Positions 1 through 51,417 of a DNA stretch of 51,417 nucleotides are shown here, piece by piece. Source of the DNA: Clostridia bacterium (GTDB taxonomy: Bacteria; Bacillota; Clostridia; Christensenellales; RUG350); NCBI GenBank assembly GCA_017407285.1, contig JAFQWW010000065.1, positions 1-51,417 on the forward strand, given 5' to 3'. The translations under genes were made by a program, and so were the position numbers. Each line of letters opens with the position of its first letter. The first letter of the stretch is position 1. The notes beneath the pieces were generated by a model, which did not search any database, was not told where the DNA came from, and was given only the letters and a program-made list of their open reading frames with translations.

Positions 1-120
1 TCGTTATGATTAGCTTCGCCAAGTTATAGGTTAGATGGGCAATCATATCATAACGCTTGCCGTGCAAGCTCATAACGGTGAGCGAAAGCGACCCTCATAA
101 CTCTAAACTAAAACGAACAG

Positions 121-164
121 AAAAAGAGCAAACATACAAGATTTTCTTCTTGCGTGTTTGCTCT
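121..164 (-). terminator. Rho-independent terminator after the 1548-aa secreted-protein gene
   Basis: A 10-bp stem AGAGCAAACA (125-134) / TGTTTGCTCT (155-164) encloses an inner CAAGA/TCTTG pairing. The plus-strand A-run at 121-124 gives a T-run after the hairpin on the minus strand. Confidence 0.6.
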
Positions 165-298
165 TTCTGCTTGTTATATGGGTTTGGGCTTAGCCCATAA
201 ATATTTGACTAGTCAAATGCGATGCTCGCACTTAGCAGTACTTTTATATTCTCCGCTAAGAACATCACTCATTATGCGTTCGCCTTTTTTTGTTTTTC

Positions 299-3200
299 TT
301 ATTTGTTCAAAAGAACTGCAAAGCCTTGACCTGCTACCGTATTTACGGTCAAGGAAGTACCAGAGAAGGTGTATTCCGTGCCGTTTACGATGTAGCTACC
401 AGAAACTGATTTGTTAAAGTTCAAGGTAACGTTACCGTTGTTAGAGGTCTGGTTGTCGTTGTTCAAAACGAAGTACAACTGTCTCTCATCTCCTGCCTCG
501 TCTGCCTCGTAATCGTTGTTGTTTGCGTAATAAGTCATGTAACTTACTAAGTGATCAACACCGCTTGTCGAAGACAAGTTCCAACCGATACTGGTATTTC
601 TATCAATAAACATGTTGGAGTGAATGGTCTCACCGTTGGGGTTATCACCATACTGAGTAAGGTGTGAAACGTTTGCGTTCAACAACCATTTAGCCATAGC
701 CTGAGTCTGTCTATTTGCTTCCGTTACGTCGTCATAAGCTTCACCCGGAGTACCGTCTACATTGAAAGGAAGGTTACCGTAACCTGATGATGCACCAGCA
801 CCGGTGATATCGCCGTAATCGTTAAAGATATAGTACTGATAACCCTTAGAACCGAATGCCATAGCAGTGTTGATCTGCCACAAGAGTTCGTTGAAGGTTG
901 CAGCACGAGAACCGGAGTACTCGTTACCCCAGCTCGTTACTTGAACGAAGTTCCAGAAAGGAATAGCGTGACCGTTCATCAACTGTGAATAGTAGGTCGT
1001 GTAGTAGAATGCCTTGTACAACTGCTCGAAATGACGTCCGTTCAAGGTAGGATAATTAAGGTGAGCAGAGTTACCTTGACCGTTTGCCCACAAGGGGTAG
1101 AAGTCGTAGGAGAACACCTCGGGTTTTACGTGCTCAATGTAGGAAGAGTAGTAGTAATCTACGTCTGCGTACAATGCTTCGTAAGTAGGCCACAATTCCT
1201 CAATGTTGGGAGAGTAAGCGTAGTTATCTGCTCCGAATACTGCTGCTCTAATAGGAGTATTGATAGGCAAGAGGTTTACGTAGTAAAGTCTTCTTGCATA
1301 ACGATCGGTCCAAGCAAAGTGAGCGTTATCCATTCTGTAGTCGATAGCACCTGCATCAGGGGAGTACTTGGAGTATTCCAAGATACCGGGAACCCAAGAA
1401 GAAGAACCGGGCTCGTCAACTATGTGTGCACCTGCAAAAGATGCGTACTGTGACATGAAGTAGGTGTAGAGATGCTGTGACTCTAAAGGCAAGGACTCAA
1501 AGGTTCCATCATAACCAGTCATACTCTCGTTACCGCCGCCTTTAAGCATCATACCTCCCTGTTTTTCAAGTTCTTCAAACAATGCAAGGTACTCGTCCCA
1601 ACCAGTACCGTAACGGCTCTGTCCGATACCGATAATCAAGTTGGTGTTAGATGCCAAGTAGTTACGTACGTAATCTTCCAAAGTTACGGTCCAGTAACCC
1701 ATAGAAGGCTCGATGTAACCACCGATAGGCATTACGTCCTCACCCAAGAACTCGAAGGTGTATTTAGGAGCGTAGAAGTTCTTCTTGCCAACCAAGGTAT
1801 GAGCGTGGATATCGTTGTACGTGGTCTGGTTTGCACCATAGAAGCACAAGTCACCGATGCTTTGTACGCTTGCAGGTAAAGTAATATCGGTCAAAGAGGT
1901 ACAATCACGGAACGCGGAGTCGCCGATTTCAGCAAGCGTGCTCGTGCCCTTGAAGGTAATGGTGTCGAGAGTCTCAACTCCTCTGAACGCTTCGTCCTTG
2001 ATCTTGGTCAAGGTGTTATTGATGATAACTTCTTGAACGTTACTTCCAACGAAAGCCTTTTGACCAATCTTGGTTACGGTTATTCCGTTGTAAGTCATAG
2101 GAATTTCTATTACGGACTGTTGTTTACCATAAGCAGTCAAACCAACTACGGTGTCGTCTTCAACGACTACGGAGTTGTATTCTGCGCTAACGTTTACGGT
2201 ACAAGTAGCCGTAGTTCCGTCGTCCGAGGTACAAGAAATAGTAGTAGTACCTTCGCTAATACCCGTGATAATGCCGTTGAACTGACCAATTTGTGAGAAC
2301 TCGATAGTTGCAACGCTGGGATCTGCAGATTCGTATATAATACCGTTGTAGTTAGGTATTTCTTCGGACAAGGTGTAATCTATAGTACGTTGTTCACCGA
2401 TACCAATGTTCAAGGTTTCGTAAGTCAAGGTAAGGGTGGGGTTATTATAAACTATAACGTTATAGCTTGCGGTTGCACCGTCAATTGCGGTTGCGGTAAT
2501 AGTTGCTTCACCAGCGGATACTGCAGACGCTACTACGTAACGAACGTCTCCGTCGTTCAACCAATAAACTTCTGCTACGCTAGGATTGGAAGATGCGATA
2601 GTAACCTCCGTTCCGTCTAAAGGAAGCTGGGTAAGAGGTACGCCTCTTGCTTTGAATCTTCCGTTAGTGAAGAGAACGAGTTCTTCCATATTGAAAGACA
2701 TATCGTAGTAAGGAGTAATAGTTACAACGATGCTTGCAGATACGCCGTTAGAATTCGTTACAGTAATAACGGTTTCACCTGCGTATACACCGGTAACTCT
2801 ACCACTCTGGTCAACCGTTGCAATACTTTCGTCTTCAGAAGACCAAGTGAGGTCAACCTCTTTAGCGTTTTCAGGGAATACGGTTGCGTTGAGCTGTCCA
2901 CTGTAGTTAACCTCAACGGACAATTCGCTCTCTTCAAAACCAATCTGAGTAACTTCAGCATCAGGAGCGGTACGATAGGTCAATATAGCGTCGCCACCCG
3001 TTGCGAGTACGGGAGAAACTACCGCATCTCCAGATGAATAGAACTTGAAGTTAGAGATATTGAAGTTGTATCCCGAACCGTTGTTCTGAGAGGATTGATG
3101 TTGCCATACGAGGTGAACGTTGTCTTGGAGGGTAGTTGCAGTGATGTTAGTAACTGCAGTTACCGTAGTCCAATCAGCTTCGTTAGCACCCTTTCTATAC

Positions 3201-4945
3201 AAAATCAAAGAACCAGCTGCGTCAGTTGCAGGAGAGGTATATACCAATCTAAAGGTATATGCACCACTCGTAGACGTTGCCGTCATATCGGTGTACGGAT
3301 CGTATATAGGAGTAATAGCGCAACCAGAGGTCAAACTACCTACGAGGTTAGCAGTTCTTCCGTTGTAATCGCCTACGTTCAACGCGAAGTTACCGTAGAA
3401 ACCAACGGAGTTTGCAAGAGAATTGCTCTGGGGGTTGGTTGCAACGAAACCTGCGGAAGAGTAAACGTTAAATCCACTCCATACGTTGTACCAAAGTCCG
3501 GACTTGATGGAGTCAATGGTGAATTCCATAGTCAAAGACTCGCCTTCTGCAAGATCAACGCCCTCTGCGTTACCCATCCAGCCGTTAAAGGAACCGCCTT
3601 GGTCAACAGAACCAGTTCCGTCGGAGTCATCGAAACGATAGTTATAAGTTGCGCTATCGTCACAGATAATGGAAGACTGATAGTTGTTTTCCACGGTTAC
3701 GTGAGTAGCGTCACTACCTTCACTCAAATAAAGTTTGGTGCTAGGTGAGAAATCACGAGTACCGTCCAATTTTTCAACGTACGCGGTGAGGTTCATGTGG
3801 GTGATAGAACGAGCAGCAGCGCCTTCATCAAAAGCAATACCCATAACTACTTCAGTTCTATCTTGAACGTCACGAGTGGAAAGGTTGGTTATAGAGGATA
3901 CGAGCTCGTAACTAGTGTCGGGAGCGTCGATATGTTTAGTGTAAACCTTAATAGTACCTCTAGTTCTTCCAGTAGGTGCGGTGTAAGAGAACTTAACGCT
4001 ATGGTTAGAAATGAACCATTGCGTGGGATCCCAGTTAGAACCAAGATTTATCGTGGAAGACAACTCAAGGTTGTTTTGAGCGACGTAATGACCTGCCCAA
4101 GGAGAGAAATATGCCCAGTTTGCATAAGCAAAGGTATATTCACGAGCAGTGAAAGTCATATAATCAGCGTCACGTCTTAAAACAATGTAAGCGTTGTAGT
4201 TAGCTTGAGGCATAACTGCTTCAATAACGTCCATCTCTACACTCAAAGTAGAACCGTCAGACAAATCAACGGGGTTCAAAGTACCGAAGCCCATCTTAGC
4301 GCCAGAGGTGGAAGAGGTAGAAGACTTAGTTGCTACGGGCGCACTAACCTTTGCCCAAGTAGCAGTCAAAGTGATATCGGAGAATACGTAAGTCTCGTCA
4401 AATAGGAACTTATCGCCGTTCTCGTCTACCCAAGCGTTGAACGCATAACCCGATCTTTCGGGATTAGCAGGAGCAGAAATGGTAGCACCTTGAGCCACGC
4501 TATCTACGTAATCGTCCGTAACGTCGTCTGCGTAAACGTAGGTAACGTTATAAGAAGATACGCCTTTCGTGAAAGGAACTTCCATACCGTAGATACGGCT
4601 ACCGTCTGCACCGGAATATGCTTTAGCTACGTAATCACCGTCGGGCAATTCGTATATAGCAATACCGAATTTTCCATTAGCACCGATGTGCTTTCCTTCA
4701 AACTTAAAGGTTTGACCGTCAGACTTTTGAGTAACGATAACACCGTACTCAACTTCGGTATTAGTAACGGTACCGAAAATGATGTGAGCCTGACCGGAAT
4801 GAGTCTCGGTCTCGTAATCGCCTATGTAGAGTTGTGCGAGGGTGGTAACTTCGTCCACAGAGGACGCAACCGCTCCAACACAAACTACGCTAAATACGAG
4901 GGTGAGAGCCAATAAAGTCAAAATTACTTTAGCAAATCTCTTCAT
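299..4945 (-). CDS. Large secreted multidomain protein: shared N-terminal module, Flg_new-like repeat, CBM-like regions, Big_2 Ig repeats, BspA-type LRR and a C-terminal glycosidase-like domain
   Basis: The ORF 299..4987 is trimmed to the ATG at 4945 (MKRFAKVILTLLALT...), which has a purine-rich RBS AAGGGAAGGGA just upstream. It has a signal peptide. A ~90-aa module is shared with the product of 19856..21292. Other recognisable parts: a Listeria-Bacteroides-type repeat (YAFNAWVDENGDKF...LTATW), Big_2-like repeats (e.g. LTWSSEDESIATVDQSGRVTGVYAGETVITV) and LRR_5-like repeats (ITVTKIGQKAFVGSNVQEVIINNTLTKIKDEAF). The C-terminal ~500 aa carries TIM-barrel glycosidase-like motifs (IVDEPG, FYPLW). 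Confidence 0.85.
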   Translation of the reverse strand: MKRFAKVILTLLALTLVFSVVCVGAVASSVDEVTTLAQLYIGDYETETHSGQAHIIFGTVTNTEVEYGVIVTQKSDGQTFKFEGKHIGANGKFGIAIYELPDGDYVAKAYSGADGSRIYGMEVPFTKGVSSYNVTYVYADDVTDDYVDSVAQGATISAPANPERSGYAFNAWVDENGDKFLFDETYVFSDITLTATWAKVSAPVATKSSTSSTSGAKMGFGTLNPVDLSDGSTLSVEMDVIEAVMPQANYNAYIVLRRDADYMTFTAREYTFAYANWAYFSPWAGHYVAQNNLELSSTINLGSNWDPTQWFISNHSVKFSYTAPTGRTRGTIKVYTKHIDAPDTSYELVSSITNLSTRDVQDRTEVVMGIAFDEGAAARSITHMNLTAYVEKLDGTRDFSPSTKLYLSEGSDATHVTVENNYQSSIICDDSATYNYRFDDSDGTGSVDQGGSFNGWMGNAEGVDLAEGESLTMEFTIDSIKSGLWYNVWSGFNVYSSAGFVATNPQSNSLANSVGFYGNFALNVGDYNGRTANLVGSLTSGCAITPIYDPYTDMTATSTSGAYTFRLVYTSPATDAAGSLILYRKGANEADWTTVTAVTNITATTLQDNVHLVWQHQSSQNNGSGYNFNISNFKFYSSGDAVVSPVLATGGDAILTYRTAPDAEVTQIGFEESELSVEVNYSGQLNATVFPENAKEVDLTWSSEDESIATVDQSGRVTGVYAGETVITVTNSNGVSASIVVTITPYYDMSFNMEELVLFTNGRFKARGVPLTQLPLDGTEVTIASSNPSVAEVYWLNDGDVRYVVASAVSAGEATITATAIDGATASYNVIVYNNPTLTLTYETLNIGIGEQRTIDYTLSEEIPNYNGIIYESADPSVATIEFSQIGQFNGIITGISEGTTTISCTSDDGTTATCTVNVSAEYNSVVVEDDTVVGLTAYGKQQSVIEIPMTYNGITVTKIGQKAFVGSNVQEVIINNTLTKIKDEAFRGVETLDTITFKGTSTLAEIGDSAFRDCTSLTDITLPASVQSIGDLCFYGANQTTYNDIHAHTLVGKKNFYAPKYTFEFLGEDVMPIGGYIEPSMGYWTVTLEDYVRNYLASNTNLIIGIGQSRYGTGWDEYLALFEELEKQGGMMLKGGGNESMTGYDGTFESLPLESQHLYTYFMSQYASFAGAHIVDEPGSSSWVPGILEYSKYSPDAGAIDYRMDNAHFAWTDRYARRLYYVNLLPINTPIRAAVFGADNYAYSPNIEELWPTYEALYADVDYYYSSYIEHVKPEVFSYDFYPLWANGQGNSAHLNYPTLNGRHFEQLYKAFYYTTYYSQLMNGHAIPFWNFVQVTSWGNEYSGSRAATFNELLWQINTAMAFGSKGYQYYIFNDYGDITGAGASSGYGNLPFNVDGTPGEAYDDVTEANRQTQAMAKWLLNANVSHLTQYGDNPNGETIHSNMFIDRNTSIGWNLSSTSGVDHLVSYMTYYANNNDYEADEAGDERQLYFVLNNDNQTSNNGNVTLNFNKSVSGSYIVNGTEYTFSGTSLTVNTVAGQGFAVLLNK

Positions 4946-4962
4946 AATTTCCCTTCCCTTAA

Positions 4963-5130
4963 TTAAATTTCTTGTCCTGAGTTCCAAGGATAACTCGTAA
5001 TATTGTCGCCGTTGCCAATGTTGCTAATAACGTTAGGCAAAACTCCGGTGAAAACGTCCCAAATACTTGCTACGTTTTCTTTCTGCATTACGCCGACTCT
5101 CGTCAACGTAGGTTTTTCGTAATGTTTCAT
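4963..5130 (-). CDS. Unannotated 55-aa small ORF directly upstream of the large secreted-protein gene; RiPP-leader-like N-terminus
   Basis: This is my own translation, since the ORF is below the track's length cut-off: MKHYEKPTLTRVGVMQKENVASIWDVFTGVLPNVISNIGNGDNITSYPWNSGQEI*. The ATG at 5128-5130 is preceded by AGGAGGTTTAGT. The TAA at 4963-4965 lies 17 nt before the next gene's ATG. Confidence 0.5.
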   Translation of the reverse strand: MKHYEKPTLTRVGVMQKENVASIWDVFTGVLPNVISNIGNGDNITSYPWNSGQEI

Positions 5131-5432
5131 ACTAAACCTCCTAAATTAATGAATCACTGTGGTTTTTATCAATAGACTGCAAAAAAATTTCACCTTTTCA
5201 AAAACCGTTCATCGTTTTCCTATAATTATTTATTATAAAATACGATAGCCATTTTATTATAAACTATAAAATTATTAAAGTCAAGAAAAAACACTCTATA
5301 CTCAAAAAAGTACAGTCGTTTTTAAAATCCAAAATATAGTGCAATATTATCAAACTTTGACATAAAAAACCTCTTATTTAGTGATTTTTTAATAAATTTG
5401 TTTAAATTTTATTTTTAATTTAATTTATACGT

Positions 5433-5473
5433 AAAAACTGCACCGTTTCGTTATGCCGGTGCAGTTATTTTTT
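5433..5473 (-). terminator. Terminator after the M23 peptidase gene
   Basis: The stem is ACTGCACCG (5437-5445) / CGGTGCAGT (5457-5465). It is flanked by an A-run on one side and a T-run on the other. Confidence 0.6.
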
Positions 5474-6137
5474 ACTTATTAGAAGAACTATACTGTATTG
5501 GGTTGACGCTAACTCCGTCAAGCAAGGTTTCAAAATGCAAATGCGTTCCCATATTTACCTCGCCCATAGCGCTATTGCCTGCTTTACCTATCTCGTCCCC
5601 CTTTTTCAAGACGTCGCCCTCTTTGACAGTTACGGTATCGAGTGCGCCGTATTTAGTCATCAATCCGTTGCCGTGATCAACGGTAACTACGTTTCCGTCC
5701 AAAAGGTTGTATTCAACTTTGTACACCGAACCCTCGAAAACAGACACCACGCTATCTCCTGCGTTGCACGCGTAATCAATACCGCTATGAGTCTGCCACT
5801 GTTTCAAGGTCGAACAGTACACCAATTCGTCCACCGAAAACGCACCGAGCACCTCTCCATCTACAGGACTTCCAAACACTACGGGATTGGAAATTACACC
5901 TTGGTCAGGACTATCTGGCTCGTTCGTATCTGGCTCGTTCGTATCAGGAACGTTGACGTCGGGCTCATTCACGTTAGGCTGATTCGTATCCGGCGCTTCT
6001 ATCACGACGTCGTTATCCTTGGGACTCGTGACGGTCAACGTAATCATCGTGCCTACCACTATTACGCACGCTACCAACAACACGTAATAAACGTTCTTTT
6101 TCAAAAACTTACCTAAACTTAAAATCTTTTCTTTCAT
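5472..6137 (-). CDS. Membrane-anchored M23 (LytM-domain) metallopeptidase, possibly SpoIIQ-like
   Basis: The start is trimmed to the ATG at 6137 (MKEKILSLGKF...), which has a GGAGGTT RBS. There is one N-terminal TM helix. The linker has NEPDT/NEPDV repeats encoded by a 15-nt tandem repeat at 5912-5941. M23 motifs are present (HSGIDYA ... GTHLHFE). Confidence 0.85.
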   Translation of the reverse strand: MKEKILSLGKFLKKNVYYVLLVACVIVVGTMITLTVTSPKDNDVVIEAPDTNQPNVNEPDVNVPDTNEPDTNEPDSPDQGVISNPVVFGSPVDGEVLGAFSVDELVYCSTLKQWQTHSGIDYACNAGDSVVSVFEGSVYKVEYNLLDGNVVTVDHGNGLMTKYGALDTVTVKEGDVLKKGDEIGKAGNSAMGEVNMGTHLHFETLLDGVSVNPIQYSSSNK

Positions 6138-6206
6138 ATTAAACCTCCGATATTTGTTTTGATTATTAACCGTTTTTTCTCTTTTATACACGATTTTTTA
6201 TATTTT

Positions 6207-6674
6207 TTAGTAACTGCCCAAGATGATAGGAGTACCCACGCTCACAACCCCTTGATTTATAGCAATCTGCATATTTACCTTCTCGCCAAACAACTCTATG
6301 CCTCTATCTTTTATCTCTCCCGTATATAGATAAGCCGTATAAATTCCGTCTACGTACCCTTCTTTTACCACCTTAGCGGACGTTCTATTTAGGATAAATT
6401 CGACCACGTCCATATCTCCAAAACACCTAAAACTCTCCCCTCTTATCCTACCCTTTATCGAATTTCGCACGATATTTGTGTCCGACACGGCACAGCGCAC
6501 GATTTTCTCCCCACCGTTTTCAATAATCTCCGCGCAACCTTCCTCCACCTCGCCTACGACGTAAAATGCGTACTCTAAACCGCCACATTCCACGCAAATA
6601 TCCTCCAAATTTTGTCCAAACGGGACTAAAGTACAAACTATCACTAAAGCTACGACTAAATAAAACTTATACAT
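6207..6674 (-). CDS. Small secreted or membrane-anchored hypothetical protein (YwmB-like C-terminus?)
   Basis: The N-terminus is hydrophobic (MYKFYLVVALVIVCTLVPFG). The C-terminal ...NMQIAINQGVVSVGTPIILGSY resembles the end of YwmB/DUF1779-type proteins, a resemblance I recall from memory only. Confidence 0.5.
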   Translation of the reverse strand: MYKFYLVVALVIVCTLVPFGQNLEDICVECGGLEYAFYVVGEVEEGCAEIIENGGEKIVRCAVSDTNIVRNSIKGRIRGESFRCFGDMDVVEFILNRTSAKVVKEGYVDGIYTAYLYTGEIKDRGIELFGEKVNMQIAINQGVVSVGTPIILGSY

Positions 6675-6733
6675 AAAAAATCTCCCGACACTTTCGTATC
6701 GGGAGTATTTCCATTTTTTTAATAATTAAACCT

Positions 6734-6759
6734 AAAAAAACGCAACCTTTCGGTTGCGT
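6734..6759 (-). terminator. Terminator after the nucleosidase gene
   Basis: The hairpin is ACGCAACC-TTTC-GGTTGCGT. The preceding plus-strand A-run becomes a T-run on the minus strand. Confidence 0.65.
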
Positions 6760-6766
6760 AATTTGA

Positions 6767-7447
6767 TTATTGAATTGATTTGACGTAGGAATAGATAAAA
6801 TCAGAACATTTTTGCATAGCAGTACTCAACATTTCGTTAAAAGACATCACCGCGCTCTCGTCCGCTTTATCCGATATTGCTTTGACTATAAGACAAGGTA
6901 TATTCATTCTCTTACAAGTCAACAACACGCCCGCCGACTCCATTTCACATATCCCTGCGCCCTCTTTTTGAAGTTTGGATTTAGTAGCCGTGTCGGAAAC
7001 GAATTTTTCCGAACTTGCACAAATAACCTCTTTTGCGCGCGTTACGCTTTGGGCTTTTTGGAGCATATTCGTGTCGCAAGATAGATATTTTTCTCCCCAC
7101 TCGGGATAATAACCTACCTCGCAGTTATCAAGGGTGGAGGTGTCACGGTCAAAGTGATACACCGATTTTACAAACACGACGTCCGCTATATCCAATTCGT
7201 TATCCAAAGATCCGCATACGCCGAAATTGATAATCTCGTCCACCTTGTATTCCGATATCAAATGAAAGGTTGCAAGCGCGGAGGCAATTTCGCCAACTCC
7301 CGCGTCCACCATATATAATTCAACTTTGTCGAAAAGGTATTTATATATCGAAAAACCACAAGACGATACTAATTCAACTCGTCCAAGCTTATCCAAAAAC
7401 ACCTTCATTTCACGGCTCATCGCCACGACGAATCCAATCTTTTTCAT
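6767..7447 (-). CDS. MTA/SAH nucleosidase-like protein (PNP_UDP_1 family)
   Basis: The N-terminus MKKIGFVVAMSREM, the motif ...GICEMESAGV and the size (226 aa) fit the MtnN/MqnB-type nucleosidase fold. Confidence 0.6.
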   Translation of the reverse strand: MKKIGFVVAMSREMKVFLDKLGRVELVSSCGFSIYKYLFDKVELYMVDAGVGEIASALATFHLISEYKVDEIINFGVCGSLDNELDIADVVFVKSVYHFDRDTSTLDNCEVGYYPEWGEKYLSCDTNMLQKAQSVTRAKEVICASSEKFVSDTATKSKLQKEGAGICEMESAGVLLTCKRMNIPCLIVKAISDKADESAVMSFNEMLSTAMQKCSDFIYSYVKSIQ

Positions 7448-8274
7448 TAGCTTCTCTTTATCAAAGTACGGGGTACTCTGCCCTCTACTATATCTTTCAA
7501 TGAATATTTAGCGTTTGCTATATATACCTCTGCGCCGTAACTTAGAGGTTCTTTTATATACTCAAGTTTGCTCTCCGCGCCCCCTGAACCCTTTCTACTC
7601 GTGCCTTTACAACACGCTTTGCACTCGTCCACGGCTTGGATAACCTCCTCGTCCGTAGATCCCGTAATAAGGTCGATGAGTGTGTCGGGATTGCCTGCCT
7701 CACGGTAAATACCGTCCACCGAGGTCAAGATAACCAAACGTTTTGCTTTTACCAAGCACGCTATATGCGATGCCGTTTCGTCGTTATCTACGCCTTGGAT
7801 AACTCTATCCATCTTGGTTTTGAGATTCATAATCTCAAACTTTCTATTCTCTTCACTACACACGGCGTCGTTATAGTTTATAATAGGAATAGCTTTTTGC
7901 GAGGGACAACGCAAGAGTAAATCTCTCAAACTTTTTGCTTTTTCAACGTCGTTGAAATGTTGATGCTCAACTAAAATTTGACGAACGCTATATCTTTCGT
8001 CTATAAAGGTACGGTAGTTTTGCATCAAAATGGCTTGACCTTGAGCGGAATAATCGGTTTTTATCAAGGTTTCGTCCCCTTCAAGTTCTATACCATTACG
8101 CTTAATATAGTCAAGTCGTCCAATCTCCGTCGCGCCACTAGTAACCCAAATCATACCGGGGTGAAGTTCACGAGAAATGCGCGCTATCGTATTGTAATCG
8201 ATATCGCCCCACTCCCTATTTATAAGCGCCATAGAACCTATTTTACCAACGAGTTCAACGTCATATTTTGCCAT
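7447..8274 (-). CDS. Amino-acid kinase family protein, divergent glutamate-5-kinase-like (no PUA domain)
   Basis: ProB-like blocks are present: VGKIGSMAL, VTSGATEIG, IINYNDAV, GVDNDETASHIA, VILTSVDGIY, GSGGAESK. Its TAA overlaps the ATG of the next gene by 1 nt (TAATG). Confidence 0.55.
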   Translation of the reverse strand: MAKYDVELVGKIGSMALINREWGDIDYNTIARISRELHPGMIWVTSGATEIGRLDYIKRNGIELEGDETLIKTDYSAQGQAILMQNYRTFIDERYSVRQILVEHQHFNDVEKAKSLRDLLLRCPSQKAIPIINYNDAVCSEENRKFEIMNLKTKMDRVIQGVDNDETASHIACLVKAKRLVILTSVDGIYREAGNPDTLIDLITGSTDEEVIQAVDECKACCKGTSRKGSGGAESKLEYIKEPLSYGAEVYIANAKYSLKDIVEGRVPRTLIKRS

Positions 8275-8368
8275 AATTCTTTCCTTTTAATTTCCCCGAA
8301 AATCGTATTTTATAAACAACGCCCGATATGAAACATAACGGGCGTTGTAAATCAATCAATCTGTAAGA

Positions 8369-10498
8369 TTATTCGCAATCTTCGCAGTTGCAATCACAAC
8401 AACCGCAAGCCTCTGCTGCGTGCTCGTCTGCGCAAGCGCAGGTGTCGCAATCGTCTTCGCAGGGACAGTTGTCACAATCTTCTTCACACTCGCAACCGAA
8501 GCAAGCGTCTTCCAAGCAAAGGTTGTTTTCGATAGCCATGAATGCTTTTTCTACTACGTTATCTACCGTAAATCCGTAATGTTCGAAAAGAACTTTAGCG
8601 GGAGCAGATGCACCGAAGGTGTCCATGGTTACCATTTCACCGTCAAGACCAACGTACTTGTACCAGCTGTATGCAGAACCTGCCTCAACTGCTACTCTTG
8701 CACGAGTGTAAGAAGGAATTACGCTCTCTTTGTACTCTTCATCCTGAGCCTCGAAGATCTCCATACAGGGCATAGATACGCAACGTGCTTCAATGCCACG
8801 AGTTTTGAGTTCTTCTTGTGCTTTCAAGATAAGTTCAACTTCACTACCACTTGCCATCAAGAGTACGTCGGGTTCGCCTTCGCAATCAGAGATAACGTAA
8901 CCACCCTTCAAAGCGTTCTTAGCAGACATTTCGCCGTACTGGGGAAGATTTTGACGGGTAAGTACCAAAGCGGTAGGTCCTTGACCGGTAACTGCGGAAA
9001 TCCAAGCAGCAGTGGTCTCGTTACCGTCTGCAGGACGGAATACCTTCATGTTAGGAATACTTCTCAAAGAAATGAGTTGCTCTACGGGCTCGTGAGTAGG
9101 TCCGTCCTCGCCAACGCCGATAGAGTCGTGCGTCAAAACGTAGGTTACGGGGATATTCATCAACGCGGACATTCTCATTGCGTTCTTCATGTAATCACAG
9201 AATACGAAGAAGGTAGCGCAGTAAACTTTAAGACCGCCGTGCAAGGTCATACCGTTACAGATAGCAGCCATAGCGTGCTCACGAATACCGAAGTGGAGGT
9301 TTGCGCCCGTTCTATTCTCAACGGAGAAATCTCCGCGCTCTTTCATATAGCTCATGTTGGAAGGAGCAAGGTCTGCAGAACCACCGATGAGGTTGGGAAC
9401 GATCTGAGCCAAACGGTTGATCATGATACCACTGGTGTTACGGGTAGCGTCTGCTTTTTCCCACTGCCACAAAGAGTCAACGTTAACCAAATCTTCGGTT
9501 TTGCCACTGAGCCATTTATCGAACTCTGCGTACTCTGCGGGGAACTGTGCTTTATACTCTTTAACGAGTCTCTTCCATTTGTTTTCTGCTCTCTTACCTT
9601 TGGAGATTGCTTTCTTAGCAACTTCTTTAACCTCTTCGGGTACTTCGAACGGATCACAAGTCCAGTTCATATCAGCTTTCATCTTAGCGATGTTCTCTTC
9701 TCCTAAAGGAGCACCGTGGCATTTGTGGTTACCTGCCATGGGAGAACCGTAACCGATGATAGATTTCAAGATAATAAGAGAAGGTTTATTGGTTTCTTTC
9801 TTTGCTTTCTTGATAGCCTTACGGATAGCTTCGAGGTCGTTAGCGTCTGCAACGTTTATAACCTGCCAACCTTGTGCTTCGTGACGTTTACCAACGTTCT
9901 CACGGAAAGCGATATCGGTGTCACCTTCGATGGTGATATCGTTATCATCGTAGAAAACGATAAGTTTACCGAGTCCCAAAGTACCTGCTAAAGATGCAGC
10001 CTCTGCCTCGATACCTTCCATCATACAACCGTCACCGCAAAGAGCGTAGGTGTAGTGATCAACGATGGGGAAACCTTCTTTGTTGAATTTAGCAGAGAGA
10101 TAAGCTTCTGCCATAGCCATACCAACTGCGTTAGCGATACCTTGACCTAAAGGACCGGTGCTGGTGTCAACGCCTTTGGTGTGATGATATTCGGGGTGAC
10201 CGGGAGTGAGAGATCCAAACTGTCTGAAAGACATCAAATCTTCTTTAGTCAAGCCGAAGCCGAAAAGATGCAAGAGAGAATAAACAAGCATAGAACCGTG
10301 TCCTGCAGAGAGAACGAAACGGTCACGATTGAAGAAATCGGGGTTCTTGGGGTTGTAAACCATCTGGTTAGCGTAGAGTTCGTAACCGATAGGTGCAGTA
10401 CCAAGGGGAAGACCGGGGTGACCGGACTTAGCTTTCTGGATTGCTTCAGCGGATAATATTCTTATCGCATCAATAGTTAACTTTTCAGTCGTATTCAT
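8369..10498 (-). CDS. tkt: Transketolase with an atypical Cys/Asp/Glu-rich C-terminal extension
   Basis: The start is trimmed to the ATG at 10498 (MNTTEKLTIDAIR...), preceded by GGAGGG. Transketolase motifs are present (SGHPG, GHGSMLxYSLLHL, GEDGPTHEP). The last 51 residues contain 16 Cys. Confidence 0.9.
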   Translation of the reverse strand: MNTTEKLTIDAIRILSAEAIQKAKSGHPGLPLGTAPIGYELYANQMVYNPKNPDFFNRDRFVLSAGHGSMLVYSLLHLFGFGLTKEDLMSFRQFGSLTPGHPEYHHTKGVDTSTGPLGQGIANAVGMAMAEAYLSAKFNKEGFPIVDHYTYALCGDGCMMEGIEAEAASLAGTLGLGKLIVFYDDNDITIEGDTDIAFRENVGKRHEAQGWQVINVADANDLEAIRKAIKKAKKETNKPSLIILKSIIGYGSPMAGNHKCHGAPLGEENIAKMKADMNWTCDPFEVPEEVKEVAKKAISKGKRAENKWKRLVKEYKAQFPAEYAEFDKWLSGKTEDLVNVDSLWQWEKADATRNTSGIMINRLAQIVPNLIGGSADLAPSNMSYMKERGDFSVENRTGANLHFGIREHAMAAICNGMTLHGGLKVYCATFFVFCDYMKNAMRMSALMNIPVTYVLTHDSIGVGEDGPTHEPVEQLISLRSIPNMKVFRPADGNETTAAWISAVTGQGPTALVLTRQNLPQYGEMSAKNALKGGYVISDCEGEPDVLLMASGSEVELILKAQEELKTRGIEARCVSMPCMEIFEAQDEEYKESVIPSYTRARVAVEAGSAYSWYKYVGLDGEMVTMDTFGASAPAKVLFEHYGFTVDNVVEKAFMAIENNLCLEDACFGCECEEDCDNCPCEDDCDTCACADEHAAEACGCCDCNCEDCE

Positions 10499-10620
10499 AA
10501 TACCCTCCGTATTTTTATTCAATTCATACTCTTTTGATTATATCAAATAACTCCCCCGACTGCAACACTTTTGACTAATTTCTACCAAAAATGTTAATTT
10601 CGGAGGAGTTAATTATCACT

Positions 10621-11601
10621 TTACAACGTTATTGGTATCACGAGAGATAATAGCATTAGCATTAAAGGCACGCAAACTATACTAAGTATGGTGCTCATCA
10701 ACACTCCTTTTACGGCAATCTTGCTACCCTCAAGAGAACCGAACATATCGTTCATATACATATTAGAAGTAGCGCTCGGCATACCTGCTATAACGAAACA
10801 CGTCAACACGACTATAGCGCCCACCTGCCCGATAAATGGATAGGACACTAAAAACATCACGATAGGTGCGACTACGAGTTTTAGAGCGCAAGTTAGATAC
10901 ACCCTCCAATCTAAAACGAGTTCTTTCAAATTCATTCTCGCAAGATATACGCCCATAAGTATCATAGATATAGGGGCTGCAAGGTTTTGACAATGAGTCA
11001 AGAAGGAAAATAAAGGTCCGGGTAACCTAGTATTCGTAAAGAATAAAGGAAGGGCTACTACCAAGGCTAGAGTCGGCGGATTTAGTAATATTTGTTTGAT
11101 ATTTATATACTTTTTATCTCCCGTTATTATATATATTCCTATCGTCCAAGTGAACATATTGAAGAATAACATATACACGGCGGTATATAAAAGAGCTTCG
11201 GGATTTCCGGGCAACAATTCTTGAAGAAAAGGTATACCCATAAAACCGCAGTTTGCAAACGTCGAGGTTATAGTGAGAGTTCGCATTTCGTTGCGTTTTT
11301 TACTCTCTACCCCCTCTTTGAATCCTTTATTAAATATCAATCGTCCAATAAGCAAGGATATGAGCATGCTCACCATACTAAATATCGCGACGTAACCCAT
11401 ATTTACTAGTAATCCCGGTCTATATTCGTTTATTTGAAAGGAATATATCGAGATTGCAGGTTGGGCAACGTAACTGAGTATCATGGACAAACCCTTATTC
11501 ATGTTAGGCGGTAATTTACCCGATTTTTCAAGTAAAAAACCGGGTATGCAAAGTCCAACTAATAATAGTCCGCTATATAATGCCGTAAGCGCTAGATTCA
11601 T
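10621..11601 (-). CDS. AEC (auxin efflux carrier) family transporter
   Basis: This is a ~10-TM protein with typical Mem_trans composition. It overlaps the upstream gene by 4 nt. Confidence 0.75.
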   Translation of the reverse strand: MNLALTALYSGLLLVGLCIPGFLLEKSGKLPPNMNKGLSMILSYVAQPAISIYSFQINEYRPGLLVNMGYVAIFSMVSMLISLLIGRLIFNKGFKEGVESKKRNEMRTLTITSTFANCGFMGIPFLQELLPGNPEALLYTAVYMLFFNMFTWTIGIYIITGDKKYINIKQILLNPPTLALVVALPLFFTNTRLPGPLFSFLTHCQNLAAPISMILMGVYLARMNLKELVLDWRVYLTCALKLVVAPIVMFLVSYPFIGQVGAIVVLTCFVIAGMPSATSNMYMNDMFGSLEGSKIAVKGVLMSTILSIVCVPLMLMLLSLVIPITL

Positions 11602-12740
11602 AATTCTTTAATGTAACAACGTTTTCTCTTATGCTGAATATGATCAAATCCGTCCCAAAGGTTGTTAATTTGAAGATTTTCTTCAAGAGTACCGTTGGTT
11701 TCTGCGTATTTGATGCCTTTATCTATCAAATTACTCAAAATTCTATCCATAATAACGGCAGGAACGCCTCTGCTTTGCCATTCGGGAGCAACCGCTATTA
11801 GTATCATTTCTACGGTGTCGTGCTTTCCGTTTATGGCTTTTAGAAGGTTGAATATACCCTTCAAGTTGAGTTTTCCACCGCATTTGTTGAGCGCGTTCCA
11901 CAAAGGTGCGAACACTAAACCAAAACCTATCAAATTTCCCTCTTTATCCTCAACCAAAGATATGTATTCGGGCTTAATAACGAGCATAATTTGGGAAACG
12001 GTAGCGTCTATTACCCTTTGAGTGAAAGGTACGGTACCGTGTAAGTGCGCGTAACAAGTATTCAATAAATCAAATATTCTATCCTTTTCACGACCAACGA
12101 GTTTACCAACCTTGGTTTTGTTGTCTACAATCTCGCGAAGTTCGTATTTCTTCTTCAAAATCTCCGCAACTTGGGAAATTTTCTTAACGTTTCTATCATT
12201 TCTATCTTGAGGAATATTTATTCTTCTCTCTACCCAGTCAACTTGTTTTTTGAATCCTAATTCTTCTACGTGTCTTTGATAGTAATCGAAATTGTAGCTA
12301 CCACCGTAAGTGGAAGGATAATCAAATCCCTCGACGAGCATACCCTCTTTATCCAAGTCAACGTAACCCATAGGTCCGTTTATGTGAGTCATGCCACACT
12401 CTTTTGCGTACTTTTCCCCTGCTTCAAACAAAGCTTTAGTTACGTTCACGTCGTCTATAACGTCAAAACGGGAAAATCTTGCACATTTTTCTCCGCTCTT
12501 TTTGTTATGCGCGTGATTGATGATGACTGCAAGTCTGCCTGCAACCTTTCCGTCTTTATACGCCAAGAAAAATTTGTTATCCGCAAAATCGGAATACATA
12601 TTTTTTTCAGGATCGATAAGGTTTTTCTCGTCTCCGTAGAAAGAAGGACAAAAGTTTTTATTTCCTTTGTACAACTCTAAGGGGAAAGAAGCAAACTTCT
12701 TCATCTCTTTTTTTGTCGTGAGTTCTTTAACGACTATCAT
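11598..12740 (-). CDS. Uncharacterised GNAT-like acetyltransferase family protein
   Basis: The N-terminus MIVVKELTTKKEMKKFASFPLELYKGNKNFCPSFYGDEK matches a recurrent Firmicute GNAT-like family, as I recall it. The match was not verified. Confidence 0.45.
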   Translation of the reverse strand: MIVVKELTTKKEMKKFASFPLELYKGNKNFCPSFYGDEKNLIDPEKNMYSDFADNKFFLAYKDGKVAGRLAVIINHAHNKKSGEKCARFSRFDVIDDVNVTKALFEAGEKYAKECGMTHINGPMGYVDLDKEGMLVEGFDYPSTYGGSYNFDYYQRHVEELGFKKQVDWVERRINIPQDRNDRNVKKISQVAEILKKKYELREIVDNKTKVGKLVGREKDRIFDLLNTCYAHLHGTVPFTQRVIDATVSQIMLVIKPEYISLVEDKEGNLIGFGLVFAPLWNALNKCGGKLNLKGIFNLLKAINGKHDTVEMILIAVAPEWQSRGVPAVIMDRILSNLIDKGIKYAETNGTLEENLQINNLWDGFDHIQHKRKRCYIKEL

Positions 12741-12801
12741 AAAAAAATCTCCTTATTATAATCTCTTTTTCTCTATAAAACACTCGCAAAGCGAGGATTT
12801 A

Positions 12802-13536
12802 TCAATATTCAACGGAGTGCAGTCTAAGTCCCTTTGCGGACACAGTCTTGCCACAAAGTTTGCGATTTTTTTCCTCTATGGCTTGAGCCAAGTCCTCGAC
12901 CTTCTTTTTTCCGTAACCGATATCCAATAGCGTTCCAACGATGATGCGAACCATATTATATAAAAATCCGCTGCCACACACTAAAAAAACTATTTCCTCT
13001 CCCTTTTGGATAATATCTATGGAATAAATCTCTCTCACCGTGTCCACTACGCTTGAACCAGACGCTAGAAAACATCTAAAGTCGTGTTTTCCAACTACGA
13101 CCTTTGCGCCCTCTTTCATTTTCTCTATATCGGGTAGTTTGTCAATACGCAAAGAATACCTATCTTTCAAAGGTAAAACGGTATCCGCAACGTACACGGA
13201 GTATAAATAGGTCTTTTTCTTTGCAGAGTACCTTGCGTGGAAGCCCTCTCCTGCCTCTTTACTGCTCAACACTCTCACGTCGTCTGGAAGTTTTGCGTTA
13301 ACTGCAAGACTAATTTTTTTAGCAGGAACGGAGGTTTCCATATCCACGTGGGCTACTTGAGCCTCCGCGTGAACTCCTGCATCCGTTCTGCCAGATCCTA
13401 CTAGTTTGACCTCTCCTACCGCTATAGTCTTGAGAGCGCGAACAAGGACTTGCTGAACGCTTTCTCCATTCTTTTGAGATTGCCAACCGCAATAATTCGT
13501 GCCGTCGTATTGAATTGTCAAAACGTATCTTTTCAT
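12802..13536 (-). CDS. truA: tRNA pseudouridine(38-40) synthase TruA
   Basis: The motifs are YDGTNYCGWQSQ and GSGRTDAGVHA. It sits directly after ecfT, as is typical in Firmicutes. Confidence 0.9.
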   Translation of the reverse strand: MKRYVLTIQYDGTNYCGWQSQKNGESVQQVLVRALKTIAVGEVKLVGSGRTDAGVHAEAQVAHVDMETSVPAKKISLAVNAKLPDDVRVLSSKEAGEGFHARYSAKKKTYLYSVYVADTVLPLKDRYSLRIDKLPDIEKMKEGAKVVVGKHDFRCFLASGSSVVDTVREIYSIDIIQKGEEIVFLVCGSGFLYNMVRIIVGTLLDIGYGKKKVEDLAQAIEEKNRKLCGKTVSAKGLRLHSVEY

Positions 13537-14354
13537 ATAAGCAAAAGCAGTAAACTATTATCCACTATGATAAACGCCAAGTAGGCAAGATAGAATATCG
13601 ATCCTATTATATCTCTAACCGATATACGTCTAACCTTGTGTTTCGTTCTCTTGACGGGCGCGCCGTAACAACGAGAATCCATCGCTAAACTCAACTCGTC
13701 CGCACGTCTAAACGCACTTATAAACAAGGGTATCAATACGGGTAAAAGCGCTTTAGCCCTCTTAATAATGCCACCCGAGGAAAAATCCGCGCCACGAGAG
13801 GACTGTGCCATAATAATTTTATCCGTTTCTTCCATCAAAATAGGGATAAAACGAAGGGTAATACTCATAATGACCGCTATATCGTGTACGGGCACTCTAA
13901 TAAGTTTTAGAGGAGATAGTAAACTCTCTATTCCGTCCGTCAACTCCACGGGCGTAGTCGTAAAGGTCAAAAGGGAAGTTCCCATAACCAAGAAGATGAG
14001 CCTGAACGCCATTTGCATAGCGAACAAAAGTCCTCCGTCCGTTACTTTGATTATCCACCAAGAAAAGACTACGGTAGTGGATTCGCCTTGATAGAACAAA
14101 ATATTTAATATAGCGGTAAAAAGCACTAAGAATATTACGGCTTTCACGCTTTTTAATACCGTTTTCAATGGAATACGCGCGACTACTATGGTCGTTATCA
14201 ACACAAACGCCGTCGCGATATATCCGCTATAAGTCTGTACCAAAAATATGGTAACGATATAGAGAATCATCAAGAGTATTTTAACTCTTGCGTCCATTCT
14301 ATGCACGAAGGAATTTTTAGGATAGTATTGACCGAAGGTAACGTCTCTTAACAT
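13533..14354 (-). CDS. ecfT: ECF transporter transmembrane (T) component
   Basis: This is a polytopic membrane protein with an EcfT/CbiQ-like ARG...R signature region (SSRGADF). It lies downstream of two EcfA ATPases. Confidence 0.85.
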   Translation of the reverse strand: MLRDVTFGQYYPKNSFVHRMDARVKILLMILYIVTIFLVQTYSGYIATAFVLITTIVVARIPLKTVLKSVKAVIFLVLFTAILNILFYQGESTTVVFSWWIIKVTDGGLLFAMQMAFRLIFLVMGTSLLTFTTTPVELTDGIESLLSPLKLIRVPVHDIAVIMSITLRFIPILMEETDKIIMAQSSRGADFSSGGIIKRAKALLPVLIPLFISAFRRADELSLAMDSRCYGAPVKRTKHKVRRISVRDIIGSIFYLAYLAFIIVDNSLLLLLI

Positions 14355-15202
14355 TTTTTCACCCTCCGAGCAATAAGGTCTGCAAGTTCACTCTTTCTGC
14401 ATACCGTTTGACCTAAATCCACGCCCCTATCTCTAAGTTTTTGTATAACGGATACGGCAACGGGAAGTTCAAGCCCCGCTACGTCCACCAAATCTTTTCT
14501 TGAGAAAAGTTCGTCGGGCGTTAAACACGCCAAAAGTTCGCCCTTGTGCATAAGAGCGATTCTATCCGCCATATCCGATATCTCATCCATATTATGAGAT
14601 ATCATAATAACGGTGGGTGAGCAAGTTTTTTGTAAATTTTTAACGAGATCTAATATCTCTTTTTTGCCTTGAGGATCAAGTCCTGCGGTAGGCTCGTCCA
14701 AAACCAAGATTTCTGGGCGCATAGCGATAACGCCTGCTATCGCAACTCGTCTTTTTTGTCCTCCCGACAAATCAAAGGGCGATTTTTGTCCAATTTCGTC
14801 TACGTTTAGACCAACGAGTTGTAAACTCTCTCTTACCCTCTCTTTGATCTCGTCCTCTTTAAGTCCCATATTTTTAGGACCAAACCCAACGTCTTTTTCC
14901 ACGGTTTCGTCGAATAGTTGGTATTCAGGATATTGAAATACGACGCCGACCTTTTTTCTAACCGCTTTGTAATCGGGTTTTTTACAAGAAAGATCTATAC
15001 CCGACACCACGATTTTACCCTCTTGACAAGGCAATAATCCGTTTATATGTTGTATAAGCGTAGATTTACCCGAACCCGTGCTACCGATAATACCCAAAAA
15101 CTCTCCGTCACGAATTTCCAAAGACAAATTTTTCAACGCCTTTTTTTCGTACGGAGTTTTCTTCATATAGGTAAAGGAAAGATTTTCTATAACAATCGAC
15201 AT
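14348..15202 (-). CDS. ecfA2: ECF transporter ATPase EcfA2
   Basis: It has Walker A GSTGSGKST, the ABC signature LSGGQKRRV and Walker B ILVLDEP. Confidence 0.9.
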   Translation of the reverse strand: MSIVIENLSFTYMKKTPYEKKALKNLSLEIRDGEFLGIIGSTGSGKSTLIQHINGLLPCQEGKIVVSGIDLSCKKPDYKAVRKKVGVVFQYPEYQLFDETVEKDVGFGPKNMGLKEDEIKERVRESLQLVGLNVDEIGQKSPFDLSGGQKRRVAIAGVIAMRPEILVLDEPTAGLDPQGKKEILDLVKNLQKTCSPTVIMISHNMDEISDMADRIALMHKGELLACLTPDELFSRKDLVDVAGLELPVAVSVIQKLRDRGVDLGQTVCRKSELADLIARRVKKC

Positions 15203-16011
15203 AATTCCTCCACCAACTCGTCCTCTTTGTGCACGACGCCTATCTCCACGCCACGCTCTCTAAGCATATCGGCAAGCGCCATAACGGGGGGTAAACCAAG
15301 CTGATAAGTCGATAACTCACTGCGTTTTGAAAAAACCTCCTCAGGTCTGCCTTGCATAACTATTTCTCCACCGTCCACGACGACAACTCTGTCCGCGCCT
15401 ACACACTCCTCCATATAGTGAGTTATGTGTATAACGGTGATGTTTTCCTTTTTATTAAGTTCGCGAACGGTATCCATTACCTCACGTCTACCACGAGGAT
15501 CAAGCATTGCCGTTGCTTCGTCCAAAACGAGCACTCTAGGCTTTAGCGCAAGGACGCCTGCTATTGCAATACGCTGTTTTTGACCACCCGAAAGTTTGTT
15601 AGGCGTACCGTGACGATACTCCTCCATTCCAACTGCTTTTAGCGCCCAATCAATGCGCGCCTTTATCTCTTCTCTTGGAATACCCAAGTTCTCCGGTCCA
15701 AACGCTACGTCGTCTTCCACTATGCTTGCAACCATTTGGTTATCGGGGTTTTGGAATACCATACCCACGTTTTTGCGTACGTCAAAAATCGTAGACTCCT
15801 CTTTGGTGTCCACGCCGAATACCTTAATACTGCCCTCACTTGGAGTTAACAATCCGTTTATGGTCTTGGCAAGGGTAGATTTTCCACTACCGTTTCTACC
15901 AACGACGCACACGAACTCTCCTTCCTCTATTTGAAGGCTCACGGACTTTAAAACGTCCCCGCTTTTTTTGTCGTAACCAAAGGTCACGTTGTCAATCACT
16001 ATTGCGCTCAT
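15187..16011 (-). CDS. ecfA1: ECF transporter ATPase EcfA1
   Basis: It has Walker A GRNGSGKST, the signature LSGGQKQRI and Walker B VLVLDEA. I chose the start at 16011 (MSAIVIDNVTF). An alternative ATG at 16020 exists. Neither start has a well-spaced SD. Confidence 0.85.
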   Translation of the reverse strand: MSAIVIDNVTFGYDKKSGDVLKSVSLQIEEGEFVCVVGRNGSGKSTLAKTINGLLTPSEGSIKVFGVDTKEESTIFDVRKNVGMVFQNPDNQMVASIVEDDVAFGPENLGIPREEIKARIDWALKAVGMEEYRHGTPNKLSGGQKQRIAIAGVLALKPRVLVLDEATAMLDPRGRREVMDTVRELNKKENITVIHITHYMEECVGADRVVVVDGGEIVMQGRPEEVFSKRSELSTYQLGLPPVMALADMLRERGVEIGVVHKEDELVEELCRLL

Positions 16012-16018
16012 AGTCCTC

Positions 16019-16047
16019 ATTATAACACTACTTTTCCCAAAATGCAA
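16019..16047 (-). promoter_or_regulatory. Candidate sigma-A promoter of the ecf-truA operon (possibly producing a leaderless mRNA)
   Basis: On the minus strand the sequence reads TTGCAT-17 nt-TATAAT with an upstream TG (TGTTATAAT). The -10 element ends 7 nt before the ATG at 16011. Confidence 0.4.
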
Positions 16048-16119
16048 ATATTTGATAACGCTTGCGCCTTTTGCAACGATCTGCAAACCAAAACGACTAT
16101 GAAAATTTTGTCATTGCAT

Positions 16120-16150
16120 AAAAAAAAGAGAGTGGAAACCACTCTCTTTT
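16120..16150 (-). terminator. Terminator after serA
   Basis: The hairpin is GAGAGTGG-AAA-CCACTCTC, flanked by A- and T-runs. Confidence 0.7.
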
Positions 16151-16160
16151 ATAAATCAAA

Positions 16161-17315
16161 TTATAACGCTCTAACCTTGATAAAACCGTCCGTTTGAGCG
16201 AGTTTTGCTATAAGTTCTGCGCTCGGCTCGGAGTCTACGTCCATAACGAGATATCCAATATCACCACGAGATGCACTCACCATGTTTGCAATATTGATGC
16301 CTGCATTAGCCACGGGCGCGGTAGCAAGCGCTATCATATTGGGAACGTTTTTGTGAATAACGGTGATACGATGAGTATAATTTACAGGCAACGAAACTGC
16401 AGGGAAGTTTACGCTGTTTACGATAGCACCGTTTTCGATATAATCGGTCAACTGTTTTGCAGCCATTACCGCACAGTTGTCCTCTGCTTCTGCAGTAGAT
16501 GCGCCAAGGTGAGGAATGGTAATAACACCCTCAACTCCCAACAAATCTGCAACGGGAAAATCGGTAACGTATTTAGCAATCTTTCCGCTAAGCAATCCTT
16601 CTTTAACGTCGTCGTTGTTGACGAGTTCTCCTCTTGCACAGTTTACGATAACTACGCCGTCCTTCATTTGGCTAATAGTTTCTTTATTGATTACGCCCTT
16701 GGTGTCGGGAGTAAAAGGCATATGAATGGTTACGTAATCTGCTTTTTTGAATACGCCTTCCATTTCCTTTTCGTATCCTACTTTGGAGTCCAGTCTAAGT
16801 GCGCCTGCAACCGATATGAAAGGATCGTAACCAACGACGTTCATACCAAGAGCTATTGCGGTGTTTGCTACTTTAGCGCCGATTGCGCCAAGACCTAATA
16901 CGCCCAAGGTTTTGCCCGTAATTTCTCCACCAACGAATTGGGATTTGCCTTTTTCTACAAGTTTAGCAACGTCCTCTGCTTTATCAAGTCCTTGAGCCCA
17001 GTTGATACCCTCGTAAATCTTACGAGAACCAAGCAAAAGCGCGCAAATTACGAGTTCTTTAACTGCGTTTGCGTTAGCGCCGGGAGTGTTGAAAACAACG
17101 ATACCTTTTTCAGTCATTTGAGGAATAGGTATATTGTTTACGCCTGCACCTGCACGAGCAACCGCCAAGAGGTTAGAACCTACTTCGTAGTCGTGCATTT
17201 TGAAACTTCTGAGCATGATACCGTCGGGGTTTTCCGCGGTATCACTGTACTCGTAATTTTCAAAATACTCGTTTGCAAGTTTGGAAATAGAATTTAATTT
17301 AAGTATTTTTTTCAT
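16161..17315 (-). CDS. serA: D-3-phosphoglycerate dehydrogenase (with C-terminal ACT-like domain)
   Basis: The 2-hydroxyacid dehydrogenase NAD-binding motif GVLGLGAIG is present. The gene is adjacent to serC. Confidence 0.85.
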   Translation of the reverse strand: MKKILKLNSISKLANEYFENYEYSDTAENPDGIMLRSFKMHDYEVGSNLLAVARAGAGVNNIPIPQMTEKGIVVFNTPGANANAVKELVICALLLGSRKIYEGINWAQGLDKAEDVAKLVEKGKSQFVGGEITGKTLGVLGLGAIGAKVANTAIALGMNVVGYDPFISVAGALRLDSKVGYEKEMEGVFKKADYVTIHMPFTPDTKGVINKETISQMKDGVVIVNCARGELVNNDDVKEGLLSGKIAKYVTDFPVADLLGVEGVITIPHLGASTAEAEDNCAVMAAKQLTDYIENGAIVNSVNFPAVSLPVNYTHRITVIHKNVPNMIALATAPVANAGINIANMVSASRGDIGYLVMDVDSEPSAELIAKLAQTDGFIKVRAL

Positions 17316-17325
17316 ATAGCACCTA

Positions 17326-18399
17326 TTATTTGTGTTTCATTTCGAAATCTTTCATGAAAGCGATAAGTTTTTCTACGCCTTCTACGGGCATTGCGTTGTA
17401 AATGGATGCACGCATACCACCTACGAGTCTGTGTCCTTTCAAGGATACAAGACCTGCATTAGCCGCTTCTTTTACAAACTCCGCATCAGACTCAGCGCTA
17501 GGCGTTACGAAAGGTACGTTCATGATAGAACGGCTATCTTTGTGAACGGAGTTGGTGAAGTAGGAAGAATTGTCGATAAAGTCGTACAAAAGTCCTGCTT
17601 TGTATTCGTTGATTTTTTGAATCTCTTTTACGCCACCCAAGCCTTTGATCCACTCAAGTACGAGCATAGCCATATATATGGGGAAGCAAGGAGGGGTATT
17701 GTACATACTCTCAGCGTTAGCTTGAGTGCTGTATTTGAGCATAGTAGGACAATTAGGAGTAGAAGTCTCTGCTAAATCCTTGCGAACGATAACGATAGTC
17801 AAACCAGCGGGTGCGATGTTTTTCTGTGCACCGGCGTAGATTAAACCAAATTTATTAACGTCAACTACACGAGATAAAATCTCGGACGACATATCGCAAA
17901 CCAAGGGAGTGGGGGTTTTGGGGAATTCTGCGTAACGAGTACCAAAAATAGTGTTATTAGAGGTAATGTGTACGTAGTCAGCGTCCGCTCTAAAGTCCTC
18001 GTATGAAACCTTGGGGATATAGGTAAAGTTATCTTCTTTACTGCTTGCAACTATTTTAACGTCGCCGTAACGAGCAGCCTCTTTAGCAGCTTTACCAGAG
18101 AAATTACCGGTAACGATATAATCTGCTTTGCCCGTTTTCATAAGGTTCAAGGGAATAGCGTCAAACTGTTGAGATGCACCACCCTGCAAAAACAAAACGT
18201 GATAATCGTCCGAGATACCCATAACCTCACGGAAAAGTGCCTCGCATTTTTTAGCAACTGCATCGAAAACCTTTCCACGGTGGCTCATCTCGGTAATGCT
18301 CATGCCCGAACCTTCGTAGTCTAAAAACTCTGCTTGTGCCTTTTTCAACACGTCCATAGGAAGCATGCTGGGTCCTGCCGAAAAGTTGTAAACTCTCAT
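17326..18399 (-). CDS. serC: Phosphoserine aminotransferase
   Basis: The start is trimmed to the ATG at 18399 (MRVYNFSAGPSMLP...), which has an AAGGAG RBS. This is the typical SerC N-terminus. Confidence 0.9.
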   Translation of the reverse strand: MRVYNFSAGPSMLPMDVLKKAQAEFLDYEGSGMSITEMSHRGKVFDAVAKKCEALFREVMGISDDYHVLFLQGGASQQFDAIPLNLMKTGKADYIVTGNFSGKAAKEAARYGDVKIVASSKEDNFTYIPKVSYEDFRADADYVHITSNNTIFGTRYAEFPKTPTPLVCDMSSEILSRVVDVNKFGLIYAGAQKNIAPAGLTIVIVRKDLAETSTPNCPTMLKYSTQANAESMYNTPPCFPIYMAMLVLEWIKGLGGVKEIQKINEYKAGLLYDFIDNSSYFTNSVHKDSRSIMNVPFVTPSAESDAEFVKEAANAGLVSLKGHRLVGGMRASIYNAMPVEGVEKLIAFMKDFEMKHK

Positions 18400-18606
18400 T
18401 TTATATAACTCCTTTGAGATTAAAATTCTAATTAGAATAATTATACAACAATTAATCAAAACTTGCAACTTTTTGACAAAGGTTTACAACCGCTCAAATC
18501 AAGTGTAAAAAACTAACTTTTTTTGTGAGTTTTTAACAAAATTTCTCATACGCGTAATATATCGACAATGTTTTCTCTATAAAGGTACTCCAAATTTTAG
18601 TAAAAT

Positions 18607-18635
18607 TTGACTATTTGAAAAAAAGATAGTATAAT
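18607..18635 (+). promoter_or_regulatory. Candidate sigma-A promoter of fucO
   Basis: TTGACT (18607-18612) is followed by 17 nt and then TATAAT (18630-18635). The element lies ~30 nt upstream of the ATG. Confidence 0.55.
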
Positions 18636-18663
18636 AAAATTATAAAATTTTTTGGAGGTTATT

Positions 18664-19812
18664 ATGGCTAACAGAATTATCGTTAACGAACAATCCTATC
18701 ACGGCGCAGGCGCAAGATACGAGATTGCAAACGTCGTAAAAGCAAGAGGATACAAAAAAGCCTTTATCTGCTCGGACAAAGCCACCTTTGACGTAGGCGT
18801 AACGGGCAAGGTTTTATCCGTTTTGGACGGAGAAAAACTCGATTACGTTCTCTATACGGATATCGTCCCCAACCCCACTATTGAAAACGTTTTATCCGGT
18901 GTGGACGCATTCAAAAAGAGCGGAGCGGATTATATAATTGCGGTAGGCGGAGGCTCTAGTATCGACACCGCAAAAGCAATAGGTATTATTATTGCCAACC
19001 CCGAATTCGAAGACGTTAGAAAACTTGAAGGCGTAGCACCTACCAAAAATCCTTGCGTACCCACGATAGCAGTACCAACAACGGCTGGAACGGCTGCCGA
19101 GGTTACTATAAACTACGTCATAACGGATAAAGAAAAAATGAGAAAATTCGTGTGCGTAGATCCCCACGACATTCCTTCCGTTGCTATAGTTGATAGCGAA
19201 ATGATGGAAACTATGCCCAAAGGTCTTACCGCATCTACCGGTATGGACGCATTAACTCACGCTATAGAGGGCTATATCACCAAAGGCGCTTGGGAAATGA
19301 CCGATATGTTCCACTTAAAAGCTATCGAGATAATATCTAGAAGTTTGAGAGGCGCAGTTCAAAACACCAAAGAAGGCCGTGAAGGTATGGCGCTTGGTCA
19401 ATACGTTGCAGGTATGGGATTTTCTAACGTAGGCTTGGGTATCGTGCACTCCATGGCTCATGCGTTAGGCGCGGTGTACAACACTCCCCACGGTGTAGCA
19501 AACGCTATTTTGCTTCCTACCGTTATGGAATATAACGCAGACGCAACTGGAGAAAAGTATCGCGAGATTGCACGCGCTATGGGCGTAAAAGGTGTAGACG
19601 ACATGACTCAAGACGAGTACCGCAAAGCAGCAGTCGACGCAGTCAAGAAACTCTCCATAGACGTAGGCATACCCCAAGACCTCAAAGCAATCGTAAAAGA
19701 AGAAGATATCGACTTCTTGGCTCAATCCGCTATGGACGACGCTTGCCGTCCCGGCAACCCCAAAGATCCCACCAAAGCCGACATCATCAATCTCTACAAA
19801 AACCTACTCTAA
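18664..19812 (+). CDS. fucO: Lactaldehyde reductase / L-1,2-propanediol oxidoreductase (iron-containing ADH)
   Basis: The ATG at 18664 follows GGAGGT. Long blocks match FucO as I remember it: MANRIIVNE..., GGGSSIDTAKA, TTAGTAAEVTINYVITD, FVCVDPHDIP, MALGQYVAGMGFSNVGLG, NTPHGVANAILLP. Confidence 0.9.
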   Translation: MANRIIVNEQSYHGAGARYEIANVVKARGYKKAFICSDKATFDVGVTGKVLSVLDGEKLDYVLYTDIVPNPTIENVLSGVDAFKKSGADYIIAVGGGSSIDTAKAIGIIIANPEFEDVRKLEGVAPTKNPCVPTIAVPTTAGTAAEVTINYVITDKEKMRKFVCVDPHDIPSVAIVDSEMMETMPKGLTASTGMDALTHAIEGYITKGAWEMTDMFHLKAIEIISRSLRGAVQNTKEGREGMALGQYVAGMGFSNVGLGIVHSMAHALGAVYNTPHGVANAILLPTVMEYNADATGEKYREIARAMGVKGVDDMTQDEYRKAAVDAVKKLSIDVGIPQDLKAIVKEEDIDFLAQSAMDDACRPGNPKDPTKADIINLYKNLL

Positions 19813-19822
19813 ACGACAATTA

Positions 19823-19854
19823 AAAACGGAACTCTTTCGAGTTCCGTTTTTTTT
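19823..19854. terminator. Bidirectional terminator between convergent fucO and the LRR-protein gene
   Basis: The hairpin is CGGAACTC-TTTC-GAGTTCCG. An A-run precedes it and an 8-nt T-run follows. Confidence 0.8.
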
Positions 19855-19855
19855 G

Positions 19856-21292
19856 TTAAATTTCAACGCGTCCATCTGAACACTGTACGTAAGTCGCTGT
19901 TACGGCTTCAACCCAATAGTTTTCTTTCAATACCTTTGTATTCCACTCTTCAATTGTACCTAAATACGTTATACTTTCGATGGTTCGCCCTCTAAACGCA
20001 TATTCTCTAATAATAGAAACACTCTTAGGAATTGTTATATTCTCTCCTCTGTACATTAAAAACACGGCACTTCCTATTTCTTCAATTTTTGCATATTCAT
20101 TCCAAACGATTTCTGCAGAACACTCATAAAAAGCTTGTGGACCAATATATATGGTGTTTTCTGGAATATATATCCGTTCCAAGTTTCCACAAAAGCTAAA
20201 TGCAAAGCTTTCTATTCTTTCTACTGTTTCTGGAATTACAAATTCAACCTTCTCACTTGCAATACAATGTAAATAAAGCGTTTTTGTGTCTTTTGTGTAC
20301 AAAGCATCTTCTATTGCAACAAACGTATCACTGCCGTCTTCCACAAAAACATGAGCAAGTGCATCGAAATCACCCAAGAAATTTTCACCTATATCTACCA
20401 CCGTTTTCGGCACACTAAACGTTTTAATACCGTCGCAATTATATATTGAATATTCTCCAAATTCAGCAATCTTACTATTCTCTGCAAAAGTTATTTCTTG
20501 AAGATTTTTACAGCAATATATTGCAAAATCATCAAAATTCTCTACTTCTGCAGGAACTTCAAAGCACGTATCTGCTTTCCCTGTTGCATATTTAACTAAA
20601 GTCTTTCCGTCTTTAGTATATAAATTCCCATCAATAGTTTTATAATATTCACTATTTTTATCTACTACTATTTCATTAAGACTGTCTTCATAATAAGTAA
20701 ATATCGGCTTTTCTATAACTATGCCTGCTGAAATATACATAGATTCATATTTGCTAGGAGAAACGAACCCTTTCAACCCCACAATTTTTTCACCATTTAT
20801 TTGTGACGGAATTATTATATCATTCAAAGTTTGCCCTAGCATTGTCAATGAAGTTATATTTGATTCAGAAACGTTAAACATGTCAGCAGGATTATATACA
20901 GACTCTCCGTCCCCCGCTCTAAATACCATTTCATCCCCTAATACGCCAGTTTTAGGATCTCCAGAGTAAACCTTCGCCATATATGTAACATCCTCCGGAA
21001 GGTCAAATACTGCTACACCAAATTTCCCTGTAGAACAAATGACTTCCCCTTTAAAAGAATATGATTTACCTGTGTTGGTGTCAGTCAACACTATTCCATA
21101 CTCTTCGTTTGCGTTACTTACCGTACCAAATACGATATGCGCAGTGCCTTCGTGTTCTCCGTCATCGTACTCGCCAATGTATATATCGGTATGCGTACTT
21201 GCACTATTTTCTGCAAAGGAAACACTAGTGAAAACCGTTATGATAAATGCAAAAATAAATAATGCTAAAAATGCTTTACGTGCCACCTTCAT
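19856..21292 (-). CDS. Secreted leucine-rich-repeat (BspA/LRR_5-type) protein with a shared N-terminal module
   Basis: The signal peptide is MKVARKAFLALFIFAFIITVFTSVSFA. Residues ~36-118 are homologous to the N-terminus of the 1548-aa protein. The rest carries LRR_5-like repeats (e.g. IPETVERIESFAFSFCGNLERIYIPENTIYIGPQAFYEC). Confidence 0.8.
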   Translation of the reverse strand: MKVARKAFLALFIFAFIITVFTSVSFAENSASTHTDIYIGEYDDGEHEGTAHIVFGTVSNANEEYGIVLTDTNTGKSYSFKGEVICSTGKFGVAVFDLPEDVTYMAKVYSGDPKTGVLGDEMVFRAGDGESVYNPADMFNVSESNITSLTMLGQTLNDIIIPSQINGEKIVGLKGFVSPSKYESMYISAGIVIEKPIFTYYEDSLNEIVVDKNSEYYKTIDGNLYTKDGKTLVKYATGKADTCFEVPAEVENFDDFAIYCCKNLQEITFAENSKIAEFGEYSIYNCDGIKTFSVPKTVVDIGENFLGDFDALAHVFVEDGSDTFVAIEDALYTKDTKTLYLHCIASEKVEFVIPETVERIESFAFSFCGNLERIYIPENTIYIGPQAFYECSAEIVWNEYAKIEEIGSAVFLMYRGENITIPKSVSIIREYAFRGRTIESITYLGTIEEWNTKVLKENYWVEAVTATYVQCSDGRVEI

Positions 21293-21304
21293 GATGTTTA
21301 CTCC

Positions 21305-22399
21305 TTATGCTATCGCCGTACCATCTGAACCAGCCACGCCGTCGCACGCATTAGTGTTTATATCTCCGTTTTGATCTCCGCTTGGACCACCTTTTGAGCC
21401 ACCACGACCACCAAGACCTGCTAAACCGCTTTCACCTACCGAAATAGTTACGTTACCAGCCACACCTTTAGATATAGTGGTTTGACTCTCAAGCGTTGCA
21501 TTTCCACCGTATGATGCATCGCCACCGTTACCGCCGTTTCCGCCACTACCAGGTCCGCCACCTTTAGACGTGCCCCAATCGTTAATACCGCCTTTGCCTC
21601 CGTCGCCGCCTTTGCCTCCGTTGCCTGCGTCGCCACCTTTTCCGCCAATCAAGTAAACGTTTCCTGCTTGAATTGTGAGCATGGTCGTACGAATAGAATC
21701 ACCACCTTTACCTCCGTCACCACCGTTGCCTGCGTTTCCACCAGGTTTACCGTGATCAGAATTTCCCGGACTCATGTTTTCCCAAGACCAACCTCGCCAT
21801 TCTCCGTCTTGTCCTCTTGATCCGTGCGCACCATTACCGCCTCGACCTCCGTCACCACCAACTAACGTTACGCTATTAGCAATATCCACGGAGATACTCA
21901 AAGCTATTATCGCTTCACTACCTTGCGTGCCGTTCATTCCGTCGTATGAGTCGTTGCTTCCCTCTGCGCCAGCAGAACCAGATCCACCTTTAACAGTCAG
22001 CGAACCATTTCCTTCGATAAACAAGCTCCCAGCAGGACAATTAATACCCACAGCATGAACTGCGGTCAAAGTGTTTTGTCCATTTAAAACTAAATGTATT
22101 TCTCTCGAACTACTTGAACTAATTATGCTCGCACCGTCAATACTCGTTGCCGTTACGCTATTCAAGTAAATATATACGGGCTTATCTCCTGCCCCAACGT
22201 TTAGCGAAAGTGTCGCAATTGACGCCGTTCCGTTTACCGTTACACTCTCGTGCGAACCCAAAACTTCGACCTCATTTATCCCAGCCGTCAAATCAAACTT
22301 AGCCTCAGTCTCTTCTCCACAGCCTGATAACGAAAAGGTCGTACACACACAACATATAACTACTAAAAGCACTATAGCATATTTTCCAAAACTTTTCAT
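21305..22399 (-). CDS. Glycine-rich lipoprotein (beta-helix-like N-terminal part plus GGxGG repeats)
   Basis: It has a lipobox (LSGC) after a hydrophobic leader. The C-terminal half is dominated by GGDGGRGGNG, GGNAGNGGDGGKGG, GGKGGDAGNGGKGGDGGKGG and GGGPGSGGNGGNGG. It ends 12 nt upstream of the LRR gene. Confidence 0.75.
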   Translation of the reverse strand: MKSFGKYAIVLLVVICCVCTTFSLSGCGEETEAKFDLTAGINEVEVLGSHESVTVNGTASIATLSLNVGAGDKPVYIYLNSVTATSIDGASIISSSSSREIHLVLNGQNTLTAVHAVGINCPAGSLFIEGNGSLTVKGGSGSAGAEGSNDSYDGMNGTQGSEAIIALSISVDIANSVTLVGGDGGRGGNGAHGSRGQDGEWRGWSWENMSPGNSDHGKPGGNAGNGGDGGKGGDSIRTTMLTIQAGNVYLIGGKGGDAGNGGKGGDGGKGGINDWGTSKGGGPGSGGNGGNGGDASYGGNATLESQTTISKGVAGNVTISVGESGLAGLGGRGGSKGGPSGDQNGDINTNACDGVAGSDGTAIA

Positions 22400-22536
22400 A
22401 TTCTCTTTCCTTTCGTGTTTTTTGTGGAAATTCTAATCAATAACGTATATTTCTAAAATTTCCCCAATATAATTATTATAGTAATGATTTTCATTACTGT
22501 CAAGCAAACGTAAAAAAATAATGATATTCTTTACTT

Positions 22537-22764
22537 ATGAGTAAAATTTTTGGTGAAAGATTAAGACAAATTCGGCGAGAAAATTGTTTAACGCAAAGTC
22601 AAATTGGAGAATTTCTATCTGTCAGTAAAATGACTATTTCCGCGTGGGAAACCAACAAACAAGAGCCGTGCATAGAAGATTTGAGAAAGCTCGCACGTTT
22701 TTTAGACGTGACGAGCGATTATCTAATTGGTCTTGAGTGCTACGACGGCACGAGAGAAATCTAG
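22537..22764 (+). CDS. XRE-family helix-turn-helix transcriptional regulator (75 aa)
   Basis: The HTH_3 signature is LRQIRRENCLTQSQIGEFLSVSKMTISAWETNKQEP. No SD is visible upstream. Confidence 0.8.
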   Translation: MSKIFGERLRQIRRENCLTQSQIGEFLSVSKMTISAWETNKQEPCIEDLRKLARFLDVTSDYLIGLECYDGTREI

Positions 22765-22796
22765 ACTATATTATTATTTAAAAAAACAAACTCAAA

Positions 22797-22836
22797 TAAA
22801 AAGCGCCCCGAAGTGTCTAACTTTCGGGGTGCTTTT
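22797..22836. terminator. Bidirectional terminator between the XRE gene and pflA
   Basis: The stem is GCGCCCCGAAG...CTTTCGGGGTGC, flanked by A- and T-runs. Confidence 0.7.
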
Positions 22837-22842
22837 CCACTT

Positions 22843-23553
22843 TTATTTCTTTATTTTGATTTTTTTCTTTAACTCTTCTATATCCGCTTTCGTGGGGGTT
22901 GAATATATCTCAAACGGGAATGGGATTTTCATATCGTCGTATTTGGTCTTGCAAATTTTCTTAAAACCTAAAAGTTCGACGTCGTCAACACATTCGTATT
23001 TTGCAATTATTTCGTTTAATTTAACGAAATTTTCCTCGTTATCGTTTAAGGTTGGAACTATTACCTGTCTTAAGGTAGTTGGGATATTTTTCTCATTCAA
23101 ATATTTCAAAAACTCAAGCGGTTTGTCCAAACTGCACCCAACGTATCTTTGATACTCTTCGTTAGTCGTGAATTTTATATCTAACAGTACTCGATCCACG
23201 TACTCCAATGCATCTTTGACTGCATCGTTTAGCACGCAACCCGAGGTATCAACGCAAGTGTTGAGTCCACTTTCTTTTGCCGTTACTAAAATAGCCTTAG
23301 CAAAATCAGACTGCAATAAAGGTTCGCCACCAGAAAGAGTGATACCGCCGTCACGACCGAAATAGCTTTTGTATCTTAAAGCTTTTTCGATAATTTCCGC
23401 GCTATCTATCTCCCTACCCCCTTTATAATCCCACGTGTCGGGGTTGTGGCAATACCCACATCTAAGCGGACAGCCTTGAAAAAACACGACGAACCGAATA
23501 CCCGGTCCGTCGACTGTTCCTAAACTTTGTATTGAGTGAATTCTCCCTTTCAT
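22843..23553 (-). CDS. pflA: Pyruvate formate-lyase activating enzyme (radical SAM)
   Basis: The motifs are CPLRCGYCHNPDTW and GGVTLSGGEP-like (GGITLSGGEP). The ATG overlaps the pflB TAA by 1 nt. Confidence 0.9.
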   Translation of the reverse strand: MKGRIHSIQSLGTVDGPGIRFVVFFQGCPLRCGYCHNPDTWDYKGGREIDSAEIIEKALRYKSYFGRDGGITLSGGEPLLQSDFAKAILVTAKESGLNTCVDTSGCVLNDAVKDALEYVDRVLLDIKFTTNEEYQRYVGCSLDKPLEFLKYLNEKNIPTTLRQVIVPTLNDNEENFVKLNEIIAKYECVDDVELLGFKKICKTKYDDMKIPFPFEIYSTPTKADIEELKKKIKIKK

Positions 23554-25784
23554 TACATAGCCTCGTGGAAGGTACGGGAGATAACCTCTCTTTGTTGCTC
23601 GCGAGAGAGCTTGTTGAAGTTAACTGCGTAACCCGATACTCTTATCGTAAGGTTGGGATACTTTTCAGGATTCTCGTAAGCGTCCATCAAAGTTTCACGA
23701 TTCAATACGTTGATATTGATATGATGAGCCATCTTTGCAAAATAACCGTCGAGAATGTTTACCAAATTGGTTACTCTTTCCTCTGCGTCGTGACCTAATG
23801 CGTCAGGGGTTATGGAGAAAGTGTTGGAAATACCGTCACGGCAATCTGCGTAACTGATCTTTGCTACCGAGTTCAAAGAAGCCAACGCACCGTTCTCCTC
23901 TCTATTGTGCATGGGGTTAGCACCGGGAGCGAATGCAGCGGACGCCTTTCTTCCGTCGGGAGTAGCAGCGGTATGTTTACCGTACATAACGTTAGAGGTT
24001 ATAGTGAGTACGCTCAACGTATGCTCTGCTCCACGATAAGTCGGAGTCTTTCTAAGTTCGGTGATAAAGTTGTGTGCAAGATTTTTAGCAATCAAGTCTA
24101 CTCTATCGTCGTCGTTACCATATTTGGGGAATTCGCCCGTGGTCTCGTAATCAACGATAAATCCGTTAGCGTCCTTGATAGGTTTAACGTTAGCGTACTT
24201 AATAGCGCTCAAAGAGTCAGCAACTACGGAGAAACCTGCGATACCAAACGCCATAAATCTATGCAAATCAGTATCGTGTAAAGCGAGTTGCTCTTTCTCG
24301 TAAGCGTATTTATCGTGCATATAATGGATAACGTTCATGGTGTTAACATAGAGACGAGAGAGCCATTCTACGTAAACGTCAAATCTCTCCATTACTTTGT
24401 CAAAATCAAGTTTATCTCCCTCAAAAGGTTTCATCTGAGGTCCAATACGCATACCGCTAGATACGTCGTAACCACCGTTTATAGACAAAAGCAAAAGTTT
24501 TGCAAGGTTACAACGAGCGCCGAAGAACTGCATTTGTTTACCTACCTGCATAGCGGATACGCAACAAGCAATAGCGTAGTCGTCGCCATAGATAGGACGC
24601 ATCAAATCGTCGTTCTCGTACTGAATGGAGTCGGTATCAACGGAAACCTGCGCGCAGAATCTCTTGAATCCTTCAGGCAAATCGTTGGACCACAAAATAG
24701 TCAAGTTGGGTTCGGGAGAAGAACCTAAGGTGTACAAGGTGTTAAGGATACGGAAACTGTTCTTGGTAACAAGCGTTCTGCCGTCCAAGCCCATACCACC
24801 TACTGCCTCGGTAATCCACATGGGATCGCCACCGAAAAGTTCGTTGTACTCAGGGGTACGCAAATGACGAGCAACACGAAGTTTTATTACGAAATCGTCA
24901 ACGAGTTCTTGCGCAGCTTCCTCGGTCAATTCGCCGTTTTTGATATCTCTTTCGATATAGATATCGAAGAAAGTAGCTACTCTACCCAAACTCATAGCGG
25001 CACCGTTCTGCTCCTTGATTGCGCCAAGGTAAGCAAAATAGGTCCACTGAATAGCTTCACGAGCGTTGGTTGCGGGAGCGGAGATGTCGTAGCCATAGGA
25101 CTCTGCCATCTTCTTAAGATCGTTCAACGCCTGAATCTGATGATATAACTCTTCGTCAAGTCTAATATTGTCTACGTCAAAGGTAACGTTTGCAAGATTA
25201 GCTTTGTCTTTGGTTTTCTCTTCGATAAGTCTATCTACACCGTACAACGCAACACGTCTATAGTCACCAATGATACGACCTCTGCCGTACGCATCGGGAA
25301 GACCAGTGATGAGGTGAGTTTTTCTAGCCTTTCTCATCTCGTCGGTATAAGCGGAGAAAACGCCCTCGTTGTGGGTAGTTCTATACTTGAACTCTTGCTC
25401 AATCTTCTCGCCTACTTTATAACCGTACGCTTCACACGCGCTTTTGCACATTCTCATGCCACCGAAGGGATTGACACCGCGCTTCAAAGGTCTGTTGGTC
25501 TGAAGTCCAACGATAAGTTCTTTGTCCTGATCGATATAACCAGGAGCGTAGCTAGTCATGGTGGATACGGTATTAGTATCTATATCTAAAACACCGCCGT
25601 ACTGTCTTTCCAAGGAAAATAAAGTCTGAACCTTCTTCATAAGATCAGAGGTTCTCTCCGTAGCCTTAGCCAAAAACGCACTGTCGCCGGTGTACGGGGT
25701 ATAGTTCGTTTGAATAAAATCACGTACGTTGATTTCATTCTGCCAGTTACCCGCCTTAAAGCCGTTCCAATTGATATGTTCCAT
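23553..25784 (-). CDS. pflB: Formate C-acetyltransferase (pyruvate formate-lyase)
   Basis: The protein is 743 aa. The glycyl-radical C-terminus is ...[31 protein letters not shown], and an active-site CC is present (IACCVSAM). Confidence 0.95.
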
Positions 25785-26018
25785 GTTTCCCTCCTTTCAT
25801 AGTTGATATATTATCAACCTGTTCTAATCATATTATACGGTCGAACTTGTCAACCTGTTATCCGTTATTTTTTATCTGATTTATTATATACTGTACTTGT
25901 CATTTTGTCAATAGATTGTGGTCAAATTTTTTAGAAACCACAATATATTGATTTTGCCACCCATACTCACACAAAGTTTTGTTTTCTCATATTATAAAAC
26001 AAAGGAGATATAACTGAT

Positions 26019-26858
26019 ATGAGTTGGTTTAATAATTGTTGTAACAACTGTGGTAATTCCACAAACTACACACCTTGTTGTAGAAGGAATACACCGCAAA
26101 ATATAGTCATACGCTCAGGCGAGCGTGGTCCTCAAGGCGTTCCCGGTCCTACTGGTCCTACCGGTCCTCAAGGTCCTGCAGGTCCGCAAGGCATACAGGG
26201 TATTCAAGGTATCCAAGGCCCTATCGGTCCTACTGGTCCTGTTGGTGCTACTGGTCCTCAAGGTGCTGTTGGAGCAACTGGCGCCCAAGGTCCCATCGGT
26301 CCTATTGGTCCTCAAGGCGTTACTGGCGCTACCGGTCCTCAAGGTCCTATCGGTCCTACTGGAGCAACTGGTCCTATCGGTCCTCAAGGTGCTATTGGTC
26401 CTACTGGCGCAACTGGCGCTACCGGTCCTGCTGGCGCAACTGGCGCTACCGGTCCTGCTGGCGTTAGTGAAATAGATTCTATCTTAACTGCAAACTCTAC
26501 CGCCCAAACCGTTGCAACCGCGGGACTTTTAGATCTTGGTGCTATCGTAAACTCTACTGGAGATAGCGCTACCTTCACCGCACCTTCTACCATCACTCTT
26601 TCGGAAGGAACTTACCTTATCTCGGCAAGTATTTTAGCCGAAGGTGGCACGGGAGAGGTTGGTGCAAGTCTTTTCGTAGACGGTACTGCCGTTCCTACTG
26701 CGTCCCAGTACGTAACTACGACTACGCCCACGGGCTTTACGCTCCAACACGTTGTAACCGTGCCTGCGGGGGCTACGTCTAGCGTGACCGTTGTGAATCA
26801 AAGCGCTACTCAAAACGTCTACGACGACGTATCGGTATCCGTTTTGAAACTTGCCTAA
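26019..26858 (+). CDS. Collagen-like triple-helix-repeat protein, BclA-like (putative exosporium or spore-surface protein)
   Basis: An AAGGAG RBS is present. The N-terminus is Cys-rich (5 Cys in the first 21 aa). There are ~38 uninterrupted G-X-Y triplets. The ~130-aa C-terminal beta-rich domain resembles the BclA/C1q-like globular head. Confidence 0.8.
26118..26462 (+). repeat. Coding G-X-Y (GPT/GPQ/GAT/GPI) collagen-like tandem repeat
   Basis: A 9-nt periodicity of the form GGTCCTxxx / GGCGCTACC runs throughout. All alternative-frame ORFs here are artefacts of the repeat. Confidence 0.9.
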
Positions 26859-26873
26859 TAAATACTTTATTCT

Positions 26874-26901
26874 AAGGAGCAAATATTTGCTCCTTTTTTT
26901 A
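26874..26901 (+). terminator. Terminator after the collagen-like gene
   Basis: A perfect 22-nt palindrome AAGGAGCAAATATTTGCTCCTT is followed by TTTTTT. Confidence 0.8.
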
Positions 26902-26960
26902 TTATTTCCAAAAAGTTACGAAAGTTTTCCTAAAAAAAAGCCACTCCACCTCTTCGTTAC

Positions 26961-26989
26961 TTGATTATAACGCAAAACTGTGATATAAT
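26961..26989 (+). promoter_or_regulatory. Candidate sigma-A promoter of the LysR-family gene
   Basis: TTGATT is followed by 17 nt and then TATAAT, with an extended -10 (TGATATAAT). Confidence 0.5.
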
Positions 26990-27045
26990 CAAATACATAT
27001 TAAAATATGTTAGTCATAACTCTAGAGTTATGAGGAGGGTTTTTT

Positions 27046-27984
27046 GTGTTTGAGAACAAAGAATACGTTTTGGCGGTGTATAGAGAAGGTAGTTTTACGA
27101 AAGCGGCAGAAAAGCTTTACGTATCCCAACCTTCATTGTCTGCAACAGTCAAAAGAATAGAAGAGAAGATTTCAACCCCTATTTTTAATCGTGCCACTAA
27201 CCCTATATCCTTGACTGAGCCGGGAGAGGAATACGTGCGCTACGCTTTGGAGATAGAACAAAACGAAAGGGACTTTCAGCGCTACGTTTCGGACTATATG
27301 AATCTCGTAGTTGGAAAAATTCGTATTGGTGGTAGCAGTCTTTTCTCCTCTTTCGTTATCCCCAAGCTTATGGCGGAATTTAATCTCGCCTACCCCAAAA
27401 TTCAAGTCGAGATATTCGAGGATAGCACGAAAGATCTTTTACACAAATTAAATCTCGGTGCGCTTGATATCGTCATTGATAACGTAGAATTACACGACGA
27501 CACCCTAAACGCAAATTTTTATTCTTCCGAACTTTTGCTCTTAGCCGTTCCAAAGCATCTTGAGATTAACGAGAAATTAAAAGAATTTAGACTGACTGCA
27601 AAAGAGGTCAAACGCGAAAAGCATAAGAATGAAAAATATAGTGTGGAACTAGAGCAATTTGAAAACGAACTTTTCGTCTTCTTGAATCCCGAAAACAACA
27701 CGGGTAAAAAAGCGGAAATGATCTTCAAAAAACACGGTATCTCCCCCAAAGTTGGTTTTTATCTTGACCAACAGGTTACGGCGTACAACGTATCGTGTTC
27801 TGGTCTTGGCGTAACCTTTATAAGCGACACCCTTATAAAACATATAGATGCCAATCCAGATTTGTATTATTATAGACTGACGGACAAAGAAATGGCTCGA
27901 AAAATTCACTTTTATCAAAAGAGCAACCGATACGTATCTTTAGCGGCACAAAAGTTTATTGAGTTTTTCACTAACCACGAATAA
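27046..27984 (+). CDS. LysR-family transcriptional regulator
   Basis: It has a GTG start after GAGGAGGG. The N-terminal HTH is FTKAAEKLYVSQPSLSATVKRIE, followed by a LysR substrate-binding domain. Confidence 0.85.
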   Translation: MFENKEYVLAVYREGSFTKAAEKLYVSQPSLSATVKRIEEKISTPIFNRATNPISLTEPGEEYVRYALEIEQNERDFQRYVSDYMNLVVGKIRIGGSSLFSSFVIPKLMAEFNLAYPKIQVEIFEDSTKDLLHKLNLGALDIVIDNVELHDDTLNANFYSSELLLLAVPKHLEINEKLKEFRLTAKEVKREKHKNEKYSVELEQFENELFVFLNPENNTGKKAEMIFKKHGISPKVGFYLDQQVTAYNVSCSGLGVTFISDTLIKHIDANPDLYYYRLTDKEMARKIHFYQKSNRYVSLAAQKFIEFFTNHE

Positions 27985-27993
27985 AATTGCAAC

Positions 27994-28026
27994 AAAAAAA
28001 GAACGATTTTTTAATCGTTCTTTTTT
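27994..28026. terminator. Bidirectional terminator between the LysR gene and putP
   Basis: The hairpin is GAACGATT-TTTT-AATCGTTC with flanking A- and T-runs. Confidence 0.75.
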
Positions 28027-28041
28027 ATTTATCAAATTAAA

Positions 28042-29580
28042 TTATTTCGCTACAGCCTCATCATAGTTTTGTTCGTCCTCTTCGGAGAACGCAAGCGCTT
28101 CTTCGTAAGCTTCTTCACCTGCTTTTACGTTCTTCACGTCCAGTTTAGCACCAATTATAGAAGCGGCAAGACCTAAGATAAATCCGGGGATAAGTTCGTA
28201 AAGTCCGGTGCCAAATCCACCAAAAGCTATCCACAACGCAACTACCACGCCACCAGTAATCATACCGGCAATAGCACCGCGATAGGTAAACTTTTTCCAA
28301 TACAAGGACAAAACGATGGAAGGACCAAACGCTGCGCCGAAACCTGCCCAAGCGTAGGATACGAGATCCATAATGCCACCAAGACCAGGAAGAGCCGCTA
28401 TAATGAAGGCAACCACTGCTACTACGATAACTACGATTTTACCTACTAACAAGGTTTCCTTTTGAGTCGCACTTTTGCGAAGGATAGGTTTGTAGATATC
28501 GCTAGTGAACGAGGACGACGCTACCAAAAGTTGGCTATCTGCCGTACTCATAGCAGCAGCAAGAATAGCGGACAAGAATATACCAGAGACGAATGCAGGG
28601 AAAACGATTCTAACGAGGTTTATAAATACCATCTCGCTGTTTCCGCCAAGGTCTAATAAACCTGCCTCTACTGCCGCTCTACCAACTACTGCGATAAACG
28701 CTGCCATAGCAAGGGTGATAACAACCCAAACGGTTGCAACACGACGAGACTTCTTAATCATACCACTACTCTTTATAGACATAAATCTAACGAGAATGTG
28801 AGGCATACCACAGTAACCTAATCCCCAAGCAAGTCCGTTTAATATAGTTGCGATACTCTCACCGTTCAATTCTCCACCCGGAATGAGGTTGAAGAAATTA
28901 GCATCTTTTGCAAGAATAGTGGAGAAATCTAAAGCACCCGAACCATTCACACCCGTCATAGATACGAACACGGGAACGAAAATAACTGCGCCAAGCATCA
29001 AAAGCGCTTGGAAGAAGTCCGTCCAACAAACTGCCTTAAATCCACCCATAAAGGTATAAGCAAGCATAATTACTGCAAATATTACCATAGCCAAAATGAA
29101 GGAGTCCATGTTCAATACGGACTGGAAGAGCTGTCCACCTGCTTTCATACCGGACGCTACGTACACCGTGAAGAACACGAGGAATATGATAGCGGAGGTT
29201 ACTTGCAAAGTTTTGCCTGCAGATTTGAAACGGTTGTTTAAGTATTGCGGAATAGTGATAGCATCTCCCAACGCTTGAGAGAACTTTCTAAGTCTGCCTG
29301 CAACGAGCAACCAGTTCAAATAAGTACCGATTGCAAGACCGATAGCGATCCAAACCTCACCAAAACCTAAAGCCAAGATAGAACCGGGAAGTCCCATCAA
29401 AAGCCAACCACTCATATCTGATGCTTGAGCGGACAAAGCGGCAACGTAAGGTCCCATCTTTCTGCCACCCAAGAAATAGCCCGTTTGGTTTTGGGCTTTA
29501 TCCTTCAACATAAAGAATGCGCCTATACCAAGCATAGCTACGAAATAAAGTATAAAAGCTAATAATTCGCCTAATCTCAT
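28042..29580 (-). CDS. putP: Sodium:proline symporter (SSF family)
   Basis: This is a 512-aa polytopic protein. The N-terminus and the GYFLGGRKMGP motif are typical of PutP/SSF. Confidence 0.8.
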   Translation of the reverse strand: MRLGELLAFILYFVAMLGIGAFFMLKDKAQNQTGYFLGGRKMGPYVAALSAQASDMSGWLLMGLPGSILALGFGEVWIAIGLAIGTYLNWLLVAGRLRKFSQALGDAITIPQYLNNRFKSAGKTLQVTSAIIFLVFFTVYVASGMKAGGQLFQSVLNMDSFILAMVIFAVIMLAYTFMGGFKAVCWTDFFQALLMLGAVIFVPVFVSMTGVNGSGALDFSTILAKDANFFNLIPGGELNGESIATILNGLAWGLGYCGMPHILVRFMSIKSSGMIKKSRRVATVWVVITLAMAAFIAVVGRAAVEAGLLDLGGNSEMVFINLVRIVFPAFVSGIFLSAILAAAMSTADSQLLVASSSFTSDIYKPILRKSATQKETLLVGKIVVIVVAVVAFIIAALPGLGGIMDLVSYAWAGFGAAFGPSIVLSLYWKKFTYRGAIAGMITGGVVVALWIAFGGFGTGLYELIPGFILGLAASIIGAKLDVKNVKAGEEAYEEALAFSEEDEQNYDEAVAK

Positions 29581-29684
29581 TTTATACCTACCTTTTGTAT
29601 AATATTAACTTAATAAGTATATCAAAAACAAAGGCAATTTACAACTAAATGCACGCTAATTTCCTTTATTTAGATTTTTTGCAT

Positions 29685-29716
29685 AAAAAAAAGCGTATCC
29701 GAAGATACGCTTTTTT
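29685..29716. terminator. Terminator after the NCS2 permease gene
   Basis: The hairpin is GCGTATC-CGAA-GATACGC with flanking A- and T-runs. Confidence 0.75.
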
Positions 29717-29725
29717 GAGATCTAA

Positions 29726-31210
29726 TTAAAACAAGGTAGCAGGAACGAAGAAGTAGATACAGAAAAGTACGGTAACAACGATAGCGACAACGCTTATATT
29801 CCATACGGGTTTTTCGTTCTTTTCTTTGTTTGCTGCATACTTGATAACGTTTACAACGTAAGCTACGATATGCAATACGGTGTAGAGAATCAAACCAACA
29901 CCAATACCCTTAGTGATAGAGTAACCAAGGAGCATAACGACGATAGTCATAAATGCAGAGGTAGCGTTGATAGGATTGGAAACGTCAATTGACTTGATAT
30001 TGTTCTTCATCATAAGTACGCCTACGTAGATCAATGCAGATGCAGTAGCTGCACCGGGGATTGCTGCGAACAAAGGCATAGCAAAGATAGCAAGGAAGAA
30101 CATGATAGCAGTCGTCAAAGCGGTCAAACCGGTTCTACCACCAGCGGATACACCAGCACCGGACTCTACGAACGTGGTTACGGTAGAGGTACCGAGCATA
30201 GCGCCAGTACAAGTAGCAACTGAGTCAGAGATCATAATCTTGTCGTAGTTGTGAGGTTTGTTGTTCTCATCGGACAAAATTCTATTACCACCACAGCAAC
30301 CAACGATAGTTCCCATGGTATCGAACATGTCTATCATACACATAGTGATGATAACCATGATGATGGTGAAGATATGACCGTTTGTAAAGAGAGTGGTCAA
30401 ACCTTGACCAAATGATAAGAATACGCTATTTTCTCCGCCGAAGAAACCTGCGAAGTTATCCCAGAATGCCCAAGAAATACCACCGTTACCAGAAATAACA
30501 GAAAGGTCGGTAACACCCAAAGGAATACCAATAATAGCTGCGCCCAAGATACCGATAATAACGGAGCCTTTAACCTTGAGATGATCAAGTACGGTAATTA
30601 AAATCAAACCGATCAAGCAAACGCCAGCAGGAGCAATAGCAGCACTCCAAGTAGAGAAGTTAACGAAGTCAACCAACGTGAAGGGGTTGTCTACGATAAC
30701 GCCAGCGTTTTGGAAACCGATAAATGCAATAAATAAACCGATACCAACCGAAATAGCGGAGCGTACGGATACGGGCATGCCGTCAAATACTGCCTCACGG
30801 AAAGTCTTACCTTTAATTTTGATCAAAGATAAAAGCAAGAAAATGATACCGGAAATGAATACCATTGCAAAAGCTTTGCCAAGCGTAAATTGGACACCGT
30901 AAGTCTTAAGTGCGCCAGCGCCAACTAAACCACCAAGCATAGAGTTAAGACCCATACCAGAAGCTTGAGCCAAAGGCATTTTTGCAAAGATAGCCATCAA
31001 AAGAGTACCGATGATAGCACCAAAAGCAGTAGCCATAAAGACTGCAGGCCAACTGGGATCTGCTCTATTAAAGCCCAAAATCTGATCCGGGTTAACCGTC
31101 AAAATGTACGCCATCGCAAGGAAGGTAACTATACCTGCAATGATTTCCGTTCTGACGTTCGTCTGTTTCTTCTCAGGATCGAATCCCAAGAGATTACCAA
31201 ACTTAGACAT
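29726..31210 (-). CDS. NCS2-family nucleobase permease (AzgA/PbuG-like adenine/guanine/hypoxanthine transporter)
   Basis: The protein is 494 aa and polytopic. The N-terminus ...TNVRTEIIAGIVTFLAMAYILTVNP is typical of this family. Confidence 0.8.
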   Translation of the reverse strand: MSKFGNLLGFDPEKKQTNVRTEIIAGIVTFLAMAYILTVNPDQILGFNRADPSWPAVFMATAFGAIIGTLLMAIFAKMPLAQASGMGLNSMLGGLVGAGALKTYGVQFTLGKAFAMVFISGIIFLLLSLIKIKGKTFREAVFDGMPVSVRSAISVGIGLFIAFIGFQNAGVIVDNPFTLVDFVNFSTWSAAIAPAGVCLIGLILITVLDHLKVKGSVIIGILGAAIIGIPLGVTDLSVISGNGGISWAFWDNFAGFFGGENSVFLSFGQGLTTLFTNGHIFTIIMVIITMCMIDMFDTMGTIVGCCGGNRILSDENNKPHNYDKIMISDSVATCTGAMLGTSTVTTFVESGAGVSAGGRTGLTALTTAIMFFLAIFAMPLFAAIPGAATASALIYVGVLMMKNNIKSIDVSNPINATSAFMTIVVMLLGYSITKGIGVGLILYTVLHIVAYVVNVIKYAANKEKNEKPVWNISVVAIVVTVLFCIYFFVPATLF

Positions 31211-31263
31211 AAAGAAACCTCCTATTTTTTAGTGTGTCAAAAGACACCCTTTTTCTATTGTAT

Positions 31264-31292
31264 ATCATAACACATTTTTCCAAAGTTTTCAA
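31264..31292 (-). promoter_or_regulatory. Candidate sigma-A promoter of the NCS2 permease gene
   Basis: On the minus strand the sequence reads TTGAAA-17 nt-TATGAT. This leaves only a ~55-nt leader. Confidence 0.5.
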
Positions 31293-31616
31293 TAATAATT
31301 AAAAAATTTTGTCATTTTTTGCCAATTTTTTTGATGACATAATTGTTATACGCGCGCGTATATAATATATACCTACTTACTATATAAGAATATTACTATT
31401 TATAATGCTATATCGAATGGCATAGGCTTGTGGATTTCGAGAGTTCACGCGACTCCTTCGCTCCTTCCTTTCGATTTTGTAAGTACGCTTTATTAAACGA
31501 TTTAGATGCAAGAAAGACGAGAAGGATAATGGGCTTTGAGATGCGCGTACTATTCGTACGCAATTCGAAAAGACCTGCAATCCGACGACTTATTTCGTAG
31601 CATATAAATCGTTTAA

Positions 31617-31657
31617 CAAAAAAAGACTTACCCTATATTAGGGTAAGTCTTTTTTTT
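31617..31657. terminator. Bidirectional terminator hairpin, copy 1 of a duplicated module
   Basis: GACTTACCCT-ATATT-AGGGTAAGTC is flanked by A7 and T8 runs. Confidence 0.7.
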
Positions 31658-31721
31658 CGTATCTTTTTAAAAACTCGCTTCGCTCGTTCCTTTCGATTTC
31701 ATTGTCTTCTATTTGTTTAAC

Positions 31722-31761
31722 AAAAAAAGACTTACCCTATATTAGGGTAAGTCATTTTTTT
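31722..31761. terminator. Bidirectional terminator hairpin, copy 2 (immediately after the surface-protein gene)
   Basis: It has the same 10-bp stem as copy 1 and lies 14 nt after the stop at 31775. Confidence 0.75.
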
Positions 31762-31774
31762 CGTATCGAAACGA

Positions 31775-34051
31775 TTATTTTCTCTTAATGAAGAGAACTA
31801 CTACTGCAGCAACGAGACCAGCTACCAAGATGGAGAAGATGATAATGATAGTGGTTACAGTTCCCTGCAACGTTTCTACGTTCTTATTAGCCTCAGCGAG
31901 GTCTTTTGCATGATTGCTTTGAGCAAGTTCAAGCTGTTCGTCGAGAAGCTTAATCTGATCGTTAGCAGCGGTAAGAGCAGCCTGGAGTGCATCGATGTCG
32001 CCTTCTGCAACTTCCAATGCAGCCTTGATGTTAGCAACGATACCGTTAAGTTCGGTTACGTTAACTACTTTACCAGCAGCAAGTGCAGCTTCGTAAGCAG
32101 CTTCGATCTCACCTACTTTGTTGTAGTTGCCGATAAGTGCTCTCTGCTCTTTAGTGAAGGAGTTGTACATAGATTTAACGAGTCCGAGGATAACGGGAGT
32201 ATCAGAGGTGATATCGTATCCGCTAGCAACTACTGCGTCGTACAATTCGTCAACGATGGATTCGAAAGAATCAGCGATGATGAGTTTCTGAACCTGTTTG
32301 ATGAATGCTTCTGCAAGACCAGGATAGTTAGCATCAATGTATGCTTTCTGGCTCTCGCTCAAATCACTGTAAGCATCGTCTACTGCGATGATATCAGCGA
32401 TATCAGTGGTCTCAACGTTGTCACCCAATGCAACTACGTCTTCCATAGCTTCTGCAACAGTCGTTGCTTTAGCTTCTGCTTTAGTGATAATCTCAACGAG
32501 TTTTGCGTAATCGTCTACGTTATCTTCAGCAGTGTAGTCTTGCTCTGCAACGGGCATAGCGTCGTAAGTAGCTTTAAGTGCGTATGCTTTAGCCAAGTCG
32601 ATAGGAAGAGCGTTTGCATCAACAATGATGTTTGCGATGTTGTCATAGTTTCCAACAAGTGCTAATACGTCAGACTCCCATTTTTCGAGTCTAGCGATGA
32701 TAGCGTCGCGAGCAGCTTCAACGTCTTCGAGTTTAGCAAGGTTGATGATATCAGCGAGATCTCCGTCGTAAGCATCTACTAATGCTCTTGCAGCAGCGAT
32801 TTCTGCTCTATCGGTGATTTCAACGTCTGCAGCATCAGGCAAAGCTTCGATAGCTTCGTAAGCGTCTACCAATGCGATATGACGCATCATAGCGATGAAG
32901 TGTTTGTATTCGGTGAGGTAATGAGCCTCAAGGTATGCTTGTGCGTTATCATCTACGTCTTCAAGATCTTCGTATCTGTCAGCGATAGCTTCAACGCCTG
33001 CACGCCAAGTAGCCTCTGCAGTCAAATTGGTAGGAGCAACGATAGCACCCATGTCGTCTGCAAGGTCTTTAATGAGGTTGTTCAAGTAGTTGTAATCTGC
33101 AAGAGTATCTGCGTATTTATCATATGCTTCTGCATATTTGTTCCATACGGAATCATCAGCAGTAACAGCGATGCTAGCCATGGTAGCTTGTGCACCAGTG
33201 GAGAGTTTCTCAAATTCAGCTTTAGCAGCCAAAACTTGACCGAAGGAAGCGTCGGTAGCGGTGATGGGCTCAACGATAGCGTTTACAGCGTCAACCCAAA
33301 CGTCTGCTACTGCGAGCAAATCTTCGAGCTCTGCCAATTTCTCAAACATAATGTGAGAGTTGGTAACTGCAGCTCTTTCCATGTCGCTTGCCAAACTGTC
33401 GTAATCTGCCTTGATGCCAACGAGCTCGGTTGCGCAATCAGCGTCGTCTAAGGTAACGGTGTTATTCCATTTAACTACGAAGTTGTTGATAGCAGCGATG
33501 ATAACGTTTACTTTACCTTCCATAGCCAATGCACGTGCAGCATAGAAATCGTATGCTTCAGCATAGGTGGGGTAATCAACGTTGTCGAAAGCTTCGCCAG
33601 CAAGTCTTGCTACCATTTCGGGTGCAACAGCCTCTGCTTTCAAATACAAGGTACGAGCCTCGATGTATTTAGCAAGAATGTTGGTCTGAGAATCAAATGC
33701 AGCAGCCATAGCGTCGATAGAAGCTTTGAGTTCTGCAAAGTCTTCTGCGAGTTCAGCATATTTAGCTTCTGCCTCAACGAGGGTAGCATAGTTAGCAACG
33801 ATAGTGGGTTCACCAGCAGCAGCTGCTTTATCTGCAGCTACGATATCAGCGTCAAGAGCCTCAAAAGCATCTCTTGCAGCGTCAATCTTTTCTGCACAAT
33901 CGGTGGTGAATACTACGGTACCGATGTTAGCGATAGCAGCCTCTACGTCGTCTATTTCATCTTCGATACCAGCGATAACGTCTTCCATCTCTTCGAGAAG
34001 ATCATAGTTGGATACTTCTGCTTTCAAATTGTTGTAAGCAACGTCGTCCAA
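31775..34051 (-). CDS. Ala/Asp/Glu-rich helical-repeat surface protein, C-terminal portion with coiled-coil and TM anchor (in frame with the upstream ORF)
   Basis: This ORF has no signal peptide, no convincing RBS, and only a TTG start. It has repeated helical modules (e.g. AIEALPDAADVEITDRAEIAAARALVDAYDGDL). The C-terminus has a coiled-coil followed by VTTIIIIFSILVAGLVAAVVVLFIKRK. Confidence 0.6.
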   Translation of the reverse strand: MDDVAYNNLKAEVSNYDLLEEMEDVIAGIEDEIDDVEAAIANIGTVVFTTDCAEKIDAARDAFEALDADIVAADKAAAAGEPTIVANYATLVEAEAKYAELAEDFAELKASIDAMAAAFDSQTNILAKYIEARTLYLKAEAVAPEMVARLAGEAFDNVDYPTYAEAYDFYAARALAMEGKVNVIIAAINNFVVKWNNTVTLDDADCATELVGIKADYDSLASDMERAAVTNSHIMFEKLAELEDLLAVADVWVDAVNAIVEPITATDASFGQVLAAKAEFEKLSTGAQATMASIAVTADDSVWNKYAEAYDKYADTLADYNYLNNLIKDLADDMGAIVAPTNLTAEATWRAGVEAIADRYEDLEDVDDNAQAYLEAHYLTEYKHFIAMMRHIALVDAYEAIEALPDAADVEITDRAEIAAARALVDAYDGDLADIINLAKLEDVEAARDAIIARLEKWESDVLALVGNYDNIANIIVDANALPIDLAKAYALKATYDAMPVAEQDYTAEDNVDDYAKLVEIITKAEAKATTVAEAMEDVVALGDNVETTDIADIIAVDDAYSDLSESQKAYIDANYPGLAEAFIKQVQKLIIADSFESIVDELYDAVVASGYDITSDTPVILGLVKSMYNSFTKEQRALIGNYNKVGEIEAAYEAALAAGKVVNVTELNGIVANIKAALEVAEGDIDALQAALTAANDQIKLLDEQLELAQSNHAKDLAEANKNVETLQGTVTTIIIIFSILVAGLVAAVVVLFIKRK

Positions 34052-34057
34052 AGCGTT

Positions 34058-34918
34058 TTAATCTGCTCTTGCATCTTCGATATCAGCAAGCTTGGTGTAG
34101 TAAACTACGCCTTCTTCTACGCTTGCGTATACGTTAGCGATAGTCTCTTCTACTGCAGCTGCTTTAGCATACTGATTAGCGAGAGCTTCTACTGCATCGT
34201 GATAATCGTCGAGGTTGGTAACCAAAGCCCATTCCTCTGCGAATTCGTCTGCCAAGAAATCGGTATCATAGATATCGTACATAGCGTCGAATGCAGCGTC
34301 GATAGAATCTTCACTAGCAAGAACGATTTCGTTGTTGTATTCAACGATAGCGTCGATAGCGTCGATAGCAGCCTGAAGTTTTGCTTTGAGCTCAGCAAGT
34401 CTTGCGTATGCTTTAGCAAAGTTATCGAATGCGTTCTCAGGCAAGTTCTCTACCCATGCTTTAGCCTCAGCGGTGAGACCTTCGTACTTAGCATAGTAGG
34501 TATCGAGAGTAGCTTCGTCGGAAAGATAGAATCTCTCTCCGTCGTAGTTGTTGAGTTTATCGTACAAAATACTTACAACGTAGGACTCAACGGCGAAAGG
34601 CTCAGCAGATGCTTTCTGAATAGCCTCGTAAGTAGCTTTTACGTCTGCGGACAAAGCTGCTTTGTCGTCGTTACCCAATGCAGTGTACAAATCGATAGCC
34701 TTATGTACTTTCTTTGCATAATCGGGATGTGCTGCGCTGAAGATATTGTCAGCGGTGATTCCTGCATCTTTGATCTGTTCAGTAACGTATTTTTCGAAAC
34801 CTGCTTTACCAGCAAACTCGAGATCGTCTGCGCTAGCACCGATAGCGGTGAAGCAACATACGAATACGAATACCAACATCAAGATAGCAATTAAACTTTT
34901 CTTAGTTGTCGTTGTCAT
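34058..34918 (-). CDS. Ala/Asp/Glu-rich helical-repeat surface protein, N-terminal portion with signal peptide
   Basis: The signal peptide is MTTTTKKSLIAILMLVFVFVCCFTAIGASA. It has the same helical-repeat composition as the downstream ORF. It ends at the TAA at 34058-34060, which is in frame with the downstream ORF. Confidence 0.7.
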   Translation of the reverse strand: MTTTTKKSLIAILMLVFVFVCCFTAIGASADDLEFAGKAGFEKYVTEQIKDAGITADNIFSAAHPDYAKKVHKAIDLYTALGNDDKAALSADVKATYEAIQKASAEPFAVESYVVSILYDKLNNYDGERFYLSDEATLDTYYAKYEGLTAEAKAWVENLPENAFDNFAKAYARLAELKAKLQAAIDAIDAIVEYNNEIVLASEDSIDAAFDAMYDIYDTDFLADEFAEEWALVTNLDDYHDAVEALANQYAKAAAVEETIANVYASVEEGVVYYTKLADIEDARAD

Positions 34919-35528
34919 TTTATTTCTCCTTCAATAAAATTTCGTTTTGTTGTTTTTTGTTTTTCTTTCGTTTCTTTACTACACAATTTTAGTCTTTAGT
35001 AGACAATTTTACTCTTTCAATACTCTTTTTCCACTAACCATACACAAATCTTCTCCTTTTTGGTATAACTTTTTTCGGGAAAAATCCCTGTCAGGGCATA
35101 AATTGCCTATTACACTGCCTAATTTTAACACATATATTTTTGCTTGTCAACTACCAATCAATATTTATTTTATTTTTTCACTCAAATTTTTTGAAAAATT
35201 TTATCAAAATCACCAATTCCGTCTTGAATCGTACCTTTTGGCAGTTTTAAAAGCTAAATCGACGCTTTTTTTATACTCCACCAATTATACTATGCGCAAC
35301 TTGCTCCACACTTGACAAGGTTCGAAAAAATCATAGAAACGCATGCGTGATTTTCGTGCTTTTTGCGTAATTAAAATGTAATATGTTTATACTAATTAGT
35401 ATATTATATATAATAACACGCGCACGCGTAAAACACAATACTTTTGGAGAAAATTTTTCAAACTTTTTCATCGAAATTTTTTTGCGCAAACAAAAGGTCT
35501 CTTTCCTTAAAATTTTCAAGTTTTGAAA

Positions 35529-35557
35529 TAAAAAAAGCCACCCTTAGGTGGCTTTTT
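35529..35557. terminator. Terminator after rhaA
   Basis: The hairpin is GCCACC-CTTA-GGTGGC with flanking A8 and T5 runs. Confidence 0.7.
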
Positions 35558-35567
35558 CATTCAATCG

Positions 35568-36815
35568 TTATCTCTTGGAGAGAACGCTCTTTTCGTAAGC
35601 TTCTACGTCCTCGAACCAATCTAAATCTCCTTTTACTCCGCAACGAGCGCAATATTCTTCCCAAATAGCGCCGAAAGGCAAGGTCTTGACTGCTTCTTGT
35701 TTTACGAGAAGTTCGGTGTGCGCGCCCTTATCCTGCAAATCCTTAAGCATAGCGTTAGGAGTACACAAAGCGGACAAGAGTGCTTTTTGCCAAGAACGGA
35801 AACCTACCGCCCAAGCAGCGATACGGTTGATGCTTGCATCAAAGTAGTCCAAAGCCATATATACTCTATCCAAAGCGTTGCAACGAACGATTTCTTTTGC
35901 CATCTCTTTAGTTTCGTCGTCAAAAATCAATACGTGGTCGGAGTCCCATCTAACGCCACGAGTAATGTGAAGAGCGATTTCAGGGAAGAAACACAAGAGC
36001 GCGGGGATTTTGTCGGATATGTACTCCATAGGATGATAGTGACCGTTATCCATCAAAGGCAAGCAACCGTCGTGAGTTGCAGCGAAACTCAAGGTAAACT
36101 CTGCAGAACCGGTGGTGTAAGACTCAACGCCGATACCGAAAACTTTGCTCTCAACGCAAGGTTTAACCAAATTCTTATCAAACGGTTCGCTCAAGATCTC
36201 CTCAATAGCCTCTTTATATCTCATACGAGGTCCCATTCTATCTGCAGGGATATCCTTAAAACCGTCACCCGTCCAAATGTTCATAACGCAAGGGAATCCG
36301 GTTTCTTTTGCCATATATTCAGAAATACGAACGCACGCTTTACCGTGTTCAATCCAGAATTTACGAATGTTCTCGTCGGGAGAGGACAAAGTCAAACCGT
36401 CTGCCTTGGGGTGAGCAAAGAAAGTGGGGTTGAAATCAATACCCATGCCTCTCTCTTTTGCAAAATCTACCCATTTCTGGAAATGTTTGGGTTCGAGTTT
36501 GTCTCGATCCACGAATTCACCCTTTTCAAATATAGCGTAGCAAGCGTGAACGTTGAGTTTTTTAGCGCCGGGACACAAAGACATAACCATCTCCATATCC
36601 GCCATCAACTCGTCAGGATTGGTTGCACGACCGGGATAATTACCCGTGGTCTGGATACCACCGCTCAAAGACTCTGCGCCTTCAAAGCCCAAAACGTCGT
36701 CGCCTTGCCAACAATGCAAGGAAATAGGTATATTTTTAAGTTTTTCGATAGCAGCGTCGGTATCGATACCGAGTTCTGCGTACAAGCTTTTTGCCAATTC
36801 GTAACGTGCGCTCAT
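35568..36815 (-). CDS. rhaA: L-rhamnose isomerase
   Basis: The protein is 415 aa. The N-terminal block ...IPISLHCWQGDDVLGFE matches RhaA. Confidence 0.9.
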   Translation of the reverse strand: MSARYELAKSLYAELGIDTDAAIEKLKNIPISLHCWQGDDVLGFEGAESLSGGIQTTGNYPGRATNPDELMADMEMVMSLCPGAKKLNVHACYAIFEKGEFVDRDKLEPKHFQKWVDFAKERGMGIDFNPTFFAHPKADGLTLSSPDENIRKFWIEHGKACVRISEYMAKETGFPCVMNIWTGDGFKDIPADRMGPRMRYKEAIEEILSEPFDKNLVKPCVESKVFGIGVESYTTGSAEFTLSFAATHDGCLPLMDNGHYHPMEYISDKIPALLCFFPEIALHITRGVRWDSDHVLIFDDETKEMAKEIVRCNALDRVYMALDYFDASINRIAAWAVGFRSWQKALLSALCTPNAMLKDLQDKGAHTELLVKQEAVKTLPFGAIWEEYCARCGVKGDLDWFEDVEAYEKSVLSKR

Positions 36816-36972
36816 ATAAAATTCTCCTTTTCGTAATTAAATTACCTATATATGATAACCCGAAACGAGTAAAATGTCAAGACAGTTGAGGACTTTTATT
36901 GTATAATCTCGACTATTGCCTTTTTTTTAACAATGTGATACAATATCAATACTAACACGAAAAAGAGGTTTT

Positions 36973-38085
36973 ATGAAAACGGACGTTATAATACCTTCCG
37001 CTGGTAGCGGAACGAGAATGAATAAATCAATAAACAAACTTTTTTTGCCCTTAGGTGACGGTTGCGTTTTGGAAAAAACCTTTCGCGCCTTTCTCTCCCA
37101 CCCCGATATTGAAAATCTTATCGTGCCGTGTAGAGAGGAAGACCAGACTTTTATCCACTCTATAATTGAGAAACTCGGCGCAAACGACAGAATTATATGC
37201 GTGTTAGGTGGAAAAACTCGAACGGAATCGGTGCTAAACGCCCTACGCGAGGTCAAAACGCAAAACCTTTTGATTCACGACGGCGCAAGACCTTTTATTG
37301 ATTCCGACACCATAACGAGGGTTATTCAAAAAACTATTGAGTGTGGCGCGTGCATACCCGTCCTACCCCCTCACGACACAGTAAAAGAGGTAAAAGATAA
37401 CGTGGTCCTATCCACACTAACTCGTGAAAACCTAGCGCTCGTGCAAACTCCGCAAGGATTTAACACACAAAAACTTATATTTGCATACCAAAATAGACGA
37501 GAAGGCGTAGTCTACACAGACGACGCTTCCGTTTACGAGGAGATTGGTCAAGTTCACGTGGTTTTGGGAAATGCGAACAATATCAAACTCACCACCCCTA
37601 ACGACGTCAAAAAAGAATACCTATCGGGCGTAGGCTTTGACGCGCATAGATTTGAAAAAGGTAGAGATTTGATACTAGGCGGAGTCAAAATACCTCATGA
37701 CAAAGGACTTCTCGGTCACTCGGATGCAGACGTAGTACTCCACGCCCTTATGGACGCCCTACTCTCAAGCGTACACGAGCGAGATATAGGTTATCATTTC
37801 CCGTGCACGGAGGAGTTTAAGGATATATCAAGCGTAGAACTTTTGAAAAGGGTGTTGAAAATTTTACAAACACACGACGCGGAAATCGTCAACGCCTCTA
37901 TCGTAATAGTTGCAGAAAAGCCCAAACTCTCCCCTCATATAAACGAAATCGGGGAAAATATAGCAAAATTATTAGGCATTTCGAGCCAAAAAGTTTCCTT
38001 GACTGCAACCACAACGGAAAAACTCGGTTTTACGGGGCGTGAAGAGGGTATTGCGTGCGAGGCTATAGTTTCGGTTAGAGCGTAA
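36973..38085 (+). CDS. ispDF: Bifunctional IspD/IspF (MEP cytidylyltransferase / MEcPP synthase)
   Basis: The N-terminal half has IIPSAGSGTRM (IspD). The C-terminal half has GVGFDAHRFEKGRDLILGGVKIPHDKGLLGHSDADVVLHAL (IspF). Confidence 0.9.
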   Translation: MKTDVIIPSAGSGTRMNKSINKLFLPLGDGCVLEKTFRAFLSHPDIENLIVPCREEDQTFIHSIIEKLGANDRIICVLGGKTRTESVLNALREVKTQNLLIHDGARPFIDSDTITRVIQKTIECGACIPVLPPHDTVKEVKDNVVLSTLTRENLALVQTPQGFNTQKLIFAYQNRREGVVYTDDASVYEEIGQVHVVLGNANNIKLTTPNDVKKEYLSGVGFDAHRFEKGRDLILGGVKIPHDKGLLGHSDADVVLHALMDALLSSVHERDIGYHFPCTEEFKDISSVELLKRVLKILQTHDAEIVNASIVIVAEKPKLSPHINEIGENIAKLLGISSQKVSLTATTTEKLGFTGREEGIACEAIVSVRA

Positions 38086-38089
38086 GGAG

Positions 38090-38115
38090 AACGGTCACTA
38101 AAGTGACCGTTTTTA
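38090..38115 (+). terminator. Terminator after ispDF
   Basis: The hairpin AACGGTCAC-TAAA-GTGACCGTT is followed by TTT. Confidence 0.7.
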
Positions 38116-38205
38116 TTTTATAAAAACTTTTATTTTCGTCCTTTTCCCTTGACTTAAATATTTTTAGAGAGTACAATCAAGTCAATACTATGGAAGGTGC
38201 TTAAA

Positions 38206-39630
38206 ATGAGTGTTTCCAAAACAGAAAAAAGATCACGCGTACTTGACATGACTAAAGGTTCTATATTGAAAAACCTTTTGTTGTTTGCAGGTCCTTTAGC
38301 TGCAACTAGCGTACTCCAACTTTTATTCAATGCGGCAGATATGGTCGTTGTCGGACAGTTTTCTCCCGATTCCTCTACCGCAGTTGGCGCAATAGGCGCA
38401 ACTGGAACCCTTATCAACCTTTTTATCAACTTTTTCATGGGACTTTCCATAGGCGCTACCGTACTTATTGCTAGATATTTCGGCGCAGGACGAGAAAAAG
38501 ACATGAGCGAGACGGTACATACCGCCGTTTTGGTTAGTATTATAAGCGGTATCATCATGACCGTGCTTGGAATACTTTTCGCAAACACTATGTTGAGCAT
38601 GATGAACACTCAACCCGAACATTTCCCTCTATCCTCGCGCTATCTACAAATATATTTTGCAGGAATAACCGCAACTATGGTTTACAACTTCGGTTCTGCT
38701 ATACTTAGAGCGGTCGGCGACACCAAAAGACCGTTGATATTCCTTGCAATATCGGGCGTGATTAACGTATTTTTTAATATTATCTTCGTCGTCGTATTCC
38801 AAATGAGCGTTGAGGGCGTAGCTATTGCTACCGTTATTTCCCAAACCGTTGCAGCTATTATGGTTTTGTGGTATCTTGCAAAGCAGAAAAACGCACTGCG
38901 TTTATCATTCAAAAAACTAAAAATCCAAAAGAAAAAGCTTCTTGATATACTAAAACTCGGAATACCTGCAGGCGTGCAGAGTACGATGTTTTCAATCTCC
39001 AATATTATCATTCAAAGTTCGATAAACGGATTCGGTGCAGTCGTCGTAAACGGACACGCGGCAGCGTCGAGCATTGAAGGTTTCGTATACGCTCCGATGA
39101 ACGCCTTCCACCACGCTTCTTTGTCCTTTACTGCCCAAAACATAGGCGCAGGTCAAAATAAGCGAATCAATAAAGCCGTCTTTTTGTCCCCTCTTTGCGC
39201 CACCATCATCGGGCTTTTCTTGGGACTTTTAGCCTACACCTTGGCTACTCCTTTGCTTGGCTTGTACATCACCGAGCCCGATCCTATACTTCAGAGCCAA
39301 ACCATATTATACGGCATAGAGCGTATGGGAACGGTGTGCGTACTCTACTTTATGTGCGGAATGATGGACGCATTATCCGGAATTGCAAGAGGCGCGGGTT
39401 ACTCGCTAACTCCTACCCTTATAAATATGATTGGTGTTTGCGGTATACGTATGCTTTGGATATTTACCGTGTTTGCAGATCCCGCGTATCACACTATCAA
39501 CACCTTGCTCTTCTCCTACCCCCTAACTTGGGGCTTGGTAATAGTGGCGTTGATTGTGTTCTACTTGACCGTCGTTCGCCACGGAGTGAAGCGTCAATGC
39601 GAGCAAAATCTACAATTTTCTCACAAATAA
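38206..39630 (+). CDS. MATE-family efflux transporter
   Basis: The ATG at 38206 lies 8 nt after GGAAGG. The protein has 12 TM segments, with MATE-like ILKNLLLFAGPLAATSVLQLLFNAADMVVVG. Confidence 0.85.
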   Translation: MSVSKTEKRSRVLDMTKGSILKNLLLFAGPLAATSVLQLLFNAADMVVVGQFSPDSSTAVGAIGATGTLINLFINFFMGLSIGATVLIARYFGAGREKDMSETVHTAVLVSIISGIIMTVLGILFANTMLSMMNTQPEHFPLSSRYLQIYFAGITATMVYNFGSAILRAVGDTKRPLIFLAISGVINVFFNIIFVVVFQMSVEGVAIATVISQTVAAIMVLWYLAKQKNALRLSFKKLKIQKKKLLDILKLGIPAGVQSTMFSISNIIIQSSINGFGAVVVNGHAAASSIEGFVYAPMNAFHHASLSFTAQNIGAGQNKRINKAVFLSPLCATIIGLFLGLLAYTLATPLLGLYITEPDPILQSQTILYGIERMGTVCVLYFMCGMMDALSGIARGAGYSLTPTLINMIGVCGIRMLWIFTVFADPAYHTINTLLFSYPLTWGLVIVALIVFYLTVVRHGVKRQCEQNLQFSHK

Positions 39631-39633
39631 TGG

Positions 39634-39671
39634 AAAACGCCCTCGTTTTTGTTGACAACGAGGGCGTTTTT
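39634..39671 (+). terminator. Terminator after the MATE gene
   Basis: A 14-bp stem AAAACGCCCTCGTT/AACGAGGGCGTTTT is followed by a T-run. Confidence 0.8.
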
Positions 39672-39704
39672 AATATAATATTGTCTAAAACCGAATATAC
39701 CTGT

Positions 39705-39816
39705 TGAATCCGTAGGGTAATACCGACGGTGGAAGGAACTCTGGAGAACTCCGTAACCATTCGGAGTGCCGAAGGTGCAAGGCTCACGCCGAATCTCTCA
39801 GGCAAAAGGACAGAGA
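39705..39816 (+). promoter_or_regulatory. Glycine riboswitch (single aptamer)
   Basis: The conserved core is CTCTGGAGA...GCCGAAGGTGCAA...CTCAGGCAAAAGGACAGAG. P1 pairs CTCTG with CAGAG. It lies upstream of an alanine/glycine:cation symporter, a classic context. Confidence 0.85.
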
Positions 39817-39833
39817 AAAAACTTTTGTTTTCA

Positions 39834-39861
39834 GCGTTCCGTATATTCGGAACGTTTTTTT
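39834..39861 (+). terminator. Riboswitch expression-platform terminator
   Basis: The hairpin CGTTCCG-TATATT-CGGAACG is followed by T7. It lies 16 nt before the symporter ATG region. Confidence 0.75.
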
Positions 39862-39877
39862 ATTCTAGGAGGTTATT

Positions 39878-41290
39878 ATGTTAGAAGTTATTCAAACGAT
39901 CAACTCTTACCTCACTGACTACGCTCTTATCATTCTTTTGGTAGGAACGGGTATCTTCTTCACGATTCGCACTCGTTTCGTGCAAGTTAGATGTTTTGGT
40001 GAAGGTATGCGTAACGTTTTCGGAAAGATTAAGTTCCGTGGTGGCGCGCAGAAATCCGGTATGAGTTCCTTCCAAGCTCTTGCGACGGCGGTTGCCGCCC
40101 AAGTAGGTACGGGTAACATAGTCGGTGCGTGCGGTGCTATATTGATTGGTGGTCCCGGTGCTATTTTCTGGATGTGGATCATCGCGTTCTTCGGTATGGC
40201 TACTATCTACGCAGAGGCTACCCTTGCTCAAAAGACCAAGGTCGTTGGCGAAGACGGACAGGTTGCTGGTGGTCCCGTATACTACATTAAGCAAGCGTTC
40301 AAGGGCAAATTTGGAAAATTCTTGGCTGGTTTCTTTGCAGTAGCTATTATATTGGCTTTGGGCTTCATGGGCTCTATGGTTCAGTCCAACTCCATAGGTG
40401 TAGCAGTTAACGGTGCAACTAGTATCCCCACTTGGGTAGTTGGTATCGTTATCGCAGGACTTTGCGCTCTTATCTATATCGGTGGAACCAAACGTCTTGC
40501 TGCCGTTACCGAAAAACTCGTACCCATTATGGCTCTCGTTTATATCGTTGGTGGTTTGCTCATTATTGCATTCAACATCACGGCAATACCCGAAACCTTC
40601 GGCTTGATATTTAACTGCGCTTTCAATCCTACCGCTATCGCAGGTGGCGCACTAGGTTACACCTTAAAAGCTGCTATTAGCCAAGGCGCTAAACGTGGAC
40701 TTTTCTCCAACGAAGCAGGTATGGGTTCTACCCCTCACGCTCACGCTCAAGCAAACGTTAAAACTCCCCACGAACAGGGAACGGTTGCTATGGCAGGTGT
40801 GTTCATCGATACCTTCGTAGTATTGACTATAACCGCGCTTATCGTTATCTCCACCTTGTACGCAAACGGCGGACCTTTGTCTATAGGCGTTATCGGTGAC
40901 GTTACTAAGAACAACATGGTTCAGTTGAGTATCGCAAGTTTGTTTGAAAACGCAACCTTGGGCTCTACCGTTGGATCTATCTTCGTAGCCGTATGTTTGT
41001 CTTTCTTTGCATTCTCCACTATTATTAGTTGGAACTTGTTTGGTAAGATCAACTACAACTACCTCTTCGGCAAAAAGACCACGATTATCTACTCTATCGT
41101 AGCTATCGTGTTCACCTTCCTCGGCTCTATCCTCTCCAGTGACTTGGTATGGGAGCTCACCGACTTCTTTAACTACTTGATGGTTATCCCGAACGTTATA
41201 GCACTTTGGGCACTCTCCTCTCTCGTTGCAAAAGAAGCAAAAGATGCAAGACGCAGAAAGAAAGGGGAATTACCCTTACAAAATCAGTAA
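39878..41290 (+). CDS. Alanine/glycine:cation symporter (AGCS family)
   Basis: A GGAGGT RBS is present. The AGCS signature is SFQALATAVAAQVGTGNIVG. Confidence 0.9.
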   Translation: MLEVIQTINSYLTDYALIILLVGTGIFFTIRTRFVQVRCFGEGMRNVFGKIKFRGGAQKSGMSSFQALATAVAAQVGTGNIVGACGAILIGGPGAIFWMWIIAFFGMATIYAEATLAQKTKVVGEDGQVAGGPVYYIKQAFKGKFGKFLAGFFAVAIILALGFMGSMVQSNSIGVAVNGATSIPTWVVGIVIAGLCALIYIGGTKRLAAVTEKLVPIMALVYIVGGLLIIAFNITAIPETFGLIFNCAFNPTAIAGGALGYTLKAAISQGAKRGLFSNEAGMGSTPHAHAQANVKTPHEQGTVAMAGVFIDTFVVLTITALIVISTLYANGGPLSIGVIGDVTKNNMVQLSIASLFENATLGSTVGSIFVAVCLSFFAFSTIISWNLFGKINYNYLFGKKTTIIYSIVAIVFTFLGSILSSDLVWELTDFFNYLMVIPNVIALWALSSLVAKEAKDARRRKKGELPLQNQ

Positions 41291-41300
41291 ATAAAAAGAG

Positions 41301-41330
41301 AAAAACGCAACCTACGGGTTGCGTTTTTTT
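41301..41330. terminator. Bidirectional terminator between the symporter and the ferritin-like gene
   Basis: The hairpin is AACGCAACC-TACG-GGTTGCGTT with flanking A- and T-runs. Confidence 0.8.
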
Positions 41331-41342
41331 ATTCACTACAAA

Positions 41343-42620
41343 CTAATCGTTGCAAAAAAAGTCGGAGGATTTTGCAGCGTTCGCCTTTCTTCCAACCGAA
41401 ACGTTGTCCTCTCTCCTGTTTCTGAGTTCTACAACAGGGCTTGGCGCTACTTGATATCTATAGTCCATACCGTAGTGACGAATATACTCATCAATCACGT
41501 TGTGTGAGGGAACTATATCGGTGTTGGGGTTGACTATGTTTTGGTATTTGAAAAAGTCCGCGTCCTCTTTTAGTTCTTTTATCTTATAATACTCCTCTTT
41601 GACCGAGGTAAATTGTACGGTATCGGCAAGTATACGTCTAACGTACTCGATATTTTGATGCAAGGACAAAGGAGCAGGGAACTCTCCGTCGGGGATAACC
41701 TCGTACCAGTCCTTGTTTTCGTATTTTTTGAGTAAGTCCACCGCCCTATGCAAATGTGTAATCTCGTAATCAAGATATTCTTCCCAAAGATTTTTGATAT
41801 ACGAATCGGTTTCGGTCATATAGCAAGACCAATAGAGATAACATTCGCAGTATTCGTGCCACAAAAGCATTTCAAACCAACTTGCGGACGCGTCCATTAA
41901 GGATTCGTAATGGCTAACGTGCTCCTCTTCCACCAACGCAATCTCTTGATAAAGTCTGCGACCTATATCGCTTTTAGCAAAATTGGTTACGTTCATATAG
42001 TAGTTCATAGTTTGTTGTTCCGCTGCCGTGATTATCATCGTAGTCAAAACGGTCATAACGTCCGACACTTTGGCGTTTATAGGTCTTTTTACGTTGTCGA
42101 TAGGATATCTATGTTCCGATATCGTAGGTCTACCGGGCATAATCTCGGTGTATCTACCCACTAACCACTCGGCGTACACCCCTTCGGTTGCTTCGAGTAG
42201 ATTTGCGTAGCGATATAGGTGGTCAAAGTCCTCTAAAAGCGCAAAATCTAGAGCGGTCTTGACGTAGCAGTCCACCTCTCTTTTTGCAAGTTCGGCAGTC
42301 AAATCTACCGCTAGCTGTTCGTAACCAATGGTGTGTTCCAAAATGGACTCGTCGCAAGGTTTTAAAAGTGAGATTTTTAGTTGTTGTTGCTTTTCAACCT
42401 CACGAGTCAAGGCTAACTCTCGCCTCAAGTCGTTGTTAGGTGCGTGGCGCGCGAAGTTGTGCGAAAACCAATTCGCCTCAAATTCCGTACCGTTCATCAA
42501 AATAATACGCGTTTTTGTATAAGGGTCCACCTCCCTTTTGTCATACGGCTTGGGATATAGTTGCGCCCAATTTTGGAACTGCTTATCTATACTACTCGCC
42601 TTTTCTAAAAACGGATTCAT
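41343..42620 (-). CDS. Ferritin-like / di-iron carboxylate superfamily protein (function unknown)
   Basis: The start is trimmed to the ATG at 42620 (MNPFLEKASS...), preceded by GGAGGGA. It is predicted to be helical and has ExxH-type motifs (LLEDFDHLY, LVEEEHVSHYESL). Confidence 0.45.
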   Translation of the reverse strand: MNPFLEKASSIDKQFQNWAQLYPKPYDKREVDPYTKTRIILMNGTEFEANWFSHNFARHAPNNDLRRELALTREVEKQQQLKISLLKPCDESILEHTIGYEQLAVDLTAELAKREVDCYVKTALDFALLEDFDHLYRYANLLEATEGVYAEWLVGRYTEIMPGRPTISEHRYPIDNVKRPINAKVSDVMTVLTTMIITAAEQQTMNYYMNVTNFAKSDIGRRLYQEIALVEEEHVSHYESLMDASASWFEMLLWHEYCECYLYWSCYMTETDSYIKNLWEEYLDYEITHLHRAVDLLKKYENKDWYEVIPDGEFPAPLSLHQNIEYVRRILADTVQFTSVKEEYYKIKELKEDADFFKYQNIVNPNTDIVPSHNVIDEYIRHYGMDYRYQVAPSPVVELRNRREDNVSVGRKANAAKSSDFFCND

Positions 42621-42829
42621 AAATCCCTCCTTGTCTTTTCTTTCTATCCTATGCAAGGGGGAATTTTTTTGTTAAAAATAAAAAGCCACTAGCTTAGTGG
42701 CGTAGCGATAAATCCCTATCGCTACGCCACAACTATATTTGCCTAACGGCAAGTTATATTGCTATCGCAGTGATATTTTGCTTTGCAAAGTGATATTTTC
42801 ACTATCGTGAAAGTTGAGGCAAATATATT

Positions 42830-43005
42830 AAAACTTTGGCGTAGCCAAAATATAACGCAAGGTACTTGCATATAACTTTTAGCCACAAGGCTAAAAATAC
42901 AACTTGTTTTATTTAATTACTGTGGTAAAGATAAAGCCCACTATATTTCGCTTTTTTGCGAAGTATAGTGGGCTACACTTTTATTTTGAATTGAAATCCC
43001 TATGT
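42830..43005 (+). repeat. Intergenic hairpin-chain repeat element, copy 1
   Basis: I aligned it by eye to 49410..49580. Shared blocks are TAACGCAA, GCATATAAC/GCATATCAC, CTTTTAGCCACAAGGCTAAAAATA, TGTGGTAAAGATAAAGCCCACTA, TTTCGC..TTTTTGCGAAGT, TAGTGGGCTA and AAAT(T/C)CCCT. Confidence 0.75.
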
Positions 43006-43046
43006 CTATTGCAATTTAACTTAGTGACTTTTAGTGCGTTTCCCTT

Positions 43047-44387
43047 TTATTTTAAGAATACCTCTATTACGGGTACGACTACGTCGGGTTTTACCTCGGG
43101 GAGGTTAAAGTATAGAGTCGTTTCATCGTGCTCTGCGTATTTAGTGAGTACACCGGCAGGACGTATTGGCATTTTGTTGTACAAAATCTCACTGCCGTCG
43201 TGCAAGAACTGCGCGTAATCAACTTTATCCGCCATGTTTGCCATTTCAAGTTTCTTGAAAGGATATTCAAACAAATGGATATACAAGCGTTTTCCATCAT
43301 TTGACTGCGTGAGTTTGCAACCCTCGGGCGCTTCAAACTGCGCGTCTGCCTTTCCGCAACCGTAGATAGATCTATCGTTATACTTCATCCACTCTTCGTA
43401 TACCCCAAGCGCACTCTCTGCACGTTTGTCAAGATAACCCCTTGAGGTCGGTCCTATATTCATAATAAGGTTTCCGCCACACGATACGATATTTATCAAT
43501 AACTGTATAAGCATGGTGGGAGATTTCCAAGTCTGCTCATCTCTATGATATCCCCAAGAACCGGAGAAGGTGTGACACGCTTCCCATACCAACGGCTCGC
43601 CCGTTTCTTTATCAAATACACCGTACTTTATAGCGGACTGTTCGGGAGTGGTAATATCTTGCAATATTCCCGTTCTATCGTTGATAATTATATCGGGTTG
43701 GAGTTCACGAATCATTTTAACGAGGTTTTCTGCGTCCCAATCCTCTCGACCTTTGCCCTTCATCCAATCTTTAGCGTCCTCCCAAGGACAAAGCGATCCC
43801 CAGTTTTTGTCCGTATAGGAAAAGTCGAACCACAAAATGTCTATTTTGCCGTAGTTGGTCATTATCTCGCGCACTTGATTAAACAAATACTCGCGATATT
43901 TAGCCATATCTCTACCCTGATTTTGCTCGTACGCATCCTTGTCGTTACGTCTAGGATGCAACCAGTCTATAGTAAAGTCGGGATGATGCCAATCTATCAA
44001 AGAGTGGTATAATCCCACCTTCAATCCTACCTCACGGCACGCATCTACGAACTCTTTTACGATATCCTTGCCGTAAGGGGTGTTCATAACGGTGTAGTCA
44101 GAGTATTTAGAATCGAATAAGCAAAAACCTTCGTGGTGCTTGGTGGTAAGTACGGCGTACTTCATACCCGCTTTCTTAGCTCTCTTTACCCAATCTCGAA
44201 CGTCCAACATATCGGGATTGAAATATTTGAAATATTTGTCGTACTTTTCCTCGCTAATACACTCTATATTTTTGATCCACTCGTGACGAGCAGGCAAGGA
44301 ATAGAGTCCGAAATGTATAAACATTCCAAATCTATCGTGTACGAACCAATCGGTATCAACTATGGTTTTAAGTTTTTTAGATTGCAT
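43047..44387 (-). CDS. Alpha-L-fucosidase (GH29)
   Basis: The start is trimmed to the ATG at 44387 (MQSKKLKTIVDTDWF...), which has an AAGGAG RBS. The GH29 N-terminal block is DRFGMFIHFGLYSLPARHEW. Confidence 0.85.
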   Translation of the reverse strand: MQSKKLKTIVDTDWFVHDRFGMFIHFGLYSLPARHEWIKNIECISEEKYDKYFKYFNPDMLDVRDWVKRAKKAGMKYAVLTTKHHEGFCLFDSKYSDYTVMNTPYGKDIVKEFVDACREVGLKVGLYHSLIDWHHPDFTIDWLHPRRNDKDAYEQNQGRDMAKYREYLFNQVREIMTNYGKIDILWFDFSYTDKNWGSLCPWEDAKDWMKGKGREDWDAENLVKMIRELQPDIIINDRTGILQDITTPEQSAIKYGVFDKETGEPLVWEACHTFSGSWGYHRDEQTWKSPTMLIQLLINIVSCGGNLIMNIGPTSRGYLDKRAESALGVYEEWMKYNDRSIYGCGKADAQFEAPEGCKLTQSNDGKRLYIHLFEYPFKKLEMANMADKVDYAQFLHDGSEILYNKMPIRPAGVLTKYAEHDETTLYFNLPEVKPDVVVPVIEVFLK

Positions 44388-44493
44388 AATAATTATCTCC
44401 TTGAGTGATATGCTTATAATACAAGAGCGCAAGATTATAATCAAGTAATTTATCAAGAAAATATATAACGAAAGTTACTTTTTTCTCGAAAAA

Positions 44494-44527
44494 CAAAAAA
44501 ATCCTACCTCATTTTGGTAGGATTTTT
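44494..44527 (-). terminator. Terminator after the cytidylate-kinase-like gene
   Basis: The hairpin is ATCCTACC-TCATTTT-GGTAGGAT with flanking A- and T-runs. Confidence 0.7.
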
Positions 44528-44532
44528 CCAAT

Positions 44533-45132
44533 TTATATCATTTTTGCCAAATGCGGAACTATATCGTCCATATTTGCATCCGTCGTATTTATACAAACGT
44601 CGTAGTTGAGTTTATCCCCCCAGGTTTGACCGGTGTAAAAATCGTAATACTTCGCGCGGTTTTTATCAATAGACTTTATAAGTTTTATATACTCTTTATC
44701 CGTCTTCTCGATCCCGCTCTCGTCACGCTTTTTACATCTCTCCACCTTGCTTTTCTCGTCCGCGTATACGAATATTTTGAAAGGATCGTACTCTCGCAAA
44801 ACGTAATCGGCGCAACGACCTACTATAACGCAGTCCGATTTTTCCGCAAACTCTTTTAATAATTTGCACTGCTCGGCGTACACTGCGCTACTTTGAATAA
44901 CGGTAGAGGTGTTGACGTTTAGAAAACTTCTGCCAACGTGCACGGGATAGGAAAACACGGGACGGCGCTCCACGATAGTCTTGACGTAACGCTCGGATAA
45001 TTCGGTGCGCTTTGCTATCTCGGTAATAATTTCTTTGTCGTAATAAGCAAAACCCAACTCTTCCGCAAGCTTTCTACCAATCTCACGACCACCGCTTCCA
45101 AACTCTCTGCCTATAGTGATAATTTTATTCAT
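44533..45132 (-). CDS. Cytidylate-kinase-like family protein (P-loop)
   Basis: The N-terminus MNKIITIGREFGSGGREIGRKLAEELGFAYYDKEII is typical of this family. Confidence 0.75.
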   Translation of the reverse strand: MNKIITIGREFGSGGREIGRKLAEELGFAYYDKEIITEIAKRTELSERYVKTIVERRPVFSYPVHVGRSFLNVNTSTVIQSSAVYAEQCKLLKEFAEKSDCVIVGRCADYVLREYDPFKIFVYADEKSKVERCKKRDESGIEKTDKEYIKLIKSIDKNRAKYYDFYTGQTWGDKLNYDVCINTTDANMDDIVPHLAKMI

Positions 45133-45222
45133 ATCGCCACCTCCGATATTATTATATCACACTTTTTTAGTGATTTCAAGAGGGAATATTGTCGTTTTAC
45201 TAAGGACAAACAAATACGACTA

Positions 45223-45906
45223 TTACAAAATATCTATTATATCTACGAGTTTGTAAACTATTTTATCCGCACAAGACTGACTTTCGTCCTCTCGTCTATG
45301 GTTAAACCATATAGTTTTCATACCATAATCGTGCGCCCCTCTAACGTCTGCGGTCAAAGAGTCTCCTATCATATAGGTTTGCCCCGCCACGATTTCGGGG
45401 AGGCTCGCAAAACAACCGTCAAAAAACTCTCGTTTGGGTTTCGCTACCCCTATATCTCCCGACACGAAGATATGGTCAACGTATTTAATAAGACCAATCT
45501 CGGTGAGTTTTCTATCCTGTTGACCGACGGGGGCGTTACTAGCTATACACACCACGTACTTTTTACTCAAATACGATAAGAGTTCTTCTGCGCCCTCCAT
45601 TTTGACCGCTATCTCTCTCAATCTTTTCCAGAAAACGGATTCAAAGGTAGGACCGTCAAAGTCCACGCCTAATGCGTCAAATATCTTAACCCAACGAATC
45701 TCGTGAAGTTTTTCAAAACTTAATTCCCCTCTTTCCAAACTTCTCCACAACTCGTCGTTAATTTTGAAGAAAACGGATAAAGCGTTGTCTGGTAGAGTCA
45801 AAGAAAAAGCCTCACACGCCTCGTCAAGGGAACGCTTGGCGCACGCCTTAAAATCAAGCAAGGTATCGTCCGCGTCTATAAATACTGCTCTATCTTTTCC
45901 TATCAT
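45223..45906 (-). CDS. HAD-superfamily hydrolase (subfamily IA, YjjG-like)
   Basis: It has the DxD motif FIDADDTLLDF and a late GDS motif (IGDSLTADVRGA). Confidence 0.75.
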   Translation of the reverse strand: MIGKDRAVFIDADDTLLDFKACAKRSLDEACEAFSLTLPDNALSVFFKINDELWRSLERGELSFEKLHEIRWVKIFDALGVDFDGPTFESVFWKRLREIAVKMEGAEELLSYLSKKYVVCIASNAPVGQQDRKLTEIGLIKYVDHIFVSGDIGVAKPKREFFDGCFASLPEIVAGQTYMIGDSLTADVRGAHDYGMKTIWFNHRREDESQSCADKIVYKLVDIIDIL

Positions 45907-46544
45907 AATATTCCTGCATCTCCCATTTTTTGGACGAAAACGTCGGCTTCACTCATCAATTTATCCAAAAATCCTTTTCCCGACTCGTCGTATACGCCAA
46001 CTGCAAACATTCCTGCCTGCTTTACGGTGCGAATAACCTCTAAATTGTCGTCAAAAAAGGCAATTTTATTTTTCTCTACCCCTAGTTCTTGAGCAATCTC
46101 GTCGTATATCTTGGGGTTGGCTTTGGTCATAGCGTAGTCGTCGCAAGTTCGGACTAAATCAAAACTATCCCACAAACCCCAACGCTTTATGCACCCATCT
46201 ATTCGAGAATGTGCGCTAGCCGTCAAAACTGCCGTCTTTTTGCCCAATTTTTTCAAAGATTTAACGTATTCTATTACGCTCTCTTTGGCTTGAACCTTTT
46301 CTAGATACCTAGGCGTGGTGTACTCTACAACCATTTGTCTGAGTTCTTCCGCCGAGTATTTCATTCCGGGCATTTTCTCAAGATATTTCGTGCCACCAAC
46401 GTCCCCTAAAGGGGTAAGTATTTCTATTATATTTTCGGGATACTCTACCCCACTCTTTTTAATGGCTTGCATCATACCCTCGGACCACGTGGGCATAGAG
46501 TCGGCTAAAGTTCCGTCAAAATCAAATATATACGCCTCTATCAT
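45903..46544 (-). CDS. HAD-superfamily phosphatase (beta-phosphoglucomutase-like)
   Basis: It has the motif IFDFDGTLADS. It overlaps both neighbouring genes by 4 nt. Confidence 0.75.
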   Translation of the reverse strand: MIEAYIFDFDGTLADSMPTWSEGMMQAIKKSGVEYPENIIEILTPLGDVGGTKYLEKMPGMKYSAEELRQMVVEYTTPRYLEKVQAKESVIEYVKSLKKLGKKTAVLTASAHSRIDGCIKRWGLWDSFDLVRTCDDYAMTKANPKIYDEIAQELGVEKNKIAFFDDNLEVIRTVKQAGMFAVGVYDESGKGFLDKLMSEADVFVQKMGDAGIL

Positions 46545-47245
46545 AATTCTGATTTCAAAAATTCAATGTCGTTTATGAGTATGCCGTCTACCTCGTACTC
46601 TTTCATTTTTTTAATACCCTCTTTTGTGGTAACGCCTACCCATTCGTCGTGACCAACTACGTCGCGACCAACCATTATCCAAAGTTCTTTACCCGTGTTT
46701 TTAACCCTTTTTACGTTTTCTTCGCTCATCCAAGTTTCCCAAAGTCTTATATAATCAACTCCGGCGTGAGCAAACTCTTCTATATCGTCCACGGTGGGCA
46801 TAAAGGCTAAAACTTTGAGGTTTTTGTCAAAGCTTTTTATCTTCCGAACACCCTCTATTTTAGGTACGCCAAAGGTAACCTTGTCTAAATAATCGTATTT
46901 TTGAAGAATAGCCAACAAATCGTCCAAAACTTCGCAGTCCTTAACGTGAATAAGCAAAGGATAAACTCCACATTTTAGATAATCTTCAAAGGTATGAGAA
47001 CAAAAATCGGGATTGTTTTTATGACGAAGTGCTCTAAATTCCTCTTCCGTCATATCGGATATGAGTTTATCCACTCCAAATACTCTATAAGCGTTTGGAT
47101 CGTGCATGCACGCAAGTTTTTTATCCTTTGTGTATCTAACGTCCATCTCCGCCATGTCCGCACCCGACTCTATAGCGTGACGGGCGGACTGTATAGTTTG
47201 TTCGGGATACTTATTCGGTCCTGCTCTATGCGCAATTATTCTCAT
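46541..47245 (-). CDS. Glycerophosphodiester phosphodiesterase (GDPD) family protein
   Basis: The start is trimmed to the ATG at 47245 (MRIIAHRAGP...), preceded by AAAAGGAGGG. It has the motifs HRAG and EMDV. Confidence 0.75.
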   Translation of the reverse strand: MRIIAHRAGPNKYPEQTIQSARHAIESGADMAEMDVRYTKDKKLACMHDPNAYRVFGVDKLISDMTEEEFRALRHKNNPDFCSHTFEDYLKCGVYPLLIHVKDCEVLDDLLAILQKYDYLDKVTFGVPKIEGVRKIKSFDKNLKVLAFMPTVDDIEEFAHAGVDYIRLWETWMSEENVKRVKNTGKELWIMVGRDVVGHDEWVGVTTKEGIKKMKEYEVDGILINDIEFLKSEL

Positions 47246-48341
47246 TTTCGCCCTCCTTTTTGTCAAACTCACTCGTTTTATTACTCTTTCTTTGATACAA
47301 ATAATAGGCTAACACCACACCACATACGCCGGATAATAGTTTTCCTACTATCATCGCGGGTAGATACGCCGAATTTATAGCCATAGTGAACGCTAGATGA
47401 CCAACGAAACAAAAAGCCCCTGCCGGCGCAAACGCGGAGTTTAAGACTAAGCCTCGCTCGTCCATTTTATCAAACATTTCACTCTGCAACACGAATGAAC
47501 CCGCGCACGCCAAAAAACCTAAGGTTGCGGTTTCGTTGATTTTGAGTTTTTTGCCTAGTGCGCCCATAGGTTTGTTGACCAACTTTTTAATAACCCAAAG
47601 CATAGGAAACGCGCCCGTCATAACGCACGCTGCGTTTATAATAACGACGTTAGACTCTATAAAATCCGCAATTCCCTCTATCACGGTCATATCGGATAAG
47701 AAGGTTATAATTCCTATGACCAAACCTATGGTTATAAGCGCTTTTATAAAAATGCCGAATATTTTAAAAACCTTGACCGTTGCACGCTCAAACTTTACGA
47801 TAAAGAATGCAAGTAGGGCGGATATTAAAATCAAGGGTATAAGGTTTAACAATAATGCAACAAAATCTAACCCTAGCATCAAACCTGCCACGATACACCC
47901 AACGGGAATAGTTACGATACCACAAAGAAACCCGAAAATCATATTTTTGTGGTGTTTTTTATCCACCGTTTCCAGAGCGTACGGCAAGGAAAAAGAGATG
48001 AGTGCGCCCATCATGGAAGCAACTATCAATCCGTTAAACAAGCCCATTTCGAGAGAATTGGATAGCGCCGTACTCAACGCCACTGCGCCCATATCGTTTG
48101 CTATCAATATTGAAGGAATTATGGAAAAATCAAGAAAATCAGGAAAGATGCCCGAGATACTCGATAAAGCGTTAGCAATTACGGGGGCTAGCACGAGCAT
48201 ACCCGTCATAGACAAAAACATAGGACCTAAGAGTCTTGCGCCTTTTTCAAACTCTTCTCCTATGCCGATTTTGTTTCCTATTATTCTGTCTACCGCGCCA
48301 AGAGTGGTAAACGCCAACATTATATAAGTTACTATTTCCAT
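47226..48341 (-). CDS. eutH: EutH-family (ethanolamine-utilisation-type) permease
   Basis: The N-terminus IMLAFTTLGAVDRIIGNKIGIGEEFEKG and the polytopic profile match EutH as I recall it. Confidence 0.75.
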   Translation of the reverse strand: MEIVTYIMLAFTTLGAVDRIIGNKIGIGEEFEKGARLLGPMFLSMTGMLVLAPVIANALSSISGIFPDFLDFSIIPSILIANDMGAVALSTALSNSLEMGLFNGLIVASMMGALISFSLPYALETVDKKHHKNMIFGFLCGIVTIPVGCIVAGLMLGLDFVALLLNLIPLILISALLAFFIVKFERATVKVFKIFGIFIKALITIGLVIGIITFLSDMTVIEGIADFIESNVVIINAACVMTGAFPMLWVIKKLVNKPMGALGKKLKINETATLGFLACAGSFVLQSEMFDKMDERGLVLNSAFAPAGAFCFVGHLAFTMAINSAYLPAMIVGKLLSGVCGVVLAYYLYQRKSNKTSEFDKKEGENENNCA

Positions 48342-48406
48342 ACCTTTCCTCGTAGAGATATAATATCACAACTAGAACTATTTTTCAATTAAATTGAAAA
48401 TTTTAA

Positions 48407-48435
48407 TTGATTTTATTTATTCAATGTACTACAAT
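48407..48435 (+). promoter_or_regulatory. Candidate sigma-A promoter of the second AEC transporter gene
   Basis: The sequence reads TTGATT-17 nt-TACAAT and ends 17 nt before the ATG at 48453. Confidence 0.45.
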
Positions 48436-48452
48436 ATCCAAAGAGGTTTAAT

Positions 48453-49391
48453 ATGTTTGAAACTACGCTAAATCAAATGTGCGTTATGGCGCTATTTATA
48501 CTAATTGGTTTTATCTTGGTTAAGGTCAAAGTCGTTGGTCAAAACGGCGCGACTGTTTTGTCCAAACTTGAGAACAACGTCTTTATCCCTGCCCTTGTTT
48601 TGATAACCTTTATCGAAGGATTTACGGTGGAATCGCTATCTTCATTTTGGATGCTTTTGCTCTTTGCCCTCGTCGTTCAACTAATAGCCATTCCCTTAGC
48701 CATTTTTCTTGCTCGACTCGCATCAAAATCAGATTACATCAGAAAGATTTACACCTACGGACTCTCATTTTCCAACTTTGGCTTTATGGGTATCCCCGTA
48801 GTCAGCGCCCTATTTCCTCAGTACGCTATGGAATATATCGTGTTTACCCTCCCCTTTTGGACCATTATCTACGTGTGGGGCGTGCCCAACCTTTTGATGG
48901 ACAAAAAAGGAAAGGGAATATTCAGTTCTTTGAAAAACCTAGTAAACCCTATGTTCATAGCCCTTATAATCGGCGCAATCATCGGTATATCGGGTATCAA
49001 ACTCCCCGATTTTGCACTCACCGTTATAGGCTCGCTTGAGTCTTGTATGTCGCCCTTGGCGATGATCATCACGGGTATCATATTTGCAAACGCAAATTTC
49101 AAAAAGATATTTACCGATTGGAGCATTTATTTCGTCTCTATATTAAGACTAATAGTGCTCCCCTTGTTATTCACTGGACTATACCTTCTCGTCACGAATA
49201 TAATCGGTCTAGCTCTTCCCAATTACTTCAAGATTCTTTTAGTTTGCGCTTGGTCCATGCCACTAGGTCTCAACACCATAGTCGTCCCGTCCGCTTACGG
49301 AAAAGACACGACCACTGCCGCGGGAATGAGTTTGATATCTCACGTATTGAGCCTTGGAACAATCCCACTTATGTTAACCATGCTTTTATAA
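48453..49391 (+). CDS. AEC (auxin efflux carrier) family transporter
   Basis: The protein is 312 aa and polytopic. It is a paralogue in architecture of the 10621..11601 product. Confidence 0.75.
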   Translation: MFETTLNQMCVMALFILIGFILVKVKVVGQNGATVLSKLENNVFIPALVLITFIEGFTVESLSSFWMLLLFALVVQLIAIPLAIFLARLASKSDYIRKIYTYGLSFSNFGFMGIPVVSALFPQYAMEYIVFTLPFWTIIYVWGVPNLLMDKKGKGIFSSLKNLVNPMFIALIIGAIIGISGIKLPDFALTVIGSLESCMSPLAMIITGIIFANANFKKIFTDWSIYFVSILRLIVLPLLFTGLYLLVTNIIGLALPNYFKILLVCAWSMPLGLNTIVVPSAYGKDTTTAAGMSLISHVLSLGTIPLMLTMLL

Positions 49392-49409
49392 TTCAAACTA
49401 AAAAGTCCT

Positions 49410-49580
49410 CTTTGTCGCAATCTAACGCAAAACTTGTTTTGCATATCACTTTTAGCCACAAGGCTAAAAATATAACTATATTAACCTAATCTTTTGTGGT
49501 AAAGATAAAGCCCACTACATTTCGCATTTTTGCGAAGTTAGTGGGCTATACTTTTGTATTAAACTAAAATTCCCTAAGAG
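49410..49580 (+). repeat. Intergenic hairpin-chain repeat element, copy 2
   Basis: It has the same orientation and block order as 42830..43005. It is bracketed by AAAAAGTCCT (49400-49409) and AGGACTTTTT (49584-49593). Confidence 0.75.
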
Positions 49581-49624
49581 AAAAGGACTTTTTTTATACT
49601 CTAATTTAAAAACTTTCTTTTTCT

Positions 49625-51417
49625 TTAACAAGTCTTGCAGTTTTGAAAGACTATTTCGCCCATTTTTCTATCTATTTCTTCCGCTAGTTGATTATCCGTC
49701 AATTTACAATGTTCTAATAAGTCTTTCATAGAACCGTGCTCAACGTATTCTTCAATTGCTCTAACAAATATTGTTTTAGTATCCTTCTTAAGATTTGCGG
49801 ACAGCTTTTCACCTACACCACCCGAAAAAACACCTTCCTCTACAATGTAGATCAATTTTGCTTTGCTCGTTAATTTATCAATTAAACTATAGTTTATAGG
49901 AAAAATTTGCTTCAATTTAATCATTCCTATTGAGTACTTGTCTTTCAATAATTCCAAAGCACCGTATGCTTGACGCGAAATACGACCATATGTAATAATA
50001 ACGATTTCTTTTGACGAAACGTTTTCCGTATAACAACAAAAATTCTCTTTATCGTCCACAAAAACTGCTCTTTTTTCATATTCAACTTGCTCAACACCTT
50101 TCGGATACCGAATAATACTCAATCCGCTATTATCCAATGCGCAATCAAAAAAATTTTCCAAATCCTTATATGATTCGGGAGCAAAAATCGTAACATTGGG
50201 TAGTGAAGAAAATATAGAATAATCAAATATACCTTGATGTGTGATTCCGTCTCCGGGCACTATTCCGCAACGATCTAAGGCTAATATCATTGGTAACTTT
50301 TGTATACAAACGTCGTGAAATATTTGATCGTATATTCTTTGCGAAAAGGTGGAGTATAGCATTAATATAGGTTTCATTCCGTTTACCGCCAATCCACTCG
50401 CAAAAGTAACTGCATGTTCTTCTGCTATACCCACGTCAAAAAAACGATCGGGGTATTTGTTAGAAAACTCACTCAGTCCCGTTCCGTCACACATTGCTGC
50501 GGTAATTGCGCATACTTTATCATTACTATTAGCCAATCTACACGCGCTCTCCCCTGCAATCGACGAAAAAGTTTTTAAATCTGAAGTACTACTTACACCA
50601 TTCTCAATATCAAATGGACCAACGGAATGATAAAGTTCAGGGTGTTCTTCGGCATGTTTATATCCCAAACCTTTTATCGTCCTCATATGGATTACGCACG
50701 CGGAATTTTTCTTTTTCGCTTCTTCTAAAACTGTTAACAGTTTTTCTATATCATTTCCATCAACTGGGCCCAAATACGTAAGCCCTATATCTTCAAACAA
50801 CGTATTCTTTAGAAAGCATTTTCTAAAAAAATTTTTCAAAGCGCGGAACGCTCTTGCTAGCACCTTGCCAATTAAAGGGATATGATTTAATAGCCCCTCG
50901 AAAGTTCTCTTAAAGGAAAAATAACGTTTGCTCGTGCGTATTGATGAAAGGTATGAATGTAATCCACCTACGTTTTTTGATATAGACATTTCATTATCAT
51001 TTATCAAAATTATTAGTTTCAAGCACTTGTCCGCACAATTATTTAATGCCTCATATATCATTCCATTAGTTAGTGCGCCATCTCCTACCACCGCAATCGT
51101 GTAAGCCTCGTTTCCTTGTAGTTTGTTTGCAATAGCCACCCCTAAGGCAGATGAAATGGACGTACCACAATGTCCTTCGTTTAAAACGTCGTATTTGCTT
51201 TCTTTTCGGTTACAAAAACCCGACAATCCGTTATATTGGCGTAACGTATGGAATTGAGAATCTCTACCTGTGAGTAATTTATGTGTATAACATTGATGAC
51301 CTACGTCAAATATTAATTTATCTCTATCTAAATCGAAAGCTTTATGAATAGCAATCGTTGCTTCTACCATACCTAAGTTTGATGCAAGGTGTCCTCCGTT
51401 TTTCGATACGGTATGAA
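49625..51417 (-). CDS. dxs: 1-deoxy-D-xylulose-5-phosphate synthase (5' end outside the window)
   Basis: The reading frame stays open to the window edge (...GGHLASNLGMVEATIAIHKAFD...). The Dxs blocks GHQCYTHKLLTGR and the TPP-binding GDGALTNGM are present. Confidence 0.9.
   Translation of the reverse strand, partial: HTVSKNGGHLASNLGMVEATIAIHKAFDLDRDKLIFDVGHQCYTHKLLTGRDSQFHTLRQYNGLSGFCNRKESKYDVLNEGHCGTSISSALGVAIANKLQGNEAYTIAVVGDGALTNGMIYEALNNCADKCLKLIILINDNEMSISKNVGGLHSYLSSIRTSKRYFSFKRTFEGLLNHIPLIGKVLARAFRALKNFFRKCFLKNTLFEDIGLTYLGPVDGNDIEKLLTVLEEAKKKNSACVIHMRTIKGLGYKHAEEHPELYHSVGPFDIENGVSSTSDLKTFSSIAGESACRLANSNDKVCAITAAMCDGTGLSEFSNKYPDRFFDVGIAEEHAVTFASGLAVNGMKPILMLYSTFSQRIYDQIFHDVCIQKLPMILALDRCGIVPGDGITHQGIFDYSIFSSLPNVTIFAPESYKDLENFFDCALDNSGLSIIRYPKGVEQVEYEKRAVFVDDKENFCCYTENVSSKEIVIITYGRISRQAYGALELLKDKYSIGMIKLKQIFPINYSLIDKLTSKAKLIYIVEEGVFSGGVGEKLSANLKKDTKTIFVRAIEEYVEHGSMKDLLEHCKLTDNQLAEEIDRKMGEIVFQNCKTC

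Follow-up and report, generated by a model that had tools for sequence, protein, structure and literature searches.

A single in-frame TAA interrupts a 1047-codon gene for a predicted helical surface protein in a Clostridia bacterium

Premature-stop alleles of inlA in Listeria monocytogenes are natural polymorphisms that remove the anchor of a surface protein. The locus described here lies on a stretch of 51,417 nucleotides from a Clostridia bacterium (contig JAFQWW010000065.1 of assembly GCA_017407285.1; hereafter, the window) and resembles these alleles in several respects. A one-base premature stop falls within a gene for a signal-peptide-bearing, C-terminally anchored, apparent surface protein; intact and truncated alleles are recorded in one species; and truncation is predicted to set free an N-terminal fragment. 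However, InlA is a leucine-rich repeat (LRR) protein with an LPXTG sortase signal, whereas the protein studied here is all-helical and appears to be held by a plain transmembrane (TM) anchor. Furthermore, the inlA stop alleles recur at appreciable frequency and have a known phenotype, whereas the allele described here is represented by one assembly only and is possibly an error.

Two other kinds of described systems are relevant for comparison. A stop codon inside a coherent reading frame is also seen in recoding, namely, selenocysteine insertion at TGA, pyrrolysine insertion at TAG, and leaky termination. Unlike in these cases, the codon in question here is TAA, is not conserved, lacks a recoding context, and serves as a regular terminator. 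In its overall layout, the protein is similar to spectrin-like arrays, to the Ebh/FIVAR-GA rods, and to the N-terminal part of SbsC, with a signal peptide, an array of ~70-aa three-helix units, and a C-terminal anchor followed by a basic tail; unlike for those proteins, there is no LPXTG motif, and searches started from this protein yielded no significant sequence or fold match.

One gene with one internal stop codon

On the minus strand of the window, an ORF with an ATG start (34058..34918; 286 aa) ends in TAA and is followed, in the same frame, by an ORF with a TTG start (31775..34051; 758 aa). Across the break, the minus strand reads GAT ATC GAA GAT GCA AGA GCA GAT TAA AAC GCT TTG GAC GAC GTT. 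Translated in one frame, the interval 31775-34918 comprises 1047 codons and the terminal TAA, with exactly one internal stop, the ochre codon at codon 287 (34058..34060, minus strand). Past this codon, the same frame remains open for 760 codons, up to the C-terminal TM anchor. The break delimits a 5' fragment of codons 1-286 (34061..34918, minus strand), as delineated by the ORF list, Shine-Dalgarno (SD) energy and hydropathy, and a 3' fragment of codons 288-1047 (31778..34057, minus strand) that contains no second lesion and lacks translation signals of its own. All other long ORFs of the window are unbroken.

An intact allele of this gene is present in the same species. The merged window protein is identical to a cluster mate of 1047 aa (P0027) except that the latter has Tyr at position 287 instead of the stop. 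An uninterrupted 1047-codon gene is found in five metagenome assemblies of the same species (L002-L006), and the gene order rhaA-gene-permease-symporter is common to the window and these five assemblies. Throughout the 3144-bp gene, exactly one base distinguishes the window from L002-L006 (TAA vs TAC): at position 34058, the plus strand carries T in the window and G in the other assemblies. The flanking sequences are 99.94-99.98% identical over up to 15 kb. The contig break points of the five assemblies coincide pairwise, so these assemblies probably derive from no more than two or three biological samples, all from one study. Samples in which the species occurs are SAMN15829898, SAMN15829892, SRR12529059, and SRR12529066; a 98.9%-identical lineage is present in the LIUQ22-1 sample. 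Among the gene products on record, no instance of the TAA allele was found outside this one assembly, and the truncated 286-aa product was not found on any other contig on record; a scan of the JGI metagenomes with a 34-mer across the site, with N at the variable base, returned 0 matches for either allele.

The comparison with more distant relatives gives the same picture. Positional orthologues in two other species adjoin rhaA and are unbroken, encoding 1051 and 1081 aa. All orthologue DNAs have TAC at codon 287, and Tyr287 is invariant in 8 of the 8 aligned family members, down to 32% identity (alignments A1 and A2). Single proteins of 1051-1081 aa align with the merged sequence over its whole length, and the proteins P0002-P0007 cover 99-100% of it, colinearly and in frame. 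In the GTDB representative genomes, the scan identified a single orthologous locus (L001).

The public record evidently lists two proteins for this interval (P0026, 286 aa, and P0001, 758 aa, both from NCBI), as would be expected if there were two separate genes, one for a small secreted protein and the other for a separately translated, tail-anchored protein. We give next to no credence to this interpretation. Such an arrangement is found in no relative; of the 150 best-matching family representatives, 52 have an alignment that runs through the junction without interruption, and the window's own fragment is the only one of the 150 whose alignment starts at the break. Moreover, a homology unit of approximately residues 145-390, which is common to many other proteins, spans the break; the downstream part lacks a ribosome-binding site (RBS); and the species also has the intact allele. 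Relatives with two genes and a real RBS for the second one were looked for among the orthologues, with a negative outcome: the relatives encode one continuous ORF. The sequence-only reading had proposed a coherent gene that one in-frame TAA divides into the two ORFs. This proposal is borne out by the intact conspecific allele, which differs by one base, and by the orthologues, which are all single ORFs; 31775-34918 is confirmed as a single gene, not two.

Evidence against a functional stop codon

The TAA could, in principle, be functional, through programmed readthrough or recoding or through restart at the TTG two codons past the stop, giving rise to a full-length or two-part protein. The preserved frame and the proximity of the TTG fit this possibility, and bacteria are known to reinitiate translation a short distance past a nonsense codon. 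We nevertheless regard a functional stop as very unlikely. The gene itself is preceded by a strong candidate SD sequence, GAAGGAG (34926..34932, minus strand; -9.5 kcal/mol to the anti-SD), and the SD energies across the window average -7.5, with a standard deviation of 4.0 (26 genes). The three in-frame restart candidates after the TAA have SD energies of only -2.5, -3.0, and -1.1, in agreement with the earlier observation that the downstream ORF has a TTG start without a convincing SD. The TTG taken as the start of the downstream ORF (34049..34051, minus strand) is itself the codon of an internal leucine, Leu290, that is invariant in alignments A1 and A2, and the sequence GCT TTG G is kept in all orthologue DNAs. 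Furthermore, any product of such a restart would be made without a signal peptide.

The identity and the conservation of the codon also argue against a functional stop. TAA is the stop codon of 29 of the 37 genes of the window, that is, the commonest genuine terminator, and at this site it is not conserved, with TAC present in all conspecifics and orthologues. The window contains no tRNA gene, and no Rfam family was detected at the stop or in the 200-nt leader of the gene. We know of no natural sense reassignment of TAA that has been established in bacteria. Decoding of this TAA as tyrosine, or any other form of readthrough, therefore appears extremely improbable at best, and the programmed readthrough that had been suggested from the sequence finds no support, with TAC in every relative and TAA as the standard terminator. 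Two further candidate explanations were rejected. An altered genetic code is incompatible with the unbroken state of the other long ORFs and the dominance of TAA as the terminator. A ribosomal hop or bypass, which was considered in view of the GAT before the stop and the GAC 12 nt later, can be dismissed because the conspecific allele simply has TAC in an otherwise identical sequence, so that no evolved bypass signal is needed or conserved.

Layout of the protein and its family

The merged protein contains two hydrophobic segments only, residues 2-33 and 1014-1047, in a Kyte-Doolittle scan, so that the signal peptide is confined to the upstream part and the TM anchor to the downstream part, as had been noticed in the sequence-only reading. 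The signal peptide spans codons 1-30 (34829..34918, minus strand; MTTTTKKSLIAILMLVFVFVCCFTAIGASA, followed by DD), with cleavage predicted between ASA and DD on the basis of the AXA motif; the conservation of this signal peptide within the family is unusually high (A1). The C-terminal anchor with its basic tail (31778..31858, minus strand; VTTIIIIFSILVAGLVAAVVVLFIKRK) is delineated by the hydropathy segment 1014-1047 and by conservation; it consists of the TM segment and a KRK tail and is preceded by a coiled coil and a conserved VETLQGT motif. The structure model includes a long terminal helix (976-1046), and a separate model of residues 288-590 (303 residues) reached a pLDDT of 87.4. Altogether, the protein begins with a Sec signal peptide, continues with ~980 residues of three-helix units that are acidic and rich in Ala, Asp, Glu, and Tyr, and ends in a coiled coil, a membrane anchor and a KRK tail. 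The product accordingly appears to be a type-I-like, C-terminally anchored, acidic all-helical protein that is probably located on the cell surface.

Attempts to link this protein to characterised families produced no significant matches. Searches of Pfam and NCBIfam, including a Pfam search with all eight family members, detected only sub-threshold coiled-coil noise, and a sequence search of the PDB found no relative at E <= 1. In Foldseek, the full-length model retrieved only generic helical matches, none at E <= 1e-3 (best E 2e-3), and the model of residues 288-590 likewise found generic helical matches in the PDB (best E 0.87), including SbsC at E ~1-1.8 and a TM score of 0.26; in both searches, the TM scores of the best matches were 0.26 or less. 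A sortase-anchored, LPXTG-type cell-wall protein was considered, given the hydrophobic segment and the KRK tail, but is not supported; neither LPXTG nor a known variant precedes the hydrophobic segment, where VETLQGT is found instead, and no NCBIfam sorting-signal model matches.

The family itself is sizeable, with at least 164 clusters (at 50% identity) matching at E <= 1e-30, but is uncharacterised, without a Pfam family and without a structural homologue. Its members, apparent surface proteins of gut-type Clostridia, are all-helical and very acidic and have both a signal peptide and a TM anchor. Giant proteins contain up to 27 copies of a helical module of ~100 aa, which is also found in giant multi-domain proteins with matches to Big_2, Flg_new, LRR_5 or SLH. 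In the same syntenic loci, the amino acid identity of this protein is 40-43%, vs 63-92% for MatE, IspDF, and RhaA. Evolution so much faster than that of the neighbours is typical of exposed, selected surface molecules, a description that may apply to this protein.

Origin and consequences of the TAA codon

The explanation that we consider probable is a nonsense mutation that arose very recently and is confined to this strain or population. A transversion from C to A at window position 34058, the third base of codon 287, would have converted the invariant Tyr codon TAC to the ochre codon TAA. At every other base, the gene matches the intact allele, which points to a very recent event. A frameshift or indel origin of the break was rejected, as the alignment has no gap at the site and the 47.5 kb compared contain no indels.

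A base-call or consensus error is a less likely but tangible alternative. Under this explanation, the codon in the organism itself is TAC, nothing interrupts the gene, and the two annotated proteins result from a fault in the deposited contig. A deviation from five other assemblies at 1 base in 3144, in an allele that is unique to this contig among the gene products on record, could be expected of an error, and a random error could equally strike an invariant residue. Of the three window-private differences (31754, 34058, and 36020), those at 34058 and 31754 are transversions, in contrast to the synonymous transitions seen elsewhere; damage, error and mutation could each produce such a pattern. 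The contig, however, is otherwise clean, with zero indels compared to the 47.5 kb of conspecific sequence and no breaks in the other long ORFs. The remaining differences between the window and its relatives are mostly synonymous third-position transitions, as expected of real strain variation under purifying selection and not of random error, and consensus substitution errors are rare at normal coverage. The base at 34058 is therefore probably real. Thus, among the four explanations listed in the sequence-only reading, a nonsense mutation is the probable one, a sequencing or assembly error is the less likely alternative, a population polymorphism is retained only in the form of a rare loss-of-function allele, and programmed readthrough drops out.

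If the nonsense mutation is real, ribosomes would stop at codon 287, and the 286-aa fragment with the signal peptide would be exported but would be unable to stay on the cell. This 5' fragment is the only part of the gene expected to be translated, as a secreted, unanchored protein of ~256 aa and ~28 kDa after removal of the signal peptide. The 760 downstream codons would be left untranslated or would be translated at a trace level via restart at weak sites. Truncation at codon 287, combined with an untranslated remainder, would amount to the loss of the anchored surface protein of ~110 kDa.

The effect is likely to be limited to this gene. Upstream, a putative promoter, recognised by its match to the consensus (TTGACA-17-TAAAAT with an extended -10 TG; 35122..35150, minus strand; 11 of 12 positions), would yield a leader of ~200 nt. 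Downstream, an intrinsic terminator (31729..31753, minus strand) begins 22 nt past the stop of the gene, with an 11-bp core stem that can be extended to 18 bp with A/T tracts and is followed by a T-run. The second window-private single-nucleotide variant, at 31754 (plus strand A in the window, T in 5 of the 5 assemblies), disrupts the A:T pair at the outer end of the terminator stem. Because the terminator directly follows the gene, the gene appears to be monocistronic and, since it has its own promoter-like site and terminator, the neighbouring genes would be unaffected.

Within the nonsense-mutation explanation, and not exclusive of it, the TAA could be real and maintained as a selected polymorphism of the ON/OFF type, such that, in some hosts, cells benefit from losing the anchored surface protein or from releasing its N-terminal fragment. 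They might, for example, evade a phage, host antibodies or another host factor that targets the protein; we consider both the general and the specific form of this scenario unlikely. It would be in line with the fast evolution of the protein compared to its neighbours and with the existence of natural anchor-removing premature stops, such as those in Listeria inlA. However, this allele is known from a single occurrence, and a lone point mutation is indistinguishable from neutral or mildly deleterious drift. In addition, nothing at the site would allow reversible switching: repeat tracts and invertible elements are absent, the longest run is A4, and the inverted repeats in 31500-35300 are terminator hairpins and weak, chance-level pairs. 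Classical phase variation accordingly finds no support, the change being a substitution with no reversible switch at the site. Of the earlier suggestion of an ON/OFF surface antigen, the rare loss-of-function allele thus stands, and the switching mechanism does not.

With respect to annotation, the 286-aa and 758-aa hypothetical proteins on record should be replaced by one disrupted or mis-called gene of 1047 codons, and one candidate for stop-codon recoding is removed. Provided that the nonsense mutation is real, this strain would be a naturally occurring knockout, of potential use in assigning a function to the family. If, furthermore, the TAA is under selection, the locus would be a natural ON/OFF polymorphism of an uncharacterised family of helical surface proteins.

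A reading frame interrupted by one TAA codon

The ORF finder predicts two adjacent ORFs on the minus strand, a 286-aa ORF with an ATG start (34058..34918) and, downstream in the same frame, a 758-aa ORF with a TTG start (31775..34051). Direct reading of the sequence across the break (GAT ATC GAA GAT GCA AGA GCA GAT TAA AAC GCT TTG GAC GAC GTT) places a premature TAA at 34060..34058, and translation of 31775-34918 in a single frame yields 1047 codons with this one internal stop. In the merged protein, hydropathy scanning detects exactly two hydrophobic segments, namely, a signal peptide with an ASA|DD cleavage motif (residues 2-33) and a transmembrane helix followed by KRK (residues 1014-1047); the chain between them has a net charge of about -130, and Ala, Asp, and Glu account for 20%, 11%, and 9% of its residues. 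A Shine-Dalgarno sequence, GAAGGAG (-9.5 kcal/mol), precedes the upstream ATG; the in-frame restart candidates 3' of the TAA score -2.5 (TTG 34051), -3.0 (TTG 34027), and -1.1 kcal/mol (ATG 33988), compared with a mean of -7.5 (sd 4.0) kcal/mol for 26 genes of the window. The sequence-only reading, which put both ORFs in one frame around this TAA, with the only signal peptide upstream, the only transmembrane anchor downstream, and no convincing Shine-Dalgarno sequence at the downstream TTG, is borne out on these points.

Its further claim, that the two ORFs are one gene, is upheld by full-length relatives and by an intact conspecific allele. Searching with the merged protein, its stop replaced by X, retrieved six proteins of 1051-1081 aa (40-47% identity, 99-100% query coverage), in the alignment of which the stop column is an invariant Tyr, also after the addition of a 32%-identical member. 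Of 1.84 billion cluster representatives searched with a profile, 2377 matched at E <= 1e-3, 164 of them at E <= 1e-30; among the best 150, a single aligned stretch spans the break in 52, and no sequence other than the window's own fragment begins there. Residues ~145-390, across the stop, recur as one uninterrupted block of homology in many larger multi-domain proteins. Two of the six full-length proteins are positional orthologs, one continuous ORF each, and come from a "Clostridia bacterium" MAG (locus L001, protein P0007) and from GCA_054271775.1 (locus L019, protein P0005), both sharing the MatE-IspDF-RhaA-gene order with the window. Codon 287 is TAC in the orthologs of other species too, and GCT-TTG-G is conserved in all orthologs; the TTG at which the ORF finder begins the downstream ORF is the codon for Leu290.

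An intact allele in the same species

The third member of the 90%-identity cluster that includes the two fragments is a 1047-aa protein (P0027) equal to the merged protein, with Tyr287. Five metagenome assemblies encode it, each between rhaA on the upstream side and permease and symporter genes on the downstream side. Over the 3144-bp gene, the sole difference between the window and these assemblies is at gene base 861 (window 34058), TAA vs TAC in five of five; across up to 15,144 bp, the loci match the window at 99.94-99.98% identity, with no indels. Further loci brought the comparable part of the window to 47.5 kb, and private differences were counted only at sites covered by four or five assemblies. 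Three were found: an intergenic one at the foot of a terminator stem (31754), Y287* in the surface-protein gene (34058), and the conservative V266I in the L-rhamnose isomerase RhaA (36020; ATA (Ile) in the window vs GTA (Val) in four other assemblies). The other differences are mostly synonymous third-position transitions, and the pattern looks like natural strain variation rather than noise.

The truncated 286-aa product was not found on any other contig on record, and a JGI metagenome scan with a 34-mer around the site, either allele permitted, gave 0 matches. Because contig break points coincide pairwise (ERZ28653896 with ERZ28019354; ERZ28654059 with ERZ27256748), the five intact-allele assemblies probably derive from no more than two or three biological samples of one study.

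Several other differences were observed among these loci. In L003 (ERZ28019354 contig k141_996543), three differences cluster in the permease gene (window equivalents 30564, 30575, and 30577), ~220 nt from the contig end, one of them creating a TAG; the other three assemblies match the window, so these are probably contig-end assembly noise in the L003 record. Dense, mostly third-position differences from ERZ27256748 and ERZ28654059 occupy 19437-19518, the 3' end of an Fe-alcohol-dehydrogenase gene (18652-19812 (+)), exactly where both contigs end; this looks like a strain-variable or recombinant, assembly-breaking segment. A second lineage (L009 and L010; ERZ28593618 and ERZ27316844), from samples with a different study code, is 98.9% identical in a HAD-hydrolase gene (window equivalent 45220-46033); the records for this lineage contain no surface-protein gene with >= 90% aa identity.

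Genomic setting and cause of the stop codon

The window is ordinary chromosome, dense with long intact ORFs. Upstream of the gene lie rhaA (35568-36815 (-)) and ispDF (36973-38085 (+)), and downstream, an NCS2-type permease gene (29726-31210 (-)) and putP (28042-29580 (-)). The gene is monocistronic, with a promoter-like site (TTGACA-17-TAAAAT, extended -10; 35150..35122 (-)) and a terminator, a strong hairpin with a T-run (31753..31729 (-)), that starts 22 nt past its stop. The terminator is duplicated within a 72-nt direct repeat (31592-31663 and 31696-31767, 86% identity; only two copies in the window), both copies carrying the identical palindromic, bidirectional hairpin AAAAAAAGACTTACCCTA/TAGGGTAAGTCTTTTTTT; the private difference at 31754 disrupts the outermost pair of the gene-proximal copy. 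Elsewhere, a glycine riboswitch aptamer (RF00504, 39731-39823 (+), 59 bits vs a gathering score of 32) directly precedes a Na+/alanine-type symporter gene (39878-41290 (+)), and a Gut-1 RNA motif match (RF01706, 42730-42801 (+), 51 bits vs 50) lies in the intergenic region separating 41343-42656 from an alpha-L-fucosidase gene (43047-44456), both of them minus-strand genes.

The data show one gene in which a single C-to-A transversion, hitting the third base of an invariant Tyr codon, produces an ochre stop. The rest of the gene shows zero decay, so the event is either very recent or non-biological. We favor a real nonsense mutation, which is fairly probable given that the contig is otherwise clean: it has 0 indels, its other genes are unbroken, and its differences carry the signature of purifying selection. 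The less probable, but possible, alternative is that the base at 34058 is a base-call or consensus error. Programmed readthrough, codon reassignment, and designed restart are, even jointly, highly improbable: no relative has the stop, TAA is the terminator that this genome uses most (29 of the 37 gene-sized ORFs in the window, vs 5 with TGA and 3 with TAG), the second part has no RBS, and a restarted product would have no signal peptide. The standard genetic code is in force, and the window contains no tRNA genes. Nor is there support for classical phase variation: a base is substituted, and the site has neither a repeat tract nor an invertible element. Of the four causes among which the sequence-only reading did not choose, a recent nonsense mutation and a sequencing or assembly error stand, readthrough is not supported, and a population polymorphism is possible only as a rare loss-of-function allele; the cause is an ordinary one, either a nonsense substitution private to the window or a wrong base. 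Possibly, loss of the anchored protein was favored by selection; the protein diverges much faster than its neighbors at the same syntenic loci (40-43% vs 63-92% identity).

The predicted surface protein and the expected effect of its truncation

Neither half of the protein nor any of the eight family members matches a Pfam or NCBIfam family above threshold, and a PDB sequence search gave no match at E <= 1. AlphaFold2 models the intact protein as wholly helical (pLDDT 76), with ~12 units of ~70 residues, each a long-short-short helix repeat, followed by a 70-residue terminal helix running into the membrane anchor; Y287 lies inside helix 277-289. Residues 288-590 are modeled confidently (pLDDT 87.4, pTM 0.69). 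Foldseek searches of the PDB with both models gave no significant match, the best being generic helical proteins; the S-layer protein SbsC is at E ~1 and TM 0.26. The helical module also occurs in proteins with Big_2, Flg_new, LRR_5, or SLH matches. Given this module sharing, the layout, and the acidic helical ectodomain, the protein is best read as an extended fibril, anchored in the membrane, on the cell surface of a Gram-positive-type gut Clostridia bacterium.

In the family alignment, the signal peptide MTTTTKKS...VCCF (34829-34918 (-)) and the C-terminal VETLQGTxTTIIIIFSILVAG...KRK (31778-31880 (-)) are nearly invariant, which is unusual next to a body only 40-47% identical. In its three-part layout (the conserved VETLQGT, then a hydrophobic stretch and KRK), the C-terminus is like a sortase signal, but it has no LPXTG-type motif; leader and anchor may form a dedicated non-LPXTG export or sorting signal. 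The window encodes two further large surface-type proteins, both intact: one of ~1550 aa matches Flg_new, Big_2, and LRR_5 (299-4987 (-)), and the other, of 478 aa, is an LRR_5 protein (19856-21292 (-)).

For annotation, two "hypothetical proteins" become one disrupted gene, and one candidate for stop-codon recoding is removed. Translation would end at codon 287, yielding an exported fragment of ~256 aa after signal-peptide cleavage that would be unable to stay attached to the cell; the 760 codons past the stop would remain untranslated and the anchored protein would be lost, with no polar effect expected on neighboring genes, since a terminator of its own follows the gene.
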